Below, in pieces: positions 1-64,000 of a DNA stretch of 64,000 bases. This stretch comes from Candidatus Poribacteria bacterium. Its GTDB lineage: Bacteria > Poribacteria > WGA-4E > PCPOR2b. Within the stretch, counting starts at the first letter, position 1. Every line of letters begins with the position of its first letter. The notes beneath the pieces were generated by a model, which searched no databases, had not been told where the DNA came from, and saw only the letters and a list, made by a program, of their open reading frames with translations. The DNA lies in contig OZ220744.1 in the NCBI GenBank assembly GCA_965116925.1, forward strand, positions 6,379,757 through 6,443,756, written 5' to 3'. A program made the position numbers and the translations under genes.

Positions 1-210
1 AACGGCATGTTTTCGAGAGTCCAGCATAGGAGTTATCAACAGGATCGCCTCAATTCGCAGCGTTTTTTTTAGCACTCTGTTCTTGAGAGTGCTAATGAAT
101 TAAACTACCATTTTTCAGGGGGATTTGTCAAGCAAAAAGGAAACGTAGCAGATGGGAAACTGGTTACGTCGGGAGTTTCAGAACAATCCGCTGGCTGCAG
201 AAATCCGCAA

Positions 211-257
211 GAACAGAAAGAAAAACAGCCTGAAACCGGGCTAACAATTTCAGGCTG
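211..257 (-). terminator. Rho-independent terminator candidate downstream of korB: 10-bp perfect stem cagcctgaaa/tttcaggctg (226-235/248-257), followed on the minus strand by tttttctttctgttctt
   Basis: Perfect inverted repeat plus a T-rich tract, read from the sequence. It lies directly 3' of the korAB operon on the minus strand. Confidence 0.55.
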
Positions 258-312
258 TTTGCAGATTGTGATTGATATAGATTGTGTTACGCTGAATGCC
301 TCACGGACTGGC

Positions 313-1212
313 TTACATCATCTGTTTGACGATGGATTCGCCTTGCTCCTTTGTAATGGCGAGATCCGTCTTTCTGCCGAGCGCGCCGTCCTGTAGGACC
401 GGTTCAAGGTCTTCCAGCGCGTCACGGGTGGTGTCCTCATAAAACAGACCGATAGGAATCTCATCGCCCCAAATCATTGCTTGTTGAAGCGCAGCTTGCA
501 TATCGGTGGGATCATGTCCTTCCTCTTCAAGTTTATTCACACGCTGCTTGAAGAAAGCGAAGGTATTGTCCTTATTAAAGGTGATACAGGGACTGAAGAC
601 ATCCAGGAGTGCAAATCCGTTATGCTCGATCCCTCTATACATCAATTCGGAGAGGTGTTTCGTGTCGCCGCTGAACCCGCGTGCCACATAAGTCGCGCCT
701 GAGAGGATCGCCAACGCGAGTGGGTTCAGGGGTTGTTCGACACTACCAAAGGGGGTGCTCTTCGTCTTCATGCCCATTCGGCTTGTCGGCGAGGTTTGAC
801 CAATGGTCAATCCGTAGATCTGGTTGTTCATCACAATGTACAAGACATCAATATTGCGGCGAACTGTGTGGAGGAAATGATTTCCGCCTATACCATATCC
901 ATCGCCATCGCCCCCTGTGACGATGACTTTCATCTCATGATTGGAGAGTTTCATACCTGTTGCCACAGCAAGTGATCGTCCGTGCAGGGTATGCATCCCA
1001 TAGGTGTTGATGAATCCGGGGAGGTTGGATGAACACCCAATCCCGCTAATCGTGATAAAGTCATGCGGTTCGCGCCCCGTTTTGGCGCAAGCCATTTCAA
1101 GGGCTCTCAATACACCGAAATCACCACAACCGGGGCACCAATCTGGGGAAATGCTTCCCTTAAAATCTTTCGCTGTTGGAGCCGCCTTTATAGGCTTTGC
1201 ATCGTTTGCCAT
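313..1212 (-). CDS. korB: 2-oxoacid:ferredoxin oxidoreductase beta subunit (TPP-binding)
   Basis: CPGCGDFG cysteine motif and the GDGDGYGIGGNHF thiamine-pyrophosphate motif. A 12-nt gap separates it from the alpha subunit gene upstream. Confidence 0.9.
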   Translation of the reverse strand: MANDAKPIKAAPTAKDFKGSISPDWCPGCGDFGVLRALEMACAKTGREPHDFITISGIGCSSNLPGFINTYGMHTLHGRSLAVATGMKLSNHEMKVIVTGGDGDGYGIGGNHFLHTVRRNIDVLYIVMNNQIYGLTIGQTSPTSRMGMKTKSTPFGSVEQPLNPLALAILSGATYVARGFSGDTKHLSELMYRGIEHNGFALLDVFSPCITFNKDNTFAFFKQRVNKLEEEGHDPTDMQAALQQAMIWGDEIPIGLFYEDTTRDALEDLEPVLQDGALGRKTDLAITKEQGESIVKQMM

Positions 1213-1223
1213 CTTATTCCTCC

Positions 1224-3005
1224 TTATACTACAATTTCTTGATACGGGATATACAACTCGGTCTTACCAGCCTCAATCTCTTTGGCACCATCAACGATAT
1301 GGTGTGGCATAAATGGCTCACCATCATATTTACGAATATGGCCATCAGCCTTGAAGCCGGTTTCGCCACGCAGGAAGCGAGCAAACTGACCGGTATAATT
1401 ACCTTCAACAACAATACCGTGCTTACACTTTGAGAGTACCTGATTCACCTTCTCTTCGTCCAGCGGATAGAGCCAGCGGAAGTGAATATGGTTCGTGCTG
1501 TACCCTTCTGCTCTGAGCAGACTTGCCGCTTCGTCGATGAGGCTGTCTGTGGAACCCCAACCAATCAAGGTAAGTTCTGCATCTTCAGGACCCGTGAGCG
1601 TGGGAGCTGGCAAATCAGCCATAATACCATCCATCTTACGCTGACGTTTTTCCATGATGTCCCGACGTTTGTGCGGATTTGTGAACTCGTCACTGATCAA
1701 TACGCCATCTTCATCGTGGTCATCCGTTGCCACAACATGGACATGCCCTGGTGTTCCGGGCAATGCTCGTGGAGAAATACCGCTCTCCGTAATCTTAAAC
1801 CGCTGATACTTATCGTCTGAACCGTTTTCTTCGGTGATGATCTCGCCCCGATCGATTTTCTGCTCCCACTTAATAAGGTCTGGATCGATATTTGTGTATC
1901 CCATGGAGAGTGTGAGATCGGAAAGTACCATCCCCGGGCACTGATATTTATCGGCTAAATTGAAGAGTTCTGGAATCACATCGAAGCCATCAACGATACT
2001 GGTTGGCGCGACAATAATTTTTGGGAAGTCGCCTTGGCTGGCACCAAGCAGCTGCCACAGGTCGCCTTGTTCGGTCTTGGTCGGTAGCCCAGTGGAGGGC
2101 CCGCCGCGTTGGACGTTAATAAAAACTACCGGAATTTCCATCATACCGGCACTTCCGATAGCCTCGGTCATCAGCGCGAAACCGCCGCCGGAGGTTGCAC
2201 ACATCGCACGACATCCACCGTGGGCAGCGCCGATTGCCATATTCGCGACACCGATTTCGTCCTCAACCTGCCGAACCATGATTCCCAAGTCGCGGGCATT
2301 GGCAGCCATCCAGTGCAATACACCGGTCGAAGGACTCATCGGGTAGGCACAATAGAATTTAACCCCAGCTGCTGCGCCCCCCATTGCCATCATGTCGTTG
2401 CCGGTTGTCACCGCTAGCGGTTTGTCTTGCATTGGCAGTGATGTAGGGAACGGTGTGAAATGTTCAGCAGCATGGTCAAACCCTGCTCTAGCGATACCGA
2501 CGTTTTCGTCGACAACTGCCTGACCTTTTCGCTGGAACTGGATCGTTAAAATATTCTCCAACTGTTCCAAGCCAGCACCCAGCATATTAAGCGCGGCACC
2601 GAGCAGCAGCGTATTCAGCATGATCCGGTTTCGGCTGTTGTTGGACAACTCCTTAAAGGAGAGCGGACATAACTGAACGCCCTCGGGGACATCTGCTTCT
2701 GGCTTCGTATTGTCGCTGTTGTAAAGAATCGCCCCACCGGGGACAACGTTCTGAAGATGCTTGTCCATTGCGTCTTGGTTCAACGCAATGACCAAATCAA
2801 TCTTATCACCATGGTTAGCAATGGGTTCGGAGCAGAGCCGCATGGTTAAAAAGGTGTGGCCTCCACGGATGAGGGATTGGTAGGCACTATAAGTGAACGC
2901 ATAGATGCCACGACGTGCACAAATCCTCAACAGTAACGGTCCACTACTCTCAATACCCTGGCCGGGTGCTCCACCCATACCAATGGCAAAATCGTAATTT
3001 CCCAT
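1224..3005 (-). CDS. korA: 2-oxoacid:ferredoxin oxidoreductase alpha subunit
   Basis: 593 aa with the typical KorA/PorA domain order and a GGxGxG region. It is operonic with korB. Confidence 0.9.
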   Translation of the reverse strand: MGNYDFAIGMGGAPGQGIESSGPLLLRICARRGIYAFTYSAYQSLIRGGHTFLTMRLCSEPIANHGDKIDLVIALNQDAMDKHLQNVVPGGAILYNSDNTKPEADVPEGVQLCPLSFKELSNNSRNRIMLNTLLLGAALNMLGAGLEQLENILTIQFQRKGQAVVDENVGIARAGFDHAAEHFTPFPTSLPMQDKPLAVTTGNDMMAMGGAAAGVKFYCAYPMSPSTGVLHWMAANARDLGIMVRQVEDEIGVANMAIGAAHGGCRAMCATSGGGFALMTEAIGSAGMMEIPVVFINVQRGGPSTGLPTKTEQGDLWQLLGASQGDFPKIIVAPTSIVDGFDVIPELFNLADKYQCPGMVLSDLTLSMGYTNIDPDLIKWEQKIDRGEIITEENGSDDKYQRFKITESGISPRALPGTPGHVHVVATDDHDEDGVLISDEFTNPHKRRDIMEKRQRKMDGIMADLPAPTLTGPEDAELTLIGWGSTDSLIDEAASLLRAEGYSTNHIHFRWLYPLDEEKVNQVLSKCKHGIVVEGNYTGQFARFLRGETGFKADGHIRKYDGEPFMPHHIVDGAKEIEAGKTELYIPYQEIVV

Positions 3006-3313
3006 TTTATATCCTTTCTATCATAGGTTTTCCACCTATTTGAAAACCGCAAATTAACAAAGCCAAATTTCCCCTGTGTCGTGAGGGAGGAGAAATTTGC
3101 TTCTGACTATACCAAATTCAGGAGTGCTGTTCAAAAATTGGTTGAATATTTAAGTGAATACAAGTTTTTATAGTTGAATTAGGTCTGGACAGCAAAAAAC
3201 CATATTAAGCATACCACATCCTACCTTATTTTTCAAATGAATTCTATACAACTAGCGACATCCCGTGCGTCCGTTGAGGGAAGATGTTTTCTTTTCAAGC
3301 CCCAATTTTAATT

Positions 3314-3907
3314 TCACAGCTCGCCCAACGCTTTTTCTGCTTCAGGTGTTCCAATTTCTGACAACGCAAAAGCGACATGTTCGCGGACTCGATCGGATTC
3401 ATCAGTCAAGGTGGCTATCAGAGCCGGCACAGCGTCGCTCGCAGCCTCACCGACATTTGCCAGTCCAATCGCGGCGTAGGTGCGAATATCTATTTCATCG
3501 TCGCCGAGTGCCCGAATCAGAGCCGGTACAACAGCTTGGGTAGACTGTGCAATGGTGCTCAATGCGCGGACAGCATATTCGCGGACGGGGTCATAGGTGT
3601 CGTTTAATGCCTCAATTAAAGCCGGAACGGCAGGTTCTCCAATTCGAGCGACGGCGTCGGATGCGTTGAGCGCGACATGCCTGAATTCATGAGCAAACGT
3701 ATCTATCAAAGCGGGAACGGCGGGTTCTCCAATCTGTGCTAGGGCGTCAGCTGCACCATCGCACACATCCCAAATCACGTTTTCTAACGCCGCTATCAGA
3801 TCAGTCACCGCAGATTCACCAATCTCAACCAAGGCTGCAATCGTCGCTTCTCGATCCTCGTCATATTCCAACTGTTCAATCAATTCATCAATATCGTAAT
3901 CTTCCAT
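3314..3907 (-). CDS. HEAT-repeat (PBS-lyase-like) protein
   Basis: Five or more tandem ~30-aa repeats of the form AVPALIxAL...D..VR..A..AL..IG. Confidence 0.75.
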   Translation of the reverse strand: MEDYDIDELIEQLEYDEDREATIAALVEIGESAVTDLIAALENVIWDVCDGAADALAQIGEPAVPALIDTFAHEFRHVALNASDAVARIGEPAVPALIEALNDTYDPVREYAVRALSTIAQSTQAVVPALIRALGDDEIDIRTYAAIGLANVGEAASDAVPALIATLTDESDRVREHVAFALSEIGTPEAEKALGEL

Positions 3908-3970
3908 AAAATATCCTTAGCAGCGTCTGCTGACGGAATTACCTTCTTTTCTTCAGTTTAGACGTTTCGT

Positions 3971-5089
3971 TCATCCTTCCAGTGCGAGTAAAAAAGGATT
4001 TTCCAACACGTCAATCAACCGACGCAAAAAACGGGCTGCATCGGCACCATCAATCAAGCGATGGTCGTAGGAAAGGGCAAGCGGCAACATTAGACGCGGC
4101 TGAAATTGGTCGTTGATAAATACCGGTTCAATCTGACTGCGGGAAACACCGAGAATAGCAACTTCGGGGTAGTTGATTATCGGGGCAAAGTTTGTCCCAC
4201 CGACATTGCCAAGGTTGCTTATCGTGAAGGTTCCGCCCTGCATCTCTTCCAAACCGAGTTTCCTATTTCTTGCCTTCTCCGCTGCCTGATTCAACTCAGT
4301 TGCTAATTCGGTAATGTTTTTCTGATCGACATTGCGGATAACGGGTACTAGAAGCCCTTGTGGCGTGTCCACTGCTACACCGATATGATAATATCTCTTG
4401 TAGATAATCTCTGCTCTATCCATATCCACGCTTGTGCAGAACTGCGGGAACTGTTTCAACGTGCCTGCAGCAATTTTGAGGAGTATTGCTGTGATGGTGA
4501 GTTTGCCGCCGGCAGTCTCAACTTTTGAGCCGTACTGTTTTCGGAGTTTTTCTAGCTCTGTGATGTCCGCCTTATCGAAATTCGTGACATGCGGAATCAT
4601 CCCCCAAGCGGTAGCCATATGTTTCGCGGTGGCACGGCGTATCCCTCCCATCGCTACCCGCTCAATTTCGCCCCATTTCGAGAAATCAAGTAGCGTTTCA
4701 GCGGTTTCAGTGGGTGGTTGCGCTTTGGCTGCTGCAATGGTTGGTATCTCTTCCCGTTTTTCCACGCTGGCAGGTGGAGGCGACGCCACCTTGGGAACAG
4801 GAGTCGTTTTCTGCGGTGTCATTAAGGGTTTGGGCCCTTCTTCGCCCGTTCCCTCCGTGTCAACCGTGAGAATCGGCTTTCCAACCTCCACGATTCCACC
4901 TTCCTCCACATGAATCGCCGTGATGGTGCCGCTGATGGAAGAGGGTATTTCGATAGCAGCCTTATCTGTTTCAATCTCTAGGACCGGTTGATCCACTTCG
5001 ATTGTGTCTCCGACAGACACTAGCAGGGCAACGACATCGCCGGCGTCAATGTCTTCTCCGAGTTCGGGGAGGTTAAATTCGATTGTCAT
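3971..5089 (-). CDS. 2-oxoacid dehydrogenase E2 component (dihydrolipoyllysine acyltransferase). The likely start is the internal Met of MTIEFNLPELGE, whereas the ORF track extends to 5206.
   Basis: Lipoyl domain IETDKAAIEIPS, an Ala/Pro-rich linker, and a catalytic domain with DHRLIDGA. No E1 or E3 gene is adjacent in the window. Confidence 0.85.
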   Translation of the reverse strand: MTIEFNLPELGEDIDAGDVVALLVSVGDTIEVDQPVLEIETDKAAIEIPSSISGTITAIHVEEGGIVEVGKPILTVDTEGTGEEGPKPLMTPQKTTPVPKVASPPPASVEKREEIPTIAAAKAQPPTETAETLLDFSKWGEIERVAMGGIRRATAKHMATAWGMIPHVTNFDKADITELEKLRKQYGSKVETAGGKLTITAILLKIAAGTLKQFPQFCTSVDMDRAEIIYKRYYHIGVAVDTPQGLLVPVIRNVDQKNITELATELNQAAEKARNRKLGLEEMQGGTFTISNLGNVGGTNFAPIINYPEVAILGVSRSQIEPVFINDQFQPRLMLPLALSYDHRLIDGADAARFLRRLIDVLENPFLLALEG

Positions 5090-5265
5090 ATCTGTTACCC
5101 GTAGAATATGAAACGTGAAAGGTGAGATGTGAAAGGCGGAAACCATTGGTTCATTGGTACGGTCCGGCCTACCGTTACGGCGTTGGGTTTTAGAGCTCCG
5201 GTTCAACCCAATCTACGTGCGGCACGGTTGTCGCACCACTGAGGCTATGGATCGGGTGAGACGGC

Positions 5266-6228
5266 TTACCTATTAGATAGGGCAAGTTCTTCTTTTAACT
5301 GCAAGAGTTGTGCTTCTGGAAGATTGGTGATTTCAGAAATGAGCGTCATTTCCATTCCTTTGGCAAGCATTGCCTTTGCAGTTTCAATCTTCTCTTCAAT
5401 TCTGCCTTCCTGCTTGCCCTTCTGTTCACCCTCAAGCAGCCCTTCCTGCTTACCCTCACGCAAACCGTTTTGAAAAAAACGCTGCCTCTCCTTCTCTAAT
5501 GCTGTGACTAACATCGTCTTCACCTCCTCTTCAGTCCGATAAATGGACTCCAATGACTCATAATCGTCAGATTCAATTCGTCCGTGAAAAGCTAACTGCC
5601 TAAACCAGTTTAAGAACAGACTCACCGCCTGTCTATCCGCCTCCGCCGAAAACACATTCAGCAGCTCCGCCTCTAGCACATCTAAGTTGTAATGGGATTC
5701 TGCCAGAAACAACGTTGATACGATGTTTCGGATTTTTAACAACGCCTCCTGACTGTATTGGTTTTCAGCAATCAGGAAATACTGAAAATCTAACGCGAAC
5801 CTACCGAGTGGTGGTGTCCGCTCAATTAACGCCGAAAGATTGACCGGTGCCGTCCAACGTGCCTCTCCATTGTACAGCACAATTGGAAAGACCGCCGGCA
5901 GTTTGTTGACACCGCTGTTATTGACGAGAAAATCCATGTAAAAGTTGGTGATATAGTTCAGCACCCGCAACGCCATGAACGGGTCAACGGTAGATTGAAA
6001 CTCGATGAGAATATAAATATAGACCTCGCGGTCCTGAAACTGGATTTTGTAGATTAAATCACTCTCGGTTTCTTTGTAGTGTTCGGAGATAAAGGATTTA
6101 TCCAAAGGTTCACAGGTGTCGAAATCGAGCGAATGGACCCATTCTTGGTTGACGAAGGTTTCAAGGAGTTGTCGAAAGATGGTCCGATTTGAGAATAGTT
6201 TCTTATAGCCGCTGTCGTGAATATTCAT
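5266..6228 (-). CDS. Rpn-family recombination-promoting nuclease / putative transposase (PD-(D/E)XK, YhgA-like) with a Glu/Lys-rich C-terminal repeat tail
   Basis: Transposase_31-like N-terminal half (DLIYKIQFQDREVYIYILIEFQS...) and a DUF4351-like EGKQEG repeat tail. The ORF begins with GTG-ATG. Confidence 0.65.
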   Translation of the reverse strand: MNIHDSGYKKLFSNRTIFRQLLETFVNQEWVHSLDFDTCEPLDKSFISEHYKETESDLIYKIQFQDREVYIYILIEFQSTVDPFMALRVLNYITNFYMDFLVNNSGVNKLPAVFPIVLYNGEARWTAPVNLSALIERTPPLGRFALDFQYFLIAENQYSQEALLKIRNIVSTLFLAESHYNLDVLEAELLNVFSAEADRQAVSLFLNWFRQLAFHGRIESDDYESLESIYRTEEEVKTMLVTALEKERQRFFQNGLREGKQEGLLEGEQKGKQEGRIEEKIETAKAMLAKGMEMTLISEITNLPEAQLLQLKEELALSNR

Positions 6229-6231
6229 CAC

Positions 6232-6324
6232 TATAGTAGATTTGAGAATTAATTAGACATTGTGAACGAGCCCCGATAGACCGGGATTCACCGAATTAGG
6301 GCACACGGTGTGTGCCTACTACTA
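6232..6324. repeat. Partial copy of MITE-like family T (TATAGTAGATTTGAGAATTAATTAGACA head, ending in the hairpin gggcacacggtgtgtgcc)
   Basis: About 80 % identity to 23140-23233. The head matches the terminal inverted repeats (TIRs) of the elements at 23140-23346 and 29033-29320. Confidence 0.6.
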
Positions 6325-6433
6325 GCAACTTGAGTTAAGATACAGTAATTATACATTCTCCTGCCTTCACGAGTCAACCGAGAGAAGAAATAGATCGCTC
6401 AATATCGGGACACCCCTCTAAGTGGAAGGGCTA

Positions 6434-8176
6434 TCACACGATTACTTCCTCCAGCCCTGTTTTGAGGAGTTGTGAAAATCGTGAATTTGGGTCTCCGACA
6501 AGGCGTTCCCGCTCTCCATGCTCTTGGATTTCGCCATCTTCCAAGATCATTATTTCATTGACCCGTTCAACAGTACCGAGACGATGGGCAATGATAATGC
6601 CTGTTCGGTTACGGAGCAGCTTTTGAACCGCACGATCAATCTGTTGTTCGGTTGCCGGATCCAGTCGGGACGAAGGTTCGTCAAGGATAATGATTCCCGG
6701 ATCTTTGAGAAATACCCGCGCAAATGCGAGCAATTGCGCCTCTCCAGCGGAAAGCTCTCCAGAAGCGATTACAGTATCAAGCCCGTTTGACAGCGACGCA
6801 TACCATTCTGACAACCCCAGTTCTTCAATGACACTCAAAATCTGTGAGTCAGTGATTTCAGCGTTGAAAAGTGTGATGTTGTCCCGGACAGATGAATAAA
6901 AAAGGTGAACATCTTGCGTGACCAACCCCACATTTTGACGTAGGTTATCTTGCTGCACCTTCATTATCGGCATACCGCCCAGACGGATTTCGCCTATATT
7001 TGGCTCGTAGAACCGAAACAGTAAGCGAGTCATAGTTGTTTTGCCGCTACCCGTCCGCCCCAACAGACCGAGGACTTTGCCCGGTGCTAGGCTAAAGGAG
7101 ATCTTTTTTAGAACGGGCTCGCCTTCAGTGTAGTTGAATGTTACCCCATCAAATTCGATTGAGATTGCACCTGAGGCGGGCAGTGTTTCCGTTCCGTCTT
7201 GAATGTGAGCGGTTGTACGCTGCAAGGTCTCGATTCGTTTTAAGCCCGCTGTCGCCTTCTGAAGATCGTTAAGTTGGCGACCGATTTGGTCAAGCGGATG
7301 CCGGAACATAGCGGTATAATAGATGGCCATCATGACTGTGCCGATCGTAAACGTTCCTTCCTGAAAGAGATAGATACACATACTCATCGAAATCGCAAGT
7401 CCTAGGGCAAACATAATCGTCGTGGTTGCCCGCACAATCTCGCCCATAATCTGGGACCTCAGTACCCGTCTGTAAGCATCACTGTTGACATCGTAGAACC
7501 GATCCATCGTATAGGCGCTTCCACCGTTTGTCCGAATGTCTTCAATCCCAACCAGCCGCTCTTCTATAAAGCCGTACAGTTTGGAATAACCCTCTCGCTC
7601 GGCGGTGTACGCTGGAATGGCGACGCTTCGTATGAGGTTGCAGATGACAAACGCAATAATTACAAACGCTGTTAGTGCAATACCCAGCCGCAGATCCTCT
7701 CGGGAGAGTACGATGAGGACGCCAATTAGGAGAAAAGTGTTGCCGATAACCTGCAACACAAATTCCGAGAAGAAGTTTGAGAGTGCTGTTGTATCACCGT
7801 CCACGCGTTCAACCATCTCTCCGGGGGTATATTGGTGATGAAACGACATGTCGAGATTCAGACAGTGAAACGCTAAATTCTCTCGCATCCGATTGGTTAC
7901 TCGCCAACCTACATCCTGCCCCATATAGGAACTAATCAGCATGATAATTTGCCCAAAGATGCCAACTGCAAGGAATAACCCACCGGCGACAAACAGATTT
8001 CGGAGCGCGCCCCCGGCTTTTGCCATATCAATGAAGTCGCGAAGAATCCACGGACCGTACAACCTTAAACCAATCCCACCAAAAATGAAAACAGCAAGTA
8101 GGATCACCCGAAACCACAGGGGTTTAAGATAGTACGCAAGGAGTGAGATGTATTGTCTAAGTGGTACTCTTTGCAA
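6434..8176 (-). CDS. ABC transporter, fused permease/ATPase (type I exporter, MsbA-like)
   Basis: Six-helix transmembrane domain followed by Walker A GRTGSGKTT, the LSAGEAQ signature and Walker B ILDEPSS. Confidence 0.9.
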   Translation of the reverse strand: MQRVPLRQYISLLAYYLKPLWFRVILLAVFIFGGIGLRLYGPWILRDFIDMAKAGGALRNLFVAGGLFLAVGIFGQIIMLISSYMGQDVGWRVTNRMRENLAFHCLNLDMSFHHQYTPGEMVERVDGDTTALSNFFSEFVLQVIGNTFLLIGVLIVLSREDLRLGIALTAFVIIAFVICNLIRSVAIPAYTAEREGYSKLYGFIEERLVGIEDIRTNGGSAYTMDRFYDVNSDAYRRVLRSQIMGEIVRATTTIMFALGLAISMSMCIYLFQEGTFTIGTVMMAIYYTAMFRHPLDQIGRQLNDLQKATAGLKRIETLQRTTAHIQDGTETLPASGAISIEFDGVTFNYTEGEPVLKKISFSLAPGKVLGLLGRTGSGKTTMTRLLFRFYEPNIGEIRLGGMPIMKVQQDNLRQNVGLVTQDVHLFYSSVRDNITLFNAEITDSQILSVIEELGLSEWYASLSNGLDTVIASGELSAGEAQLLAFARVFLKDPGIIILDEPSSRLDPATEQQIDRAVQKLLRNRTGIIIAHRLGTVERVNEIMILEDGEIQEHGERERLVGDPNSRFSQLLKTGLEEVIV

Positions 8177-8282
8177 GCGGATTTTGTCCTTTCATCAAAG
8201 CGAGTAATCCTAGAAGCGGGGTCATTTAGTGGAACATCGGGATTCGGAGATCCCTCCTACATGAGAACTATATGCCCCTATC

Positions 8283-9701
8283 CTAGAGAATATCCGCTTT
8301 AATCATGTTCGTCGTTCCCGGCACATCCGCCGGTATCCCCGCGATGATAACCACCTGATCCCCCATCTGGGCAAGCCCTGATTTCAATACGGCTTGCTTT
8401 GCACTTGCAATCATCGTGTCTGTGTCAGGCGCGAATTCAATTGAGACCGGGAATGCCCCCCAAAAGAGCCCTACACGCCGGAGCGTAGTTTCATAAGGAC
8501 TGACAACTGCAATCGGTGCAGGTGGACGATATTTAGCCACTAGTCTCGCGGTTTGACCTGACCGTGTGCAGCAAATAATTACTTTTGCGCCAATTTCTAT
8601 AGAGGTGTGACAAGCAGCGTGTGCAATTGCATCCGGCACGTTCTCTTCAAGGGTGATGGGTTGGCGTTTGAAGTATTCTACGTAGTCGATGGTAGTTTCA
8701 GTTGTCGTGGCAACTTGAGCCATTGTTCGGACTGCGTCAGAGGGGTATTTGCCGATAGCCGTCTCTCCGGAAAGCATTAAGGCGTCCGTGCCATCGAGAA
8801 TCGCGTTAGCGATGTCTGTGACCTCTGCTCGTGTGGGACGTGGGTTGACAATCATTGATTCAAGCATCTGGGTTGCGGTGATGACTGGCTTACCCACAAG
8901 GTTTGCCCACTTGATAATCTCCTTTTGGATGAGCGGCACTTCAGGAAGGGGGACCTCTAACCCCAAATCCCCTCTAGCGACCATCACACCGTCTGCTTCA
9001 GTGAATATTTTATCTAAGTGATCCAATGCCTCACGTTTTTCTAGTTTGGCGATAATCGGTATATCGGAATCGTGTTGTTGAAGGATTGATCTAAGGTTCT
9101 GAAGGTCCGCGGCACTTCTGATAAAGGATTGGGCGACCCAATCAACGCCGTGATCAATTCCAAAGCGCAGATCCTCGACATCTTTTGGGGTTGGAATGGG
9201 AGTTTGTAGTGAGATATCGGGAACACTGATCCCCTTGTTTGAACGGAGCAGCCCACCGGCGATGACTTCGCAGATGATATCTGTGCTTGTAGTCGAAATC
9301 ACGCACAACTCAATCTCTCCATCCGCCAATAAAATGCGATTTCCCGGTTTAATGTCGGCAACCAATTCGGGATAGCTGATTGATACGGTGTTGAGATTGC
9401 CGACGATTTCCTGTGTTGTGAGAGTGAACTTTGCATTCGGGGATAACTCAATTGGCTCGTCCGAGAATTTGCCGATTCGCATCTTTGGTCCCGAGAGATC
9501 TTGCAAAATTGGTATTCTCACGCCGAGCTGCTTGGATGCTGTTTTCAGATGGGCGATGGTTTGTGCATGATCGGCGTGTGAGCCGTGGGAGAATGAAATT
9601 CTTGCGACATTCATCCCTGACTCAATCAGTGAACGTAACATTTCTGGTGAGCTGCTAGCGGGACCGATCGTACAAACAATATTTGTGCGTTTCCGTTGCA
9701 T
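8283..9701 (-). CDS. pyk: pyruvate kinase
   Basis: IVCTIGPAS N-terminus and typical pyruvate-kinase barrel and C-terminal domains, 472 aa. Confidence 0.9.
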   Translation of the reverse strand: MQRKRTNIVCTIGPASSSPEMLRSLIESGMNVARISFSHGSHADHAQTIAHLKTASKQLGVRIPILQDLSGPKMRIGKFSDEPIELSPNAKFTLTTQEIVGNLNTVSISYPELVADIKPGNRILLADGEIELCVISTTSTDIICEVIAGGLLRSNKGISVPDISLQTPIPTPKDVEDLRFGIDHGVDWVAQSFIRSAADLQNLRSILQQHDSDIPIIAKLEKREALDHLDKIFTEADGVMVARGDLGLEVPLPEVPLIQKEIIKWANLVGKPVITATQMLESMIVNPRPTRAEVTDIANAILDGTDALMLSGETAIGKYPSDAVRTMAQVATTTETTIDYVEYFKRQPITLEENVPDAIAHAACHTSIEIGAKVIICCTRSGQTARLVAKYRPPAPIAVVSPYETTLRRVGLFWGAFPVSIEFAPDTDTMIASAKQAVLKSGLAQMGDQVVIIAGIPADVPGTTNMIKADIL

Positions 9702-9829
9702 ATTATATTTTTTATGTTGGCTGCTATATGTTCCGAAAAATGTACGGTTATGGACATTCTATCAGGATTAATTACCCCGATCAAGCGAAAAAGCGGTAAA
9801 AAATTGGCACTTGATTTCAAAGATAAACT

Positions 9830-9858
9830 TTGCTACACTCTTTGAACGTTTCTATACT
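9830..9858 (+). promoter_or_regulatory. Sigma-70-like promoter candidate TTGCTA-N17-TATACT upstream of the histidine kinase gene
   Basis: -35 at 9830-9835 and -10 at 9853-9858, about 85 nt upstream of the ATG at 9941. Confidence 0.3.
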
Positions 9859-9940
9859 TGATAATTAGCATAAATTCTTTGGAAAATCGATCCTAGTATC
9901 TTCGCACTGATATCTCCAATAACTGATCTACAAACCATCA

Positions 9941-11713
9941 ATGATCTTTACTATCAACAAAATCCATCACAAGATCTTCCTCACTTATAGTTCTGTATTC
10001 CTTATCATAATCGTAGGAATCTTCGTGGTCGCACGTGTTGCTATCGTGCGGACTTTAGATAGTCAGATTCAAGAGGAGGTTCAAGAGTTCAGAACACGGC
10101 TTACCCACACGATAGATCTGCTTCGCCAAGATATTGAGGAAAAAGTTCAGCGCGAAATCAAGGACTGGCGTGTCGTTCAGGCGATCCGAAACCGTGAGCC
10201 GTATCCCCCTAGCATCACCGACAGTGTAATGGATATCTTGGAATATGGAACCGACGAGGGTATTGTTACTGCAAGTAAAGTGGGCAATGATGCTAACTTG
10301 CGCCATGGAGAAAAAGATCTGGAAGCGTTAGCTCTGGCCCGAAAACCGAAGCCAGAACCAGCATCGCGGCTCCGAACACCTGAAGCACGGACGACAATCG
10401 AGATTACATTGCCAATTCAAGCGGAGGGTAATTTTTTGGGATTTGTCACCGGCGGCTATTTTTTACATAAACATCTCAGCCAAGTCCTAAAGGATCTGAC
10501 ACTCCATCCGATCTTTCTCAAGGAAGGTACTCGCCTCGTACCGCTGAACGCCCCCGGCGAGACGATCCCAAAGTACCAACGAGAATCGCTCCTAGCGCAT
10601 GCAGATGACGCATATCAGACGTTTCCAAAGATTGAGCTAATAGGTGTGCCGCACAGCGTCAGTCGTATCCTAATTTTAGCCTCAAATATTGAGATGCAGA
10701 CTGAAGCGCAGCAGAAACCCCAAGTCGTTGGGCCAGAGTTGGTTCTTGCATACTCCCATCGGGATCAGATTGCACTACAACAGCAGCTTATGTCTATCCT
10801 ACTTATCATCGGTGGGGTTGGACTGATTTTAGTATACATTGTCAGTTATATCGTTGGACTTCAAATGACAAAACCGATCAATCAGTTAGCGGCGGGAGCG
10901 GCTGAAATTGCGTCAGGCAATCTTGAACAGCGGGTCGCCCTCCAAAGTCGAGATGAAATCGGTAGATTGGCGAGTGCTTTCAACCAGATGGCGGCAACGC
11001 TGAAGACGAGTCTAGAGAGACAGCTCGCTGCCGAGCGACATGCAGCGTGGGGAGACGCTGCCCGTTGGGTTGTCCACGAGGTTAAGAACCCGCTATTTCC
11101 CATTCGGCTTTCGATCGAAAACCTGCAGCGAGCCTATCAAAGTGGGGACACCCGACCAGCGATGTTTGATGAAATTTTTGTACAATGCACCGACATAGTT
11201 ATTGAGGAGGTGGAACGACTACAGCGACTGGTAGATGAGTTCGATCAGTTTGCACGAATGCCCCCTCCTAAACGGGAGCTATCTGATTTCAATCAAATCG
11301 TGCAGAACGTGGTGAGCCTGTACGCGGAATCCGTCGAGAACATTCAGATTCAGGCGAATCTTTCCTCTGATCTCCTTCCTCTCTCTCTTGATTCGGAGCA
11401 GATCACACAGGCGTTAGGAAATCTGATTAAGAATGCGATCGAAGCCATGCCTAACGGCGGAACACTGAACGTCTCGGCTCAATCGGTAAGTGAGACGAAA
11501 ATTCAGATCCAGATTCGAGACACCGGCATCGGTATGTCACCAGAGACGCTAGCACAGATTTTTGAACCCTATTATACAACAAAAGATACGGGGACAGGAC
11601 TGGGCATGGCGATTGTTCAGCGTATCATCACCGATCACGATGGAGAAATATTCGTCGAAAGCGAAGAAGGGGTTGGCACAACCGTTTCGATTGAATTGTT
11701 TCGTGAAACGTGA
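9941..11713 (+). CDS. sensor histidine kinase (N-terminal transmembrane segment, HAMP, HisKA with HEVKNPL, HATPase_c)
   Basis: H-box WVVHEVKNPL and G-boxes DTGIGM / GTGLGMAIV. Confidence 0.85.
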   Translation: MIFTINKIHHKIFLTYSSVFLIIIVGIFVVARVAIVRTLDSQIQEEVQEFRTRLTHTIDLLRQDIEEKVQREIKDWRVVQAIRNREPYPPSITDSVMDILEYGTDEGIVTASKVGNDANLRHGEKDLEALALARKPKPEPASRLRTPEARTTIEITLPIQAEGNFLGFVTGGYFLHKHLSQVLKDLTLHPIFLKEGTRLVPLNAPGETIPKYQRESLLAHADDAYQTFPKIELIGVPHSVSRILILASNIEMQTEAQQKPQVVGPELVLAYSHRDQIALQQQLMSILLIIGGVGLILVYIVSYIVGLQMTKPINQLAAGAAEIASGNLEQRVALQSRDEIGRLASAFNQMAATLKTSLERQLAAERHAAWGDAARWVVHEVKNPLFPIRLSIENLQRAYQSGDTRPAMFDEIFVQCTDIVIEEVERLQRLVDEFDQFARMPPPKRELSDFNQIVQNVVSLYAESVENIQIQANLSSDLLPLSLDSEQITQALGNLIKNAIEAMPNGGTLNVSAQSVSETKIQIQIRDTGIGMSPETLAQIFEPYYTTKDTGTGLGMAIVQRIITDHDGEIFVESEEGVGTTVSIELFRET

Positions 11714-11752
11714 TGCGTAAAACGTGATGCGTAAAAAATTGGTTCATTGGTG
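11702..11752. repeat. Heptamer-repeat family H copy (CGTGAAACGTGATGCGTAAAACGTGATGCGTAAAAAA), followed by a TTGGTTCATTGG module. It overlaps the kinase stop codon.
   Basis: The same ACGTGA(A/T)/GCGT(A/G)AA heptamer string recurs at 14521-, 30397-, 51246- and 58441-. Confidence 0.6.
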
Positions 11753-11799
11753 TCTAATCTACAGAGTTCATATCAGAAGGATGTGCAATACGCTCGGTT

Positions 11800-12471
11800 T
11801 TATTCCTGACGTTTTAAGGTTTGGATTCCTGAAGCAGTGCCGATAATGACTTGGTCAGTTCGGTTAATGAAAAGTCCGTTATCAACAACGCCGGGGATAT
11901 TATTGATGATGCGCTCAGTGGTAACTGGATCAAGAATACCATCAAAAGTGCAGTCCAAGATATAATTGCCGTTGTCACTAACAAAATTAGGACGCAGGGT
12001 CGAGTCTCGGCAGATCCGGTTGAGCGCGAGTTGGGTTGAACCCCAGCCAAATGGGACAACCTCCACCGGTACAGGGAAGTTGGATCCTAATTGTTCTACT
12101 TGCTTTCCTTCGTCAACGATGATGATCAGTCGTCTGGAGGCGTGGGCAATGATTTTCTCTCGGACTAGCGCGCCCCCCGCTCCTTTGATGAGATCGAGGG
12201 TGGGGTTGACTTCATCCGCACCGTCAATGGTTAAATCGATCACAGGGTATTCCCCAAGGGTTGAGAGCGATATACCTTGTTGAGTCGCGATTTCTTCTGT
12301 CTGTTTGGAGGTTGGAATACCAATAATATCAAGACCGCTCCGAACTTTTTCGCCAAGTTTTAGCAGCGCGTAGTAGATTGTTGAGCCTGTGCCGAGCCCG
12401 ACGATCATGCCGGACTCCACTTCTTCGACAGCCTGTTCTGCCGCGAGTTGTTTCAGTTTTTCTGTTTCCAT
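11800..12471 (-). CDS. rpiA: ribose-5-phosphate isomerase A
   Basis: GLGTGST, DGADEV and the conserved C-terminal region, 223 aa. Confidence 0.9.
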   Translation of the reverse strand: METEKLKQLAAEQAVEEVESGMIVGLGTGSTIYYALLKLGEKVRSGLDIIGIPTSKQTEEIATQQGISLSTLGEYPVIDLTIDGADEVNPTLDLIKGAGGALVREKIIAHASRRLIIIVDEGKQVEQLGSNFPVPVEVVPFGWGSTQLALNRICRDSTLRPNFVSDNGNYILDCTFDGILDPVTTERIINNIPGVVDNGLFINRTDQVIIGTASGIQTLKRQE

Positions 12472-12556
12472 ATTTTCTCCTGATAGGGATTCGTTTTGAT
12501 AAATCGGGATTGATATTCATTCGCCTTGAATTGTTTCCGGGCACCGTTTCTAATTT

Positions 12557-12649
12557 GGCTCATATCAAAAGAAGATGCAAAGCACGAAGAGAAACCGAAT
12601 TTTCAAGAAAAAACTCGGTTTCAGATGCACGATTTTTTAACATGAGCGT
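12557..12649. mobile_element. MITE-like family P, copy A: a 93-bp imperfect palindrome (GGCTCATATCAAAAGAAGATGCAAAG...GAAACCGA|TCGGTTTC...) flanked by a 7-bp direct repeat CTAATTT (12550-12556 and 12650-12656)
   Basis: Its arms are reverse complements of each other. It is homologous, in inverted orientation, to 17010-17100. The flanking direct repeat looks like a target-site duplication. Confidence 0.65.
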
Positions 12650-12744
12650 CTAATTTTAACACTTCACGGGAGGGTTTTCTACCCAAATTGTTGTGTCTCA
12701 CGTATGACACAATACACATTACAACCCTGCAAGGATAACCGCAA

Positions 12745-14478
12745 ATGAATCTATACCTCCGCCTATTAAGTTACGTTAAGCCGTACTGGAAAAGCACGGT
12801 GGTTACGCTAATAGCAATGTTGGTTGTATCCGTCGGCAATCTGGTTCCAACATGGATTGCAGGGCGGATTGTTATTGATGGGGTGATTGTACAGCGGGAT
12901 GTCAGCCGTTTGCACTGGATCGCGCTCCTGCTGCTTGGCGTTTATCTCGTAAAGAGCATCGCGGTAATGTTGGCAGAATGGTTGTCCCACGAAATCGCTG
13001 AAAAGATTATTTACGATATGCGGACGCAGATCTATAGCCATTTGCAGAAACTTTCGTTTCGCTTTCACAAGGACAGCACTACCGGCGATATGATGTCGCG
13101 TGTAGTGAATGACATCGACGCGATGCGGGATATGCTTGCTCACACCATACACATATTCATTGTGCAAGCGTTGACCTTTATCGGGATTGCTATCATATTG
13201 TGTGCCACGAACTTGAAAATGGCGATCCTGACCCTTGTCCCGATCCTGATTCTGGGACCGTTGATTGTCCACTTCGGTATAAAGCTGCGTCTCATTTCCC
13301 GCGATGTACGTGCAGAACTTGCGGAGGTCAACGCTCGTTTGCAAGATAACCTTTCGGGAATCTTCGAGATTCAAGCCTTCGCCCGTGAACCTTATGAGGA
13401 GAAGCGGTTTATCGCCCGATGTGCCGACTACCGGAACTCAATCATCCGAGGAGTACGCCTGTGGGCGCGGCTGAATCCCGCCGTGCAGTTTTTGCTTGGC
13501 GCGAGTTACGCAGCGATTCTGTGGTACGGCGGTTGGCAGATAATTACCGGATCGAGTGATATGACCGTTGGACAACTGTTTATTTTTCTTGGATTTTTGT
13601 GGCAGCTGTTTATGCCGATTCAGATGGCAAGCCACGAAAATGAACGGTTGCAGAAAGCCCTCGCCGCTGGCGAACGGATGATGGAGTTGTTAGACACAGC
13701 CCCTGAAATTAAAGACCTCCCGAATGCTTGGACGGGGAAGATTAAAGGGGAACTTTTGTTTGAAGATGTTTCGTTCAGGTACACGGATGAAGATGTCTTG
13801 ACAGATGTGAATCTCAAAATCCGACCGGGGGAGACAATCGCTTTCGTCGGTCCCAGTGGTGTCGGCAAAACGACGTTAGTTGGTCTTGTGCCGAGATTCT
13901 ACGATGTAACCGGCGGACAGGTGAAGGTTGATGGTGTCAGTGTGCGGGATTGGCAAATTCAGGCGTTGCGGCGTCAGATTGGGCTTGTGCCACAAGAGAC
14001 GTTCTTATTTAATGGAACAATTGGAGAGAATATCGCTTACGGCAAACTGAACGCAATACAGATAGAAATTGAAATGGCAGCGAAATCCGCTAATATCTAT
14101 GACTTTATCGCAGGTTTACCAGATCGTTTTGATACCGTTGTTGGGGAGCGCGGTATGCGTCTCTCTGGTGGGCAAAAGCAACGGGTTTCCATTGCGCGTG
14201 CCATTTTGAAAGATCCACCCATCCTCATCCTTGATGAAGCCACCTCCTCTGTTGATACGGAATCAGAACAGCTAATCCAGCAGAGCTTGGTAAACCTACT
14301 GCATGGGCGTACCACACTGATTATTGCTCACCGACTTGCGACTATCAGATTTGCGGATCGAATCGCCGTATTGGCGGACAATCGAATTGTCGAACTTGGG
14401 ACACACGTCGAGCTGCTTTCACAGGGGGGACTATACACACGGCTTTACAATGCACAGTTTGGGGACAAGGGCTCGTAG
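12745..14478 (+). CDS. ABC transporter, fused permease/ATPase (exporter)
   Basis: Transmembrane domain plus Walker A GPSGVGKTT, the LSGGQKQR signature and ILDEATS. Confidence 0.9.
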   Translation: MNLYLRLLSYVKPYWKSTVVTLIAMLVVSVGNLVPTWIAGRIVIDGVIVQRDVSRLHWIALLLLGVYLVKSIAVMLAEWLSHEIAEKIIYDMRTQIYSHLQKLSFRFHKDSTTGDMMSRVVNDIDAMRDMLAHTIHIFIVQALTFIGIAIILCATNLKMAILTLVPILILGPLIVHFGIKLRLISRDVRAELAEVNARLQDNLSGIFEIQAFAREPYEEKRFIARCADYRNSIIRGVRLWARLNPAVQFLLGASYAAILWYGGWQIITGSSDMTVGQLFIFLGFLWQLFMPIQMASHENERLQKALAAGERMMELLDTAPEIKDLPNAWTGKIKGELLFEDVSFRYTDEDVLTDVNLKIRPGETIAFVGPSGVGKTTLVGLVPRFYDVTGGQVKVDGVSVRDWQIQALRRQIGLVPQETFLFNGTIGENIAYGKLNAIQIEIEMAAKSANIYDFIAGLPDRFDTVVGERGMRLSGGQKQRVSIARAILKDPPILILDEATSSVDTESEQLIQQSLVNLLHGRTTLIIAHRLATIRFADRIAVLADNRIVELGTHVELLSQGGLYTRLYNAQFGDKGS

Positions 14479-14490
14479 CTTTGAAATCTT

Positions 14491-14575
14491 GACTCATGTA
14501 AAAAGAAGGTGCAAAGTGATAGGAACGTGAAACGTAAAAACAAACTATTGGATCGTTAGTTCATTAGCAATAAAG
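14491..14575. repeat. Half copy of family P (GACTCATGTAAAAAGAAGGTGCAAAG) fused to a family-H heptamer string (GAACGTGAAACGTAAAAAC) and a GTTCATTAG module
   Basis: Aligns to the left arm of 12557-12649. Confidence 0.5.
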
Positions 14576-14663
14576 AACAACAATCTTCCGGTCTACGACC
14601 GAAAGTCCGAGAGTTGGCTCCTACGGTTACTGTTGCACGATTTCTTAACATGAATCACCCAAC

Positions 14664-15392
14664 TTAGTCAGTATAGCGTTGTTTGCCGTTGAAGGAAATT
14701 CGGGGCCAGGTTGTATGGGGCCAATCCGTGAACTGATACGGGATATAGTGGTTTGCCATGACGTGGCGCAAAGCACCACGCTGCTTGATTGGACCTCCGC
14801 GATGAATCAAGCGACCGTGAAATAACACTGCATCGCCCTGATTGGCTATAATGGAAATCTCAGGACGGTTGTTCTCCTCAAAGATCCGTTCGGTCTTCGC
14901 GTGGCGATACTCGTAATCCATTTTCCCGTTCTCATCTAGTGTCTCCCAGTACGTTACAAGTTCCCCTTTGTGTGAGCCGGGCTGTATATAGATAGTGCCG
15001 TTTGTCTCGTTGACATCTACCAAAGGTAGCCAAGCGGACATGCAGCCGGGGAGGGGACACTGGTCCTGGTGGCGTCTCCCTTCAGAGCCTTTGTAGAAAT
15101 ACATGGTTTGTATGCCCTCAACATCAGCTTCAAAACAATCTTCCAGCGGCTGGCGTAGACGGGAATCGATCAGCAAGGAAAGTGCTTTCGGATCATACAG
15201 ATGCTGATTGTGTGTACGACCCCAATTGTCTGGTTCGCGGGGTGTGAAACCTTCAAGCGTTTTTTGCCCTGAATGAAGTGCCATCATGTGTTCAACGAAC
15301 TCCTCGCACTCCGCTTTGGAAAAGACTGATTTCAGGATGGTATAGCCATCCTGATCGTACTGTGCTTTTTGTTCTGGGGTTAGACCTTTCAT
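14664..15392 (-). CDS. phytanoyl-CoA dioxygenase (PhyH) family Fe(II)/2-oxoglutarate oxygenase
   Basis: QYDQDGYTIL N-terminus, an HQDQ (H-x-D) motif and a distal His. Confidence 0.65.
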   Translation of the reverse strand: MKGLTPEQKAQYDQDGYTILKSVFSKAECEEFVEHMMALHSGQKTLEGFTPREPDNWGRTHNQHLYDPKALSLLIDSRLRQPLEDCFEADVEGIQTMYFYKGSEGRRHQDQCPLPGCMSAWLPLVDVNETNGTIYIQPGSHKGELVTYWETLDENGKMDYEYRHAKTERIFEENNRPEISIIANQGDAVLFHGRLIHRGGPIKQRGALRHVMANHYIPYQFTDWPHTTWPRISFNGKQRYTD

Positions 15393-15688
15393 TAAAAAAC
15401 TCCTTTCATATTGAGTGACCTTTGGTGCTAGTTATGGACAAAGTCGTTTCCACATTGTTCAAGAGCTCATTGATTTATTTCTTCTTACGTTCTTGCCTTT
15501 GGATGCACATGTCGCCCCTCTGGGGCTTGGGAGAAGGTCCCTATCGCCCAGCTATAGACATGTCGCCCCGCTGGGGCTAAATGAACCCACGAACCTTTCC
15601 CGTCCCGTTCCGAGTATCCCAAGTATTGGGATTTTCACGCATCAGGTACTCTATCCTGATTCAGACGACAATTATGAGCCCCCTTCAT

Positions 15689-16903
15689 CTATTTCTCCTC
15701 GTATAGCCACGCGATCGGACGGATAACCATTTTGCGGTAGCGGGGCCAGGAGGGTGGATCTGTGGAGGCATCTAGCTGCGGGCCGAAGTCGTAGAGCAGC
15801 ACAACTTCGTCCTCGAAGAAATGCGCGTTCGGATACGATACATATATCATGTCAGCCGGCAGCTCACCGAGTTCTTTTTCGCCGCGAACCATACCGATTT
15901 CATTGTCGGGACGAATGCGGTCAGATCTATCCATCGGACCGCCAACTTCAAGCGTCTTGAAGTGTCCCCAACTGCCCCCATCATCTGTCGAGATAGCGAG
16001 TGACAAGCGTGAGCGGCGAAAACCACGACGGATTTCATCTCCGCTCACCTGATTCCACACGCAGAGCAGGTCTCCAGTGGTTGGGATGACGCGAAGTCGG
16101 CACGGCGAGTATGAACTGGCAAGTGCTGTTGGCTTAGGTAAGGACCATGTTAGTCCTTCGTTATCACTGAAACTTTGGTAGAGGCGGCCCAACGTTGTTC
16201 GGAACATCATTAGGAGTCGTCCATCGCGGAGTTGTACCGCACCAGGCTCGTCGCAGGGCCACATTCCGCCGTAACCGTCTTGGTGCCAGATCACGATGTC
16301 TTGAGGGCATCGTTTCCAAGTGCCGCCCTCGTTGTCTGAAAAGTAGACTTGACTCGTGTCAATCTCCGGACCGTGAGCGTGCCCCTCTGTTTTGAAACGC
16401 TTTCCTTGAAAGGTGCCGTAGGCACCGGCGTCCTTCAGTTCCGGAAACGTGCAGGGTGGACAGAACCGCGTGGGTAAAACTAAGCGACCTGACCGGAGTT
16501 GAAAGAGTACATCGTGATAGTTACTCGCGGTCTCACCGGGTAGGTTGATGAGTGTTTCTTCTGACCATGATTCACCTTCGTCGTCGGAGGTGCGAAAGCA
16601 GAGTGCATAGCCAGCCAATGTTCCACCGGCTGTGCCGCTAAGGCGACCGTAGAGGAGACCGATCTTGCCTGACTGCAAACGCCCTAGGCAGGTCGGGGCA
16701 CCTGTTCCAGTAATAGGTTCGTTGCCGGTCTGAAGCGGTTCACCCGCCGACCAAGTTCGTCCCCGGTCATTGGAATAGCTAACATTCAATCCCGACCAAA
16801 CCATCAGCCATCGTCCATCCTTCAGTTTGATCATACCTTCGTGCGCTCCCGGGGCGCGCCCTTCAAAAACTGTAGAATCTGCCATTGCTCGTGTCCTTTT
16901 CAA
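15689..16903 (-). CDS. BNR/Asp-box repeat glycoside hydrolase (sialidase-like)
   Basis: Five Asp-box repeats of the form S-x-D-x-G-x-T-W (SNDRGRTW, SDDEGESW, SDNEGGTW, SDNEGLTW, STDDGGSW). Confidence 0.8.
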   Translation of the reverse strand: MKRTRAMADSTVFEGRAPGAHEGMIKLKDGRWLMVWSGLNVSYSNDRGRTWSAGEPLQTGNEPITGTGAPTCLGRLQSGKIGLLYGRLSGTAGGTLAGYALCFRTSDDEGESWSEETLINLPGETASNYHDVLFQLRSGRLVLPTRFCPPCTFPELKDAGAYGTFQGKRFKTEGHAHGPEIDTSQVYFSDNEGGTWKRCPQDIVIWHQDGYGGMWPCDEPGAVQLRDGRLLMMFRTTLGRLYQSFSDNEGLTWSLPKPTALASSYSPCRLRVIPTTGDLLCVWNQVSGDEIRRGFRRSRLSLAISTDDGGSWGHFKTLEVGGPMDRSDRIRPDNEIGMVRGEKELGELPADMIYVSYPNAHFFEDEVVLLYDFGPQLDASTDPPSWPRYRKMVIRPIAWLYEEK

Positions 16904-17009
16904 AGGTTAAAAATATGATATATTTTTTTTGCAATTTTGTGACATAATGTAGGACAATATCATTGTATAATGTTTTAATTTCGCATTCAACAAGATTATA
17001 TAAAAAAAT

Positions 17010-17100
17010 GGCTCATGTTAAGAAATCGTGCAAAGAAACCGAGTTTTTCCGAAAAAACTCGGTTTCTCTTCGTATTTTGCACTTTCTTTTGATATGAACC
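17010..17100. mobile_element. MITE-like family P, copy B (91 bp, inverted relative to copy A), flanked by an 8-bp direct repeat AAAAAAAT (17002-17009 and 17102-17109)
   Basis: Palindromic core GAAACCGAGTTTTTCCGAAAAAACTCGGTTTC. Homologous to 12557-12649. Confidence 0.65.
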
Positions 17101-17129
17101 GAAAAAAATAAGGGATAAACGGAGCCAAC

Positions 17130-17918
17130 ATGATTACCGAGCAAGAGGTTCAACAGTTTTCCGAGATGGGCGCAGTGACAATCGATACGCCGTTGACGCA
17201 ACAGGAGCTCTCAGCGGCATCAGCCGTGTTTGATCGCCTGCTTCCGTTTAGTGAACCGGGGGCAGGAGAAGAACCGCGCTATCGGGTCAGCACAACGTGC
17301 ACCTTCTATGATCCAGAATTGTTGGACATCATCCAACATCCATTTTTTGAGGAAGTCGCCAAGCGTGCGCTACGAGCTGATGAGATAAGTTTCTTTCAAA
17401 CTGCCATCGTGACAACTTATCCATCGCCAAATACTCCCTTCAGCTTCTACCAACACGTGGATGTCCAATACAGCCTCTCGAATCTTGACGCTACTCCTAG
17501 GTATATGGTTTGCACCTTTTTTGTCTGGATAGATGATGTAACGGCACAACGTGCGCCCTTGATGTATCGTCCCGGCAGCCATCGACTGATAGCTAAATAC
17601 AGAGAAAACCGACCGGAGCTGAAAGGCAGCGTTCCGCTTGTCGGAGGTGTTATGTTGGATGGGCTGCCTGCACTTGGTTACGCTGAGGCAATTCCTGTGG
17701 TGGCGCGAGCGGGTCAGGCGACCGTCCTGACCACTGCGATGGTGCACGGCGCATCAACCAATGTGGACATCGTTCCTCGTAAGGCGATGGTTATTACCTT
17801 CACGGCGGCGGAGGTAGAGATTGGTCTGCCCCAGAATCAGGCGGAGACTAAGCGGGCTTATGACCGTGAGTTAAAAAGGCTTCTTCGTCCTGAACGAGCA
17901 CATATTGTTCCTGCTTGA
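17130..17918 (+). CDS. PhyH-family dioxygenase
   Basis: PhyH-like N-terminal helix (ITEQEVQQFSEMGAVTID) and His-containing jelly-roll motifs. Its similarity to the other paralogues is weaker. Confidence 0.5.
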   Translation: MITEQEVQQFSEMGAVTIDTPLTQQELSAASAVFDRLLPFSEPGAGEEPRYRVSTTCTFYDPELLDIIQHPFFEEVAKRALRADEISFFQTAIVTTYPSPNTPFSFYQHVDVQYSLSNLDATPRYMVCTFFVWIDDVTAQRAPLMYRPGSHRLIAKYRENRPELKGSVPLVGGVMLDGLPALGYAEAIPVVARAGQATVLTTAMVHGASTNVDIVPRKAMVITFTAAEVEIGLPQNQAETKRAYDRELKRLLRPERAHIVPA

Positions 17919-17973
17919 GAGGGAGGAATCTCCGAATCCCAACGCCAGATAGCCTTAATTTCACCATAACGAC

Positions 17974-18188
17974 TAGGGCAATCGCATATAGAAATTTTGC
18001 TTGACGGTAGCGCGAATTCGGGTCATTGCATCTGTTTATTTGACGCCCGAGGGCACCGAATCCGTTCATTTGGACGTGATTTCACACACTCATTGGAACA
18101 ACATCTACTGAATTGTTGGACAAATCATACAAAACAAAGGACTGCCTACGCTATAACCGTTTCAATCGCTTTCACATGCGATTGCCCT
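17974..18188. mobile_element. Internally deleted derivative (MITE, 215 bp) of the ISAs1-family IS at 21329-22585. It carries both terminal inverted repeats (left TAGGGCAATCGCATATAGAAA, right TTTCACATGCGATTGCCCT) but no transposase gene, and is inverted relative to the full IS.
   Basis: The left end matches the reverse complement of the IS right end over about 38 nt. The right end matches the IS left end (AGGGCAATCGCATGTGA). Confidence 0.7.
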
Positions 18189-18195
18189 CGACCTT

Positions 18196-18235
18196 CATCA
18201 AATACAGATGGAAATTTATACGTACTCATGTTATA
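18196..18235. repeat. 40-bp direct repeat R (CATCAAATACAGATGGAAATTTATACGTACTCATGTTATA); the second copy is at 21288-21327
   Basis: The two copies are identical 40-mers. Each abuts an IS-type end: the MITE right end and the IS left end. Confidence 0.8.
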
Positions 18236-18662
18236 TATGGACAAAATCAATGATGTGGTGATTTGAATATATACACTGAAAAACACGACACACTGCCATT
18301 ATCGCCGTCGGTGTCTTTGGAGGTAGATTGAAACCTCTTGTTAATTGCGATTCTTGCTGTCTTGTTTACCTCTCTTTTCTGTGCAATTTTTTCACACGCT
18401 CGTAAATTTTGCACAATAAATTGCGCGTACTCAGACAGGTTTTACAGTTTCCCCCCTTGTGTTTTTGACTCTTCCGAGATTCGCGCTAGTTGGTACAATT
18501 CTTGCTTAAAGCCTTGTAGTTCGGCGATTTATCGCCGTAGGACACCATTTCCAACGCCCGATGAATCGGGCAACTACAGCAGGAGTACCATCAAGGATCT
18601 CGTAGAGAACAACGATCGTTGTTCCCTACTGAAGTGCGTAACTCCTAAGGAGGATAATTAAA

Positions 18663-19733
18663 ATGCCTGAAATTCGAGTTGCCGTTGTTGGTATCGGAAA
18701 CTGTGCATCTTCTTTGCTCCAAGGTATTGAATACTATCGAGATGCCAAAGAGGATGAGTTCGTTCCCGGTCTGATGCACGTTAAGTTTGGACCCTACCAT
18801 GTGAGTGATGTTAAAGTTGTTGCAGCTTTTGATGTAAATAAGAACAAGGTCGGGCTGGATGTTGCTGATGCGATTTTTGCCGAAATCAACAATACCATAA
18901 AATTCTCAGATGTGCCAAAGACCGGCGTGATTGTTCAGCGTGGTGCCACGATGGATGGGTTTGCCAAATACTACCATGAGACGGTCGATGAATCGCCGGC
19001 TGAAGTCGTTGATGTCGCTGAGATTTTGCGCGAAAGTCAAGCCGATATTCTCATCAATTATCTACCTGTTGGCAGCGAGGCAGCAACAAAATGGTATATG
19101 GCGCAGGCGTTGGACGCCGGTTGCGCTGTTGTCAATTGTATGCCTGTATTCATCGCAAAAAATGACGAATGGCGTGCAAAATTTGAAGCCGCAGACTTGC
19201 CTATCGTTGGAGACGATATTAAGGCGCAATTCGGAGCCACTATCGTTCACCGTACGCTAGCAAAATTGATGAGTGACCGCGGCGTGAAACTTGAACGCAC
19301 CTCTCAATTGAACGTTGGCGGAAATATGGATTTCAAAAACATGCTGGAAAAAGAGCGGTTGGAATCCAAACGCATCTCCAAGACGGATGCCGTTGTCTCC
19401 CAACTCAACCATGAGGTCGCACCGAAAAATGTCTATATCAGTCCCAGCGATTACGTGCCCTTCCTCGAAGATCGGAAATGGTGCTATCTCTATCTCGAAG
19501 GAACCGCATTCGGTGATATTCCCGTCCGGGCTGAATTCAAATCGGAGATATGGGATTCGCCCAATTCGGCGGGTGTAGCGATTGACGCGATTCGTTGCTG
19601 CAAAATTGCACGGGACCGCGGGATCAGCGGTGCCCTTTATGGCCCAAGTGCTTACTTCATGAAATCACCACCACGTCAATATGCTGACGCCGAAGCCTTG
19701 GCGATGGTGGAAGATTTCATCGGCGGTAGATAA
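18663..19733 (+). CDS. ino1: myo-inositol-1-phosphate synthase (archaeal/bacterial type)
   Basis: N-terminal Rossmann [13 protein letters not shown], the conserved LNVGGNMDF region, and a strong RBS TAAGGAGGA; 356 aa. Confidence 0.8.
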
Positions 19734-19844
19734 GGGATAGCATAGGGAACGCAGATCTGCGTTCCCTACTTGCAGTCGAATCCATGGGAAAGCATAGCCA
19801 TATTTTGCTTTCCCATTTTTATTATTTTGGTAAAGGAGTACGAG

Positions 19845-20194
19845 ATGCCACATTTTCGCGCCATTCACACGATTAAACTAAAGCCGCATGTTGAACGCGA
19901 ACAGTTTGAGGATTTTATGCTACATCAATTTCTACCTACAGTTCGAGCGCTGCCTAACTGTCTGAATGTCGAGCTACTCAAAGGGTACAGTGGAGATCTT
20001 GCCGGCTTCGCACAATCCGGCACAATTATATCTGGATGACGCTCTGGGAAAGTGTGGAGGCGAATAACGCTGTTTGGTCAAGAGAAGGCGTCCACCGCAC
20101 ACCGGACGAAATATTGGAAATTAACGCCAAACTCCATCATTATGCGGCGAACTATTCGCTAGTCGGCGGGTTTACCGTAGAAGCAACGGTCTAG
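19845..20194 (+). pseudogene. Small alpha+beta-barrel-like protein (possibly ABM/Dabb-like, about 116 aa) broken by a -1 frameshift near 20034-20038. It has the RBS AAAGGAG.
   Basis: Reading frame 1 gives MPHFRAIHTIKLKP...SGTIISG and then a stop. The -1 frame continues WMTLWESVEANNAVWSREGVHRTPDEILEINAKLHHYAANYSLVGGFTVEATV without interruption. Confidence 0.4.
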
Positions 20195-20276
20195 GTCATG
20201 AATCCACAATGAGATTTGGGTTATTCTTAGATCCAGTCCTGCAATATATTGAACCTACTTTTATCACCATCAGTGA

Positions 20277-21272
20277 TCCTCAAACCCGCTCAATCCAACG
20301 GGAGCATTCGTGGGGCACTGGTCATACCACCTGTTGGAGATTTCACTTAGTGGGGAAATTAAGCCATCGCAGGCACTGGTCAAGCCGCCGATGATTTTCA
20401 ATATCTGGCATCAATACACCAGCATCGAACCAATGTGCTCAATCCTTGGGGAAGCAGCGGAACTGGAAACCAGATCTAATGTCCTTACGGCAAACATTGC
20501 GGCAGGATACCCATACGCCGATGTCCATGAAATTGGTCCTGCTGCTGTCGTTGTGACCGACAACAATCCACAACTCGCCCAAACAGAAGCCGAGCGGTTA
20601 TCGAATATGTTGTGGAATGTGCGTGATCAACTGGACGTCAACCTGCCAGATGCAGCAGCAGTCGCACAAGCAATACAGAGCGAGTCATACCCTGTTATAT
20701 TGGTCGAGATGGGAGATAACATCGGGGGCGGCTCGCCGGGAGACAGTACATTCATTTTAAGTGAACTGGTGAGACAGAAAGTGGATGGGTTCGTCTGTAT
20801 CCTCTATGCACCACAAGAGGTGGAGGCGTGTATTCAGGCGGGGGTTCGCGGGAAGGTTGACCTGACTGTGGGTGGGAAATCGGATGACCTACACGGCTCA
20901 CCGGTCCCAATCCGTGGGCGTGTTCGTCTCATTCACGACGGCTACTACGAGGAGACAGAACCTCGCCACGGCGGTGGAAGATACCAAGATCAAGGTATCA
21001 CGGCAGTTGTCGAAATGGAAGGGAAGAGCCTGATTGTGCTAACGAGCAAACATCAAGTACCATTCAGTCTACATCAACTCTTCAGTTTGGGGATTGATCC
21101 ACGGCAAATGAAGTACATCGTTGTCAAAGCTGCTATCGCCTATCGTGCAGCCTATGAGCCTATCGCAGGAAAGATTATTGAAGTAGATCCCCCCGGACTG
21201 ACCGCGGTAAATCCGCTGCATTTTACGTATCAGAGTGTGCGGAGACCAATCTTTCCATTGGATTCAATGTAG
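20277..21272 (+). pseudogene. M81-family metallopeptidase (MlrC-like), 5'-truncated: only the C-terminal two-thirds is present, about 330 of an expected ~500 aa
   Basis: An MlrC C-terminal region is present. There is an in-frame stop at 20274, the DUF1485 N-terminal domain is missing, and the only possible start is a GTG. Confidence 0.5.
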
Positions 21273-21287
21273 CATCTAACTCGAATC

Positions 21288-21327
21288 CATCAAATACAGA
21301 TGGAAATTTATACGTACTCATGTTATA
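21288..21327. repeat. Second copy of the 40-bp direct repeat R, immediately left of the IS left end
   Basis: Identical to 18196-18235. Confidence 0.8.
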
Positions 21328-21328
21328 A

Positions 21329-22585
21329 TAGGGCAATCGCATGTGAGATTTTAGAATAGCGTAGATAAGACAGTAATTAAGTAGTCGGTGTCCCATGCGG
21401 CTTTCAATCGTTTGGTGGCAACCCCGACCTTGGCTGAGGGTTCCCCCTTGAGTAGGTTCAGTGCAATCCGTCGAAGTATGGCGAAGTTTTGACTGCCATT
21501 TTCTTTACGGATACGACACCTATCTTCATCAAAGGCAACATCTAATACCCAATGACATGAGTTTTCAATCGACCAATGGGTTTGAATAGCGTTAAGCAGT
21601 TGGTCAGCCTCGCCGGGCAACGACGAGAGATAGTATCGAGATTTCACCGTAGTCTGCCCATTATGTTCGCGCTGGGCAGTGACCTTCACCACTGAATTGA
21701 GATTGACAAAGGTTTCACTGCCTCTCAACGGTGCAATCAAAGCAGGGTCCGCAACACGGATAGCAGTTCGCGTCTCAATGCGCCCGTGGTTGCCATTGAT
21801 TGTCTGAGCGGTGTCGGTTTGCACATCGGGTAACTGATTATCGGCAATGCCATCAAACAGCAGTTTGACATCTTCATACAGTTGTCCTTGATTCGCTTTC
21901 AATGCTAACACATAATCCGCATCGGCATCGACAATCTGTTGAGCAATAGGCGGGTGACATCCCATCGCATCAATGGTCACAATACAGTCTGAGAGTGTCA
22001 ACAACTCCAGTAATGGTGGAATGGCTGGTATCTCATTGGAATGGGCAGCGACTTTCAGTTGACCCAGTGTCACCGATTGTGCTGATGCCCATGCACTGAC
22101 AAGGTGAATCGCACCATGGTCGGTCAAGCTATCATAAGAACGACGCAGGCGTTTACCATCAACAGCAACCACTTGACCATCTGTCACTTTGATAACCTGT
22201 TTTATCCAATTGATGAAACAATGCTCAAATGCAACGGAGTCAATTAAACCAAAGACTCTACTAAAGGTGTCGTGCGATGGAATACCGTTAGGTAATTTCA
22301 ATAAACCAGACAACCACTTAGATTTCGCATGACCAAATGATTCGACAGCCACCCAGCTATCAGCACCACAGATGACCCCACAGATAGCGATGACAACCAT
22401 ATCCAGCAATTTATGACGTATCCGATTCTTGTCTGTTCGGGGGTCAGGTAAGTCAGAAAAATGGGATTCGATTGAGCTTATCGGTTGATTCGGCATCTTA
22501 GCGACTCCTTGGCTTTGAGGATGCCTTATACATTACCTCAATTTACAACACTGTCAAATACTATTTTTTATATGCGATTGCCCTA
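21329..22585. mobile_element. ISAs1-family insertion sequence (1257 bp) with 17-bp imperfect terminal inverted repeats TAGGGCAATCGCAT(G/A)T(G/A)
   Basis: Left end TAGGGCAATCGCATGTGAG at 21329 and right end TATATGCGATTGCCCTA ending at 22585. It holds a single transposase ORF. Confidence 0.85.
21351..22496 (-). CDS. ISAs1-family (IS4-superfamily, H-repeat-associated-type) DDE transposase
   Basis: 381 aa with the N-terminal DLPDPRTDKNRIRHKLLDMVVIAICGVICGADSW typical of ISAs1 transposases, followed by a DDE core. Confidence 0.85.
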   Translation of the reverse strand: MPNQPISSIESHFSDLPDPRTDKNRIRHKLLDMVVIAICGVICGADSWVAVESFGHAKSKWLSGLLKLPNGIPSHDTFSRVFGLIDSVAFEHCFINWIKQVIKVTDGQVVAVDGKRLRRSYDSLTDHGAIHLVSAWASAQSVTLGQLKVAAHSNEIPAIPPLLELLTLSDCIVTIDAMGCHPPIAQQIVDADADYVLALKANQGQLYEDVKLLFDGIADNQLPDVQTDTAQTINGNHGRIETRTAIRVADPALIAPLRGSETFVNLNSVVKVTAQREHNGQTTVKSRYYLSSLPGEADQLLNAIQTHWSIENSCHWVLDVAFDEDRCRIRKENGSQNFAILRRIALNLLKGEPSAKVGVATKRLKAAWDTDYLITVLSTLF

Positions 22586-22781
22586 CCATAACGACATTGC
22601 ATCTCAACACACGTCAGAGTATAATACAAACTGCTGACAGTCATGCTATCCACTTGTCATTACCATACATTGCACCCCAGCATTTACACCCACGGTTGGT
22701 CGTAGACTCCTCCGATCTGATTGGAGTCCACCAAAATCGAGATCGGAACGGAGAGAGATTTCCCAATCCTGACCCTTTTTT

Positions 22782-22999
22782 CGTTGGCATAGCGTTGGCA
22801 TTGATTGGTGTTCCTTTGGTATAGCGTTGGCATAGCGTTGGCATTGATAGATGAGCAGATGAAGCGGCTAAAATCGGTTCGGAGCCATGCTACCGTTGGC
22901 TTCCCAGCATTTTCACCCTGTAGGTGAGGTTTACCCAACTCGCCCCCGATCCCCCAAACTTTTTTTTCTGTTGGCATAGCGTTGGCATTAATAGAAGGA
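22782..22999. repeat. Cluster of three irregularly spaced 23-mers, GTTGGCATAGCGTTGGCATTGAT (at 22782-, 22830- and 22971-). Two of them are preceded by a T6-8 run.
   Basis: Each repeat contains TGGCAT-N5-TGGCA, which resembles a sigma-54 -24/-12 element. The spacings are irregular (33 and 108 bp), so this is not a CRISPR array. Confidence 0.55.
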
Positions 23000-23139
23000 T
23001 CCTTATGCGTTCCTCTCATTTAGTTTTTCTGTCGATTGCACACTCTTCCGATTGAATCAGAGCCCTCGAAAATCGGGATTGAAATAGAGAGGATTTCCGA
23101 ATCCCGACACATCGCCCAGATAAGCAAAAAACCGAAAAC

Positions 23140-23346
23140 TATGGTAGATCTTAGAATGAATTAGACACGATGAACGGACCTTGATAGATCGAGGTTCACG
23201 GAGTGACGGCACACGGAGTGTGCCTACTACTATTAATGTCTATTTATGATGCATTTTAAAAATAAATGGATACTTTCGCTCTCCGGTAGGTGCGGTTTCC
23301 TAACCGCCCGGTTTGAAGTGTCTCATTAATTCTCAGATCCACTATA
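23140..23346. mobile_element. MITE-like family T element (207 bp) with terminal inverted repeats of about 28 bp, TATGGTAGATCTTAGAATGAATTAGACAC ... GTGTCTCATTAATTCTCAGATCCACTATA
   Basis: The ends are imperfect reverse complements of each other. The flanks are compatible with a TA dinucleotide duplication. It is related to 29033-29320 and to the half copy at 6232-6324. Confidence 0.6.
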
Positions 23347-23448
23347 AATGCCAATGAGTATAAGCAAGCTGGTGAACAACAGCGAATTAGGTATTGGGAT
23401 CTACGGAAGAGTCTGTGGCACTTCATTAATCACGACATTGTAATTGCT

Positions 23449-24981
23449 ATGAGTGAAAACATCAAAACTGATCAGGGACGGGTTTCGGATCCGTGTGTGA
23501 TGGTCATATTCGGTGCTTCAGGGGATTTGACGAAGCGCAAGTTAGTGCCAGCCCTGTACAACCTTGCCCAGAACGGACTGTTGAACGAAAACGCTGTGGT
23601 TGTCGGGTTTGCGCGCAGAGAAAATAGCCACGATAATTTTCGTGCCCAGATGACCGAAGCAATTAAAGCATTTGGCACAACTGCGTTTGATTCATCGCTC
23701 TGGGAACGGATGGAGAAACGGCTTTATTATCATCAGGGCGATTACGACAATGTAGACGATTATAAACGTCTTGCAGAATTGCTGAAGCAGTTGGATGGGG
23801 AATGGGGAACAAACCGCAACTATCTCTACTATTTCTCAACTCCCCCAAGTTCTTTCGGGGCAATTTCCGACAATTTGGGGAGAGCTGGACTCGCAAAACC
23901 CGAAAATAAAGCGATGTGGCGCCGGACTATCGTTGAGAAACCGTTTGGACATGACTTGGATTCTGCCAAACTTCTGAACCGCTGTTTGCTTGAGACTTTT
24001 GATGAAGAGCAGATTTACCGGATTGACCATTACTTGGGGAAGGAGACTGTACAGAATATCATCGTTTTTCGGTTCGCTAACGGCATTTTTGAACCGACGT
24101 GGGACCGTCGCTATATTGATCATGTGCAGATCATGGTTGCTGAAAGCATTGGCATTGAAGGGCGTGGTGCATATTACGAAGAATCAGGGGTGCTGCGCGA
24201 CATGATTCAAAACCACATGTTCCAGTTGTTGTCGTTGGTGGCGATGGAGCCTCCAATCTCCTTTGAGGCGGATGCGGTACGAGATGAGAAGGTGAAGGTG
24301 TTGAATGCGATTCGTCCGATGCGTCCCGAAGATATTATCTCCAATACGGTGCGCGGACAGTATAGTGACGGGATAGTAGATGGCGAACGGGTAATTGGAT
24401 ACCGCGAAGAACCGGGGGTTTCGCCTACTTCAGAACGGGAGACTTATGCTGCGCTGAAACTCTTTATAGAAAACTGGCGATGGGCGGGTGTACCGTTTTT
24501 CTTACGGTCTGGAAAGAGATTAGCCAAGCGCGACACACAAATAGTAATTCAATTTCGGAGTGTTCCCCACCTTCTCTTTCGCGGTAGTGCAGAAGAGCAG
24601 TTAGAGGCAAATCGACTGGTCCTCCATATCCAACCTGACGAGCGCATCACCATCCGATTCCAAGCGAAGATTCCGGGCCCGACGGTCCGTCTGACCCCCG
24701 TTGATATGGATTTTCGGTACGAAGATTTGGCAGGGAGCAGCCCCGCAACTGGGTATGAGACGTTGCTATACGACTGTATGAACGGCGATTCTACGCAATT
24801 CCATCGTGCGGATATGGTCGAGGCAGCGTGGGAGATTGCAACTCCTATCTTGGATGTTTGGGAAGCCTTGCCTCCTCGTGATTTTCCGAACTACGAGGCT
24901 GGAACGTGGGGACCGAGTCCTGCGAATGATCTTATTGGAAAAGATGAACATGGACGCCGGTGGCTGAATCCCGATGTGTGA
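23449..24981 (+). CDS. zwf: glucose-6-phosphate 1-dehydrogenase
   Basis: NADP-binding GASGDLTKRKL, the active-site RIDHYLGKE motif, 510 aa. Confidence 0.95.
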   Translation: MSENIKTDQGRVSDPCVMVIFGASGDLTKRKLVPALYNLAQNGLLNENAVVVGFARRENSHDNFRAQMTEAIKAFGTTAFDSSLWERMEKRLYYHQGDYDNVDDYKRLAELLKQLDGEWGTNRNYLYYFSTPPSSFGAISDNLGRAGLAKPENKAMWRRTIVEKPFGHDLDSAKLLNRCLLETFDEEQIYRIDHYLGKETVQNIIVFRFANGIFEPTWDRRYIDHVQIMVAESIGIEGRGAYYEESGVLRDMIQNHMFQLLSLVAMEPPISFEADAVRDEKVKVLNAIRPMRPEDIISNTVRGQYSDGIVDGERVIGYREEPGVSPTSERETYAALKLFIENWRWAGVPFFLRSGKRLAKRDTQIVIQFRSVPHLLFRGSAEEQLEANRLVLHIQPDERITIRFQAKIPGPTVRLTPVDMDFRYEDLAGSSPATGYETLLYDCMNGDSTQFHRADMVEAAWEIATPILDVWEALPPRDFPNYEAGTWGPSPANDLIGKDEHGRRWLNPDV

Positions 24982-25045
24982 TAGCATCTGACGTGGGCTA
25001 TTCTTTCACGGATTTTTGGTAAACTCAAAAGGAGACCTGAGAAAA

Positions 25046-25741
25046 ATGGCTGATCAGAAAACTTTGACAGTTGATATAGGTGGCAGCGGTATCAAGACGA
25101 TGGTTCTTGATGCAAACGGAAATCCGATAGGGAAGCGGACGCGCGTCCCAACACCGCGCCCTGCCAGACCAGACTCTGTCCTCGAAGGAATCGTTAAGTT
25201 AGCCAAGGGACAGTCAGACTTTGATCGTGTATCGGTTGGTTTTCCCGGTGTAATACGTAAAGGCGTAACCGAAACAGCGGTGAACCTCCACAAAGATTGG
25301 ATTGGGTTCGACTTGGAAGGGGTGTTATCCAAAAAACTGGAGAAACCTGTGCGTGTCTTGAACGATGCTGATGTTCAGGGGTTCGGTGCAATTTCCGGCA
25401 AGGGTGTGGAACTGGTTGTTACATTAGGGACCGGCTTTGGATCTGCTCTATTTCTTGACGGGAAACTGGTTCCCAACCTTGAGGTTGCACACCATCCATT
25501 TCGTAGAGGTAGGACCTATGAGGAGCGTTTAGGGAGTGCTGCATTGGAAAAAACTGGCAGGAAAAAGTGGCAACAGCGTGTGATGGAAGCGATTGCCTCT
25601 CTCGAACACCTATTTAATTACGATACACTTTACATCGGAGGTGGCAATGCTCGGAGGCTTAGGGTTGACCTTCCTCCCAATGTTAAAATCATTCCCAATG
25701 TCGCCGGTTTATTGGGCGGTATCGCTTTGTGGCAGGACTAG
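25046..25741 (+). CDS. ROK-family glucokinase (polyphosphate/ATP glucokinase-like). The start is taken at MADQKTL, which has the RBS AAAGGAGA.
   Basis: LTVDIGGSGIK N-terminal ATPase motif and a ROK-like central region. Confidence 0.65.
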   Translation: MADQKTLTVDIGGSGIKTMVLDANGNPIGKRTRVPTPRPARPDSVLEGIVKLAKGQSDFDRVSVGFPGVIRKGVTETAVNLHKDWIGFDLEGVLSKKLEKPVRVLNDADVQGFGAISGKGVELVVTLGTGFGSALFLDGKLVPNLEVAHHPFRRGRTYEERLGSAALEKTGRKKWQQRVMEAIASLEHLFNYDTLYIGGGNARRLRVDLPPNVKIIPNVAGLLGGIALWQD

Positions 25742-27084
25742 ATGTCCCCACTTACCGGAGAAAGAAGGTCTATTGCGTGAAATATCCAAATATTCTATAC
25801 CTCCATTCCCACGACACAGGACGCTACGTCCAACCTTACGGTCACGCTGTGGCGACACCGAATATCCAACGCCTTGCTGAGGGAGGTGTCCTTTTTCGGC
25901 AGGCATTTTGTGCCAATCCCACATGCTCGCCTTCCCGTGCTAGCCTCTTGACCGGCAAGTGGGCACATAGTTGTGGGATGCTTGGCTTGGTCAACCGCGG
26001 CTTTTCGATGTCGGACTATAGCCAGCATATTGTTCACACCCTTCGAGATGGGGCGGGCTATCATTCGGTATTAGCGGGTCTCCAGCATGTTGCTCAGGAC
26101 CCCGCCCAGATTGGCTACGATCGGATCCTAGATGGCGAGCGCAGTCCCGAAAAGGTTGTCTCGCGCACGGTTGATTTCCTGAAGGATGCTCCATCACAAC
26201 CGTTCTTCCTTGATGTTGGTTTTTTCGTGACACATCGGGAGTTTCCAGAACCCGGACCGGACGAGGATCCACGCTACTGTCTGCCACCCGCCCCCATGCC
26301 CGATACGTCTGAAAATCGCTACGATATGGCGGCTTACAAGGCGAGTGCTCGTATTCTGGATAACAGTATTGGAGCGGTCTTGGATGCACTTGATGAAAAC
26401 GGGTTAGCCGAGAATACGCTGGTCATCTGCACCACCGACCACGGACTCGCTTTTCCGGGCATGAAATGCAATCTAACTGATCACGGCATCGGTGTGATGC
26501 TGATAATGCGTGGGCCCGGTGGCTTTACCGGCGGAAAAGTTTGCGATGCAATGGTTTCCCACATTGACGTTCTTCCTACGATCTGCGATCTGCTGGATCT
26601 TGCTGTACCGGAGGGGGTACAGGGCAGCTCGATGATGCCGTTAATCCGGGGTGAGGTGGAGGCTATTCACGATGAAATCTTTGCAGAGGTCAATTATCAC
26701 GCTGCCTACGAGCCTCAGCGCGCTGTGCGGGCACAACGGTGGAAGTATATCCGACGGTACAGCGACAGGCAGAAACCGGTGCTTCCCAACTGTGATGCAG
26801 GCCCAACCAAAGATGTGTGGATGCAACACGGTTGGCAGGATCGATATGTTGCCCCTGAGCAGTTGTATGATCTGATTTTCGATCCAAACGAAACGCACAA
26901 TTTGGTCGATGATTCAACTGTAGCATCTGTGCTTGAGGATATGCGCCATCGGCTTGATCGATGGATGGATGAGACGGCTGACCCGCTGTTGCACGGACCC
27001 GTTCCCCCAGATCCCGGTGCTCAGTTAAATGATCCAGCGAGTATATCGCCGCCGTATGCGCTATACACTGTCCCTTTCGATTAG
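25729..27084 (+). CDS. sulfatase (formylglycine-dependent, arylsulfatase family)
   Basis: CSPSRASLLTG (C-x-P-x-R) active-site signature and a C-terminal sulfatase domain. Confidence 0.85.
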   Translation: MAGLDVPTYRRKKVYCVKYPNILYLHSHDTGRYVQPYGHAVATPNIQRLAEGGVLFRQAFCANPTCSPSRASLLTGKWAHSCGMLGLVNRGFSMSDYSQHIVHTLRDGAGYHSVLAGLQHVAQDPAQIGYDRILDGERSPEKVVSRTVDFLKDAPSQPFFLDVGFFVTHREFPEPGPDEDPRYCLPPAPMPDTSENRYDMAAYKASARILDNSIGAVLDALDENGLAENTLVICTTDHGLAFPGMKCNLTDHGIGVMLIMRGPGGFTGGKVCDAMVSHIDVLPTICDLLDLAVPEGVQGSSMMPLIRGEVEAIHDEIFAEVNYHAAYEPQRAVRAQRWKYIRRYSDRQKPVLPNCDAGPTKDVWMQHGWQDRYVAPEQLYDLIFDPNETHNLVDDSTVASVLEDMRHRLDRWMDETADPLLHGPVPPDPGAQLNDPASISPPYALYTVPFD

Positions 27085-27214
27085 CTCCTCTTAAGACACC
27101 CATGAGGTGGTCGGTGTATACACAAAAGGTTCAACCGATCCCCTCTAGCGGAACGACGTGTTTATACAATGTTGAGGGGGCAATTTGGGGGCTTGATAAT
27201 CCTGTGAGATCTAT

Positions 27215-27243
27215 TTGACAAACTTTGACAGATATGATATGAT
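27215..27243 (+). promoter_or_regulatory. Sigma-70-like promoter candidate TTGACA-N17-TATGAT upstream of the ferredoxin gene. A second TTGACA lies inside the spacer.
   Basis: Consensus -35 at 27215-27220 and -10 at 27238-27243, about 160 nt upstream of the ATG at 27404. Confidence 0.4.
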
Positions 27244-27403
27244 TAACTCACCTTATTGAACTGAAAACACCGGCGCTTTGATTATTCCCAACTTTATTGA
27301 AGTACCTGAATGATATACATCAGGTTGAGAGGATTCAATCGTCAATTTTCGATAATATAATTTTCAATAACTAATTTCCGAATGAAACAGGAGGATAAAA
27401 CCG

Positions 27404-27661
27404 ATGACCTACGTCATCACTGAACCTTGCATCGATGTTAAGGATACTGCCTGTGTTGATGTTTGCCCCGTTGACTGCATTCACCCAACTTCAGACTCAG
27501 ACGACTTTGAAAATCACAACCAGCTTTATATTGACCCTATAGAGTGCATTGACTGCGGTGTATGTGAGCCGGAATGTCCGGTCGAAGCGATTTTCATAGA
27601 TGAGGATGTCCCCGAAGAATGGGAGCACTTCACCCAGTTAAACGCTGACTATTTCCAATAA
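27404..27661 (+). CDS. fdxA: 7Fe-type ferredoxin ([3Fe-4S][4Fe-4S], FdxA-like)
   Basis: CxxxxxxCxxxCP and CIDCGVCEPECP cysteine clusters, RBS CAGGAGGA, 85 aa. Confidence 0.85.
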   Translation: MTYVITEPCIDVKDTACVDVCPVDCIHPTSDSDDFENHNQLYIDPIECIDCGVCEPECPVEAIFIDEDVPEEWEHFTQLNADYFQ

Positions 27662-27832
27662 TAAAGTGCTATAAAACCTTGAGATGCTGAAAATAGTGTA
27701 ATGGTCTGGGTGCTGGTTGACGCTATCAATCTTGCTGACTACAGTCCCATCCTTCAGGTTGGGGCTGTAGTCAGCCAACCCCTATTAAGTGAGTCAAAAA
27801 AGGTATCTCACTGGTTCAGACGGTGCAGTACG

Positions 27833-28936
27833 TCAAGAGTGTTTATTTAGTTGCACATGTCCAATGAACAACTCTTCGGGCAGGAAACTCGTTGTCTCAG
27901 TAGCGTGCCTATATTCAAAACCCTCGGTCGTGACGACCCCCATCGCAGTAAAGTACTTGGACTCGCCACTCGTTCCGCTCTTGTTTCCCCCGCTGTGACC
28001 CCGTAGCCAATTGGGATCAATGACCTGTTCCCCCTTCCAGATACCACCCGTTGCGTTCAGATGACCAAACCGAGCGAGGTCCGATGCACTGATGACGACC
28101 CAGCCGGGACCGCTGCGGACAGGGTGCCCGTTAATCTCATAGGGAGGGTCGAGATAGGTGTACGAATCTGGAATTGTGGGATACAAATATTTCTCGTTTT
28201 TGACATAGCCGCCGGTGAGCCAATCCCATCGCTCTGCAGGAATCCCTATCCGGTCAAAGAGTCTCTCCTGAATAATATTCTTCAGGTCATCCCCCAAGAC
28301 GTAGGTAAGTGCTTGGCTTAAGCGCCAGAACCCGGCACTACTATAGAGACCAACTGTGCCCGGCTCAGCATGGGAGTAGAGGTCATAGAAAGGGTCACCG
28401 CTCCACTTGGACCATTCGGGAACGCCCGGTATAAGGTTTGCTTCCTCAAGTCCTGTAACCTTCTCCCGCCAACGAATCCCTAACTCTATCGGAAATCCTC
28501 CGTAGTGAAGGGACTCGTGCTTTGATCCAATGAGATGTCTCCAAGTCAGGTGCTTATGATGCCCTTCGGTCAGATATTTGTGAGGGTGGGAGAGCTCGCC
28601 CTCGCCGGTCCACTGTTTGTTAATCGGCTCGTCCGGATTGATGCGTCCGTCTGCAACTGCGAAACCGAGAAGTGCCCACATAAAAGCCTTTCCGACAGAG
28701 GCGGTTTGATGCCGATAATGCGGATCTCCCCAAGCGTGGATTAAATAACCACCGCGGGTAATCACGGCACCGTATTTGTCGCCGGAGTGATCCTCTCCGC
28801 CGAAAGACGCCCCTTTGACCTCCATGCCCCCTATAAAGGCTCCGAATTTTTTAGAATCAAGCCCCGCCTCCTCTGCCGTAATCTCAACCCAATCATCTTC
28901 AGGAAATGTTACCCAATCGGGAAGTTCAATAGTCAT
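27833..28936 (-). CDS. beta-lactamase-related serine hydrolase family protein
   Basis: S-x-x-K motif (SVGK), YSSAG, and HSGG in the KTG-motif position. Confidence 0.55.
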   Translation of the reverse strand: MTIELPDWVTFPEDDWVEITAEEAGLDSKKFGAFIGGMEVKGASFGGEDHSGDKYGAVITRGGYLIHAWGDPHYRHQTASVGKAFMWALLGFAVADGRINPDEPINKQWTGEGELSHPHKYLTEGHHKHLTWRHLIGSKHESLHYGGFPIELGIRWREKVTGLEEANLIPGVPEWSKWSGDPFYDLYSHAEPGTVGLYSSAGFWRLSQALTYVLGDDLKNIIQERLFDRIGIPAERWDWLTGGYVKNEKYLYPTIPDSYTYLDPPYEINGHPVRSGPGWVVISASDLARFGHLNATGGIWKGEQVIDPNWLRGHSGGNKSGTSGESKYFTAMGVVTTEGFEYRHATETTSFLPEELFIGHVQLNKHS

Positions 28937-29032
28937 CCGATGCCTCCTCTCTCAATAACCTTTGGTCCGAGTTAGTGAGGGTTTGGTTCAAAAGTCCATT
29001 CATGAACCAATGAACTAATGCACTAAGGTATT

Positions 29033-29320
29033 TATAGTGGATCTTAGAATTAATGGGACACTTCAAACGGGTGCGGTTAGGAAAACGGAACTACCGTTCT
29101 CCCGTTTGGTAGGCACTGTTTCCAACTGTGCCTATTCGGTGCGGTTGAATGAAAATTAAAAAAACAGTTCGGTAATTTGCTAGCGACGCCGGCGCGGTTT
29201 CAAACCGCGCCTACCGTATGTTTCGAGGAAAATAGGGATTACCGATTTAAATACTTAAACTTCATCAAACCGCACCTACCGGTGGGTGAGAGTGTCTATT
29301 TATTTTTAGAATTCACTATA
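29033..29320. mobile_element. MITE-like family T element (288 bp), with terminal inverted repeats TATAGTGGATCTTAGAATTAATGGGACAC ... GTGTCTATTTATTTTTAGAATTCACTATA
   Basis: Inverted termini are homologous to 23140-23346. Internal palindrome GCGCGGTTTCAAACCGCGCC. Confidence 0.6.
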
Positions 29321-29443
29321 GTTATTCGCTTGACAGCAATTTTGTCTTAGTATATTCTTTTGGTGTTCACAACTCAATTAAAAAAGGAGAGAAGCGGTTG
29401 AGTACTTAAATCTGAATTTTGAGTCTCCCGCTGCACAATTTCT

Positions 29444-30394
29444 ATGAAATTACTTGTTGCTTCATCATGGTCCCAAGAGCGACTCGAAGAGGCACAGAAA
29501 ACCTTTCCCGAAGTCCAGTTCACCGTCGCTGCCGACCAAGATGATATTCTGCGCGAAATTGTTGACGCTGAAGCTGTTTTCGGCGCAATCAATCGGGAAG
29601 CCTTTCTCGCAGCCAAACAGTTGAAGTGGATCCAAAATACAGGTGCCGGAGTAGAAAGATTGGCGAGAATCTCTGAGATAGCAGAGAGCGATGTCACTGT
29701 TACCAACACTCGTGGTTCTCACGCTGCCACAATCGCCGAGCACGGTTTTGGATTGTTGATTAGCCTTACACGCCAATTACCAAGTCTTTTGGACGCACAA
29801 CGCGAACACAACTGGACACGTCCATTCAGCGGGCCTCAGGTCGGCTTGACCGGTTTGACGCTGGGAGTGGTTGGCATGGGCAATATCGGTCGTGCCATTG
29901 CTAAGCGCGGCCACGGCTTTGATATGGAGGTCATTGGGGTTGACATCAACGAAGTGCCCAAGCCCGATTTTGTGGCTGAACTGAGTTTGTTGGACGGACT
30001 CGACGATCTGATGCGACGTTCAGATGTCGTGGCAGTTGCCGCCCCTATCACACCAGAAACCGCCGGGATGCTCGGTCCTGAACAGCTCAGACTCATGAAG
30101 CCGACAGCCTACCTGATAGTTGTTTCGCGGGGAGGTATTATAGACGAAGATACGCTCATGCAGATGCTGAACGATGGGCAGCTTGCCGGTGCTGGATTGG
30201 ATGTTACGGCGATAGAACCGCTGCCCGAAGACAGTCCGCTTTGGGATACGCCGAACTTGCTGATAACCCCACACTGTTCTGGAGGTTCCTCCCAGACCGC
30301 TGCTGCGGGCAAAGCCATTTTTTATGACAATTTACGGCGATACCTCGCCAAAGAGCCGCTCACGAATTTGGTCGATCTGAAGCGGGGATTCTAA
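29444..30394 (+). CDS. D-isomer-specific 2-hydroxyacid dehydrogenase (NAD-binding)
   Basis: GVVGMGNIGRAIAKR Rossmann motif and a catalytic His region. Confidence 0.85.
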   Translation: MKLLVASSWSQERLEEAQKTFPEVQFTVAADQDDILREIVDAEAVFGAINREAFLAAKQLKWIQNTGAGVERLARISEIAESDVTVTNTRGSHAATIAEHGFGLLISLTRQLPSLLDAQREHNWTRPFSGPQVGLTGLTLGVVGMGNIGRAIAKRGHGFDMEVIGVDINEVPKPDFVAELSLLDGLDDLMRRSDVVAVAAPITPETAGMLGPEQLRLMKPTAYLIVVSRGGIIDEDTLMQMLNDGQLAGAGLDVTAIEPLPEDSPLWDTPNLLITPHCSGGSSQTAAAGKAIFYDNLRRYLAKEPLTNLVDLKRGF

Positions 30395-30396
30395 AG

Positions 30397-30527
30397 TGAA
30401 ACGTGATGCGTGAAACGTGAAAACCGTTTGTTGATGAACTCGTGAATTCGTTGGCGCAGTCGAGCTAGGAAACTCGACCTGCGGGGCTCAAAAAAGACAG
30501 CGCAACATGCAAAGAAAAACCGAGTGT
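30397..30527. repeat. Family H heptamer string (GTGAAACGTGATGCGTGAAACGTGAAAACCG) plus an ATGAACTCGTGAATT module, then a half copy of family P (GGCTCAAAAAAGACAGCGCAACATGCAAAGAAAAACCGAGTGTTTT)
   Basis: It starts right after the stop codon of the 2-hydroxyacid dehydrogenase gene. Composite of two repeat families seen elsewhere in the window. Confidence 0.55.
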
Positions 30528-30528
30528 T

Positions 30529-31413
30529 TTACATTAAGGCCGCACCGGGAAATGTACCCCAAGGGACCGCTTTTGCCTCGCCCTCATAGACCGGCAGGAA
30601 TTCCTGTGTGATGTGTCGCGTCTGTTCAACCCAGTCAGCCCACTCTGATCTGCTGGTGATGTGGTCGCGGATTAGTGCCTTAACTTCGGCGGGCATGTCG
30701 TCATAGGCGGGCCAATACCAGATTGTGAGCACTGTGCGGCGTTGGTCGGTCTGGTTGGCACGGGCGGAATGCAACAGACGCGAGTCGCCGACAACAACAT
30801 CGCCAGCGCGAACTGGCACGTTAACCTCATCCTCAATCTGTTGGAAGGCGAGATGATCCATATCGGTTGCGCGGGTTACAGTGTCGTCGTCCCTCGGTCG
30901 CATATCGTGCAGCGCGTGGCGTTTCAGGTGAGAGCCGGGAATCAAACGCAAACAGCCGTTGTGTATATTCGTGTCGACCAAATAGTACATCAGGAAATAC
31001 TGCTGCGGTTGATTGGTGTAGCTGATGGGGTGTTCCCACAACACCCCGTCTTGGTGCCAGTATAACGGTGGGCTGTGCGGAGGCTTGCTGATCACAAAGC
31101 CGCTCCAGAATTTAGGGAAGTCAAATCCCAATTCACCGAAGACCGCCATCGCACCAGGATCAATAAGGAGTTCGGTGAAGACTGGATGGGGGCAAGTCCA
31201 GTAGGGAATGATGCACCCCTGTGAACGGTGCTGCTCAAAGTGCTCCTCATCCTGTTGCGCGATCATCCATTCGCTCATGGCATTTAGCTTTGCTACCATC
31301 TCCGGTGCTATTACATTCTCGAAGACGCAGAAACCATCCCGCATGAGTTGATCTCGTTTCTCCTTAGCGATGATTGGCATTGATGGTTCTCCTTTCGTGT
31401 TAGCAGATTCCAT
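30529..31413 (-). CDS. PhyH-family dioxygenase
   Basis: LMRDGFCVF and WHQDG (H-x-D) motifs. Confidence 0.65.
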   Translation of the reverse strand: MESANTKGEPSMPIIAKEKRDQLMRDGFCVFENVIAPEMVAKLNAMSEWMIAQQDEEHFEQHRSQGCIIPYWTCPHPVFTELLIDPGAMAVFGELGFDFPKFWSGFVISKPPHSPPLYWHQDGVLWEHPISYTNQPQQYFLMYYLVDTNIHNGCLRLIPGSHLKRHALHDMRPRDDDTVTRATDMDHLAFQQIEDEVNVPVRAGDVVVGDSRLLHSARANQTDQRRTVLTIWYWPAYDDMPAEVKALIRDHITSRSEWADWVEQTRHITQEFLPVYEGEAKAVPWGTFPGAALM

Positions 31414-31419
31414 TTGAGT

Positions 31420-32157
31420 CTATTGGGGTTTCACCACAGCTTTCCTCGCGGTCGCCTCGGTCGTATGGTGGTTCCAACCGCGCAACACCAAATTCTCACT
31501 AAACTGGTAGAGGTCCTCCTTCCGATCCTTGCCGGAAAACATCCTCGCAATAACTACCTTCCTCGGCTTCTCAGAGCGGTTGGACTGTGAGCCGTGTACG
31601 ATAAAGTAATCAAAGAAGGTAACATCACCGGGCTCGGCTTCAATCACCGTGGCACCTTCAAATGGAAACTTTTCGTGAAATTCAGGATCAACCGCCTTTG
31701 AGCTCTCCATTCGTCCCTGTTTATGTGATCCGGGGTAGACCCTTAGACATCCTATTTCTTCAGTCGCTTCGCTGACGTGAATCATTCCGGCGATCATGGT
31801 GTTCTTTTGGGTTGGCAGGTAACTCCAGTCTTGGTGCATCTTGAAGGGGGGTTCTCCGGTTGTCTGTCGCTTCTCAAAGAGTGTCGAATGGTTGAGGACG
31901 ATGTCGGGACCGATGAACTGTTCAACAATGTCGAGGAACCCTTTGTGAAGCAGGGCTGTCAGCCATAGACTAGAATACTGCTGCACATTACGCGTGGAGA
32001 TGACGCCATTATGATTTGGATCGTCTTCATTGGGTTTTTCGAGTTGTCCCACAATTCGATCAAACTCGCTCTCAAGTGTGCTTATCTCATCTGCTGAGAA
32101 AACACCTTTTGCCAAGTAGTAGCCGTTCTCATCGAAAAAGGTTTGGATCTTGCTCAT
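31420..32157 (-). CDS. PhyH-family dioxygenase
   Basis: FDENGYYLAKGVF and MHQDWS motifs. It follows the previous paralogue with a 6-nt gap. Confidence 0.65.
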   Translation of the reverse strand: MSKIQTFFDENGYYLAKGVFSADEISTLESEFDRIVGQLEKPNEDDPNHNGVISTRNVQQYSSLWLTALLHKGFLDIVEQFIGPDIVLNHSTLFEKRQTTGEPPFKMHQDWSYLPTQKNTMIAGMIHVSEATEEIGCLRVYPGSHKQGRMESSKAVDPEFHEKFPFEGATVIEAEPGDVTFFDYFIVHGSQSNRSEKPRKVVIARMFSGKDRKEDLYQFSENLVLRGWNHHTTEATARKAVVKPQ

Positions 32158-32535
32158 GGTCGAAGCCTCCTTGTAAACACAATCTCAACCCCTAAATTTC
32201 CCCGAAATTAATAGATCTTGCGTCCGCCTTTGAAGAGTGGTAACATATCTTTGCTGTGGGCAGCTGTGACCAGATAGCATACCTCTGAACTGAGGACATA
32301 GCCCCAGCGCATACTGACATGGTTAGTCAGAAAATCTTCGGTTCAAAATGCAATTATACATAGGGTAAATTACGCGGTCAAGCGAAAACGGGAAAGTGGT
32401 TCAAGCATCACTTTAAAGCAGCTGACAGCACGGCATCGTTCGCTATAGATTAGGAAGGCGCTTCGTGCAATCATTGTGCGTATGGATTTTCGATAGTTTA
32501 GGTCAAATTGAATAGTATCTCTGAAAGGAAAACAA

Positions 32536-33516
32536 ATGCAAGGAATCATTAGAACCGGTGACGGAGGACCGGAGGTCTTGGAATTAGGGGAGGTTGCTGC
32601 CCCCACTCCTGGAGCCACACAACTGTTGATTGACGTAAAAGCAACCGCGCTCAATCGAGCGGATACCATACAACGGCAAGGGGGATATCCACCCCCGCCC
32701 GGCGAATCAGAAATCTTGGGCTTGGAGCTTGCCGGGGTTGTTGCAGCGTGGGGTGATGAAGTGGAAGGCTTCGAGCGAGGTGACCGCGTGTTCGGCCTGG
32801 TCGGCGGCGGTGCTTACGCAGAACAGGCGGTCATTGACTATCGCATGGCAATGCCAATTCCTGACGATTGGAGTTTTGAGAAGGCGGCGGCGGTCACGGA
32901 GGTCTTCTTTACCGCCAATGAGACGCTCTTCACCCTCGGCGGCTTGCGTGCTGGGGAATCGGTGCTCATTCATGCCGGTGGCAGCGGTGTGGGGACGGCG
33001 GGAACGCAGATGGCGCATCATGCGGGTGCTCATGTCTTTATCACAGCCGGTTCCGCAGAGAAAATTGAGAGAAGCAAGCAGCTCGGTTGTACAGAAGGCA
33101 TCAATTATAAGAAACAGGACTTCGCGGAAGAGATTATGCGACTGACAGATGGGGAAGGTGTGGAGTTGGTTCAAGACTTCATCGGTGCGCCGTATTTGGA
33201 ACGCAATCTCTCGATTCTCAAGACGCGAGGTCGTATGGTTATGGTTGGGTTGATGGGCGGTGCCGCTGCGGAACTTAATATGAGTCAAATCATGCGGAAA
33301 CGGCTACAAGTCTTCGGATCGGTGATGCGTCCGCAGTCGATTGAAGAGAAGATTGGGATTACGCAGCGTTTTGTTGACCGATGGCTTCCCCTGCTCAAAG
33401 AAGGAAAGATTCAACCGATTATTGATTGTGTGATGCCGTTATCGCAAGCTAGCGAAGCGCATGCGTATATGGAGGCGAATCGGAACTTCGGGAAGATTAT
33501 CCTGAAGGTGGATTGA
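32536..33516 (+). CDS. NADPH:quinone oxidoreductase (MDR superfamily, zeta-crystallin-like)
   Basis: GAGGSGVGTAG cofactor motif, 326 aa. Confidence 0.8.
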   Translation: MQGIIRTGDGGPEVLELGEVAAPTPGATQLLIDVKATALNRADTIQRQGGYPPPPGESEILGLELAGVVAAWGDEVEGFERGDRVFGLVGGGAYAEQAVIDYRMAMPIPDDWSFEKAAAVTEVFFTANETLFTLGGLRAGESVLIHAGGSGVGTAGTQMAHHAGAHVFITAGSAEKIERSKQLGCTEGINYKKQDFAEEIMRLTDGEGVELVQDFIGAPYLERNLSILKTRGRMVMVGLMGGAAAELNMSQIMRKRLQVFGSVMRPQSIEEKIGITQRFVDRWLPLLKEGKIQPIIDCVMPLSQASEAHAYMEANRNFGKIILKVD

Positions 33517-33546
33517 AGTGTCGGATAGGTGAGGGCACGACATCAT

Positions 33547-34674
33547 TCAATGACGCTGGATTGGGATGATGCGAACCGTTGCCGAGAATGTCTCATCCGG
33601 CGACAAGACAATCACCCCGGCGGGTATGCCTTTCGCTTCCAAATTGATGGCGTCTGTTGGGCAGGTGTACGGTTCAAAACAGATAGAGGACCGTCCCGGC
33701 GGTTTATAAACGACCAATTCCCTGAATTGGTCGTCCGATTCCAAAACCGTGCCGCGTCCGGTATCTTGGTTGTCAATGATACAACGACTGATGCCATCTG
33801 TCAGCTGAACGTCTGTAAAAACGTGGTCTAGTTCCGTATTGGCATAGGGTTGTCCATTTCGCAGATCCAACGCACCAGAAACGGGGTGTGTCGTTCCGGT
33901 TGGCACGAGTGCCTCATCAAGTTCCCAATATCTTGCGGTGGGGACAGTAATCATCGCCTGCGTTGCATCTGAGTCTGGAGCAAGGAGAGTGTGAAAATAG
34001 GGGTGGATGCCGAAACCCATCGGCATATTACGTGCGCCTGTATTGGTGATTGAAACATCCATTTTCAGACATAGTGTTGGTATCTCAGTGGACGACGCCG
34101 GTGCACCATTTGTCGGGCTAACCGGTCCTAGGGTGTAGGTAATCTGAATCTTAAAAGGAAACGGATATTGCCGACCAATATCTGGGAAATCGCGGGTGTC
34201 AAGTGAACAGACCAGTATCGCGCCATCCCTGCCGGCGATGGAACTTTCGACCTGATACGGTTGATTGAGCAGCAATCCATGAATAGAGGTCGGGGATTCG
34301 GGCGGTTTGTCAAATTGATAGGTTTCGCCTTCAAACGTAAACGTGCCCCCCCGGATGCGGTTTGGAAACGGAAACAAGATCGGATTGCCGTAAGCGGTAG
34401 GACGTTCTTTTAACATTGCGAGATCCGGCGGCGATTCTATTACGTCCATCCATCTATCGCCGTCGGCGACCTTAAAAAGGTAACAGTTATTTCCAAGTTC
34501 CGGCACAATTTCAGCAGCGGCGAGCCAATCCGATGGCTTGATATCTGGATTCTCATTAAAAGTTTTAATGTTTGTCGGCGGCGAACTCAAAGCATTCGGT
34601 GTGTGTGCACTAAGGTGATAAACTCGAAAATCGTCAACGGTTCTGTAACCTTCCGTATAGCTTAGATGCTCCAT
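33547..34674 (-). CDS. aldose 1-epimerase (mutarotase-fold) family protein
   Basis: NPILFPFPNRIRGGTFTFEGETY motif characteristic of the family. Confidence 0.6.
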   Translation of the reverse strand: MEHLSYTEGYRTVDDFRVYHLSAHTPNALSSPPTNIKTFNENPDIKPSDWLAAAEIVPELGNNCYLFKVADGDRWMDVIESPPDLAMLKERPTAYGNPILFPFPNRIRGGTFTFEGETYQFDKPPESPTSIHGLLLNQPYQVESSIAGRDGAILVCSLDTRDFPDIGRQYPFPFKIQITYTLGPVSPTNGAPASSTEIPTLCLKMDVSITNTGARNMPMGFGIHPYFHTLLAPDSDATQAMITVPTARYWELDEALVPTGTTHPVSGALDLRNGQPYANTELDHVFTDVQLTDGISRCIIDNQDTGRGTVLESDDQFRELVVYKPPGRSSICFEPYTCPTDAINLEAKGIPAGVIVLSPDETFSATVRIIPIQRH

Positions 34675-34740
34675 AGTGTCACCTGTATCTGCCTATATTG
34701 GAATCGTGAAGATGAAGAAGATAAGATGAAACGCTTTCCA

Positions 34741-35775
34741 TTATTCAGGACGCAACATCAACTTTACGCCCTCCCGTCTCTCAAAGAGATCAAATGCCTC
34801 CTGCCATTCGGAGATGTGCATTTCATGGGTGATTAACGCCTTGGTGGAAACCATGCCGTGTTCCATCAGTTTGAGTGCACGCTCCCATGCGGTCTTTTTC
34901 TGAGAGATGAAGCCCGTCACCTGAAGTTCCTTAAAGGCAATCTGTTCAAAGTCGATGTTGATTGGATTGCCGAACAAACCCATCTGCGTATATTTCCCAC
35001 GTTTGCGAGTCAGTTCGATGCCTAGGGGTGCTGCCGGTGCTGCCCCTGAGCATTCCAAGACAACATCGGCACCGTAGCCGCCCGTATGTGCCTTGATGAC
35101 TTCCACCGCATCTTCCTTTTCGACATCTATCGTTAGGTCTGCGCCAAGCTCAGCCGCACGTTTAAGCCGATTTGCATCAACGGATGTGCCGCACACAGCG
35201 ACAATGCCCCCTTCCGCCTTCGCGATTTGCAAACTGAGCAGTCCAATGGTTCCGGGACCAGTGATCGCGACAAAGTCGCCGGCGGAGACCTTCGTCTGCT
35301 CGATTACACCGTGGACACAGCAAGCGAGCGGCTCTGTCAATGATCCAGAGGTCAGGTCTACGTTTTCTGGAAGTTTGTGTAATCCGGTTTCGGGGGTGGT
35401 ACAATATTTTGCGAACGCCCCATTATGCCAATAACCGATAATCTCCCGGTGATTGCACAGGTTATAAAATCCTGAACGGCAATAGTCGCATCGTCCACAG
35501 ATCGAAAAGGTTGGCTCAACGGTCACGCGATCCCCGACCTTGACACGGCTAATTTCCGAACCGCACTCGATGATTGTACCGCTAAATTCGTGACCGATGA
35601 CAACCGGGGGACGCATCGGGAGGTTAATGTGATCGTGATGGATGTGCAGATCTGACCCACAAATCCCCGCGCTGTGCACCTTGATGAGCACTTCGTTGGC
35701 GTTAGGCTTCCGAACATCAACATCACGGAGTTCGGTGAATCCGTCACCACGCTGATATTTAACGACGCCTTTCAT
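34741..35775 (-). CDS. zinc-dependent alcohol dehydrogenase (threonine/sorbitol dehydrogenase-like)
   Basis: GICGSDLH, GHEFSGT and the structural-zinc cysteines CGRCDYC. Confidence 0.85.
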   Translation of the reverse strand: MKGVVKYQRGDGFTELRDVDVRKPNANEVLIKVHSAGICGSDLHIHHDHINLPMRPPVVIGHEFSGTIIECGSEISRVKVGDRVTVEPTFSICGRCDYCRSGFYNLCNHREIIGYWHNGAFAKYCTTPETGLHKLPENVDLTSGSLTEPLACCVHGVIEQTKVSAGDFVAITGPGTIGLLSLQIAKAEGGIVAVCGTSVDANRLKRAAELGADLTIDVEKEDAVEVIKAHTGGYGADVVLECSGAAPAAPLGIELTRKRGKYTQMGLFGNPINIDFEQIAFKELQVTGFISQKKTAWERALKLMEHGMVSTKALITHEMHISEWQEAFDLFERREGVKLMLRPE

Positions 35776-35789
35776 CAGAACAACTCCTT

Positions 35790-36614
35790 TTATGTTTTTC
35801 GATAGATCACCGGACAGTGTGTGGGTGTATCAATGAATGCCGTTAATCCACTCCGGAGGTTGTCAACCGGTCTAGATTTTTCCGTGCGTAGATGGACTGC
35901 AAAACTCCGCCGTGGTTTCCCTGAGAGATTGGGGCCACTGCCATGATATGTGAGATTATCGTGGAAACTAATACCGCCGGGGCAAAGAATGGCGGGGACT
36001 TCTTCCCAGCTTTCACCGTCGGGCACTTCAATCTCTTCGCGTTGTGCTTCGTGGTCTTGTCCATAGAAATCGCTATGACCGAGCAATCCCCACTTGTGCG
36101 AACCGCGGACAAATTTCATGGGTCCAGCTTCGGGGGTAACATCGCTGAGTGCAACCCATGCTGTGAGCAGTTCGCTACCTTCCTCCCACGCCTGCCAATA
36201 GTGGCGGTCCTGATGCCAGCCAATATTCGTGAATACAATTCCATCGGGGTCAGCGGGAGGTTTATAGAGGAGTTGTACCCACCACACCTGCACCATCTCG
36301 GCCCCTGTGACTTCAGCTGCCAATTTTCCGATCGATGACTGGCTGACTAGTTCCATAATCGCACGGTTTGCAATCTGAGACATCTCTATCTTGCATAGCT
36401 TCTTTGGATCATCACCGGGATTCCAAGCCGACGGACGTGGCGGCGTGCCTGTTTCGTATTCTCCCGCTCGGACCGCATCCATGCCTTTGATGGCGCGTTG
36501 AATGACTGCGTTATCAATAACCGGCTCCGGGAAAAGATAGAACCCATCCACCTTATATTTTGCACGTGCCGTAGAGGATGTTGGCGTTTGCATCAATGTT
36601 TCCTTCCTACTCAC
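35790..36614 (-). CDS. PhyH-family dioxygenase
   Basis: KVDGFYLF and GWHQDRH motifs. A 4-nt overlap with the upstream gene indicates translational coupling. Confidence 0.65.
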
Positions 36615-37459
36615 GATAGGTGAATCGACTTGAACGACTCAATTTGAGCGGTAATCGCACGTTCTGTCGGCAGACGTTCCGCACTTGATGCACCGTAGAA
36701 CCCGACGACCCCAGTTGTGTTGTCGAGGATATACTGGGCATCTTCCGGCTCGGCGATGGGACCACCGTGACAAATGACCAAGATTTCAGGGTTGACCGAC
36801 TTCGCTGCATCGTGGATAGCTTGCACCCGTTTGGCAGACTCTTCGAGCGTCAACGCCGTCTTTGCGCCGATACTACCCTTTGTTGTCAGTCCCATGTGGG
36901 CAACGAGGATGTCTGCGCCGGCATCTGCCATCTGTTCCGCCTCCGATTCCTTGAAGGCGTAGGGCGTTGTCAACATGCCGAGATTATGGGCGGTGCGAAT
37001 CATCTCCACCTCTGGTCCATACCCCATCCCCGTTTCTTCCAGATTTTGTCGAAATGTGCTATCAATTAAGCCCACAGTTGGGAAGTTCTGTACCCCAGAA
37101 AAGCCGATTGCGTCGATCTGTTTGAGGAATACATCCATTAGGCGAAACGGATCCGTCCCGCAGACACCTGCAAGCACGGGTATATTTTCAACAACCGGCA
37201 ACACTTCGCTCGCCATCTCAACCACAATCTGGTTCGCATCACCGTAGGGCATCATCCCCGCGAGCGATCCTCGACCTGCCATACGAAAACGGCCTGAGTT
37301 ATAAATCACGATGAGGTCTACACCGCCAGCCTCTTCACACTTGGCAGAGATACCGGTTCCTGCGCCTGCACCGATAATCGGTTTGCCTGCCTCAACGTTT
37401 GTGCGCAATCGGCTTAAAATATCTTCACGTTTGAATTTCATTTGCACCTCCAAATCCAT
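36611..37459 (-). CDS. TIM-barrel PEP-hydrolase-like protein (Tm-1 C-terminal-domain family)
   Basis: [49 protein letters not shown] closely matches the conserved N-terminus of that family. Confidence 0.5.
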
Positions 37460-37546
37460 TTGGGATAAGTTACCTAGCCATTTATCGAGCGAATCCCCTT
37501 AAATTAAGCCGTGCGAGGGTTTCAAACTGTCGCACGGCGCAATACA

Positions 37547-38542
37547 CTACACCGGAAAAACCAGTTTTTGATCAAAAAAGACCTGACTCACGGAACGTCG
37601 CTGGTGAATCCTCAGAATTGCCTCAGCGAGAAGTGGGGCGATGGATAGGACTTGGATTTTGTTGCCAATCTGTTTCTCAGCAGGGACGGGAATCGTATTG
37701 GTGACAACAACCTCCTGAATTGAAGGGCGATTCAGACGTTCTAGCGCGGGCCCAACAAGCACCGGATGCGTAATACTAAGATACGCTGGCTTGGCACCCG
37801 CCTCGACGATGGCATCCGCCTGCTGGTAAATGCTTCCACTCGTTACGAGATCATCAATAATAATTGGGGTTTTGTTCACAACGTCACCGATGATTTCGGT
37901 GACAACCTTCACCTCTCTCCCACCAGTTCCGCTTCGGCGTTTGTGCATGACTGCCAGTGGCATGCCGAGCATATCGACGTACTTATCCGCTAGTTTTGCC
38001 CGACCGGCGTCGGGAGACACGATTACGCCGTCTTCAATCTGCTTCTCCTTAAAGTAATCTGCCAGTGTCGGCAGTGCGGTTAGGTGATCGGTAGGGATAT
38101 CGAAGAAACCTTGGATCTGTGCGGCGTGTAAATCGACAGAGACAACCCGATTCGCACCTGCGGTTGTGAGCAGGTTTGCTACTAGTTTCGCGCTAATCGG
38201 CTCTCGTCCTGTCGATTTGTGGTCTTGTCTGGCGTAGCCGAAATAGGGGATGACCGCAGTGATTTGTTGAGCAGAAGCGCGTTTCATCGCGTCAATTATG
38301 ACCAACAACTCCATTAGACTGTCGTTTGTCGGTGGGGATGTTGGCTGCACAATATAGATGTCAGCCCCCCGGATGCTTTCTTCAACTTGAGCGTGGGTTT
38401 CATCTCCGGGAAACGTGCTGACTGACATTTTCCCCAATTCAACCCCCAGAATTGTAGCGATCTCCTTCGCCAATTCCGGATTGGCACGCCCGGCAAAAAG
38501 CTGGAAATCGTCTTGAACTTCTCCATTGGTTATTGTGGACAT
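37547..38542 (-). CDS. prs: ribose-phosphate pyrophosphokinase. The start is taken at MSTITNGE, which has a GGAGG RBS; the ORF track extends to 38647.
   Basis: Conserved Prs N-terminus (FAGRANPELAKEIA) and a PRPP-binding loop. Confidence 0.9.
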   Translation of the reverse strand: MSTITNGEVQDDFQLFAGRANPELAKEIATILGVELGKMSVSTFPGDETHAQVEESIRGADIYIVQPTSPPTNDSLMELLVIIDAMKRASAQQITAVIPYFGYARQDHKSTGREPISAKLVANLLTTAGANRVVSVDLHAAQIQGFFDIPTDHLTALPTLADYFKEKQIEDGVIVSPDAGRAKLADKYVDMLGMPLAVMHKRRSGTGGREVKVVTEIIGDVVNKTPIIIDDLVTSGSIYQQADAIVEAGAKPAYLSITHPVLVGPALERLNRPSIQEVVVTNTIPVPAEKQIGNKIQVLSIAPLLAEAILRIHQRRSVSQVFFDQKLVFPV

Positions 38543-38594
38543 AAGGACCTCCATAAAGCATAATACGGTAGAAACAAACACGTTATTTTTCTCA

Positions 38595-39083
38595 TCACCA
38601 GTGATTCGTAATCTCTGGTGGGAAAGCACCGGATTCAATTTCAGCAATCAAATCTTGTAGTGCGTTTCTCGCTTGATTTGCCAGATCAGTCTGGATCCAA
38701 TTGTTCGCTATCGCTGACTCAAATTCATCTTCGTCTTCAACCTGATAGCTGCCATCCGGTGAAACCCACAGATCCAAAAATAAATCGGTTATTTCAAAAT
38801 GAGTGTCCAGTCGTTTCATCGGTAGGATGATGTCGCAGTAATGCCCCGTGAAATGGTCTTCAAGGTTATAGATTTTCCCAATATCATACCAGCGATTGGC
38901 GAAGACAAACCAAACTGCCCGGTAGTTATCCCCAAGAACAGTTACGCCATCAATGATGATTGGACTGGAAGGTTTGATGCGTTGCGTGGTGACAATAACG
39001 TCGTCGTCTTCGTAAAGTAGATTTTGCGGAAAGTGGTTTACGCGATTCGGTGGGCGTTTGTAAATCAGTTTGATTGTTTCCAT
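38595..39083 (-). CDS. DUF402-family protein (FomD-like nucleoside diphosphatase fold)
   Basis: HYCDIILP...LDLWVSPDGSYQVEDEDEFESAIANNWI pattern. It overlaps trpF by 19 nt. Confidence 0.5.
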   Translation of the reverse strand: METIKLIYKRPPNRVNHFPQNLLYEDDDVIVTTQRIKPSSPIIIDGVTVLGDNYRAVWFVFANRWYDIGKIYNLEDHFTGHYCDIILPMKRLDTHFEITDLFLDLWVSPDGSYQVEDEDEFESAIANNWIQTDLANQARNALQDLIAEIESGAFPPEITNHW

Positions 39084-39748
39084 TCGCGATCTACCTCTTT
39101 CACATTCTGAATAAATGTCCTTACTTTGACCGGATCTTTTCGCCCGGGACTCGCCTCGACGCGGCTGCTGACGTCAACACCATAGGGACGCACCTGCTGG
39201 ACAGCTGACCCAACGTTATCAGGATTGAGCCCACCTGCAAGAATGATTCGACCGTACTGTTTCGCCTTTACAGCGAGACGCCAATCAAACGCCACCCCTG
39301 TTCCGCCCATTTCTCCCTTGACATAGGTATCCAGCAGATATCCACTGACACGATAATCGGACAGATGGGAACAACTCGATTCATCTTTAACCCGTACTGC
39401 TTTGATGACCCTGCGATTGAACCCTTGACAGAATTGAGGGGATTCATCGCCGTGCAACTGTAGCGTGTCTAGATAACATTCGTCGGCGATTGACTGAATC
39501 AACTCCGGATCTGCGTTGACAAACAGTCCAACCGTTGTAATGAAAGGGGGAAGTTGTTCGATAATCTTTGTCGCAGCTTTTGTATCTTTGAGATAGCGGG
39601 GTGTATCGGGGACAAAGTTGAAGCCGAGAGCATCCGCACCCGCATCAATTGACATCAGCGCATCGTCAATATTAGTGATTCCACAAATCTTGATTCGCGT
39701 CAATTCGTTTCTCTCCCTTGTACCTACCCTACCGGATAACAATTTCAA
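39065..39748 (-). CDS. trpF: phosphoribosylanthranilate isomerase
   Basis: IKICGIT, LQLHGDE, LLDT..GGTG.AFDW and LAGGLNPDNV motifs. Confidence 0.9.
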   Translation of the reverse strand: MKLLSGRVGTRERNELTRIKICGITNIDDALMSIDAGADALGFNFVPDTPRYLKDTKAATKIIEQLPPFITTVGLFVNADPELIQSIADECYLDTLQLHGDESPQFCQGFNRRVIKAVRVKDESSCSHLSDYRVSGYLLDTYVKGEMGGTGVAFDWRLAVKAKQYGRIILAGGLNPDNVGSAVQQVRPYGVDVSSRVEASPGRKDPVKVRTFIQNVKEVDREWKQSN

Positions 39749-41585
39749 ACGGCATTACTGTTGCAGCAGGTTCATTGACAAACAGATACAGCCAGTAAAA
39801 ACTCGGCAAAGTTTGTTCAATTGGTGTCGGCAATGGCAGGTGAGACGTCATCGGAAGCCGTATGTCCATCTCCATATCCTCTATTAGGGTCTCGAAGAAC
39901 GTCTTCGGCTTTGGCAGTATGATGAGGTCAATCTCATCGGTGGGATCCAGTGCAATTTGTTTTTTAGCAATTGCGAGTGCGGTATCGAGTCCACCGAGTT
40001 CATCGACAAGCCCAATCTCCTTCGCCTGTTTTCCTGTCCAGATTCGCCCTTGTGCAAGTTCGTGGATTTCCGCTTCGGTTTTATCTCGCCCTTCAGCAGC
40101 CCTTCGGACAAAACCTTGATAGATTGTCTCTAACAATTTCTGCAACCGCTCACGCTCCCTCGGTGTAAAATCGCCGTAATCCGAGTAGAGATTCGCATTC
40201 TTCCCGCGTGTGATAACCTCTTTTGTCAGTCCAACCTTGTTGTAGAGTCCTTTGAGATTGAGTTTCCCGCCAAGCACCCCAATTGAGCCGGTAATTGTCC
40301 CCGGTTCGGCGACAATCGTACCTGCAGCCATAGCGATGTAGTATCCGCCCGATCCGGCAACATCCGACATTGATACGATCACGGGTTTTTCCCGTTGCGT
40401 CAGCAGCACCTCCCGCCAAATGGCGTCTGATGCGACCGCAGACCCGCCGGGACTATCAACTCGCATGATGACCGCTTGAATGTCACTGTCCTCGCGGGCT
40501 TCACGAAGTGCCTCCGCCATTACGCCGGGGGTAATAACCTGTCCTGTTGTGAATGGACTGGTAGGTGCATCGGGCATGATGGGACCGGTGGCGTAAATCA
40601 GTGCAACCTTTGCTTTTCCTTCTCCAGAGGTTGGCTGCTTTGACGATGAAAGCATAGAAAAAAGTCTCATGAAACCCGCAAAGCCGGTGAGTTCAGGGGC
40701 TGCCATTGATTTTTTGCCGTATTCGGACACAACTTCGGCTTTTTCCTCCGCACGTTCCTCAATTGATTGCACCAGTTCGTCGTAGTATTGGAGTGCATCA
40801 ACGAGCTTTGCCTGATGTGCTTCTTCGGCAGTAAAAGGTCCTCGATCAATGAGATTCGCAGCCAACGCCGCATCAATTTCACCCCGTCCGTTAGCAATCA
40901 TTTCAACCTGCTGTGCATAAAGATCATCGAGAATCGCATTCATTGTCTCTCTTTGGGCTTCTGACATACTGTCTCGCATGTATGGCTCAATCGCTGATTT
41001 ATACTTGCCGACAGCGTACAGGTCCGCTTTGACCTCTAGTTTATCCAGAAGGCCTCTGTAAAACATCACTTCAGCCCGCAATCCTGTCAAACCGACCATC
41101 CCTGCCGGCATCAACACAATCCGATCCGCGGCGCAGGCGAGCAGATATTCCACATTGCCACCGCTTTCGAGGTAACTGATGACTTCGATTCCATCGCTTC
41201 GGAGTTGGATAATTTTGTCACGGAGTTCCTGTAGCTTCGCCCAACCGATTCCGAGTCCCTCGATCTTCAGCAAGACACCGGCAACTTCGTCGTCCTTGCG
41301 GATATTGTCGATCTGTTTTGTTATGCTGCGGAGGGTTTTGACTTGGGGCGAAAATACAAATGTGGGTCTGACCTCTGCAAGCGGTCCCTTGATTGCTAAT
41401 TCAACATACTTTTGCGAAGGCATCTCCTGTGTATCTGAAGTTTCGTCTAAGGAATTGGCGGGTACTTGTGGTTCAACCGCTTCCTCTCCGTTCCGAGAGT
41501 CTAAAACTTGAGCAAAAACAGAGGAGCAGATTAGAAGGGTACTGATGACGGTGAGCAGCCAGAATCGCTTTGTCTGTTTCGGCAT
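39729..41585 (-). CDS. sppA: signal peptide peptidase SppA (67K type, tandem S49 domains)
   Basis: 618 aa with a signal peptide and two ClpP/crotonase-fold S49 repeats. Confidence 0.85.
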   Translation of the reverse strand: MPKQTKRFWLLTVISTLLICSSVFAQVLDSRNGEEAVEPQVPANSLDETSDTQEMPSQKYVELAIKGPLAEVRPTFVFSPQVKTLRSITKQIDNIRKDDEVAGVLLKIEGLGIGWAKLQELRDKIIQLRSDGIEVISYLESGGNVEYLLACAADRIVLMPAGMVGLTGLRAEVMFYRGLLDKLEVKADLYAVGKYKSAIEPYMRDSMSEAQRETMNAILDDLYAQQVEMIANGRGEIDAALAANLIDRGPFTAEEAHQAKLVDALQYYDELVQSIEERAEEKAEVVSEYGKKSMAAPELTGFAGFMRLFSMLSSSKQPTSGEGKAKVALIYATGPIMPDAPTSPFTTGQVITPGVMAEALREAREDSDIQAVIMRVDSPGGSAVASDAIWREVLLTQREKPVIVSMSDVAGSGGYYIAMAAGTIVAEPGTITGSIGVLGGKLNLKGLYNKVGLTKEVITRGKNANLYSDYGDFTPRERERLQKLLETIYQGFVRRAAEGRDKTEAEIHELAQGRIWTGKQAKEIGLVDELGGLDTALAIAKKQIALDPTDEIDLIILPKPKTFFETLIEDMEMDIRLPMTSHLPLPTPIEQTLPSFYWLYLFVNEPAATVMPFEIVIR

Positions 41586-41701
41586 GGTGCTACCCTTTCT
41601 GATGTGATGTGTGAGATTTGAACGGGTTCATTTTACCAAATGGCGCGGCAGGTTTCAACCCCAAATGAGTATATTTCTTCTGACCTACGCTAATTTTTGA
41701 T

Positions 41702-42556
41702 TCACAGTGGACGGAACTCTACTAAACGGCTGTTGGCATCAAACCCAGGGGCTCCCACATACTGGATGGCATTTAGATTTATGCTATCCGCATGTGCAAA
41801 GTGAATGTGACCACAAAAAACAGCGACAAGGTTCTCTGCCCTCACAAGGGTACGCGCAAATTCTAAGGTTGGGGGTAGATCTTCTCCGGTGCCCCATTGA
41901 TCTCGACCCTCAGGGCCCCAGTCCGGATCAGCGATTAAAATTGGGTTCTCGAAGCGTTCTAATGTTGGCTCCCGCAGCGTTGGAAGGCTCACAGGGATAT
42001 GGGTGAGCAGCACTGTTGGTATTCCGTTTGCCAGATGTGTAGCTACAAACGCTGTCTGTTCTTCGTCTACTTGATAGATGGAATCATCGACCAGCAAAAA
42101 CTGGATGCCACCGATTTCATATCGGGCATACGCCGCCTCTCCGTGGTGCAGCGGTGCCAATGCCTCCCACCATACTTCCCGCAACTCCCCCCGTCCCTCG
42201 ACGCCCGGATAGTGCCAGTCGTGGTTTCCGGAGGTATACAGTACCGGTACGTCCACTTTGTCAATCGACTTCGCGAGGGTTTCGACACCCGCTTGAGAGG
42301 GGAAATGTACCATATCACCGGTCAACGCAACCAGATCCAGAGAGCTGCCCTTGGCTTCTTCCATCAGCTTATCAAAGATCTGTTCTCTTGATGCAAAACG
42401 CTCGCATGCCCCTTGACAAGCCTCTATATGTTCAGCGTCACGGTCATCAATGAGGGCAATGTGTGAATCGGTGATGTGGAGCATCCGAACCGTTTGATCC
42501 AATCCTTCGACGCAAATCGTTGCTGTGTTATCATTCCATTTGTGTGTCGTTCGCAT
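41702..42556 (-). CDS. calcineurin-like metallophosphoesterase
   Basis: GDMVH, GNHD and GHIH metal-binding motifs. Confidence 0.75.
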   Translation of the reverse strand: MRTTHKWNDNTATICVEGLDQTVRMLHITDSHIALIDDRDAEHIEACQGACERFASREQIFDKLMEEAKGSSLDLVALTGDMVHFPSQAGVETLAKSIDKVDVPVLYTSGNHDWHYPGVEGRGELREVWWEALAPLHHGEAAYARYEIGGIQFLLVDDSIYQVDEEQTAFVATHLANGIPTVLLTHIPVSLPTLREPTLERFENPILIADPDWGPEGRDQWGTGEDLPPTLEFARTLVRAENLVAVFCGHIHFAHADSINLNAIQYVGAPGFDANSRLVEFRPL

Positions 42557-42590
42557 GATTGTTTTCCTTGTATGTACCCCAAGTTACTAG

Positions 42591-42905
42591 GTTAGGACTT
42601 ACGCATTTCAGCTCAGTTGGCGCGGGGAAATCAGATGCTCCGCCCCGATAAATCGGAATGCAAGCACCTGCGGTTGGCTGCGTAAATCGCAAAAAGTGTT
42701 AGATTTTGTTAGATTTTGCCAGGGATGCCGTTAAAGTTAGGATTTACGCATTAGAAGATACTTCTGACTCCCGACAAAATGTTGCGGGGCAAGTCCGAGC
42801 GGATTTCCGATAAATCGAGAGCAGGCTCGTGCCCGGGTATGCCCCACCTACAGTTGGCTGCGTAATGCCTATAGGTATTGAAAATCCGTTGGATTGTCGT
42901 TAAAG
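42591..42905. repeat. Degenerate tandem duplication of about 145 and 170 bp. Both units start GTTAGGA(C/T)TTACGCATT, contain CCGATAAATCG and CACCT(G/A)C(G/A)GTTGGCTGCGTAA, and end GTTAAAGTT. Unit 1 also holds an 11-bp repeat GTTAGATTTTG.
   Basis: The two units align to each other. The region is non-coding and sits at the boundary of the AT-richer island. Confidence 0.6.
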
Positions 42906-43023
42906 TTGATGTGTTCAATCTTTCGCTCCAGCGGAGCGATATGTTTATAGAATACCAATGCATCCCATCTCTGCACTCCAGATGAGTGCTATGTGTATAG
43001 CAAAACATGTCTAGCTGCCAGCA

Positions 43024-44541
43024 TTATGAAAGTTGTTCCATAAACCGCTTAGTTACCCGATCTATGGTCTCCTTTACATCAAACAGTGCATCTTCTGCGG
43101 GATATAGCTCGTCCTTCTCAAGTTTCTCATACGGTAAAGCAATTGCATATTCAACCGCTGCAACTTCATAGCAAACTTCTCGGAATTCTCGTGAATCGGT
43201 AGAATTGCCTCCAGTTTCCAGGGCACTAGCGATTTGGGGATGATCTAAGTTTATGAAAATTGTCTTCGTATCTCCGGCGTACCTTGATCGATTTTGTTCA
43301 GTAGTGATACGCTCAAATTCAATGGAGAAAACTGCTTTTCGCCGTTTTTCGTTCTCTCCGCTTGGATCTTTTCTCGGTTTCGATTTATTTTCTCCCTGTG
43401 CAGCCGATTTCTTCCTTGAGGTATTTCCCTGTCCATCTCCACTCCTAGAACGCCTAACCCTTTGCGTCATTTCAAGGTCCAGCTCTTGTTGCGCGAAGTC
43501 TTGATTGAGAATATTCGAGATTCTATTAGCTTCTTTCACCAGCTTTGCTTCCATCGCTGATTGACGTTTTTCACGAGCTTGTCTCACAAGTTCTAATCTG
43601 ATTTCCTCAAGTTCTTGTGAAAGCCAACCTAGCAGCACCACAACCACGGGATTTTGTCGGTTCAGCGTGTTATTTCTTGTGTTGTCAAAGGCTGGAATGG
43701 GCCATTCACCGTCCTCCAAGATTGGGACATCGATCTGTCCAAAAATTTGATTCGCGTTCTCTTTTCTTTCAATTCCTGCAAGTGTCGTTTCATGCCAGAT
43801 GCCGTGAGATAAAATGTCAATTCCTCGCGTATCCTCGTCTAACGGTACAGGAGATACCTTGACATTCAGGGATACGTCCCCAATATGTTGGGCAACTCCT
43901 TTTGGCGGAAGGCGTTCAAATTGTGCTACAGATGGCGGTTCTTTAAACTTGCACACATGCCCGTTTACAGTCACATGGGCACGGGTACGGTAACGGCTGA
44001 GATGGCGTTCAACGTATGACATCACCTTATCAATATCTAGTCGTTTTATGTTAAATTCGCGAATGACTACAATTGTCCCATCGTCTTCATCTGTTGGCTG
44101 ATTTACCTCAATGTCTCGAACAGGAAAAGGTTCGCCACTTTGTGCCTGTTCAATATCTCTCCTGTGCAGTTCAACGATGTTCCGCGAACCTGCCTGAATT
44201 GTGTCAATGCAAAGCAAATTTGCCAAGCCGAAGGCGGCACATTTGCCCGTACCAAATCGTCCTCGGACTCTTTTTCCCTTTTTTCTAAGAGGATTCTCCC
44301 CGTGCATCTCAAAGAAGCTGCCTAGCTCTTTTTCAGACATACCGCGACTGTTGTCAGATATAGTCACTTCATGGCTTGTTATCTCAACAGCAATAATTGC
44401 TCGGAGGTCATCTTTGACAGCGTCCAGAGAGTTTGCGACGTATTCCCAAACTACTCTAGGCATGGTATTAAAATATGCAGCATTCTGAAGGAAATCCCTA
44501 GCTACATTTGAAGTAACCTTGATAGCGTGTTGTCTAGCCAT
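43024..44541 (-). CDS. GHKL-superfamily ATPase (HATPase_c_3, MutL/MORC-like Bergerat fold) with a charged low-complexity linker and a C-terminal domain. The start is taken at the Met of ARQHAIKV, whose ATG overlaps the upstream TAA as TAATG.
   Basis: N-box EYVANSLDAV, G1 box ISDNSRGMS and G2 box GRFGTGKCAAFG, all within the first ~120 aa. Confidence 0.75.
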   Translation of the reverse strand: MARQHAIKVTSNVARDFLQNAAYFNTMPRVVWEYVANSLDAVKDDLRAIIAVEITSHEVTISDNSRGMSEKELGSFFEMHGENPLRKKGKRVRGRFGTGKCAAFGLANLLCIDTIQAGSRNIVELHRRDIEQAQSGEPFPVRDIEVNQPTDEDDGTIVVIREFNIKRLDIDKVMSYVERHLSRYRTRAHVTVNGHVCKFKEPPSVAQFERLPPKGVAQHIGDVSLNVKVSPVPLDEDTRGIDILSHGIWHETTLAGIERKENANQIFGQIDVPILEDGEWPIPAFDNTRNNTLNRQNPVVVVLLGWLSQELEEIRLELVRQAREKRQSAMEAKLVKEANRISNILNQDFAQQELDLEMTQRVRRSRSGDGQGNTSRKKSAAQGENKSKPRKDPSGENEKRRKAVFSIEFERITTEQNRSRYAGDTKTIFINLDHPQIASALETGGNSTDSREFREVCYEVAAVEYAIALPYEKLEKDELYPAEDALFDVKETIDRVTKRFMEQLS

Positions 44542-45122
44542 TACTCCATCTCCTTTGAAAATTTCGTTTGAAGCAGATCCCACAATTCTGATAAGGTCTC
44601 ATTATCGCTTACCGCGTTCGCTATGATTGCGTATCGCCGCTGTCTGGTTTTGATCTGAAAATACTCATTCACCCGGGCAAACTCGTAGAAATCTTGTACA
44701 GTAATCTCTTTTGATTTATCTGCAACGAATAGGTGATATGCTTTTGTACTGAATAAACGGTTGCGCTCTAGCTCCTGGTTTGCGGAAATAGAAGCTTTCC
44801 TGTATTTAGCTGGGAGTTCATCTCTAATAGCATCAAAATCCACAGTTTTTATCCACTTCAAACCTGCAGGACTGAGCATCCAGCCTTTTGTATTATTCCC
44901 GACTATCAATTCTCCACATCGTGCTTTCTTCGCGTCTTGGAGCGCAAAACTAACAGTTGATAAATCAATGTGTTCAGGATATTTTCGCCAATTAAAGCGT
45001 CCTGGTGCAATATCATTTACCTTGAGAGCGACATCCTCACAATCAACGTACGCCGTGTCTCCATCTAAGAGTGCCACGGCTATTGTAACGAACTGTGGTT
45101 TTGAGAATTCAATTCTTTGCAT
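44541..45122 (-). CDS. hypothetical protein (193 aa), translationally coupled to both neighbouring genes
   Basis: The ORF's ATG overlaps the end of the upstream gene by 14 nt and its stop overlaps the downstream start. No motif I recognise. Confidence 0.5.
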   Translation of the reverse strand: MQRIEFSKPQFVTIAVALLDGDTAYVDCEDVALKVNDIAPGRFNWRKYPEHIDLSTVSFALQDAKKARCGELIVGNNTKGWMLSPAGLKWIKTVDFDAIRDELPAKYRKASISANQELERNRLFSTKAYHLFVADKSKEITVQDFYEFARVNEYFQIKTRQRRYAIIANAVSDNETLSELWDLLQTKFSKEME

Positions 45123-47052
45123 TTCCCGCCTCCTTTTCTATCATAACTGTTCTGGTCCATGCGTTGAATGTAAACTTCACGCGCTCTCCCGGTTGACAGT
45201 TCAGCAATTCAAAAGGCTTTTTTAAATGTCGAAATTCATTCTCAACTACGTTTAGTTCACCTGCTTCCTCACTATTAACATAGCAGGGCCAGTTACCACT
45301 TAAATCCCGAAATTGTTCACAAAAAATCGTACCTGAACCTACAGCAACTGCACTGGGGGTGACACTCACTATGATGTTCCCATCCATACGGTATTCAACT
45401 TCCGGACGAAGTGGCTGATGTTCTCTAGCAGCTTGGGCGCGTTCTATATCTTGGTAGGCTATTACCTTCCCGCGCAGCTTATATAAACCTGATTCTATTT
45501 TATCAAACAAGGGAGAAGAATTTAGGGTTGCATGTAAGGTAGGAAAAGATAGTTCACTTTCTACAAAGGCATGAGCTAATTCGGAATGATGCAATACCGG
45601 TCCGATTTCTTCTAAACAATTCATTATGATAGTTTCACCTTTGCTTAGCTTCTCGTCGCGGGCACCCTCCCAATAATACAATTCATTGTCACATTGGTAG
45701 CCGTTAATCCTAAGTATTTCAGCCATCACATCAGGAGGAGGCACAGGAAATATTGACCTTGATCGAGCAGTATCCCTACTTGCTAGGTATTCTGGTACAG
45801 AGGATCCTGACCTTGATATTCCGTGTCTTAGACCAGCACAGATGTCATCAATATTCAATTGTCCACAGTACTGAAACATCTGATGTAGGCAGCGGTGAAA
45901 AACATCACGGGATGAAATTTGGGAAGGACTGGGAGTAAACCATCCTGTGGAAAGAGCTCTGTATCCTAGTCCTTGCAAGATATCTGTTATCTCTTCTAAT
46001 TCTATTTCCATTTCTTGGGATAGCCACCTAGCATATACGCCTCCGGAAAACTTCCTGTGCCGGTTGATGAGTCTTTTGGCTTTATCAGATAAAGTGTCAA
46101 CCGCATGTAGTATTTTAGCCGGGACATCTGATTTGCCTTTGGCTGCAAGTTGTACAGCATACTGTAAATTCTTAGGCATTTGCAGCCAACGAATCTTACA
46201 ATCAGTAAACAGATTACAGATTGCAATCATGGCTTCTACTGTGTTCGTATCGACAAAGTCCTGTGATGTCCAATCACCAACGAGTCCTGATGACCGAATA
46301 CGCTGCGCCCATCCTGCATAGGTAATATCGAGACCTAAATCTCTCGCGATGAGGAAGGCGGACTGCATTCTATGCAGAGCGGGTTTAGTCTTTAGGTTGC
46401 TGATGGAGATGGCCTTTTCCTTGAGCTCACTGCGTATCTGCCTTACTCGTTCACGCGAAATACCTAGCTTCTCCCCAGTTTGTCTCAGGTTTTTAGGTTC
46501 TAAACCATACGTGGAGAGTAAAACGGGTACACAGTGTTGGCCGGGAATCTGGTTGAGGAAAAACTCGATTTCCTCACAGATATTGAGTGAAGAGCCTAAA
46601 ATGGTTGCTAAAACCTCATATACATGATTACTCTCTATCGTTTTGATCTCCGCACGCCAGTCTTTAACCCAGTCTTTTATCGATTTTTCTGCAATAGGCA
46701 CCTCATAGTGGAGCAATCCTCTTGATAGCTGCTTCTTGACTAATTGTACTTGCCACATAACTACTACCCATGAAATTTCATTATCTTGGGGTGTAATTGT
46801 ATCTGTATTCGCTTTAACCTCAGAATCACCGAGGATTTTCACCTGATCCAGCTTATTTTTTATTTCTAAGATAGATTTTCTTCCGAGACCGGGAGTTGTT
46901 CGGAGTCTGTCCGATTCAACTAGCTGTAAGACTTCTCCAACTGTCTGAATACGGGCGCGTGTGAGGGCGTTGAAGGAACGATTGGTTAGGTTTAATTGAT
47001 CGATGGAATCTTCCGGTGAAAGATTAGCATAATTTAGGAAAAGTTGATTCAT
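45109..47052 (-). CDS. 647-aa protein with an N-terminal RNA-polymerase alpha-subunit CTD-like helix-hairpin-helix (aa ~22-68) and a sigma-70 region-4-like helix-turn-helix (aa ~176-214). The rest has no recognisable domain.
   Basis: LTNRSFNALTRARIQTVGEVLQLVESDRLRTTPGLGRKSILEIKNKL versus RpoA alphaCTD (SANCLK..IGDLVQ..LLKTPNLGKKSLTEIK), and LGISRERVRQIRSELKEKA versus sigma-70 region 4.2 (GVTRERIRQIEAKALRKL). Confidence 0.6.
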   Translation of the reverse strand: MNQLFLNYANLSPEDSIDQLNLTNRSFNALTRARIQTVGEVLQLVESDRLRTTPGLGRKSILEIKNKLDQVKILGDSEVKANTDTITPQDNEISWVVVMWQVQLVKKQLSRGLLHYEVPIAEKSIKDWVKDWRAEIKTIESNHVYEVLATILGSSLNICEEIEFFLNQIPGQHCVPVLLSTYGLEPKNLRQTGEKLGISRERVRQIRSELKEKAISISNLKTKPALHRMQSAFLIARDLGLDITYAGWAQRIRSSGLVGDWTSQDFVDTNTVEAMIAICNLFTDCKIRWLQMPKNLQYAVQLAAKGKSDVPAKILHAVDTLSDKAKRLINRHRKFSGGVYARWLSQEMEIELEEITDILQGLGYRALSTGWFTPSPSQISSRDVFHRCLHQMFQYCGQLNIDDICAGLRHGISRSGSSVPEYLASRDTARSRSIFPVPPPDVMAEILRINGYQCDNELYYWEGARDEKLSKGETIIMNCLEEIGPVLHHSELAHAFVESELSFPTLHATLNSSPLFDKIESGLYKLRGKVIAYQDIERAQAAREHQPLRPEVEYRMDGNIIVSVTPSAVAVGSGTIFCEQFRDLSGNWPCYVNSEEAGELNVVENEFRHLKKPFELLNCQPGERVKFTFNAWTRTVMIEKEAGNAKN

Positions 47053-47214
47053 AATGCAAATCCTTATCTTTAGTAAAGCACCCCGTACTTGGCAAGTACC
47101 AAATCTGCCAATTTACTTAATGTGGTAATCATAGTGCTGAATTTGTACCTGATGACAAGCTAAACATACGATTCAATACGGTTAATTCCTTTTACTATGT
47201 CTTGAAGGTATACG

Positions 47215-47559
47215 TCATAGGTTCGTGACATACTCTACCTGTTTTTCAATATAAGGTTTCAAGTCCGATTTAACGGACTGAACGGCAACAAGGTCAACCT
47301 TCTTCTCAAACAGATCTTCGAGGAAGAGAACAAGCCCCATGTAGTTGCGAAAAGTTGATTTTTCTAATTCAACGAGTAGATCAATGTCACTTGTAGCGTG
47401 TGCTGTTCCATTCACGTAAGATCCGAACAATCCGATTTGCTTGACCCCAAACTTCCTCAGTGTATCCCGGTTATCCGCAAGTGTCTGTTTGATAAAGTGC
47501 TTGCTGAGAACTGCTCGGTTTTCCAACTTAAAACCCTCCACTGAAGCCTTTAAGAGCAT
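47215..47559 (-). CDS. minimal nucleotidyltransferase (MNT, MntA-like) of a HepT/MntA-type toxin-antitoxin pair, without a detectable HEPN partner
   Basis: GLFGSYVNGTAHATSDIDLLVE (G-S-x9-13-D-x-D) motif, 114 aa. Confidence 0.75.
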   Translation of the reverse strand: MLLKASVEGFKLENRAVLSKHFIKQTLADNRDTLRKFGVKQIGLFGSYVNGTAHATSDIDLLVELEKSTFRNYMGLVLFLEDLFEKKVDLVAVQSVKSDLKPYIEKQVEYVTNL

Positions 47560-47665
47560 GGCTAGCAGTTACAATGCTTTTATGAAAATGATCTTTTACT
47601 CGTTTAGGTAGCGACTTAACATTATTATACATCTTTTTATGTCGTTTATCAAACGAGTCCTGTAG

Positions 47666-47671
47666 TATAAT
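47666..47671 (+). promoter_or_regulatory. TATAAT -10 hexamer about 75 nt upstream of the isochorismatase-family gene, in an AT-rich intergenic region
   Basis: There is a sequence match to the -10 consensus only. The -35 element is poor. Confidence 0.2.
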
Positions 47672-47746
47672 TACACCACGACTAAATAAAAAAATCCAAG
47701 CAGCAAATTGTCTCAGAGAATCTACGGAGGAAAAAGGAGGATAACC

Positions 47747-48541
47747 ATGCGCGTTGAACTTTTAGCCATTGATTGCCAAAACGACTTCTGTGATCCGGGT
47801 GGCGCGCTTTATGTGCCGGGCGCAGAAAATGATATGGCCTGTTTAGCGACATTTATCGATCGGATCGGTAGTCGTCTACACAATATGCACTTCACACTTG
47901 ACAGCCATCACACGGTTGATGTCGGGCATCCAATATTTTGGAAAAGTAGCGATGGTGAGCCGCCGGAATCATTTACTACCATCACGCATGAGGATGTTAA
48001 AGCTGGAAACTGGCTGCCGTATGATCCAGCGTTTACTCAACGGATGTTGGATTACACGCGGCTGTTGGAGGAAAATAATCGGTATCAACTGACGATTTGG
48101 CCCATACACTGCCGGATCGCAACGTGGGGGAGCGCGCTCTATCCTTCTGTGGATCAGGCGGTGCGAGATTGGGAGACATCTCAATTGAGGGTTGTTGATT
48201 TCGTAACGAAGGGTTCAAATATTTTCACCGAGCACTACAGCGCGGTGAAGGCGGATGTCCCGGATCCAGAAGACCCCGCCACGCAGCTCAATACCGACCT
48301 AATCCAGAAACTGGAAAGGTGTGATCAGGTGATTATTGTCGGTGAAGCGTTATCTCACTGCGTCGCAAGTACGGTGCGGGATATCGCAACCGAGTTTGGT
48401 GATGAAGGGGTGAAGAAATTTGTTATTCTTGAGGACTGTATGTCGAATGTCCCCGGCTTTGAATCGCTCGGCGATGCGTTCCTGCACGATATGTCACAAC
48501 TGGGGGTGACCATTACCAACAGCGTGGACTTCATGCGATGA
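47747..48541 (+). CDS. isochorismatase-family cysteine hydrolase. The start is taken at MRVELLAID, which has the RBS AAGGAGGA.
   Basis: LLAIDCQNDFCDPGGALYV N-terminal signature of the isochorismatase/nicotinamidase fold. Confidence 0.6.
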   Translation: MRVELLAIDCQNDFCDPGGALYVPGAENDMACLATFIDRIGSRLHNMHFTLDSHHTVDVGHPIFWKSSDGEPPESFTTITHEDVKAGNWLPYDPAFTQRMLDYTRLLEENNRYQLTIWPIHCRIATWGSALYPSVDQAVRDWETSQLRVVDFVTKGSNIFTEHYSAVKADVPDPEDPATQLNTDLIQKLERCDQVIIVGEALSHCVASTVRDIATEFGDEGVKKFVILEDCMSNVPGFESLGDAFLHDMSQLGVTITNSVDFMR

Positions 48542-48605
48542 ATCGTAGAGGGATTGGTGAAACCCCCTTGCGAAAAGGACGTTTCCAAAGAGTGGGAGGG
48601 TATTG

Positions 48606-48749
48606 ATGATGAAACCGAAACGCAAACCCAAGACATTCGCAGGGACGGTCGCCCAGAACCTAACGCGAAAAAAGCAAGTTGAGACAATGCAGAGGCAGCT
48701 GTTAAAGCGTGCGCGAAAGGATCAAGAGCGCGAAAGAGTTACCTGATTG
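48606..48749 (+). CDS. candidate small basic protein (47 aa, MMKPKRKPKTFAGTVAQNL...) with the RBS GGGAGGG
   Basis: Good Shine-Dalgarno spacing and a Lys/Arg-rich product. It is below the ORF-track length cut-off, so it is not listed there. Confidence 0.25.
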
Positions 48750-48755
48750 CACCCA

Positions 48756-50159
48756 TCACTCCATGACAGCGTCACAATATTGCCGCAGATTCTCTTTACC
48801 GAGTTTCTCATAAACTGCTTCTCGCAGCCGATGTTGTTCCAATCCTGAGTCTTCTTTCAATAATCGTTCTACTTCTTCTGTTCCTCTAAGTTCAAGCGGT
48901 AACGATTCCGCATTCAACTGACGCAGAACGACCCGTGCACCGAGTGCCGCTGCTTCTCGGATAGACATGGCATCGGTCTTATCCACCGTGTCAAACGCCG
49001 TGTGTCCAAAACCCCTGCCGGGCGGACGACCAACCGTCGTGATACTACCGGTCGGGAGCCCCTTGAGGAAATAGGGGTAGTGATCGGAGTAGCAACTGAT
49101 GCCACCCCCAACGGAGATGTCTTGCCCCATCTCTTCGGCTGCGTTTTCGATGAAAGGTTCAAAATCCGGTAACCGGTGCAGCTGAATCCCTTTTCGTCCG
49201 CCGGGATTGCCGGCAGAATCCAGGTTCCAAACAAAGCGGACATGGGTCGGATTGTCGCCTAACCCCTGGGCATCATGATACGCACCGAATAACCCGACTT
49301 CCTCATTGCTCCAAGCGATAAATCGCACAGTGCGGGCTAATCCATCCCTTGCGTGAGCCGACAACACACGCGCCATCTCTGTAACGACTACCATTCCACT
49401 GAGCGGATCGTTAGCCCCCTGCGTGATGTCGTGTCCATCGTAATGACAGCCAACAATAATGACCTCTTCGGGATGTGTTTTGCCGTGAAGTTCCCCTACG
49501 ATGTTCCACGCGGTTGTGGGTCGATATTCATCGGTGGTCTTAATCCTCACACGCACTGCTCCATTTTGCTGAGACAGACGGTGAAGAAATTCCCCAGTCT
49601 CATAGGAGATCCCGATGCCGGGGATAACGGCTTCGTGATTCCAGCCAACGGTGCCGGTAACCTCGCCATAGCCGGGGTAGTGGTTTTGAAAGATGAATCC
49701 GTTTGCGTCGTATAAGATGGAGCGATCGTACTTTTCCATACGGTGGATTCCACCGCTCCGAGAAATGACAATACTATCTGCCAGACGGTCTTTCTCTTTC
49801 TCGAAATCTTTCTCAACTCCTTCATCGACGAAAACGAGATTTCCCTCCACCTCTGCAGCTGGACAGTAAGGCAGCGAGATGCACGGCACTTCGCGTGCTA
49901 TCGGACTGAGAACCTCCAAGGTTGCTTCTCCACGATACCACCCATCATAGTCGTAGGCATCTTTATGGACGTTAGCCAGTCCATAGGCAGCAAATTTCTC
50001 CTCCAGCAGATCCGCGGCAAGGGCTGCGCCTTCCGTCCCACCGAATCGCGATCCAAATTCATCACAGAGCGTCGTCAGCAATGCCATGGGTTCAGTTGAG
50101 GTGTATATATCCCCAACAATTTTCTGATCTAGTTCGAGATAAGGATTGGTTGTTGACAT
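48756..50159 (-). CDS. M28-family zinc peptidase (aminopeptidase-like)
   Basis: HYDGHDITQGANDPLSG and NEEVGLFGA metal-ligand motifs. Confidence 0.75.
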   Translation of the reverse strand: MSTTNPYLELDQKIVGDIYTSTEPMALLTTLCDEFGSRFGGTEGAALAADLLEEKFAAYGLANVHKDAYDYDGWYRGEATLEVLSPIAREVPCISLPYCPAAEVEGNLVFVDEGVEKDFEKEKDRLADSIVISRSGGIHRMEKYDRSILYDANGFIFQNHYPGYGEVTGTVGWNHEAVIPGIGISYETGEFLHRLSQQNGAVRVRIKTTDEYRPTTAWNIVGELHGKTHPEEVIIVGCHYDGHDITQGANDPLSGMVVVTEMARVLSAHARDGLARTVRFIAWSNEEVGLFGAYHDAQGLGDNPTHVRFVWNLDSAGNPGGRKGIQLHRLPDFEPFIENAAEEMGQDISVGGGISCYSDHYPYFLKGLPTGSITTVGRPPGRGFGHTAFDTVDKTDAMSIREAAALGARVVLRQLNAESLPLELRGTEEVERLLKEDSGLEQHRLREAVYEKLGKENLRQYCDAVME

Positions 50160-50413
50160 ATTGTCTTTTCTCCTTTGAACGAAACCGCAGAGGCACAGAG
50201 GACACAGAGAAGAAATAGAGGAAGCGAGAGGGTGAGTATTGGAGGGAGCGAGTATCTTTCACACCTCTACGTATCCTCGCCTCTTCCGATAAATCGAGAT
50301 CCTTCCCGATTGCATCGGAACAGGCGGAACGAGACACACTACTTTTCTAATAAAACTCTGCGTTCTCCGCGTCTCTGCGGTAGAAAAGATAGCAATCAAG
50401 GTGACTCAGTTTC

Positions 50414-51181
50414 TCAATTCACCTCTGGCATTGACTCTACCTCGCCGGAGGTGTCTCGCTGCATCGTCGGTCTGATGACCACTGAAGGGAGGTTAGTCCG
50501 TTGTGGTAGACTCGCCATGAGGCAGATTGTTGCCGAGGTTTCGTCGACATCCACCATCTCCGGACGTGTCTCATCGGGAGGGGGAATGGGACGTTTATCG
50601 AGGATGGGAGTGTCAACTTCACCGGGAATAATGACACTCGCCCGAATACCGGTGTTCCGAAGATCGACATTGAGAAATTCCGTGAAATTGATAACCGCTG
50701 CCTTGGCGGGACCGTACGCTAATCCGCTAAAAGGTCCGGGTGTTACGCCAGCTAGGGAAGAAACATTGATAATAGTTCCCTGCTTTGCCTTCAGCATAGC
50801 TGGAACTACTGCCTGTGTGCAGTAAATTGTGCCAATCAAGTTGGAATCAAAGACGCTGCGTATCTCCTCCGGTGTAATGGTCAGCAGCCTCCGATTTTTG
50901 GAACTGTGACCGGCGTTGTTCACCAGCACGTCAATGCGACCATAGGTGCCGAACACATCTTTTGCCATCTGGTGGACGGCGGCGTGGTCAACGACATCCA
51001 GAGCGATAGCTAGGGCTGTGCCGCCATCGGCGATAATCTCATCTCTGACTGCTTCAACTTTTGACGCTGTCCTACCGATCAGCACCACTTTGGCTCCCTG
51101 CTGCGCCATCGTTATCCCCGCACCGCGCCCGATACCACTGCCACCGCCGGTGATGATACAAACTTTGTCTTGTAAACTCAT
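50414..51181 (-). CDS. SDR-family oxidoreductase
   Basis: TGGGSGIGRG cofactor motif and a YxxxK catalytic region. Confidence 0.9.
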   Translation of the reverse strand: MSLQDKVCIITGGGSGIGRGAGITMAQQGAKVVLIGRTASKVEAVRDEIIADGGTALAIALDVVDHAAVHQMAKDVFGTYGRIDVLVNNAGHSSKNRRLLTITPEEIRSVFDSNLIGTIYCTQAVVPAMLKAKQGTIINVSSLAGVTPGPFSGLAYGPAKAAVINFTEFLNVDLRNTGIRASVIIPGEVDTPILDKRPIPPPDETRPEMVDVDETSATICLMASLPQRTNLPSVVIRPTMQRDTSGEVESMPEVN

Positions 51182-51245
51182 CTGTCACCTCATGATTAAT
51201 TGAATAGTTAGAAGTATAATTAAGGTGAGAAGATATCCGCCTTTT

Positions 51246-51300
51246 CTCACGTATCACGCATCACGTTTCACGCATTCAATGAACTAGTGAATTAATGAAC
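51246..51300. repeat. Family H heptamer string in reverse orientation (CACGTATCACGCATCACGTTTCACGC) plus an AATGAACTAGTGAATTAATGAACC module
   Basis: Matches the repeats at 11702-, 30397- and 58441-. Confidence 0.55.
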
Positions 51301-51343
51301 CTCTGAGCCAATCACCTTTGACGAATCACAGAGATGTTGCATG

Positions 51344-53440
51344 CTATTTATCTATTCCTAACAGATCGAAGATAAACGCATACTCAAAAGCGATCTCTCT
51401 CAAATAGTCGTACCTTCCCGACGGTCCACCATGGCCCGCGCCCATCTCAGTTTTGAGAAGCAGCTGCTTATCCCCCGTTTTCGATGCGCGTAACTTCGCT
51501 GTCCATTTGGCAGGTTCCCAATAATGGACCCGTGGGTCGTTGAGTCCTGCTGTCACCAAGATATGCGGGTACTCTTTCGTCCCGATATTGTCATAGGGGG
51601 AATACGATTTGATATAATCGTAAAACTCTTTCTCGTTGGGGTTGCCCCATTCGTCGTATTCGATGACCGTTAGGGGGATAGAGGCGTCGAGCATGGTGTT
51701 GACGACATCAACGAAAGGCACTTTTGCGATAACAATCTCAAAAAGTTCTGGGCGCATATTTGTGACTGTGCCCATAAGCAACCCACCCGCGCTGCCACCT
51801 TGAATAACTAGCTTGTCGCTTGCAGTATATTTCTCAGCGATTAGGTGTTCGGCACAGGCGATAAAATCGGTAAAAGTATTCTTTTTTTGGAGGAGTTTGC
51901 CATTCTCATACCAAGGCCGTCCCATCTCTTCGCCGCCCCGGATGTGAGCGATGGCGTATATGAATCCTCGGTCTAATAGGCTCAATCGGTTTGATGAAAA
52001 ATACGGTTCGCTGTTGATGCCGTAAGACCCGTATCCGTATAAGAGCAGCGGATTCCCTCCATCTTTGACCAGCCCTTTTTTGTAAACCAGCGAAATCGGG
52101 ATAGACGTACCATCGGAGGCTTTGGCAAAAATTCGTTCCGATCTGTAAAGGGAGGGATCGTATCCACCAAGAACTTCGTCCTGCTTCTTCAGTTCGCGGG
52201 TTCTGGCGTCCATCTCGTAATCAAAGACTGACATCGGGGTAACGAGCGAACCGTAGTTAAAGCGGAGAGTGTTTGTATTGAACTCCGGGTTTCTACCCTG
52301 CCGGACGGTATAAACGGGTTCAGGGAAATCCACCGGGTGCTCCTCGTCCGTAGTGAAGTTGCGAACCCGGATTTTTTGGAGTCCCTCCTCTCGTTCAGAA
52401 ATCACCAGATGATTCTGAAAGGCACTGACACCGTCCAGCTTTACGGTTTCGCGATGGGGAATAACCTCCTCCCAATTCTCCATTGACGGATTACTAACAG
52501 AAGCACGCATCAACTTGAAATTCACTGCCTCCGCGTTGGTAACAATGAAGAATTGATCGCCGTGATGCTCAACGGAATACTCCAATTCCGACTGGCGGGG
52601 CGAAATGACTTTGAAATCACTTGTGGGCTGATCTGCCTTCAGATAATGGGCTTCAGACGTATTGATGTTCTCCAACTCCATCAGCAGGTAAGCCTTGCTC
52701 TTTGTCTTGGAAACATCTAGGAAAAATGACTCATCTGTCTCATGATAGATAAGAACATCTGCTGCTGGATCGCTGCCGAGTAGGTGTCGGTGAAGTTTAT
52801 AGGGACGTTTTGCTGCATCTAGCGTGGTATAAAAGAGGGTTTGATTATCGTTTGCCCATTCGACACTGTAGTAGGTGTTTGGGATCTGATCCCCTAACAG
52901 TTGACCGGTATTCAGGTCCTTGACGTACAGGGTATAACTCTCTCCTCCAGTCGTATCGGTGGAATACGCCAACAGTTGATGGTTTGGGCTAATTTTATAG
53001 ACGCCAATTTCTAGATATTCATGCCCTTCGGCAAGGGCGTTCTGATCTAGTAGTATCTCCTCCTCCGCCTCCAAACTTCCCTTTTTTCGACAATAGATCG
53101 AATATTGTTTTCCCTCCTCGGTGCGGGTGTAATAGTAGTAGTCACCCATCTTTTCAGGGACGGAGAGATCGGTTTCTTTGATCCTGCCCAAAAGCTCTTG
53201 ATACAGTTGTTCTTGGGAGACTTCGGTATGCTGCATCATCGCTTCGGTATATCTGTTTTCGGCTTCAAGGCATTCGATGACTGCCGGATTCGATTTCTCT
53301 CTGAGCCAAAAATAGTCATCAACACGCACTTCACCATGCACAGTGTCTGTTTTTGGGTCAGTTTTCGCAACGGGAGGGGTTAAAGCGGTTCCTGATGCAG
53401 TTGGGGCGGTAGTGGCTAACCAGTAAATAGTTGGTAACAT
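51344..53440 (-). CDS. ptrB: S9A prolyl-oligopeptidase-family peptidase (oligopeptidase B-like)
   Basis: Beta-propeller N-terminal domain plus GGSAGG (G-x-S-x-G-G) catalytic serine, 698 aa. Confidence 0.85.
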   Translation of the reverse strand: MLPTIYWLATTAPTASGTALTPPVAKTDPKTDTVHGEVRVDDYFWLREKSNPAVIECLEAENRYTEAMMQHTEVSQEQLYQELLGRIKETDLSVPEKMGDYYYYTRTEEGKQYSIYCRKKGSLEAEEEILLDQNALAEGHEYLEIGVYKISPNHQLLAYSTDTTGGESYTLYVKDLNTGQLLGDQIPNTYYSVEWANDNQTLFYTTLDAAKRPYKLHRHLLGSDPAADVLIYHETDESFFLDVSKTKSKAYLLMELENINTSEAHYLKADQPTSDFKVISPRQSELEYSVEHHGDQFFIVTNAEAVNFKLMRASVSNPSMENWEEVIPHRETVKLDGVSAFQNHLVISEREEGLQKIRVRNFTTDEEHPVDFPEPVYTVRQGRNPEFNTNTLRFNYGSLVTPMSVFDYEMDARTRELKKQDEVLGGYDPSLYRSERIFAKASDGTSIPISLVYKKGLVKDGGNPLLLYGYGSYGINSEPYFSSNRLSLLDRGFIYAIAHIRGGEEMGRPWYENGKLLQKKNTFTDFIACAEHLIAEKYTASDKLVIQGGSAGGLLMGTVTNMRPELFEIVIAKVPFVDVVNTMLDASIPLTVIEYDEWGNPNEKEFYDYIKSYSPYDNIGTKEYPHILVTAGLNDPRVHYWEPAKWTAKLRASKTGDKQLLLKTEMGAGHGGPSGRYDYLREIAFEYAFIFDLLGIDK

Positions 53441-53475
53441 CTTACCTACATCTCCTTGCGTTGATTAGACAGAGT

Positions 53476-54940
53476 TCAATCCAAATAGTCCATCTCCGGA
53501 CGACGGTCCCAGCGAAATTGATCTTTCGGTTTGGTATGTTCCACCCAAGCCCGGATAACCTCTAGGTCTACCCGTTTCTGTTCCATCTTCTCGGCAACTG
53601 CTTCGGGATCCCAACCTGCCAGCACCTCGGTAGTCAGTTGCTCCCGTATTTCTCGGCAACTTGCATCTTGTGCACGATCCGATAGTTCGTCAGGGTCATC
53701 AGCCAGATTAAAAAGCTGTGGCTCTTGACCGTGGTAGTAATTCAGTTTCCACTCATCCCGTCGAATCATCCTATGCAAGCAGTCCTCGTAGGTACAGTAT
53801 TCGGAGAAGGCGAGATCTTCCCACTCTGTGTCAGGATGACGCACCAGATCGAGCACGCTTCTGCCGCAAGCATTAGGCAGGGGTGGTGCACCGAGAGCTT
53901 CCAGCATTGTCGCGTTCAAGTCGAGCGAACTGAGAACGCGATCACACTGGACACCTTCCGGCAAGGCTCCGGGCCAAGAGAGGATCGCTGGTACTTTGAC
54001 CGAGGCTTCGTAAAACGTGCGCTTCATCCACAATCCGTGTTCGCCCATCTGATCCCCGTGATCGGAACTATAGATGATAAGCGTGTTCTCTGCTAGGTCA
54101 TTCTTTCGGAGTGCTTCGAGAATCTCACCAATCATGATATCCATCCGCGTCACTAACGCCCAATATGCCGTCCGTACTCTAAGAATCTCTGCTTCGGAAA
54201 CATCTACGAGATTGCCCCACTCTCGCCACCACTTGAAGTAAGGGTGAAGTGCGTCGGAGTACGGTTCGGGATGTTTGGGGAGAGTCATGACATCTTGATA
54301 GAGTTCATAGTCCTCTCGACGTGCTACATAAGGCGAATGCGGTAGCATGAATCCCACAGAGAGAGAACTGTTCCGTTGGCAGACCTGCTCGCTTTTGCAC
54401 GCCGAGCCGGTCTAAGTAGTTGACGGTCGCAGCGGTCACGTCTTCATCGTGAACCTGATAGCTGCTTTGACCGGATCCTGCTTGTTGCAGGCTAGCACGC
54501 ATATTTTTCGGGGCGACTCCGTTACCGGGGTAATTGCCGCCGTGGTCACCGACCAGACGCTCCGCATAGCCGTGCAGTTGATCGGGTCCCAATCCGTGCA
54601 TCCGCCCAATCAACACCGGCTGGTAGCCCGCCGCTCCCATCGCGTGTGCGAACGTGGGAATACCGGAATCCATGATGTGATTGTTCGTCCAGACCTCGAT
54701 TTCAGATGGATACCTGCCTGCCAACATCGACATCCGTGAGGGCACACAGACCGGTGACGGACAGTAGACGTTTGTGAAGTGGACTCCCTTTGCTGCTAAA
54801 CTATCGAGATTCGGTGTTTGCACCAGCGGATCGCCGTAACAGCCGATGACTGCGGGATTATGCTGGTCGGAGTGGATGTACAAAAGGTTCGGACGTTCTG
54901 TATCTGTTCCCATTATCGTTTTATCCTTTGTTTGTCTCAA
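53476..54940 (-). pseudogene. sulfatase split into two ORFs (54305-54940 for the N-terminal part, 53476-54357 for the C-terminal part) by a frameshift inside a (TC)4/(AG)4 dinucleotide repeat at 54358-54365
   Basis: The N-terminal part carries CPSPVCVPSRMSMLAG. Inserting one TC unit yields a continuous EQFSLSVGFMLPHSPYV, which matches the sulfatase consensus. Confidence 0.65.
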
Positions 54941-55012
54941 AGAGGAGCATCTATTTTATACCGGAACACTACAAAATTTATCCAACTAACAACAATGCGA
55001 GGACAAAAAATT

Positions 55013-56467
55013 TCATCCAAGGTATACCTGCACCATCGAAATTGAATGCGGTGGCAATGTAACTGCGAACGGATTAGACGGGATCTCCAATTTCCGTTTC
55101 ACCAGTTTTACGTTTTCTTCACCAAAGTTGTTTGTCACTATCGGATCTTCGCCGGTGATTTCAAACAGCAGGCCATCGCCCTTGAGATTCCCATGTTGAT
55201 TTTCGATTGCGACCGGCAGCGCCTCCGTCTGATGCCTGTTAATCAGGTTAATCGAAATGCGTCCGAGATCTGGCTGGTAGCTCGCAGAGGCATCAAGATA
55301 TGGAACTTTGCCGTGCTGTTCCGTTTCAAAACAGTCCGAATCCCAGTGTGCATTGAGGGCAATCGTTCCATTTTCGAGGGTATGCAGTTGCAGGGGCCAA
55401 AAGATTGTTTGAAAAAACAGTCCTTCTGTGTTTGTGTGGATCGGCGCAATGACGTTGACCAACTGCGCCATATTTGCTAGCTTGATCGCGTCCGCATGAC
55501 GGAGGAAAGCGTTGAGGAACATCCCGACTGCCAAGGCATCCTGCAATGTGTATCGCTCATGTCGTGGATGTTCAGGATCGTGGCTATACATCACATTCCA
55601 TTCGTCGAAGGCGATTTTCAGTTTCTTCCCCTCCTCCGAGTAATACACCCCAACGTCAATGATCCCGCGAGCTGCCCGTATAAATTTCTCAATATGTTCA
55701 GATGCGGCCATGTACTCGTAATAACCGCCGTACCAATCGCCGACGTACATGTGGATGGCGAGGTAATCGGCGATGTCCGCTAATTTCTCGACTACTACCT
55801 GATTCCACTTCATATCGGAGGCATTTTGCTCAAATGAACCACAGGCAGCCAGTTCGATATTTTTATCGACTAGTTTCATCACTTTTGCGTATTCGTACGC
55901 AAGGGCAGCGTATTCCTCCGCTGGCTTGTGTCCAATTTTCCAATGCCCTGAAACCTCATTGCCCAATGCCCAATATTTCACACGATACGGTTCGTCGTGC
56001 CCATTTTTCCGACGGAGATTGGCGTAGTAGGTGTCCTCCACCCCGTTGCAGTATTCCACCCAATGCTGCGCCTCGTCCATTGTGCCGTTTCCCATATTGA
56101 CGCAGATGTAGGGTTCTGTCCCGACTTCACGACAAAATTGGATAAACTCATCTGTCCCGAAGCGGTTCGATTCGACCGTATTCCACGCCAACTCCATCTT
56201 GCGTGGACGTTCATCCTTCGGACCGATGCCATCCATCCAGTGGTACGCTGAAACAAAGTTCCCACCGGGCCAACGGATGTTCGGGACCTTTAACGACTTG
56301 ATGGCTGCAAGCACATCCCGCCGAAACCCGCTTTTGTCCGATAACGGTGAGTCTTCTTCGTAGATACCGCCGTAAATGCAACGCCGGAGGTGTTCAATGA
56401 AATTGCCGTAGATATTCGGATCTATCGCGTCAATCTGCCGGCGTGAGTCAACCAAGATTATTGCCAT
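55013..56467 (-). CDS. abfA: GH51 alpha-L-arabinofuranosidase
   Basis: NIRWPGGNFVSAYHWMDGIGP and a conserved GH51 catalytic core, 484 aa. Confidence 0.85.
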   Translation of the reverse strand: MAIILVDSRRQIDAIDPNIYGNFIEHLRRCIYGGIYEEDSPLSDKSGFRRDVLAAIKSLKVPNIRWPGGNFVSAYHWMDGIGPKDERPRKMELAWNTVESNRFGTDEFIQFCREVGTEPYICVNMGNGTMDEAQHWVEYCNGVEDTYYANLRRKNGHDEPYRVKYWALGNEVSGHWKIGHKPAEEYAALAYEYAKVMKLVDKNIELAACGSFEQNASDMKWNQVVVEKLADIADYLAIHMYVGDWYGGYYEYMAASEHIEKFIRAARGIIDVGVYYSEEGKKLKIAFDEWNVMYSHDPEHPRHERYTLQDALAVGMFLNAFLRHADAIKLANMAQLVNVIAPIHTNTEGLFFQTIFWPLQLHTLENGTIALNAHWDSDCFETEQHGKVPYLDASASYQPDLGRISINLINRHQTEALPVAIENQHGNLKGDGLLFEITGEDPIVTNNFGEENVKLVKRKLEIPSNPFAVTLPPHSISMVQVYLG

Positions 56468-56481
56468 GTTCCCTCCCTATG

Positions 56482-58431
56482 CTACCAGAACCACACCACG
56501 TACAACGGTGTCTCGATAATCACGCTCAAAATTGACCAGTAACATCCACTTGCAACATCTCCCAGAATAAGTCCTAGGAAGAAGGGCAGGAAACGCCGGT
56601 ATAATCGTGCTCCACCAACCTTGAAAACGATGAATTTAATAGTTCCACATAGGATTAAGGCGAACCAGTAGTGATCCATGGTACCGCCGTTGATGCCCAT
56701 CGCATACCCGACCGGATGCAGAGGCCACCAGATAAATTTGAGCCGTAGAAGCCCTAGCAACATGGTGAATGCGAATCCTAGACCGATTGCCATGGTGCCA
56801 AAAACATCCATCTCACGGGGGAATTGGAACCAACCGGAGAGTTGGTTGTAAACACCCTGTCCCGGTCCCAACACCTGTCCGGGAGCGTCTACAGCAATTG
56901 AGGCACCGAAGTCGTACAAACAGTAGAGGTAAACAAGAAAGGCGATGAAAACACTGGGCGCAATTCCAAGGAGCATGACCACCATCAACCGGCGATAGTT
57001 AATTCCGGTGCGTTGGGCCAGCTTGAAACCTTCAAGTTGGTGAGGCATCGGGTGGCTTCGGTTTGAACCGTTGAACCACGAGAACAGTGAGAACAGCGTC
57101 AGATCGCTCTTACCGAAAGCCGTCACACCCGCCACCGATGTCAGAATTGTCTGTGGATTGACGCCCCCCATGTTATGCACAGGCGGACCGAGTTCAGCGC
57201 GAATGCGTGTAACAGCCGCTGCAATAATCATATATAAGCCAAAGAAGAGTGGGAACACCCACGCGGACATTCCTGCCTGACTGGAAATTACATAGAGGAG
57301 AAGAAGACAGATCACGATCCCGATGACAGCAGATCGATAGCGCACCGGTTCTTGCGAATCATCAAGGGACGTATTCATGCCAATCACACGCTTTAGAATG
57401 TCCAGAAAATGTTTCCGCCCCGCCCAAATTGCCATTGCAATGATTGCGAGGAAGGCACCAACCGCTTGGTTCGGTAGGAAGGGGTAGTAGGGGATCGTAT
57501 ACAAGCCAGCAGCCCGTCCGCCGATAAATTGTGCTTTTCGGACCCAGTAGAAGAACGCCATTGAGAAGCTTAAATCGATCGGCAGCAGAAAACACAACCC
57601 GATCATGAACAATCGTAGATGAAAATAGGTTGTTCCAATCGCGTCCCACGGTTCATTGTTCAGCCATAGGGCGAGATCCGCAGTCGGCTCGCGGATCGGT
57701 ATCAGGGGGACGGATGGATACAGAAAATTGAGTCCGTTGATAATTTCGATTGCTGCTGCGATTCCAAATCCCCACCACATTGCACGGTTCTGAAAGAAAC
57801 TCATTCCCGGAGCTGTCATATCGAGCGGCAATTGGGCAATCGGATACGGCATCCTTTCATGTTCAATCCATTGGCGTCGGATGAAAACGTTCAAGAAGGC
57901 AACGAGAAAGAAGATCAGCGTGGCGATTGCTGTCCAGCTCAGGATAGGTGCTATCCAGTAGCGCAAATACCCATCGGTGAAGAAATTTGCGCCGCCTTCG
58001 TAAAATGGACGTGCCATCTCGGTGTGTTCCATGACAAGCCACTTTGGGAGATGGGGATGGATAAGCTGCTTCCATTCATTTTCAGGCGAAGCGAACCAGA
58101 ACGCATGGGTGAGTGGACCCATGAGGCTCACCATGTTGTCGTGGGCGATCACCGATGTCGTCGTCGCCATCATAATGTAGATGACGAGTAGTTCGGCTTG
58201 GGTCAGTGCATAGTTGGGAAAGAACCGGTGGACGCCAGCGTTCACAAGGGCGAGGGTGAAGACGATGAAAATTACATTCATCGGGATGGAAGTTGCAGAG
58301 AAATGGAAGCCATGCCAGACCATTTCGACCATGGCAATCCAATACGCGTTCACGGGCATGAGGATAAACCCTAATAGCACGGCACGTAAGGTAATCCGCG
58401 ACTCGGAACGCGGGGCTGGAGATGTTCTCAT
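56482..58431 (-). CDS. large polytopic integral membrane protein (649 aa, at least 12 predicted helices), unknown family; candidate transporter co-transcribed with abfA
   Basis: Long hydrophobic segments throughout. A 14-nt gap separates it from the GH51 gene. Confidence 0.5.
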   Translation of the reverse strand: MRTSPAPRSESRITLRAVLLGFILMPVNAYWIAMVEMVWHGFHFSATSIPMNVIFIVFTLALVNAGVHRFFPNYALTQAELLVIYIMMATTTSVIAHDNMVSLMGPLTHAFWFASPENEWKQLIHPHLPKWLVMEHTEMARPFYEGGANFFTDGYLRYWIAPILSWTAIATLIFFLVAFLNVFIRRQWIEHERMPYPIAQLPLDMTAPGMSFFQNRAMWWGFGIAAAIEIINGLNFLYPSVPLIPIREPTADLALWLNNEPWDAIGTTYFHLRLFMIGLCFLLPIDLSFSMAFFYWVRKAQFIGGRAAGLYTIPYYPFLPNQAVGAFLAIIAMAIWAGRKHFLDILKRVIGMNTSLDDSQEPVRYRSAVIGIVICLLLLYVISSQAGMSAWVFPLFFGLYMIIAAAVTRIRAELGPPVHNMGGVNPQTILTSVAGVTAFGKSDLTLFSLFSWFNGSNRSHPMPHQLEGFKLAQRTGINYRRLMVVMLLGIAPSVFIAFLVYLYCLYDFGASIAVDAPGQVLGPGQGVYNQLSGWFQFPREMDVFGTMAIGLGFAFTMLLGLLRLKFIWWPLHPVGYAMGINGGTMDHYWFALILCGTIKFIVFKVGGARLYRRFLPFFLGLILGDVASGCYWSILSVIIETPLYVVWFW

Positions 58432-58440
58432 AGAATTAAG

Positions 58441-58540
58441 CGTAATGCGTAAAAGCTGAAAGTGGGAAAACGTGATGCCTGAGACGTGAAAAAGGGCAGA
58501 AACCTCCTCACATTTTACGTTTCACGTTTCATTGTTACGG
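58441..58540. repeat. Family H heptamer block with inverted arms (CGTAATGCGTAAAAGCTGAAAGTGGGAAAACGTGATGCCTGAGACGTGAA ... TTTTACGTTTCACGTTTCATTG)
   Basis: The heptamer units and their reverse complements appear at both ends, so the block could fold into a long hairpin. Confidence 0.55.
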
Positions 58541-58542
58541 AT

Positions 58543-59085
58543 TTACCCTTGGGATCGTCGTCCTGGATCTCGATAAATAACACGGCCGCGTGTTAAATCG
58601 TAAGGCGACAGTTCGACAAGGACTTTATCTCCCGGCAGAATTCTGATGAAATTCTTCCGCATTCTGCCAGAGATGTGTGCCAGGATCTCATGTTTATTAT
58701 CCAATTCAACCCGAAACATGGCATTGGGTAGGGTTTCGATCACTGTCCCTTGTACCTCGATTTTGTCTTCCTTGGCTCGGACTCGGGATTGGACACCATC
58801 TCTGGTTTCCTGAGTCTCTTGCTCTGCGCGAACCTCAATCTTATCCTTACGAAATTCACGCTTATTTTTCTTTTTATTTCTGGTTTTTCCTGCGCCTGGT
58901 GCGGGACCTCTACCTTGCGCTGGACCTCTGCCCTGTGAAGGTCCTCTACCTTGTGAAGGTCCTCTGCCTTGTGCAGATCCCCTTCCTTGTGAAGGTCCTC
59001 TACCTTGTGAAGGTCCTCTACCTTGTGCAGGTCTATTTCTATTTGGCGATGGGCCTCTTCCTTGTGTAGGTCTTTTGCCTCTCAC
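58543..59085 (-). CDS. infA: translation initiation factor IF-1 homologue (C-terminal 72 aa) fused in frame to a ~108-aa Gly/Arg/Pro/Lys-rich N-terminal extension containing (QGRGPS) repeats
   Basis: The C-terminus [70 protein letters not shown] matches IF-1. There is no in-frame ATG, GTG or TTG between the extension and the IF-1 domain. Confidence 0.7.
58896..59075. repeat. About nine tandem copies of an 18-bp unit (CCTTGTGAAGGTCCTCTA) encoding the hexapeptide repeats of the IF-1 N-terminal extension
   Basis: Direct tandem repeats are visible in the sequence. Confidence 0.8.
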
Positions 59086-59166
59086 TTGTATACATCTCCT
59101 CTGTATGGGTTAAAGGGTTATCAAAATCTTCCAATCTATAGCTCCGTCATTCGTGACGGAGAGTTG

Positions 59167-60021
59167 TCAATGGTCTTCGAGACTGAAAATTTTGCCTTTT
59201 TCGATGACGAGTGTGCGAAGATACTTCGCTGCTGCTTGGAGTTGGGATTGGGCGTTGCCTTCGTCACTGCCGGTCGAAACCAGATCAACAGGCATATACT
59301 GATTGTCATCGCGTCGCAAGGCGACATAGGCTTTTAAGTAGACGTTTGGGTGTTCACCCATTACTTGTTGCAAAAGCGGCGAAACTTCCGCCTCAAACAT
59401 ATTTACATGTACGCGCAATGTTGCAATTTTCGCGCTATAGCGTTCAGCAATCAACGGCGCAATGTAGGCTTCAAAAATGGACTTCATCTCCCGCGGCGGA
59501 CCGGGCATCAACAGAATCGACGACGAATCTTTTGTAACACGAACACACGGTGCCCAACCGACCGGATTTTGAAAAACTTCGGCGGTTTCGGGAACAGTCG
59601 CCATATTAACCATGGCATCGGTCACGTCATCACGGTTCGTTAACTCCCGTCTCTCCATAAAAGAGGTTAATGTTTCCTCATGTACAACAGGTTGTACCCC
59701 GAGGATTTTTGCGATGCTCTGCACTGTCATGTCGTCGGGAGTTGGTCCAAGTCCCCCGGTTGTAAGGATCAGATCTGTTTTCCGGTGAATGGAATCCTCA
59801 ATGGCTTCATACATTTCGTCAAACTCATCTCGAAGCATCGTCACACGACGCAGCTGGCCGCCTAACTGAAGAATCTGCTGTGCAATCCAGTGAGCATTGG
59901 TATCTTGGATCTGCCCTAGGATTAACTCGGTTCCAATTGAAAATAACTCAATAACGGGCGTGCGTTCCAACCTAACCTCCTCATCGCTCAAGAGCTCATT
60001 GGTTATTCGCCTATTTATCAC
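59167..60021 (-). CDS. cinA: CinA-family protein (molybdopterin-binding MoCF_biosynth domain, competence/damage-inducible-like)
   Basis: ELFSIGTELILGQIQDTNAHW N-terminal signature. Confidence 0.7.
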   Translation of the reverse strand: MINRRITNELLSDEEVRLERTPVIELFSIGTELILGQIQDTNAHWIAQQILQLGGQLRRVTMLRDEFDEMYEAIEDSIHRKTDLILTTGGLGPTPDDMTVQSIAKILGVQPVVHEETLTSFMERRELTNRDDVTDAMVNMATVPETAEVFQNPVGWAPCVRVTKDSSSILLMPGPPREMKSIFEAYIAPLIAERYSAKIATLRVHVNMFEAEVSPLLQQVMGEHPNVYLKAYVALRRDDNQYMPVDLVSTGSDEGNAQSQLQAAAKYLRTLVIEKGKIFSLEDH

Positions 60022-61073
60022 AACTTTTGGTCAAGGAATTGAAATGCCCCAACCCCGTGAAAACTATGGGCAGCTTCAAACACCTCAAGTCCTAACTGAT
60101 CCTCAGCACCAAAGGCGCGAAAAATTTCTTGCGCTTGGTCAAATGCAAATCGGGTCGCATCAATTGGGAAGATGGTATCTTCCGTGCCGGATTCGACGAA
60201 CATCGCCCGCGGCGCAATCAAGCCAGCAATGTCATACATCTCTGCATACTTGAGAACACCGGGGATATAGTTGTCGATACAGTGGTTGATACTCAAGATA
60301 CTGTCACGGAATGTATTGAAATAGCCGCTGACGACAGCCACCTTGAACCGCTCATCTATTGCTGCTGAATAAAATGTTGTCGTCCCACCGCCGGAGATTC
60401 CCATGACGCCGATACGGTTCATGTCAATTTCAGGACGTGTTGAAAGGTAATCGAGAGACCGCATCGCATCGTAGACTCGCCAGCCAATCATCGTTTGCCC
60501 AAGCAGAAAGGCTGCCCCGGAAGCAGGCAGACATGATGAATTGCCCGCTCCCCGTTGACACGCTGCTTCATCTCGACGATGTCCGAACCCAAACTGTTCA
60601 ATTGCCAACGCAGCATACCCTCGGTCTACACACTGAAGGGCAAAATCGTTTTGATATTCGCCGTATTCGGTTCGCATTGTGCCATCCTCCTGAATTCCAA
60701 CGATGTCATCGACACCACGTCCGTGTCCATGCAGACAGAGGATGGTGGGCCCCGGCGTTTCAAAATCTTTAGGCAGCAGCAAATAGCCGAAAACGGTCAT
60801 ATTGGGACGGCTTTGGAACAGCACCGTTTCACGGGTATAGGTTGAGAATTCCTTCGTTTCCGTGACTCTGGGCAGCAATTCGCATCTCTCGTCTGGAAAA
60901 TCACCGAGAAGTTCAATGAGTTTCGCTCTCAAATCGCGCTGCCAACCCTCCGCCCCCCCTTTATCCCCCCGCTGGCGGGGGGAAAAGGGGGATGCCTGAA
61001 ACGCCATCGTGCGAGCGGCGTGATCGTACATTTCATGTGAAAAGGCTAAGGTATCTAAGTGGTCTTGGGACAT
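60018..61073 (-). CDS. alpha/beta-hydrolase (acetyl-xylan-esterase / dienelactone-hydrolase-like)
   Basis: GISGGG nucleophile elbow and an HGHGRG oxyanion region. It overlaps cinA by 4 nt. Confidence 0.55.
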   Translation of the reverse strand: MSQDHLDTLAFSHEMYDHAARTMAFQASPFSPRQRGDKGGAEGWQRDLRAKLIELLGDFPDERCELLPRVTETKEFSTYTRETVLFQSRPNMTVFGYLLLPKDFETPGPTILCLHGHGRGVDDIVGIQEDGTMRTEYGEYQNDFALQCVDRGYAALAIEQFGFGHRRDEAACQRGAGNSSCLPASGAAFLLGQTMIGWRVYDAMRSLDYLSTRPEIDMNRIGVMGISGGGTTTFYSAAIDERFKVAVVSGYFNTFRDSILSINHCIDNYIPGVLKYAEMYDIAGLIAPRAMFVESGTEDTIFPIDATRFAFDQAQEIFRAFGAEDQLGLEVFEAAHSFHGVGAFQFLDQKL

Positions 61074-61088
61074 CTGAAATTCTCCATG

Positions 61089-62018
61089 CTAATCCCACAG
61101 TCTGGTGCTGAAGTATCGCTCCCCAAGGTCGTTGAAGACGGTAACGATAACCCCTTCTTGAATCTCTTTAGCGACTTCATAAGCACCCTGTAGGTATCCT
61201 CCGGAGGACTGACCAACAAACCATCCTCGCTTTGCTAGGCGGCTGCACATGTCATACGCATGATCGATGGTAACAGGGATCTTTTTGTCAATGATACTCT
61301 CGTCGAGAATCTCCGGAACAATGTCTTCGGGTCTCCCCATCGGCTTGAGCCCCTCAATACCCGGAAATTCATCGGGAACAATACCACAAACTTGAATATC
61401 TGGATTGTGCTCTTTAAGGCGGTGTCCAACGCCGGTAATTGTTCCTCCTGTGCCAACCCCTGCGACAAAGTGGGTGACATGTCCCGCTGTTTGTTTCAGA
61501 ATTTCTACCCCTGTTGTATCATAATGCGCCCGCCAGTTGTTATCGTTCTGATACTGGTCGGCAAAGTAATACTTGTCAGGTGTTGTTTCATGGCGACGAT
61601 GGACTTCGCGGAGGGCTTCATCGTAGCCAAGGATTGCGTCTGTGTAGATGATGTTTGCACCGTGCGCTTGAATTCGCTTTTTTCGTTCTTCACTGGCGTT
61701 GCTGGGAATGACCAATTCAACTTGGTAGCCTAAAACAGCACCGATCATGGCATAAGCGATTGCGGCATTTCCAGAACTCGAATCGAGAACAAACTTGTCG
61801 CGTGTTAGCTCGCCGGATCGGATGGCTTCCGTCAACATACGCAGTACAGGCCGATCTTTAATAGAGCCGCCCGGATTGTACATCTCTGCTTTTGCATAGA
61901 TGTCTACATCGGGCAACTCATCGGCGAATAGGTCTATTTTGACCAGCGGTGTATTTCCGATCTGTTGAAGAAGCGGATAGTTTGAGAGAGAAACGGAGCC
62001 GGTCGATTGTTTGCTCAT
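61089..62018 (-). CDS. cysK: cysteine synthase / O-acetylserine sulfhydrylase (PLP-dependent)
   Basis: KAEMYNPGGSIKDRP lysine motif and the glycine-rich loop GTGGT. Confidence 0.9.
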   Translation of the reverse strand: MSKQSTGSVSLSNYPLLQQIGNTPLVKIDLFADELPDVDIYAKAEMYNPGGSIKDRPVLRMLTEAIRSGELTRDKFVLDSSSGNAAIAYAMIGAVLGYQVELVIPSNASEERKKRIQAHGANIIYTDAILGYDEALREVHRRHETTPDKYYFADQYQNDNNWRAHYDTTGVEILKQTAGHVTHFVAGVGTGGTITGVGHRLKEHNPDIQVCGIVPDEFPGIEGLKPMGRPEDIVPEILDESIIDKKIPVTIDHAYDMCSRLAKRGWFVGQSSGGYLQGAYEVAKEIQEGVIVTVFNDLGERYFSTRLWD

Positions 62019-62129
62019 TTAGGATGTTACTTCCTTTTTCTAATGGAGTTTTATAGGAGATTGCTGTCGAGCAGTTTTGAAAAATGACTCGTAATACACT
62101 GCACTGTACGGAACGCGGATCTGCGTTCC

Positions 62130-62768
62130 TTACTCCGCTTGAGTCAGCCGCTGCTCAATTAACGAGCGAATATAGTCTTTAGCGGTGTCTCCGGTCAATT
62201 CACCGCTGAGAATGTCGGTCACTTCAAATTCCGCTAAACGCAAGGTTGGTTTCAGTCCATGCAACGGCGGTAGCCAATCTCGGAATGTATCGAAAAAGGC
62301 GCGTTGTGCAGCTCGGCCGTTAATAAACGGAAAATCTGCTGTCTTTCGTCGAAAACGATCTGTCCCCTTCTGAATCGCCATCTCTTGATGTTTTACACAC
62401 AATTGGAGGTATGCGTGGCGATCAAATCCTAGAGCCAAGTCTTCCGAATAAAAGTCCAAAGTTATCTGACGAAATACTGTAAAATGTTGTAACTCGTCAA
62501 ATTCAAAGATAAAATTGTAGGGCGCGGGGAAATAGGCATCGGGGGTTAAGTATCCATCTGCTTTTGTGGATAAGCCCTCCCAATCACCGCCCATCTTCTC
62601 AAAGAGGTTGACAATTCTCGGATAATATTCACCGAAATGGGCTGGGGACGGTTTGTTTATCAGCCAATCGAACTGAGCACGCCGTTCAGCAGGAACCCCC
62701 AACACCTCCTCAACGAGCGCGATGATGCCGATTTCAAGACGCATGTTATGCGACGGCTCCTCCACCAC
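62130..62768 (-). CDS. hypothetical protein (212 aa)
   Basis: It is an ORF only. Its stop overlaps a GGAACGCGGATCTGCGTTCC palindrome. Confidence 0.4.
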   Translation of the reverse strand: MVEEPSHNMRLEIGIIALVEEVLGVPAERRAQFDWLINKPSPAHFGEYYPRIVNLFEKMGGDWEGLSTKADGYLTPDAYFPAPYNFIFEFDELQHFTVFRQITLDFYSEDLALGFDRHAYLQLCVKHQEMAIQKGTDRFRRKTADFPFINGRAAQRAFFDTFRDWLPPLHGLKPTLRLAEFEVTDILSGELTGDTAKDYIRSLIEQRLTQAE

Positions 62769-63010
62769 TAATTACCTAAATCGAACAGGTTGTCCTAACC
62801 GTACAAAGTTTTGAGATCCCACCGAATCAAAAGCATACCACAAATTCGATCTTCTTTCAACTGTAAATTACGCCAATCAATAATCCTCGCTTTCAATACT
62901 TGCATCGGTTATAATTATATCTGATTGCTTAATCTATTCCAATTAAGGATACATCCCGTTACGATCGGGACGCTTCAGTACCCGTCAGCCAGTCTATGAA
63001 AGGAAAGAAA

Positions 63011-64000
63011 ATGACAAATCTGCTTGATGATGCCCAAATACAGCAATTCATCACCGACGGCTATATCACTGTCCGAGCCGACTACCCTCCCGACTTTCAC
63101 CAAGACATCTACCAACAAATTGAGGCGATGTTTGAAGGTGAGGGTAACACCGGCAACAATATCCTGCCACGCGTCCCCCAGATTCAGAAGGTCTTCGATC
63201 ATCCGACGTTAAAGGGTGCTTTGACCAGTCTGCTTGGGGAAGGTTACATCATGAACCCCCACCGGCACTGCCATCTCAATCCCCCTGACAGCAGAGGGCA
63301 GCAGTGGCATAAGGATTGTTATGTCTTCGATCACAATATGCGCCACCCACGCTTTCAGTGGGTGCTTGCGCTCTACTATCCTCAAGATACGACCGAAGAC
63401 ATGGGACCAACAGGGCTGCTGCCCGGCAAGCAGTTTTACAAAAAAGTGAGCCATGCCGATCCGCAACTAGCGAGTGAGCCTGCATCACCCCTATGCGGCG
63501 AAGCCGGCACTGTCTCACTCGTTCACTTCGATGCGTGGCACCGGGCAACGCCGAATCTTAGCACAAAGAAACGATACATGCTCAAGTTTCAGTTCGCGCG
63601 TATGCAGACACCTCAAGGGCCTTCGTGGAATCACAAACATCGTGAATGGGAAGGCGACCCAAACGATGAAAGCCGAGCCACATCGGTAGATGTCTGGAAC
63701 TGGCTATGCGGAAACCATTCGCCCCCGGAGCCAGATGCGTCGGGAGATACAGCGTCAACTTTGATCGCAGCTTTGGGGGATAAGTCAGAAACCGTTCGTC
63801 TGAACGCCGCCTATACACTAGGAAGGATGGGGGAATCTGTCGTGCCTGCGTTAATTGACACTATGCGGAAGGAAACCCTTGCATCAATTGAGGAAACGAC
63901 CGCCAAACCTCCTGACAATTTACACGGCACCAATCCGACCGCCGGCTATGCGGCGCAAGCGTTGTCTGCGATTGGCTTACAAGCAATTCCAGCACTAGTC
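63011..64000 (+). CDS. PhyH-family dioxygenase fused to C-terminal HEAT (PBS-lyase-like) repeats. It is partial, running off the window end, and is not in the ORF track.
   Basis: Manual translation from the ATG at 63011 gives MTNLLDDAQIQQFITDGYITV ... WHKDCY (H-x-D) ... then ALIAALGDKSETVRLNAAYTLGRMGESVVPALIDTM, with no stop up to 64000. Confidence 0.6.
   Translation, partial: MTNLLDDAQIQQFITDGYITVRADYPPDFHQDIYQQIEAMFEGEGNTGNNILPRVPQIQKVFDHPTLKGALTSLLGEGYIMNPHRHCHLNPPDSRGQQWHKDCYVFDHNMRHPRFQWVLALYYPQDTTEDMGPTGLLPGKQFYKKVSHADPQLASEPASPLCGEAGTVSLVHFDAWHRATPNLSTKKRYMLKFQFARMQTPQGPSWNHKHREWEGDPNDESRATSVDVWNWLCGNHSPPEPDASGDTASTLIAALGDKSETVRLNAAYTLGRMGESVVPALIDTMRKETLASIEETTAKPPDNLHGTNPTAGYAAQALSAIGLQAIPALV

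Follow-up and report, generated by a model that had tools for sequence, protein, structure and literature searches.

The 64,000-nucleotide stretch of Candidatus Poribacteria DNA analysed here (contig OZ220744.1, hereafter the window) carries two canonical copies of a short palindromic repeat, family P, which is very probably a miniature inverted-repeat transposable element (MITE), that is, a non-coding, non-autonomous DNA transposon that duplicates 8 bp of its target. Length below 300 bp, lack of coding sequence, terminal inverted repeats, a duplication of fixed size, dispersal and the presence of empty sites in relatives are all consistent with this reading. Poribacteria are uncultured sponge symbionts known chiefly from metagenome-assembled genomes (MAGs), and our literature search found no published description of family P or of other small repeats in the phylum. 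Thus, the kind of element is an ordinary one, while the family itself is one for which we found no published description.

P elements in the window and their empty sites

A first-pass annotation of the window had reported two inverted palindromic copies of about 92 bp and about 85% identity, and both positions were confirmed. E1 (12557-12648, 92 bp), recognized by its terminal motifs and by a covariance model, reads from A-end to B-end on the plus strand, and E2 (17010-17100, 91 bp), recognized by the covariance model, does so on the minus strand. They differ at 15 of 92 alignment columns (~84% identity), and a repeat search recovered the inverted pair as stretches of 84% over 69 nt and 95% over 22 nt. 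Both present imperfect terminal inverted repeats and a perfect hairpin in the centre, predicted at 12591-12622 in E1 (arms GAAACCGAATTTT and AAAACTCGGTTTC) and as a perfect 14-bp stem at 17035-17066 in E2, where the shared core previously proposed, GAAACCGAGTTTTTCCGAAAAAACTCGGTTTC, was indeed found. Each terminal motif occurs three times in the window (0.02 expected), and the covariance model scored E1 at 91.3 bits (E ~3e-20) and E2 at 109.1 bits, with E-values across the two of ~1e-20 to 1e-25; the match is far above chance level. RNA folding, a check suggested by the same annotation, predicted strong hairpins for both strands of E2 and the minus strand of E1 (-35 to -36 kcal/mol, z -6 to -8), and the E2 core was flagged as terminator-like on the plus strand.

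Identical copies of TCTAATTT flank E1 at 12549-12556 and 12649-12656 (8/8). The duplication noticed earlier is therefore real, although its length is 8 rather than 7 bp and the element does not reach 12649, the final T lying outside it. For E2, the flank on the B-end side is AAAAAAAT (17002-17009) and that on the A-end side GAAAAAAAT (17101-17109). Here the proposed duplication holds with a qualification: the flanks agree at 6/8 positions in the register of the family and at 8/8 only when shifted by 1 nt in the homopolymer, because they sit in an A-run that makes the register ambiguous.

Comparison with orthologous intergenic regions, the analysis that could have shown the flanking 7-8-mers to be unduplicated and the sequence to be ancestral, indicated insertion instead. 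The spacer between rpiA and the ABC exporter gene is vacant in four relatives (L118, L119, L121 and L122), outgroups to the window genome, L114 and L007, and each of them holds a single TCTAATTT, also read as one AAATTAGA. The E2 site is vacant in two (L007 and L112), with one A-rich 8-mer, GAAAAACA or GAAAAATA.

A third element, E3 (14491-14656, plus strand), is a 166-bp variant identified by its terminal motifs, which has both P ends, the second motif being at 14634-14653, and a different interior with ACGTGA heptads, GTTCATT repeats and a small hairpin. What was formerly taken for a half copy at 14491-14520 is thus the left end of E3, which is complete and has both ends. The element lacks a target duplication, and a variant of the same type at locus L094 shows one at 8/8. 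L007 carries E3, whereas L118, L119, L121 and L122 lack it, and some 30 bp of the sequence seen in the empty sites has been replaced where E3 lies; L112 was left out as an empty site for E3, as the locus is rearranged and holds a decayed, different variant. E1 and E3 inserted in an ancestor that the window genome shares with OZ242315.1, and E2 later, in the window lineage only. The other half copy described before, at 30485-30527, does correspond to the left half of P through the left arm of the core, but it is degenerate and forms the last part of a longer composite repeat that recurs at other loci and is truncated here (30396-30528, plus strand). This region was detected by local alignment (53-82 against L012, L057, L064, L089 and L107, five of the six loci tested, with a null maximum of 27), and the covariance model did not detect it at E<=10.

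Structure, target duplication and distribution of family P

Copy counting by an end-motif scan and consensus building, along the lines proposed in the first-pass annotation, disclosed a dispersed family with a canonical unit of 91-93 bp and the consensus GGYTCATRTAAAAAGAAAGTGCAAAGCACGAAGA-GAAACCGAGTTTT-loop-AAAACTCGGTTTC-TGTTGCACGATTTCTTAACATGAGCN. Its terminal inverted repeats are GGYTCATRTAAAAAGAAAGTGCA (A-end) and TGCACGATTTCTTAACATGAGCC (B-end), and each half of the unit is an imperfect inverted repeat of the other; either strand can therefore form a single long hairpin. Variants span 42-290 bp, and no open reading frame fits in the elements. The 42-bp copy (L005) consists of the two ends only and has a 7/8 duplication. 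Other variants are mosaic and modular, with nested small GC-rich palindromes, and their interiors may be an AT-rich core hairpin, GC-rich hairpins or ACGTGA heptad arrays, the latter being also found alone at gene ends. Copies in which other small repeat modules replace or interrupt the interior still have the duplications. At many sites there is a B-end only, with a hairpin in front and no recognisable A-end, which could reflect decay or something else.

In 66 two-ended copies, the 8-bp duplication was perfect in 28 and matched at 7/8 or better in 37, as compared with about 1.4% in permuted pairs. It begins 3 nt beyond the TCAT/ATGA anchors, on their outer side, and does not extend to a ninth position; the target is AT-rich and of the form W-N6-W. 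Copies outside the pattern selection and those of the metagenome subfamily displayed the same duplication.

Among the matches listed, the 20-nt end motif occurs at more than 111 sites, which with a single exception belong to about 20 Candidatus Poribacteria MAGs, 22 of them lying in one chromosome and 16 in another; the motif was also found in 42 metagenome contigs. With the further copies that the covariance model recovered beyond exact matches, the dispersed copies amount to hundreds, restricted to Poribacteria and related uncultured lineages, and sponge and non-sponge lineages share one B-end consensus. That the 20-mer is perfectly conserved in the sample results from its collection by exact match to that motif, and copies gathered otherwise differ by 1-5 changes. 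In MAG JAJEAL01, near-identical copies (0-2 differences) lie at different sites, and perfect duplications flank four of these copies, a sign of a recent burst. Other copies (L052, L078, L090 and L095) are orthologous and retained between species 85-91% identical.

In the mechanism we propose, a transposase acting in trans would recognise the ~25-bp ends, cleave an AT-rich target with an 8-bp stagger and join the element there, and gap repair would then generate the duplication; the ends alone would be required in cis. Two other origins were weighed against it. If the P sequences were ancestral, immobile palindromes such as regulatory sites or terminators, the flanking repeats would have arisen by chance in AT-rich DNA, which is easy to conceive for the homopolymer around E2 and would suit E3, where the duplication is missing. 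Nevertheless, duplications of 8 bp at dozens of unrelated sites, hundreds of dispersed copies, and relatives whose sites are vacant and hold the target once make this extremely improbable. The mosaic and modular make-up of the variants, with their nested palindromes, also recalls bacterial interspersed mosaic elements (BIMEs), and P could be conceived as a REP/BIME-like unit that owes its spread to recombination or to a RAYT (Y1) transposase rather than to a DDE transposase. REP/RAYT elements are not known to have a fixed 8-bp target duplication or terminal inverted repeats of ~25 bp, and both are found in P, so that this origin is very improbable too.

Candidate transposase and similarity to other small elements

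The enzyme that mobilises P is possibly, though by no means probably, an ISL3-like DDE transposase, a suggestion drawn solely from the duplication length of 8 bp and the terminal GGCTC. In the ISL3 family, as exemplified by ISArsp7 with its inverted repeat GGCTCTTCGCGG..., direct repeats measure 8 bp (PMC6305408), and a MITE related to ISMac21/ISL3 is on record (PMC3852290). P resembles these elements in the 8-bp duplication, in imperfect inverted repeats of tens of bp and in the outermost GGCTC, but its ends are unrelated to theirs past the first 5-7 bases. The similarity between the P end (GGCTCAT) and that of ISArsp7 (GGCTCTT) is weak evidence, since the ends of ISPst2, another ISL3 member, start with GGGTAT. 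Furthermore, IS6, IS1595 and IS256 likewise yield 8-bp duplications.

Searches for an autonomous partner covered about 1.2 Mb flanking more than 150 copies and revealed no autonomous element with P ends. Long A-end to B-end pairs appeared across the loci only at L035, L109 and L142, all enclosing ordinary genes, and all-against-all BLAST of the 111 genome-scan loci yielded no repeated segment longer than ~250 bp. A pattern for left-end-only contexts that excluded canonical copies had no metagenome matches. A six-frame search of 1.23 Mb for an ISL3 C-terminal motif gave nothing, which is weak evidence, and with the same motif no ISL3 (PF01610) transposase was found between P ends in the ~1.2 Mb. 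When the consensus was compared by BLAST with 72,556 plasmids, only chance-level matches appeared (E 0.2-9), and the two inspected were not IS ends; an ISL3 copy looked for on one plasmid was not found. The window itself contains an ISAs1-type IS (21336-22585), which was discarded as the partner because its ends (GGGCAATCGCAT) differ and it has a small derivative of its own at 17973-18190. Similarly, the internal GGTTTCTGTTGCAC of P, which we take to resemble IS6-family ends, was rejected as an IS6-type end, as it points the wrong way and lies off the boundary defined by the duplication.

Among small elements of other bacteria, the Correia elements of Neisseria (CREE/NEMIS) are palindromic MITEs of ~100-150 bp, abundant in intergenic regions and with no known autonomous partner, that duplicate TA, are co-transcribed with their neighbours as a hairpin, and have an IHF site and known promoter activity. 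P shares with them the palindromic structure on the 100-bp scale, the intergenic location and the lack of a known partner, and co-transcription as a hairpin is predicted in its case; it differs in phylum, sequence and duplication (8 bp, W-N6-W, instead of TA), and the IHF site and promoter activity are features known from Correia elements. ERIC/IRU and RUP are also imperfect palindromes, of ~100-130 bp, located in transcribed intergenic regions and present or absent at orthologous sites, RUP duplicating TA and having IS630-Spn1 as its partner. P is likewise small, imperfectly palindromic and polymorphic at orthologous sites, but the target duplications of those elements are different or lacking and their sequences are not similar to that of P. 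Finally, REP/BIME and P both combine modular small palindromic units in one intergenic element, although REP depends on RAYT and has no fixed duplication, whereas P has defined ends and 8-bp duplications. None of this changes the working principles of MITEs.

Gene context and possible effects on the host

As described in the first-pass annotation, E1 and E2 lie between divergent genes, rpiA (-) and an ABC exporter (+) in the case of E1, and a BNR sialidase-like gene (-) and a PhyH gene (+) in that of E2. As a family, however, P has no preference for divergent promoter regions: of 53 two-ended copies, 7 are in such spacers, 34 in tandem and 12 in convergent ones. A promoter-like -10 box, TAAAAT (minus strand, 12658-12653), overlaps the right duplication of E1 and is conserved in six genomes. 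Rather than the supply or disruption of promoters considered in the first-pass annotation, the sequence suggests that E1 and E2 inserted downstream of promoter-like -10 boxes (that of E1 conserved in relatives, that of E2 present with variation) and hence lie in predicted 5' leaders, in which case they would be transcribed as strongly folding hairpins ahead of rpiA and the PhyH gene. We rejected outward promoters in the P ends, as neither TTGCAC (B-end) nor TGATATGAA (A-end of E1 and E2) matches the sigma-70 consensus well and there is no bias toward gene starts; reading the B-end as a sigma-54 or integron attC site was ruled out by inspection.

That some copies of the mobile P have also been adopted by the host is unlikely; the candidates are hairpin-plus-B-end units that would work as terminators, stabilise RNA from within 5' or 3' untranslated regions, or bind a conserved protein. 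Pairing in the core stem is preserved by compensatory double changes (6 pairs and 16 cells, versus 2.3 cells in shuffles); nonetheless, covariation in an inverted repeat would also follow from the descent of subfamilies or from the binding of both arms by a protein, and related sequences can beat a shuffle control even without structure. An additional test of selection at the RNA level, the asymmetry of G-U versus A-C, was dropped because subfamilies make the counts non-independent. Adoption would agree with the terminator-like prediction for E2 and with the proximity of B-ends facing gene 3' ends to the stop codon (within 8 bp in one quarter, median 27 bp), as well as with the mild over-representation of convergent spacers (12/53 versus ~12% of spacers). 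Against this, we found no orientation bias with respect to genes, with 54 B-ends facing 5' ends and 50 facing 3' ends (21 versus 13 in tandem spacers), and Rfam yielded no matches, either across the window at the gathering score or, even at E<=1, in 12400-17300. The retention of orthologous copies between species, the B-end consensus common to sponge and non-sponge lineages, and several metagenome sites in which another hairpin stands immediately ahead of an intact B-end with no A-end would also suit adoption, but the perfection of the B-end is an ascertainment effect.

A broader proposal, that the interchangeable cargo between the same two ends makes P more than selfish DNA, namely a phylum-wide vehicle carrying ready-made cis-acting modules (hairpins for termination or RNA stability, or protein-binding site arrays) into 5' and 3' untranslated regions, with hairpin-plus-B-end units selected in both sponge-associated and free-living lineages and perhaps a type of transposase new to such ends, is speculative and quite unlikely. 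On a practical level, P insertion polymorphisms can serve as strain and species markers, and the 92-nt hairpins dropped into the predicted 5' leaders of rpiA and PhyH represent natural experiments. P also helps to account for assembly breaks and mis-called gene starts (rpiA, 273 versus 223 aa), the longer rpiA being the one annotated in some relatives.

Structure and distribution of the P elements

The window carries two inverted copies of a 91-92-bp sequence, E1 (12557-12648) and E2 (17010-17100), which repeat search and alignment showed to be ~84% identical, so that their description in the first-pass annotation as inverted copies of one element was borne out. Each copy has an A-end (GGYTCATRTMAAAAGAARRTGCAAA) and a B-end (TGCACGATTTYTTAACATGAGCN), different yet related motifs that are imperfect inverted repeats of one another, with a hairpin at the centre of the element (GAAACCGAGTTTT-loop-AAAACTCGGTTTC). 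In the 64 kb of the window both the A-end and the B-end motif were found three times, versus 0.02 expected for each, and the third pair bounds E3 (14491-14656), a 166-bp variant whose interior, unlike that of E1 and E2, contains ACGTGA heptads, GTTCATT repeats and a small hairpin. The putative half copy at 14491 was actually the left end of this complete two-ended element. A covariance model trained on 33 canonical P copies found only E1, E2 and E3 in the window, and scored E2 (109 bits) nearer the consensus than E1 (91 bits). A recurrent composite repeat has a truncated copy at 30396-30528, which ends with the P left half.

Arrays of 7-nt units (GTGAAAC GTGATGC GTGAAAC GTGAAAA) were observed at 5108-5132, 11702-11741, 30396-30423, 51222-51272 and 58435-58532, mostly in short spacers adjoining gene ends; they may be protein-binding arrays, and the same module makes up the interior of E3-type variants in several genomes. 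Small CCCGAT...ATCGGG hairpin modules are nested within P copies of other loci (positions 5200-5260 of contig OZ242315.1, or L007; L052, L058 and L099), and in the E1 ortholog of L007 one of them replaces the A-end and the left duplication. Other mini-elements have repeatedly inserted into the loop of the P core hairpin (also in L064, L124 and L143).

In a species-representative genome collection, the exact B-end 20-mer was found at more than 111 sites among the matches listed, all but one in ~20 assemblies, nearly all titled Candidatus Poribacteria and three only "uncultured bacterium". The lone outside match among those listed, a Bdellovibrionota MAG, is probably due to chance. The matches listed include at least 22 B-end sites in one chromosome and at least 16 in another, and the window is identical to a stretch of a 6.6-Mb ENA contig. 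A second scan matched 42 metagenome contigs, most of them with a distinct P subfamily that, judging by contig names, apparently comes from non-sponge samples. The covariance model disclosed many further copies lacking the exact 20-mer, often clustered with up to five per 8 kb, so the three copies in 4.5 kb of the window are typical. In copies not chosen by pattern the B-end had 1-5 changes, and its seeming invariance is a sampling effect. Some metagenome contigs (L126, L132/L154, L163, L144 and L147) present an intact B-end directly preceded by unrelated hairpins, such as AACCTTGAAAAGGTTCAGAACCTTTTCAAGGTT, with no recognisable A-end upstream; they may be relics with one end left, or the hairpin plus B-end may be a unit used in its own right.

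Target-site duplications and empty sites

In 66 two-ended copies, we compared the 8 bases ending 3 nt before TCAT with the 8 bases starting 3 nt after ATGA. These flanks were identical in 28 copies and differed at one position at most in 37, versus ~1.4% of permuted pairs; alternative registers gave lower scores, and the ninth base was not duplicated. The target sequence is AT-rich and both starts and ends with A or T. E1 has a perfect duplication (TCTAATTT on both sides), which confirms the flanking repeat noted earlier and extends it from 7 to 8 bp. A duplication is present in L005, a 42-bp copy with little beyond the two ends, and in L094, a long E3-type variant, whereas E3 itself has none. 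In the MAG JAJEAL01, copies at different sites differ by 0-2 bases, four with perfect duplications and the fifth cut by the contig end, which indicates that P was recently active there.

The ABC exporter gene grouped the window with L114 (a 99%-identical strain) and L007 (92.7%), leaving L118, L119, L121 and L122 outside (84-89%). E1 is carried by the window and L007 and, as its end motifs show, by L114. The empty-site comparison proposed in the first-pass annotation as a possible refutation showed that in all four outgroups the conserved spacer is retained without E1 and contains AAATTAGA, the reverse complement of TCTAATTT, once. E3 is also present in L007 and absent from the four outgroups, whose PhyH-ABC spacer measures ~50 bp as compared with 185 bp; E3 did not arrive by clean insertion, given the ~30-bp sequence difference at this point and the lack of a duplication. 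Neither L007 nor the TARA contig L112 has E2; both display GATTATAT-GAAAAA(C/T)A-AGGG once, while in the window A-rich copies with changed homopolymer length flank E2 on both sides. Most parsimoniously, the ancestor shared by the window genome and L007 acquired E1 and E3, and E2 arrived later.

Another repeat family of ~95 nt or more (TATAGTAGATYTTAGAATTAATKAGACA...) has direct and inverted copies (6230-6324, 23138-23232, 29027-29071 and 23308-23352; 2110-2340 in L121), and in a related genome one copy sits within the rpiA-ABC spacer, at a point other than the E1 site.

Gene context and putative leaders

According to Pfam, E1 lies between the divergent rpiA and ABC exporter genes, E3 between the convergent ABC exporter and PhyH genes, and E2 between a BNR sialidase-like gene and a second, divergent PhyH gene. 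The divergent promoter setting described before thus holds for E1 and E2; it is not a family trait, since only 7 two-ended copies are divergent versus 34 tandem and 12 convergent. B-ends were intergenic in 110 of 114 cases and faced a gene start 54 times versus a gene end 50 times, and many copies lie ~10-30 bp from a stop codon. Several relatives (rpiA homologues P0115, P0117 and P0119-P0121) have rpiA annotated at 273 rather than 223 aa; the ORF as called begins ~150 nt farther upstream, within the spacer, so its start is probably mis-called.

The E1 insertion directly follows a promoter-like TAGAAA-17-TAAAAT that has a TG upstream, is directed at rpiA and is invariant in six genomes. E2 is placed between a TATAAT (16966-16971), retained in one relative and with a one-base difference in the other, and the PhyH ribosome-binding site. 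Because both follow promoter-like boxes and E2 precedes a ribosome-binding site, we infer that they would be transcribed B-to-A as hairpins in 5' leaders (predicted folds, ~-35 kcal/mol). Pairing-preserving double changes in the core stem (6 pairs; 16 cells versus 2.3 in shuffles) fit upkeep of the palindrome, and do not tell an RNA structure from a DNA hairpin, from symmetric binding by a protein or from subfamily descent. Rfam yielded no match for the P elements.

Proposed mode of transposition and other repeats

The family-wide 8-bp duplications and the empty sites bear out the MITE reading of E1 and E2, and the anatomy of P supports this interpretation with the corrections described. P requires nothing but its ends in cis. 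By the known workings of DDE transposons, a transposase acting in trans would cut AT-rich intergenic DNA with an 8-bp stagger, and repair of the gaps would create the duplication. In its way of working P resembles classical bacterial MITEs; its 8-bp duplication sets it apart from Correia and RUP elements, and its defined ends and duplications from REP/BIME. A literature search found no paper on small repeats or MITEs in Poribacteria.

As to the transposase, no long A-end/B-end pair enclosed one when end-to-end pairs were checked across loci, repeat comparison of the genome-scan loci revealed no longer repeat, and a pattern built for non-MITE contexts had no match. Our best guess is an ISL3-like enzyme, because ISL3 elements generate 8-bp repeats and some of their ends start with GGCTCTT (PMC6305408); a transposase of the IS6, IS1595 or IS256 type is possible. 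The ISAs1-type insertion sequence of the window was rejected as a partner, its ends being unrelated.

This insertion sequence (21336-22585) has (T)AGGGCAATCGCAT ends and a transposase ORF on the minus strand (21351-22496; Pfam DDE_Tnp_1_assoc and DDE_Tnp_1). At a distance of 3 kb (17973-18190) the same ends bound a ~215-bp non-coding derivative, and the flanks of the two, 11-nt X and 49-nt Y (18196-18244 / 21288-21336), are swapped, which suggests an inverted duplication or rearrangement. The 5.5-kb segment at 17922-23440, with an inositol-1-phosphate synthase gene, an MlrC-like gene and the insertion sequence, is a strain-specific island: it is missing in L114 and L112, where the PhyH gene is directly followed by G6PD. 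GC-rich perfect palindromes (TAGGGAACGCAGATCTGCGTTCCCTAC) at 18603-18630, 19743-19770 (just past the stop codon at 19733) and 62106-62134 may be terminators or a REP-like family. Finally, an 18-nt tandem repeat of ~10 units (58888-59080), within an ORF on the minus strand (58543-59085), would encode a 6-residue repeat.

Follow-up and report, generated by a model that had tools for sequence, protein, structure and literature searches.

Analysis of a sponge-symbiont Poribacteria chromosome revealed a 4.6-kb mobile unit in a 64-kb stretch of DNA, which is referred to as the window in the following. The arms of the unit are a miniature element and an insertion sequence (IS) of the ISAs1 family. 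The following features were assigned, with the strand given where it applies:

17964..17973, left copy of the target-site duplication (TSD), CCATAACGAC, touching the MITE outer tip directly 5' of TAGGGCAATCGCAT
17974..18189, + strand, MITE-like non-autonomous element of 216 bp, IRL-type end outward and IRR-type end inward
18190..18195, filler (C)GACCTT of 6-7 nt between the MITE inner tip and repeat R
18196..18235, + strand, left copy of R, a 40-nt ino1 promoter (-35 TGGAAA) with homology to the spacer between M81 and ino1 in relatives
18276..18647, 372-bp insertion between ino1 promoter and RBS, seen as an alignment break against native loci
18663..19733, + strand, ino1, myo-inositol-1-phosphate synthase, 356 aa, intact, RBS AAGGAGGA, PF01658
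19845..20194, + strand, conserved small gene of 116 aa in relatives, here interrupted by the loss of 1 nt near 20020
20347..20348, junction J, at which the last spacer base ahead of the epimerase start codon meets M81 at about nt 540
20348..21272, + strand, M81/MlrC-like peptidase fragment (3' two-thirds), open frame, DUF1485 and MlrC_C
21288..21328, + strand, right copy of R (40-nt repeat 21288-21327), ino1 promoter TGGAAA-17 nt-TATAAT ending in the IS
21329..22585, - strand, ISAs1-family IS of 1,257 bp, IRR end toward the cargo and IRL end outward
21351-22496, - strand, transposase ORF, 381 aa, intact, the sole ORF of the IS, with an ISAs1-family profile match
22586..22595, right copy of the TSD, CCATAACGAC, directly 3' of the IS end ATGCGATTGCCCTA

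The transposase matched NCBIfam model NF033564 (ISAs1 family transposase) with 400.4 bits (cutoff 70) over model positions 2-314 of 314, and the Pfam domains DDE_Tnp_1_assoc (PF13808, 112 bits) and DDE_Tnp_1 (PF01609, 73 bits) were detected. The terminal repeat of the IS is a perfect 14 nt (TAGGGCAATCGCAT) with the tip TAGGG, where the family has CAGGG. Profile match and terminal repeats together thus bear out the full ISAs1-family IS that had been predicted at 21329-22585. Within the window, the 14-nt repeat is found nowhere but at the four ends of the two elements, and one of these copies has a mismatch at the tip. In JGI metagenome contigs, this repeat was detected at 48 places, on ISs and MITEs alike, and CAGGG-tipped variants of it were found in loci L078, L087, and L103. 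The environmental elements that share this terminal repeat comprise ISs of 1.2 kb and MITEs of 141-214 bp; one of these elements (L082) has a perfect 10-bp duplication, and flanks read by eye were one mismatch (L087, L092, and L098) or one indel (L064) off. Members of the ISAs1 family are ISs of about 1.2-1.5 kb that encode a single DDE transposase with DDE_Tnp_1_assoc, show terminal repeats of 14-22 bp starting with CAGGG and a 10-bp direct repeat, and give some indication of preferred target sites (PMC11946415).

The left arm had been described as a 215-bp internally deleted derivative of this IS. Alignment of the two revealed only about 20 nt per end in common, while the interiors were unalignable, so that the element has to be regarded as MITE-like. 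Both of its terminal repeats are present, but the inner tip reads GCCCTC, not GCCCTA. The JGI elements of 141-214 bp combine the same terminal repeats and 10-bp duplications with unrelated interiors, and all of them end in GCCCTA. The filler differs from the spacer of the right copy (CTCGAATC) and from that of every relative, and no extended match to it was found in native loci. Because of the C for A at the tip and the 6-7 filler nucleotides before R, the MITE/R junction may not necessarily be a clean transposition joint.

The decamer CCATAACGAC occurs twice in the 64-kb window, while the chance expectation is 0.07 and none of 100 shuffles gave two copies. The MITE is flanked by CCATAACGAC and CGACCTTCAT and the IS by CATGTTATAA and CCATAACGAC, so neither has a duplication of its own, and the perfect 10-bp TSD encloses the whole unit and neither arm singly. 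Since the MITE lies inverted relative to the IS, both outward ends are of the IRL type; these outer ends (TAGGGCAATCGCATATAGAAA and TAGGGCAATCGCATATAAAAA) lie in inverted orientation with a complementarity of 95% across 21 nt and are putative transposase substrates. Based on the outer TSD, the lack of an arm-own duplication, and the 10 bp typical in length for the ISAs1 family, we conclude that the unit moved as one, which is best explained by a single composite transposition. In this respect the original prediction stands, both in the identical 10-mers abutting the outward ends and in the transfer of everything between them in one piece; the chance abundance of the 10-mer that it named as a counterargument was not found in the window. 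A second copy of the unit, the IS, or the MITE was absent from the more than 100 fetched loci, the JGI metagenomes, and the viral contigs searched, and mobility as a unit is thus deduced from one insertion. Matches in the JGI metagenomes to the IS and MITE were limited to the common 20-nt repeat, and exact matches to the transposase, to ino1, and to the flanking proteins occurred on this contig only. This absence of further copies may be a sampling effect.

Of 16 related Poribacteria genomes, 14 have G6PD immediately after PhyH, with neither ino1 nor this IS between them, and in none of the 16 was ino1 or this IS detected near PhyH. Hence none of these 16 carries ino1 at the same locus without IS ends, an arrangement that had been suggested as a refutation. 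In the proposed search for an empty site, the unit was absent near PhyH in all 16, but an exact empty 10-mer site was not found. Since the target 10-mer is part of a host-specific, repeat-rich spacer of about 700 bp that is missing from the relatives, the absence applies at the level of the locus.

The cargo contains the genes originally listed, i.e., an intact ino1 with its RBS, a frameshifted small gene, and a 5'-truncated M81 gene. With 117 bits against PF01658, the cargo ino1 is a full-length family member encoding a predicted synthase; 8000 homologues were obtained at E<=1e-30, the closest with 95% over 100% of the length. As its score against TIGR03450 (550 bits) is under the equivalog cutoff of 638, it was not filed as a mycothiol-type equivalog. 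The 372-bp insertion upstream is missing from all native loci examined; its right end resembles a MITE in locus L013 (partial match to L013 8879-8951), where the insert terminates in ACTGAAGTGCGTAACTCCTA. For the small gene, which had no Pfam family match, the 1-nt deletion was called against three relatives. The small and epimerase genes of the host's native locus also appear frameshifted and the assembly is a 12x long-read one; the frameshift may be an assembly indel. The M81 fragment is devoid of its first approximately 180 codons and matched positions 175-289 of 290 of DUF1485, in addition to MlrC_C.

In the native context of the clade, the gene order is AP-endonuclease / M81-ino1-small-epimerase-epimerase-GDPD, of which M81-ino1-small-epimerase is kept in 15 fetched loci on other contigs (L004-L008, L044-L053). 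The host has this order as well, in a native locus of its own (L102) that lies on the same 6.6-Mb contig at a distance of about 5.6 Mb and in which M81 and ino1 are full-length. Aligned to the native locus, the cargo has its two halves in swapped order, with 88.6% and 87.6% DNA identity to that of the host. As a whole, it is a circularly permuted form of the native segment, in which ino1-small is fused to an M81 gene reduced to its 3' two-thirds. The permuted segment is closed at J, where microhomology amounts to at most 4 nt. At the inner ends of both arms lies R, a perfect 40-nt direct repeat. Its left copy, with the MITE placed 6-7 nt upstream of the promoter, runs on into a native-like 5' leader at 18236-18275. 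In the right copy, the IS is placed at the 3' edge of the promoter -10 box, and the final T of the promoter-like site at 21301-21329 (10/12, extended TG) is the first base of the IS. The original prediction makes no mention of R. Promoter and spacer of the cargo are homologous to native ones, and 4 of the 40 nucleotides of R deviate from the promoter of the host's native ino1 (counted by eye). The copies of R and of the TSD are identical at 50 of 50 positions, and the rearrangement and insertion are thus young relative to the divergence of the cargo. Such a permutation with R at both ends implies, as far as the sequence can be read, a head-to-tail duplicate or a circular intermediate.

Altogether, we consider it probable that the unit is a hybrid MITE/IS composite, which arrived in one insertion and carries a rearranged M81-ino1-small cargo of foreign Poribacteria origin. 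The cargo would consist of a 2.7-kb piece of this locus from a different Poribacteria lineage plus the 372-bp insertion, and would have been rearranged into a circular permutation before moving, with 20347/20348 as an illegitimate junction. The MITE and the IS may have inserted into consecutive units of a segment repeated head to tail, either as a tandem duplication or as a multimeric circle, which would have resided in the donor or been carried by a vector; the two elements would then have mobilised the DNA enclosed by them. As the MITE has no transposase, that of the IS would act on both outer ends, and the composite would have entered the PhyH-G6PD intergenic spacer in one event, duplicating 10 bp of target. 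Insertion of both elements into the same promoter region of about 50 bp would be a coincidence in this case, unless it is a preferred target.

Alternatively, the permuted cargo could be the footprint of a circular DNA intermediate, in which a linear fragment of foreign origin was end-joined at J and captured between MITE and IS, a possibility that we rate as rather low; the capture may have proceeded via promoter recombination or via an atypical reaction of the transposase with the inner ends. In a Campbell-type version, which we regard as comparably doubtful, a J-closed foreign circle with R would have been integrated by a single crossover into a pre-existing MITE-promoter-IS composite. Such an event would explain why the circular permutation is exact and has a terminal redundancy of 40 nt, as well as the identical and donor-type copies of R, and the microhomology at J is expected from end-joining of a fragment; loop-out at R can also interconvert the present structure and the small composite. 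However, with 40 nt R is close to the minimum length for homologous recombination. Two insertions 47 bp apart on either side of the promoter, circle formation, and integration amount to more steps than insertion into a head-to-tail repeat, and neither the small composite nor the circle was seen. If true, ISAs1-type elements would domesticate non-replicating foreign DNA circles, and the circular intermediate would be a first mechanistic clue for this family, whose mechanism is to our knowledge uncharacterised.

With respect to the foreign origin assumed for the composite, the cargo ino1 shares 89.5% of nucleotides and 339 of 356 amino acids with the host's native gene, and dS between cargo and native locus amounts to 0.54 for ino1 and 0.49 for M81. 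In the ino1 tree, the native ino1 of the host and that of its nearest relative, another species (L004), are sisters with 99% bootstrap and the cargo lies outside, so that, of the phylogenetic check originally proposed, a branch separate from the host's native ino1 was obtained. No closer donor was found, the best matches being 95.2% for ino1 and 91% for M81. Horizontal transfer is deduced from divergence, tree position, and recency, and these measures mark the cargo as a xenologous second copy, captured recently from a related Poribacteria lineage outside the sampled set. An old within-genome duplicate, i.e., a paralogue of the host locus, seems unlikely. Cargo and host have the same clade-specific M81-ino1 arrangement, no donor was identified, and five private replacements of the cargo ino1 at otherwise invariant positions could mean long relaxed evolution. 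In contrast, the tree excludes the cargo from the pair of host and L004, and the truncated M81 is unrelaxed, its open frame having no stop codons and a dN/dS of 0.10 against the host's native M81 (0.09 among functional orthologues) despite the dS of 0.49. The identity of the R and TSD copies also points to a rearrangement and insertion younger than this divergence, and only one copy of the arrangement was present per fetched clade locus and ino1 near PhyH in none of the 16 relatives, both counted at the level of the fetched loci.

Quite improbable, too, is a resident MITE with a 10-bp TSD of its own, at whose inner tip IS and cargo joined later by an end-targeted or one-ended transposition; the 10-mers would then be no mark of a composite event. 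The irregular inner junction with its changed tip base and 6-7 filler nucleotides would fit, and JGI flanks in L054, L055, L066, and L070, which end in TAGG, TAGGG, or TAGGGC just before the repeat, hint at insertion beside repeat-like sequences. But the outer tip of the IS would have to meet the exact phosphodiester that once bordered the MITE tip, which follows automatically from a composite, and the MITE alone was found in no relative examined. A chimeric join in the 12x metagenome assembly, with DNA of a co-occurring strain placed between repeats, is very improbable. Low coverage (the contig name carries '12x') and several apparent frameshifts would suit it, but a chimera would yield neither precise tips at a perfect 10-bp repeat nor a coherent permuted cargo, the contig is recorded under two sample records, and typical long reads exceed the 4.6 kb of the unit. 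The composite reading thus describes a real, fairly ordinary composite transposon that brought a second ino1 and no new pathway. The acquisition of inositol-phosphate biosynthesis originally suggested is not supported as such, since ino1 is a conserved resident gene of the clade and the native M81-ino1 copy is still present; the gain is limited to a divergent second copy.

In Tn10/IS10 and Tn5/IS50, the terminal elements are inverted, transposase acts on the outside ends, and one TSD surrounds the unit, while the single arms have none. The unit described here shares the inverted arms, the single outer TSD, a cargo unrelated to transposition, and probably the action of transposase on the outer ends. 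It differs in that one arm is a 216-bp element without transposase that has only termini of about 20 nt in common with the IS, that the IS belongs to the ISAs1 family with a TSD of 10 bp, and that the cargo is no resistance or catabolic module but a permuted, housekeeping-type locus fragment of a related lineage. In cointegrates, IS26 translocatable units, and circles integrated in the Campbell manner, the IS copies are directly oriented and the repeats are as long as a target duplication (8-10 bp), or a dedicated attachment site is used. The cargo resembles them in having the form of a linearised circle, with permuted gene order and a direct repeat at the opening point, whereas the arms here are inverted and unequal, and the repeat is a 40-nt promoter with 6-7 filler nucleotides on one side. 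With respect to the ISAs1 family (ISAs1; Frankia Francci3_2330/2941, PMC11946415), transposase domains, size, repeat length, and the 10 bp agree, but the terminal repeat starts with TAGGG instead of CAGGG. No report of ISAs1-family composite transposons was found in literature searches aimed at other questions. Short non-autonomous elements are known from Tn3-derived TIMEs, which mobilise the DNA between them in a manner resembling IS-driven composites, with two miniature arms, 38-bp Tn3-family repeats, TSDs of 5-6 bp, and transposase supplied in trans (PMC4133298). As in TIMEs, a short non-autonomous inverted-repeat element bounds the mobilised DNA of the present unit, but the other arm is an autonomous IS, and the unit has ISAs1-type repeats and a TSD of 10 bp.

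The 10-mer CCATAACGAC was found at 17964-17973, where TAGGGCAATCGCAT follows directly, and at 22586-22595, where ATGCGATTGCCCTA stands directly before it. As the original prediction had it, these paired 10-mers abut the outward-facing ends of two elements; they occur only twice in the 64 kb (0.07 expected), a count of two was reached in 0 of 100 shuffles, and the 14-nt terminal repeat is confined to four element ends in this window. Inspection of the flanks revealed no duplication of its own around either single arm, and the single duplication around the whole unit supports the transposition in one event that had also been proposed. The following features were distinguished:

17974-18189 (216 bp): left element, MITE-like, both terminal repeats present
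18196-18235 and 21288-21327: R, a 40-nt direct repeat with the ino1 promoter (TGGAAA, 17 nt, TATAAT)
18276-18647: 372-bp insertion between promoter and ribosome-binding site of ino1, absent from every native locus examined
20347/20348: junction J between the two cargo halves, TTTCACTTAGTGGGGAAATT
21329-22585 (1,257 bp): right element, an IS with one intact 381-aa protein, minus strand

Against the NCBIfam model NF033564 for ISAs1 family transposases (cutoff 70), the transposase of the right element reached 400 bits; it contained the Pfam domains DDE_Tnp_1_assoc and DDE_Tnp_1. ISAs1 elements are described as having terminal repeats of 14-22 bp starting with CAGGG and a 10-bp direct repeat (PMC11946415), and judged by its sequence the right arm can be assigned to this family. 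The left element had been taken for an internally deleted derivative of the IS, an assignment that we rejected, as alignment is limited to about 20 nt at each end and the interior remained unaligned. It and the IS are oriented in opposite directions, and each thus turns an IRL-type end (14-mer followed by ATA) outward and an IRR-type end (GTGA) inward. The inner tip of the MITE carries an A-to-C change and is followed by 6-7 nt, (C)GACCTT, before R; the 7-mer CGACCTT was also present in neighbouring genes, there without extended matches, and its reading as a remnant of an earlier MITE site was discarded. By its structure, the unit would qualify as a composite transposon.

Database comparison of ino1 resulted in thousands of homologues, the closest at 93-95% amino-acid identity. 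Their gene context is fixed, with a divergent AP-endonuclease gene next to genes for an M81 peptidase (490 aa), ino1, a 116-aa protein, two epimerases, and GDPD, as determined from 15 loci fetched from other contigs (L004-L008, L044-L053) and from the host's own native locus (L102). In the window, the gene order is swapped, M81 being natively upstream of ino1: 18647-20300 aligns with the native ino1, small gene, and downstream spacer, and 20347-21329 aligns with the part of M81 that begins near nt 540 and ends at the stop codon, plus the M81-ino1 spacer. J connects the base that immediately precedes the start codon of the epimerase gene with an internal position of M81, and the microhomology there is at most 4 nt. 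In the left copy of R, the promoter runs on into native-like leader sequence; in the right one, the IS starts with the final base of the -10 hexamer. Taken together, the swapped halves, J, and the terminal copies of R make the cargo a circular permutation of a native segment of about 2.74 kb with a terminal redundancy of 40 nt. The 372-bp insertion may be a partial element, since its left end has no matching repeat; its right end (...ACTGAAGTGCGTAACTCCTA) and an internal hairpin (GTAGTTCGG...CCCGATGAATCGGGCAACTAC) resemble a MITE-like insert at a PhyH-G6PD locus of related Poribacteria (L013). Palindromic REP-like hairpins (GTAGGGAACGCAGATCTGCGTTCCCTAC and variants) were detected within this insertion (18603-18630), just downstream of ino1 (19743-19770), and at 62107-62134, none of them followed by a T-run.

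A cluster listing contained a fragment of an epimerase encoded on the 6.6-Mb contig to which the window belongs, and this led to L102, where the host carries M81 (490 aa), ino1 (356 aa), the small gene, and an epimerase gene in native order about 5.6 Mb from the window. The cargo halves showed 88.6% and 87.6% identity to L102, no closer than to other species, and cargo and native ino1 share 339 of 356 residues (dS 0.54). Neighbour joining of the ino1 DNA sequences paired the native gene of the host with that of L004 as sisters (99% bootstrap) and put cargo ino1 on a deep branch of its own within the M81-ino1 clade. With divergence, dS, and tree in hand from L102, a recent duplication of the host's own locus was rejected as the source, and the cargo is best regarded as a xenologous copy out of an unsampled related lineage; a donor lineage was not found in the databases, the best matches reaching 95.2% for ino1 and 91% for M81. 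What had been put forward as acquisition of inositol-phosphate biosynthesis thus becomes a redundant, rearranged xenologous ino1 copy beside the native ino1 at L102.

The M81 fragment differs from host M81 with a dS of 0.49 and a dN/dS of 0.10; since this ratio equals that of functional orthologues (0.09) and the frame is open, its divergence built up while the gene was intact. The two copies of R and of the target duplication are identical at all 50 positions, which argues for a recent rearrangement and insertion. By our alignment count, 4 of the 40 positions of R deviate from the native promoter of the host. The source was a genome about 11% divergent from the host. Five private replacements of cargo ino1 at otherwise invariant positions may reflect relaxed constraint or just a long unsampled branch.

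Some native loci showed peculiarities of their own. At L102 (9238-10423), the small gene continues into the frame of the epimerase, and the first epimerase gene is broken into ORFs of 228/243 aa and 140/163 aa, due either to true pseudogenisation or to indel errors of the 12x assembly; in L050, also a 12x contig, the YmdB gene is split. Different mobile elements lie inside the native locus in L045 (5445-6440 and 9822-10733) and in L044, L047, L048, and L051 (9565-10701); in L045, a DDE_5/DDE_Tnp_1 transposase gene separates ino1 from the small gene, and several native loci harbor an IS605-type OrfB/TnpB gene after GDPD. In the more distant Poribacteria locus L103 (6280-6600 and 7603-7616; ino1 85% identical), three PhyH genes, not M81, precede ino1, a tandem array with a period of about 60 bp is situated between ino1 and the small gene, and a solitary CAGGGCAATCGCAT repeat lies just past the small gene.

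The window is part of a 6.6-Mb contig that was assembled from long metagenome reads (ENA), and sequence alignments were made with Biopython. For the flanking PhyH-like gene, relatives of 82-95% were present in 16 Candidatus Poribacteria genomes, in 14 of which G6PD follows directly, usually after a spacer of about 190 bp; neither ino1 nor the window IS was near PhyH in any of the 16. The insertion is clearly the derived state. Of the empty site that had been suggested as a check, the general arrangement was recovered, PhyH-G6PD lacking the unit in those 14 of 16 relatives, and the exact site was not: the flanks joined in silico gave nothing above background against every locus retrieved and the remaining window sequence, because the target 10-mer lies in host-specific DNA missing from the relatives. 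This repeat-rich DNA of about 600-700 bp (17919-17973, 22596-23136) is absent from the relatives' spacers and consists of GAGAGGATYTCCGAATCCCGACAC-like short units and CGTTGGCATAGCGTTGGCATTGAT repeats, with similar motifs in L013, so that the composite landed within a nest of repeats. In other Poribacteria, too, the PhyH-G6PD spacer has repeatedly served as a landing site: 2 of 14 carry other mobile DNA in it, namely about 440 bp of MITE-like inserts in L013 (8787-9394) and an IS of about 1.3 kb with HTH and DDE_3 ORFs (IS630-like) in L020 (8775-10240).

The promoter region of G6PD is occupied at 23137-23346 by a MITE of another family with terminal repeats TATAGTGGATCTNAGAATTAATNAGACA, and CTATAAAT there stands in place of the native -10 context (TGATTAAAT in relatives); the family has further, related copies at 6230-6324 and around 29027-29320. 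Elsewhere in the window, an 18-bp tandem array of at least nine units like (C/T)CCTCT(A/G)CCTTGTGAAGGT at 58888-59049 is probably a coding repeat on one strand, and a dispersed short repeat, GTGAAACGTGATGCGT(A/G)AAACGTGA, occurs in both orientations at 5108, 11703, 11717, 30396, 51244, 58435, and 58465. A search of Rfam over 17000-24000 resulted in no match.

A scan of JGI metagenomes located the terminal repeat at 48 places, in elements of about 1.21-1.24 kb and miniature elements of 141-214 bp, so that this variant of the repeat occurs widely and is accompanied by non-autonomous elements. These places were rejected as copies of the window IS or MITE, since the common sequence is a repeat of about 20 nt only, and are informative on duplication length: L082 has a perfect 10-bp duplication and, by our reading of the printed flanks, L087, L092, and L098 have one with one mismatch and L064 one with an indel. 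The JGI MITEs all terminate in GCCCTA, and their interiors are unrelated to that of the window MITE. In four of the 48 matches (L054, L055, L066, L070), the flank ends in TAGG, TAGGG, TAGGGC, or TAGGGCA right before TAGGGCAATCGCAT, which suggests insertion into or beside repeat-like sequences (nested copies). Close copies of the window IS or MITE were found neither in the Poribacteria loci nor in the JGI scan, the exact transposase occurred once in the database search, and viral contigs did not match the terminal repeat and harbored ino1 of only 62% identity. Among the sequences searched, no repeated mobility of the unit as a whole was seen.

Mechanistically, an intact transposase gene and valid outer repeats are present, the IS tip joins donor-type promoter DNA precisely, and the 10-bp duplication encloses MITE, cargo, and IS as a whole; the IS transposase would have acted on the two outer IRL-type ends, moving the unit in one event. 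For the loading of the cargo, we favor a head-to-tail repeat hit by both elements, giving it slightly less than half of the weight within the best explanation. The segment would once have been such a repeat, as a tandem duplication with junction J or as a multimeric circle, with the MITE inserting in one unit, shortly upstream of the promoter, and the IS at the -10 box of the next, tolerable given the duplicated gene, and the DNA between them would have become the cargo. The cost is that both elements must strike one region of about 50 bp. Site reuse has been reported for ISAs1 elements (PMC11946415). In the main rival model, a small composite of MITE, promoter, and IS would have taken up a circularised fragment through a crossover at R. 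Had the inner ends been joined into a circle by inside-out transposition, a 10-bp repeat would be expected next to both inner tips, where 40 nt and filler were seen, and a cointegrate via a replicating IS predicts two IS copies in direct orientation; both models were rejected.

Whether tandem duplicate or circle, the permuted cargo with a promoter at both ends would be the footprint of cargo loading between IS arms, and the value of the case lies mainly in this footprint and in a clean transfer between related symbiont lineages. The unit records, at base-pair resolution, gene movement among related lineages of an uncultivated sponge-symbiont phylum, by a hybrid MITE/IS composite transposon of an IS family that has received little study. 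An attractive but wrong inference is corrected as well, the IS-flanked metabolic gene being a redundant copy and no pathway gain. For annotation, genomes of this clade can hold two ino1 genes of different histories, the second of which, here behind the 372-bp insertion, may be in decay. In comparison with the composite transposons Tn10 and Tn5, the architecture is alike, but one arm is a miniature element and the unit is built on an ISAs1-family IS; for Tn3-derived TIMEs, a miniature element as a composite arm has been shown experimentally (PMC4133298).

Follow-up and report, generated by a model that had tools for sequence, protein, structure and literature searches.

Three adjacent minus-strand genes in the genome of a sponge-associated member of Poribacteria, here called A, B and C, travel together across many phyla, and the explanation that we favour, at about even chances, is that they form an unnamed, horizontally spread DNA-acting module whose most likely role is in defence or conflict, as a system of the GHKL (paraMORC/MutL-like) kind. 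They lie in the window, by which we mean the whole 64,000-nucleotide stretch of DNA that was analysed, as follows.

Gene A, positions 45109..47052, minus strand: 647 aa, multi-domain putative DNA-reader protein.
Gene B, positions 44541..45122, minus strand: 193 aa, without family assignment.
Gene C, positions 43024..44541, minus strand: 505 aa counted from the ATG, GHKL ATPase (HATPase_c_3).

Direct reading of the sequence confirmed the three open reading frames and both junctions, so that the chain of overlapping minus-strand genes described in the initial annotation is borne out. The start of B (ATG 45122-45120) precedes the stop of A (TGA 45111-45109), giving an overlap of 14 nt with AAAGGAGG as Shine-Dalgarno sequence 5' of the B start, and the stop of B (TAA 44543-44541) shares the overlap TAATG with the start of C (ATG 44541-44539), where AAGGAG is the Shine-Dalgarno sequence. 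The block had also been noted as AT-richer, and on calculation this difference is real: GC is 0.430 in the island (43024-47559, ca. 4.5 kb) vs a mean of 0.492 +/- 0.012 in other segments of the same size (z = -5.1), and the three genes have a GC3 of 0.38-0.39, the flanking genes one of 0.51-0.55. No other defence genes were found within 10 kb of the trio in the window, which contains no tRNA gene along its whole length and no direct repeats bracketing the trio block.

Downstream of C there is a small repeat that had been read as a degenerate tandem duplication at 42591-42905.

Two degenerate copies of a short intergenic repeat, positions 42591-42685 and 42736-42865, no strand assigned: between C and the metallophosphoesterase gene.

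The two copies are indeed related, with common end motifs (GTTAGGAyTTACGCATT and CACCTrCrGTTGGCTGCGTAA), but they are only ca. 60% alike, TRF called no tandem repeat at 42591-42905, and a partial third copy is found far away at 18633-18649. The repeat is probably not part of the module. Rfam gave no credible match on 41500-48500, and none for the repeat; an RNA gene in the repeat or spacers was rejected, the lone match to a eukaryotic snoRNA model (18 bits vs a gathering score of 41) being due to chance. A conserved fourth gene downstream was also considered and rejected, as the ORFs of ca. 124-138 aa that follow the module in several loci are mutually unrelated; the 85-aa ORF of the window (42751-43008) is conserved in its closest relative only.

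The domain mix proposed for the locus, alpha-CTD and sigma region 4 in A together with a HATPase_c_3 GHKL domain in C, was confirmed by Pfam matches. Three segments of A can be delimited.

Alpha-CTD of A, residues 15-69, positions 46846..47010, minus strand: helix-hairpin-helix, Pfam RNA_pol_A_CTD (E 6e-15).
Sigma-70 region 4 HTH of A, residues 155-214, positions 46411..46590, minus strand: PDB profile match to 1tty_A (E 1e-10).
Helical and winged-helix array of A, residues ca. 225-545 (approximate limits), positions 45418..46380, minus strand: conserved core of the family.

In the alpha-CTD, the residues equivalent to R265, N268, G296, K298 and S299, which contact DNA in E. coli, are present and conserved. 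Region 4, which is also matched by Pfam Sigma70_r4 (residues 178-207, E 2e-6), has a recognition helix (SRERVRQI) that aligns to T583-RERIRQI of E. coli sigma70 (RpoD), and its R200, R202 and Q205 are invariant in our alignment A2, the RERxRQ of the sigma 4.2 recognition helix being thereby conserved. The remainder comprises three or four winged helices and a DNA-binding pseudobarrel of the B3/EcoRII-N type, with 6-14% sequence identity to known B3-like pseudobarrels. Domain, profile and fold searches found no enzymatic fold in A. From the rpoA equivalog the CTD alone matches (44 bits, cutoff 228), the N-terminal dimerisation/assembly domain of RNAP alpha being missing, and region 4 is the sole sigma-70 match, with no region 2 in the protein and TIGR02937 scoring 21 bits vs a cutoff of 42.9. 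Since the contact residues of alpha-CTD and sigma 4.2 are conserved, the rest consists of winged helices and the B3-like barrel, and there is a precedent in PglW and BrxL of BREX, domain content and sequence point to plain DNA binding by A. The window's A has one alpha-CTD, whereas across closely related genomes the number of copies goes from 1 to 11. Some distant relatives carry a C-terminal DUF4268 or NOV_C, which we take to be PD-(D/E)xK-type nuclease families, and others an N-terminal PC4.

Protein B was said to lack a known family and it does so in Pfam, PADLOC and NCBIfam; it is modelled as an N-terminal winged helix (residues ca. 8-93) followed by a C-terminal helical domain (112-192). 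The Mrr_N genes near some of the loci suggested an Mrr_N-type winged helix, an idea that was not supported, as hhalign against two neighbouring Mrr_N proteins gave a probability below 1%.

Protein C, with more than 1529 homologues, has its HATPase_c_3 domain at residues 27-151 (Pfam E 9e-16), and the ATP-binding GHKL motifs are intact, with E33, N37, D63, G67, G94 and G97-G99 invariant among 23 sequences (alignment A3). The label “MutL/MORC-like” given to it is approximate, as the best sequence match is to the N-terminal ATPase of BbrUII/HgiDII-type restriction enzymes, below threshold. Other GHKL matches were PADLOC REase_II (E 2e-7), the phage family phrog_6203 (E 2e-22) and MzaB (E 2e-5, and 1.5e-3 with PADLOC); the BbrUII/HgiDII, MzaB and phrog_6203-type matches span the first ca. 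200 residues of profiles of 480-660 positions and are all far below the cutoffs. The GHKL domain is followed by a conserved middle region, a coiled-coil and low-complexity linker and a conserved C-terminal domain (INLDHPQ...YEVAxxEYA), with no Pfam or PDB sequence match past residue ca. 200 and no S5 domain, the one expected after the GHKL domain in the MORC/paraMORC family, seen by sequence. An Hsp90-type C-terminal domain (INLDHPQ...YEVAAVEYA compared with HtpG LEINPDHP...LYETALL) was rejected because hhalign with E. coli HtpG aligned the N-domain only (probability 94%). None of the three proteins of the window showed a nuclease, a helicase, a methyltransferase or any other effector, the middle and C-terminal parts of C being covered by sequence searches.

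With B alone as query, 44 related loci were retrieved among 185,579 species genomes, and in about 37 of them A, B and C are found linked. The carriers (44 of the 185,579 species) are all MAGs and belong to at least nine bacterial phyla and apparently to archaea too. Poribacteria, Chloroflexota and archaeal-labelled contigs have the order A-B-C; in Acidobacteriota, Verrucomicrobiota, Eisenbacteria, Eremiobacterota, Bacillota and Alphaproteobacteria it is B-C-A. No conserved fourth gene was seen in the operon across the loci. GC of the trio is 4-14 points under that of the flanks in 20 of 22 loci. Phage or plasmid carriage was rejected: no relatives of B or C were found in IMG/VR viral contigs, PLSDB plasmids gave no relative of B and a single match for C, only 23% identical, and a BFVD structural search with A had no significant match. 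Metagenomes were also scanned for an empty site with the flanking metallophosphoesterase as query; its relatives there were no more than 72% identical and all came from short contigs that lack conserved synteny. Searches of Pfam, NCBIfam, PADLOC, PHROGs and the literature, in turn, yielded no named system for the trio. None of the three conditions that were to refute the proposal applies: no named system claims these genes, they are linked across many phyla and not scattered, and their compositional difference is real. The three genes therefore remain a candidate for an undescribed module of conflict-system type.

What surrounds the trio elsewhere is mixed. The same slot holds an Eco57I/MmeI-type restriction-modification fusion and IS elements in L004 and L012; a type I restriction-modification system and an MqsA toxin-antitoxin pair adjoin it in L049-51; L046/47 have Mrr_N and SRA-McrA genes on either side of the trio, and L034 has a neighbouring Mrr_N gene. 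Some copies are close to IS elements or TrwB-like genes. Over 30 contexts, however, the immediate neighbours are mostly housekeeping genes, with defence or mobile genes making up ca. 1/10 of the 150 nearest ORFs (a plain tally without a background rate). A defence role, inferred here from gene context, is favoured by the linkage of the three genes, their accessory character, the conflict-type neighbours, the DNA-reader domains and the paraMORC and PglW precedents. Weighing against it are that no effector was found, that neighbours are mostly housekeeping genes, that in the window other defence genes are lacking within 10 kb, that viral or plasmid relatives were not detected, and that the position is fixed in seven Poribacteria species, which fits a domesticated host function too.

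Such a host function is the alternative that survives best, although we consider it rather unlikely. A-B-C would then form a complex of the nucleoid or of transcription regulation, such as a global regulator or a silencer that occludes promoters, which sits on host promoters by way of sigma region 4 and alpha-CTD and has no role in immunity. In seven syntenic Poribacteria species the trio occupies the same chromosomal position with its reading frames intact, and A retains the sigma 4.2 and alpha-CTD contact residues of the housekeeping RNAP, so that host promoters would be bound too; the housekeeping neighbours and the missing effector domain agree with this. On the other hand, a distribution so sparse and patchy is not what a host regulator would suggest, the trio is low in GC relative to its flanks in nearly all hosts, and within Poribacteria alone the trio is found in at least five different contexts. 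Copies are often decayed (L014, L023, L031, L035, L042 and L024/41/43-45), and restriction-modification, Mrr_N, toxin-antitoxin and IS genes adjoin several loci. The module also evolves faster than its flanks, as in the seven syntenic species A is 64-92%, B 76-83% and C 82-87% identical to the window while the flanking housekeeping proteins are 84-99% identical, A being the fastest of the three.

If the trio is a defence module, as we favour, A would be the DNA-recognition subunit, since it is built of almost nothing but double-stranded-DNA readers (1-11 alpha-CTDs, sigma region 4, winged helices and a B3/EcoRII-N-type pseudobarrel). In RNAP the alpha-CTD binds the minor grooves of A/T-rich UP elements, and the region 4 of A keeps what would be the residues for recognition of the -35 hexamer. 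B may be an adaptor or a second DNA-binding subunit of the complex. C would be the motor. If it works like MutL, MORC and GyrB, its GHKL heads would dimerise on binding ATP while the C-terminal domain keeps the dimer together, and the resulting clamp would trap or compact the DNA that A and B have marked. The outcome could be that an invading DNA, promoter-rich or A/T-rich, is kept from being transcribed or replicated, or that an effector is licensed, the candidates being the RNase toxin encoded upstream in many loci and the PD-(D/E)xK-type domains fused to rare variants of A. In a more specific version, which we regard as unlikely, no nuclease is involved at all and the module silences by reading promoters: A would find strong promoters on incoming DNA, its alpha-CTDs reading UP elements with an avidity tuned by the number of repeats and its region 4 reading -35 hexamers, and would load the C clamp via B, so that the DNA becomes compacted or occluded. 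This would be a prokaryotic counterpart of the transcriptional silencing of invasive elements by eukaryotic MORCs.

The initial annotation offered another idea, that mimicry of alpha-CTD and sigma region 4 serves to sense or hijack transcription complexes. Taken further, this gives a decoy or guard sensor, in which the alpha-CTD repeats and sigma region 4 would be baits resembling the RNAP surfaces that phage takeover proteins attack, and binding or modification of the bait would activate B and C. Phage T4 Alt and ModA act on R265 of the alpha-CTD, and AsiA acts on sigma region 4. The R265 equivalent and the region 4 residues are conserved in A, as a faithful decoy requires, and both the variation in alpha-CTD copies among close genomes and the fast evolution of A are typical of arms-race interfaces. 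However, these conserved residues are the ones that contact DNA, the rest of A is also of DNA-binding type, nothing links C to a toxic output, and the comparable modules of PglW and BrxL have been interpreted as DNA binders (PMC12839542). Altogether, we find the decoy quite improbable.

One candidate effector is the RNase toxin encoded 5' of the trio in many loci; at this place the window has the following features.

MNT, MntA-type nucleotidyltransferase, positions 47215..47559, minus strand: Pfam NTP_transf_2 (E 1e-14), PADLOC PDC-S09 (E 3e-31).
HepT (HEPN RNase toxin) remnant, positions 47160..47216, minus strand: 18 codons, DVYLQDIVKGINRIESYV and then a stop, found by translation and tblastn.
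Sigma-70-type promoter-like site, TTGATA-17-TATAAT (11/12), positions 47624..47652, minus strand: pattern match of a consensus scan.

The MNT gene is 162 nt upstream of A on the same strand and scores 47.4 bits with NCBIfam MntA (cutoff 60). It was taken for an orphan, but this is not truly so: although no intact HepT gene accompanies it in the window, the HepT remnant (47216-47160) begins within its stop codon, without an in-frame start codon, and was recognised by comparison with the intact HepT of the relative L002, DIYLQDIVEAINRIESYI (Pfam HepT-like E 7e-30). The promoter-like site, upstream of MNT and near consensus, is a possible promoter for MNT and perhaps for the trio too, in a region where the total of such sites does not exceed the shuffled expectation. 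MntA-HepT is found upstream of the trio in the Poribacteria group, and VapBC directly upstream in 12 loci of one clade, overlapping B by 4 nt in L026 and L030. Two distant clades have RNase toxin-antitoxin pairs of unrelated types in the same slot, just 5' of the trio and oriented like it. One could then imagine that A-B-C senses a DNA signal and regulates or releases HepT (HEPN) or VapC (PIN) as the real effector, for which there is an analogy in a GHKL protein that controls a VapC-like toxin (PMC13373217). We think that this is very unlikely, given that HepT has been reduced to a remnant in the window, L006 and L012 while A, B and C are intact there, that many loci (L009, L010, L016, L018, L020, L022, L027, L028, L033, L038, L039 and L048) have no toxin-antitoxin pair at all, and that C is of the HATPase_c_3 and not the protein kinase type, with no STAS domain in B. 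Besides, toxin-antitoxin pairs commonly hitch-hike in islands. The least probable of all, and in our view hardly credible, is a module for the maintenance, partition or replication control of an integrative mobile element that has gone unrecognised, a reading which the low GC, the patchy distribution, the IS elements or TrwB-like genes near some copies and the usual make-up of partition systems (DNA-binding proteins plus an ATPase) could suggest. Yet the trio has no consistent link to an integrase, transposase or replication gene, the island is only 4.5 kb long with neither a tRNA gene in the window nor flanking direct repeats, PLSDB plasmids and IMG/VR viral contigs lack it, and to our knowledge GHKL ATPases are not partition ATPases.

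Returning to the defence module, if this is what the trio is, its family would be new to the present catalogues, from which its restriction to uncultured lineages (Poribacteria, Chloroflexota, Acidobacteriota and Verrucomicrobiota among others) has kept it. We know of no earlier case in which a single protein other than a polymerase unites the two promoter-recognition modules of bacterial RNA polymerase, alpha-CTD and sigma region 4, and is coupled to a MutL/MORC-type ATPase. The trio would be a concrete bacterial system in which to test how GHKL clamps find their specific DNA targets, which is not settled for eukaryotic MORCs, and the two toxin-antitoxin types directly upstream provide another link that can be tested, from toxin-antitoxin modules to DNA-sensing machinery.

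Among known systems there are several partial likenesses. The GHKL-Shedu type (VcSduA, with a C-terminal DUF4263 PD-(D/E)xK nuclease, PMC12137116) was rejected, as C has no DUF4263 match. CapK is an HTH-STAS-GHKL protein kinase and CapS a STAS-wHTH protein (PMC13373217); they resemble the trio in combining a GHKL protein with a small winged-helix partner and in being encoded beside immune genes, but they were discarded too, as neither B nor C has a STAS match and the ATPase type of C differs. The related VapK-VapS-VapC operon, in which a GHKL protein controls the VapC-like (PIN) toxin (PMC13373217), is similar to the VapBC-B-C-A cassettes in its coupling to VapC. The BbrUII/HgiDII profile (NF050001) reaches 52.3 bits on C vs a cutoff of 550 (E 3.5e-14) over profile positions 20-201 of 659 only, and MzaB (NF041932) 23.3 bits vs 850 over residues 34-124 only; there is no MzaA, C, D or E in the trio operon, A and B have no PADLOC Mza match, and the conserved operon has exactly three genes. 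MutL is like C in its GHKL head, long flexible linker and C-terminal conserved (probably dimerising) domain, and a similar ATP-driven clamp cycle would be expected; yet NCBIfam mutl scores 20.2 bits (cutoff 180) over residues 30-80 only, C has no MutL_C or DNA_mis_repair Pfam match, and the partners are different.

The closest relationships are with paraMORC and with BREX. GHKL proteins of the paraMORC type are found in restriction-modification contexts (Iyer, Abhiman and Aravind 2008, PMC2292703). MORC and paraMORC proteins share with C the N-terminal HATPase_c_3-type GHKL domain, the conserved ATP motifs and further conserved domains after it, and with the trio a sporadic, laterally mobile spread in bacteria and archaea and occasional restriction-modification neighbours (PMC2292703). 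They differ in that neither a nuclease nor a TIR domain was recognised at the C-terminal end of C, and in the operon partners, which for paraMORC are superfamily II helicases, methylases and RE-fold/Vsr nucleases and here would be two DNA-binding proteins, A and B; no operon tie of the trio to a superfamily II helicase, a DNA methylase or an RE-fold/Vsr endonuclease is conserved, and restriction-modification genes are adjacent in few loci. As for BREX, in PglW an alpha-CTD-like helical domain precedes three winged-helix modules, and BrxL has a sigma-HTH-like domain (PMC12839542). Type 2 PglW and A thus have in common an alpha-CTD and then winged helices, with weak PglW matches over the alpha-CTD segment of A (PADLOC E 3e-6; NCBIfam 21.6 bits vs a cutoff of 990). 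No BREX genes (PglX, PglZ, BrxC) are found within 10 kb, and A, without the kinase and the STAND ATPase of PglW, adds sigma region 4 and the B3-like barrel. Barrels of this kind are also those of restriction enzymes (EcoRII-N, BfiI-C, LlaJI.R1-N) and of the plant B3 factors, and in A the pseudobarrel is fused to RNAP-type readers and not to a nuclease.

The three genes run together on the minus strand, and ORF calling confirmed them at the coordinates that the initial annotation had given:

45109-47052, minus strand, gene A, the alpha-CTD/sigma region 4 protein, 647 aa
44541-45122, minus strand, gene B, 193 aa
43024-44541, minus strand, gene C, the HATPase_c_3 GHKL ATPase, 505 aa counted from ATG (an alternative GTG start 14 codons upstream is possible)

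Both overlaps claimed there were found by direct reading of the junctions. B begins, behind the Shine-Dalgarno AAAGGAGG, with an ATG (45122-45120) that gives a 14-nt overlap with the end of A, whose stop codon is TGA (45111-45109), and B and C share TAATG, with the Shine-Dalgarno AAGGAG upstream. The AT-richness is also real, the block 43024-47559 having a GC of 0.430 versus 0.492 +/- 0.012 in other same-length windows within the 64-kb sequence (z = -5.1), itself part of a 6.6-Mb Candidatus Poribacteria contig. At the third codon position, A, B and C have a GC of 0.38-0.39 and seven flanking genes one of 0.51-0.55.

With B as the sole bait, we scanned one genome per species (185,579 species) and obtained 44 loci, every one from a MAG, which were analyzed by ORF calling and BLAST. 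C follows B in essentially all loci sufficiently long and intact to judge, and the three families are found together in 37-38 of the 44, so that the genes are linked across relatives and not scattered. A-B-C is thus a module, with no conserved fourth gene found across the loci. The order is A-B-C (A just upstream) in Poribacteria and Chloroflexota, and B-C-A (A just downstream) in Acidobacteriota, Verrucomicrobiota, Eisenbacteria, Eremiobacterota, Bacillota and Alphaproteobacteria. The trio was also detected on contigs labelled Hodarchaeales, besides one protein labelled Nitrososphaerota, but since these carriers are short binned contigs an archaeal host is not certain. Of 22 loci, 20 have the trio at a GC 4-14 points lower than the flanks. 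In the syntenic Poribacteria the identity to the window proteins was 64-92% for A, 76-83% for B and 82-87% for C, with ten flanking proteins at 84-99%, and disrupted copies of the module were seen in L014, L023, L031, L035 and L042 (L-numbers denote loci in other genomes).

The trio occupies one and the same position in seven Poribacteria species, between an isochorismatase-family gene and the metallophosphoesterase-sppA genes. What lies upstream of A varies: there are zero to two copies of the MNT (MntA-type nucleotidyltransferase) gene, and the following features were found there:

47215-47559, minus strand, window, MNT gene (NTP_transf_2, E 1e-14, confirming the domain)
47216-47160, minus strand, window, HepT remnant of 18 codons (57 nt directly after the MNT stop) encoding DVYLQDIVKGINRIESYV, then a stop
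L002, intact MntA-HepT pair, HepT at 6546-6890
L004:2839-6297, 1152-aa Eco57I/MmeI-type restriction-modification fusion
L012:5411-7449, IS4/5 and IS630 transposases

This slot is an insertion hot spot. The MNT gene had been considered an orphan, but it is not a primary one: comparing the remnant DVYLQDIVKGINRIESYV with the N-terminus of the L002 HepT, DIYLQDIVEAINRIESYI, suggests that it is the surviving antitoxin half of a decayed type VII pair, MntA-HepT (HepT being a HEPN RNase toxin). Similar remnants are found in L006 and L012. At the other end of the block, between C and the metallophosphoesterase gene, the supposed degenerate tandem duplication (42591-42905) turned out to be two degenerate copies, ca. 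60% alike, that share conserved end motifs:

42591-42685 and 42736-42865, minus strand, short intergenic repeat with conserved ends GTTAGGAnTTACGCA and CCTGCnGTTGGCTGCGTAA
18633-18649, minus strand, partial third copy, 24 kb away

TRF did not call the region as a tandem repeat and the copies had no Rfam match; its appearance is that of a short dispersed repeat between genes, not of an island border. Nearby, ca. 85 nt beyond the stop of C, there is a perfect GC-rich palindromic hairpin, TCGCTCCAGCGGAGCGA (42923-42939), with a terminator-type T-run on the plus strand, where no gene ends; it may be a transcript-end structure for the trio.

The domains proposed for A were recovered (RNA_pol_A_CTD at residues 15-69, E 6e-15; Sigma70_r4, E 2e-6). 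A profile of 38 family members matched solved alpha-CTD structures (residues 1-70, E 3e-13) and sigma region 4 (residues 155-214, E 1e-10), and nothing else in PDB by sequence. Several winged-helix matches were also obtained for A (SelB tandem winged helices, cullin/APC2 WHB and Z-alpha), and no enzymatic fold was seen in the protein. Alignment to E. coli MG1655 RpoA and RpoD showed that the alpha-CTD "265 determinant" is kept (R25 = R265, N28 = N268, GRKS = G296-K297-K298-S299) and that the sigma 4.2 recognition helix reads SRERVRQI versus T583-RERIRQI in sigma70, with R200, R202 and Q205 invariant in the family and E201, V203 and R204 nearly so. The conservation of these residues, the established DNA contacts of RNAP, argues for real DNA binding by A. 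The family is small: a search of 1.84 billion representatives with residues 220-647 gave just 234 clusters (50% identity), nearly always as the C-terminus of 600-1300-aa proteins, and distant members (23-30% identity) retain the N-terminal alpha-CTD and Sigma70_r4. The number of alpha-CTD repeats varies from 0 to 11, and differs sharply (1 to 11) even among close Poribacteria sharing the synteny of the window, where A has one and its counterpart in L007 eleven. Genes with tandem N-terminal repeats are:

L007:5992-10014
L005:6526-10014
L018:5910-9998

Among the distant proteins P0467, P0488, P0497 and P0472, rare relatives carry a C-terminal DUF4268 or NOV_C (DUF3883), presumably PD-(D/E)xK-type nuclease families, and other variants an N-terminal PC4, a single-stranded-DNA-binding domain. 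In L014 (6307-10014) an insertion with a 265-aa ORF starting at 8398 splits A into ORFs 6307-8256 and 9235-10014.

B had no match in Pfam, NCBIfam, PADLOC or PHROGs, and no homology to Mrr_N detectable by hhalign. C contains the expected HATPase_c_3 (residues 27-151, E 9e-16), and its GHKL motifs (E33, N37; D63...G67; G94-x-F-G-T-G99-K) do not vary across an alignment covering 36-83% identity; the same holds for an MHGEN motif, a middle-region FDNTRN motif and a C-terminal INLDHPQ...YEVAxxEYA domain, with a coiled coil and a low-complexity linker of variable length between conserved segments. The term "MutL/MORC-like" is fair as a description of class but not as a family assignment, because C resembles known proteins by sequence only over its first ca. 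200 residues and below the cutoffs: 52 bits (cutoff 550) for the N-terminal ATPase of BbrUII/HgiDII restriction enzymes, 23 (850) for MzaB and 20 (180) for MutL. This part also matches GyrB and HtpG in PDB and phrog_6203.

At least four further contexts of the trio were seen in other Poribacteria. Elsewhere it adjoins a type I restriction-modification system and an MqsA-type toxin-antitoxin pair in L049-51, is flanked by Mrr_N and SRA-McrA genes in the archaeal-labelled contig pair L046/47, and adjoins an Mrr_N gene in L034, a Bacillota MAG. In L048 its neighbours are plain housekeeping genes. Immediately 5' of B, 12 loci in the B-C-A clade carry VapB-VapC, a MazE/AbrB-type antitoxin paired with a PIN toxin. 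These neighbours are:

L046:814-1743 and 5974-7044, L047, and L034:1045-1641, Mrr_N-domain proteins, one also with an SRA/ScoMcrA domain
L030:9263-9971, and L024, L025, L026, L029, L031, L032, L036, L041 and L043-L045, VapBC upstream of B

Across 30 non-redundant contexts the 150 nearest ORFs were scanned, and most belong to ordinary metabolism or transport; the recurrent others are Mrr_N (3), DNA methylases (2 type II and 2 type I), DDE transposases (2), TrwB (2), AAA_35 (2), PADLOC mad2 (4) and, at this ORF-size cut, PIN (2). Any enrichment is only an impression from these raw counts. A Chloroflexia MAG (L020:7342-8043) and a Blastocatellia MAG (L023:1137-1754) share a homologous protein of ca. 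205-233 aa directly upstream of the module, without a Pfam match, which may be an accessory gene.

Sparse and patchy distribution, persistent GC deficit, variable contexts, faster evolution and frequent decay, together with occasional restriction-modification, type IV restriction, toxin-antitoxin and IS neighbours, typically mark an accessory conflict module and not housekeeping genes. The content is unusual: two proteins with DNA-binding domains and one GHKL ATPase, with no nuclease, helicase or methylase recognisable in them. The simplest mechanism, of which we infer all the functional steps, is that A would be a multivalent reader of dsDNA, B an adaptor or co-reader and C an ATP-driven dimerising clamp, as MutL, MORC or GyrB, the bound DNA being occluded or compacted, or an effector licensed. 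Some versions may work through effectors that cut DNA or RNA, as hinted by the rare A relatives with DUF4268 or NOV_C and by the RNase toxins that two clades have directly upstream. We consider the chances about evenly balanced that the trio is a DNA-directed defence or conflict module working roughly in this way. A MORC-like silencer of incoming DNA that reads promoters and lacks a nuclease is quite unlikely, although, if real, it would be highly interesting.

A domesticated transcription or nucleoid regulator, set against the accessory signature, appears unlikely. For an A built from polymerase-type domains, a decoy or guard sensor for phage anti-RNAP factors is a doubtful reading. In L026 and L030 the VapBC pair and B share 4 nt, and the pair is still intact where the module has decayed to a B fragment. 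There is a slim chance that the trio controls the adjacent RNase toxin-antitoxin pair. Mobile-element maintenance is very improbable; no relative was found in IMG/VR viral contigs, nor in PLSDB plasmids save one 23%-identical match.

A DNA-directed conflict module remains our preferred reading, and by kind the trio is GHKL-based, undescribed as far as the tools used can tell. PADLOC 2.0, NCBIfam 20, Pfam and PHROGs assign it to no system and a full-text literature search found no description of it, which agrees with the first impression that no named system has this combination; it falls outside MZA, MutL, BbrUII/HgiDII, BREX, RpoA, sigma factors, CapKS and GHKL-Shedu. Three known kinds come nearest to it. 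The MORC/paraMORC GHKL modules, which belong to restriction-modification-like systems (PMC2292703), are alike in ATPase class and mobility but differ in partner proteins. In BREX, the central DNA-binding part of PglW is an alpha-CTD-like domain followed by three winged helices, and BrxL has a sigma-HTH-like domain (PMC12839542); the DNA-binding arrangement is in common with the trio, and nothing else. The layout of CapK-CapS and of the related GHKL-STAS-VapC operon (PMC13373217) is analogous, but the domains are different. The trio is a real and conserved finding whose biological role we infer, and what makes it truly unusual is that a single non-polymerase protein has both alpha-CTD and sigma region 4.
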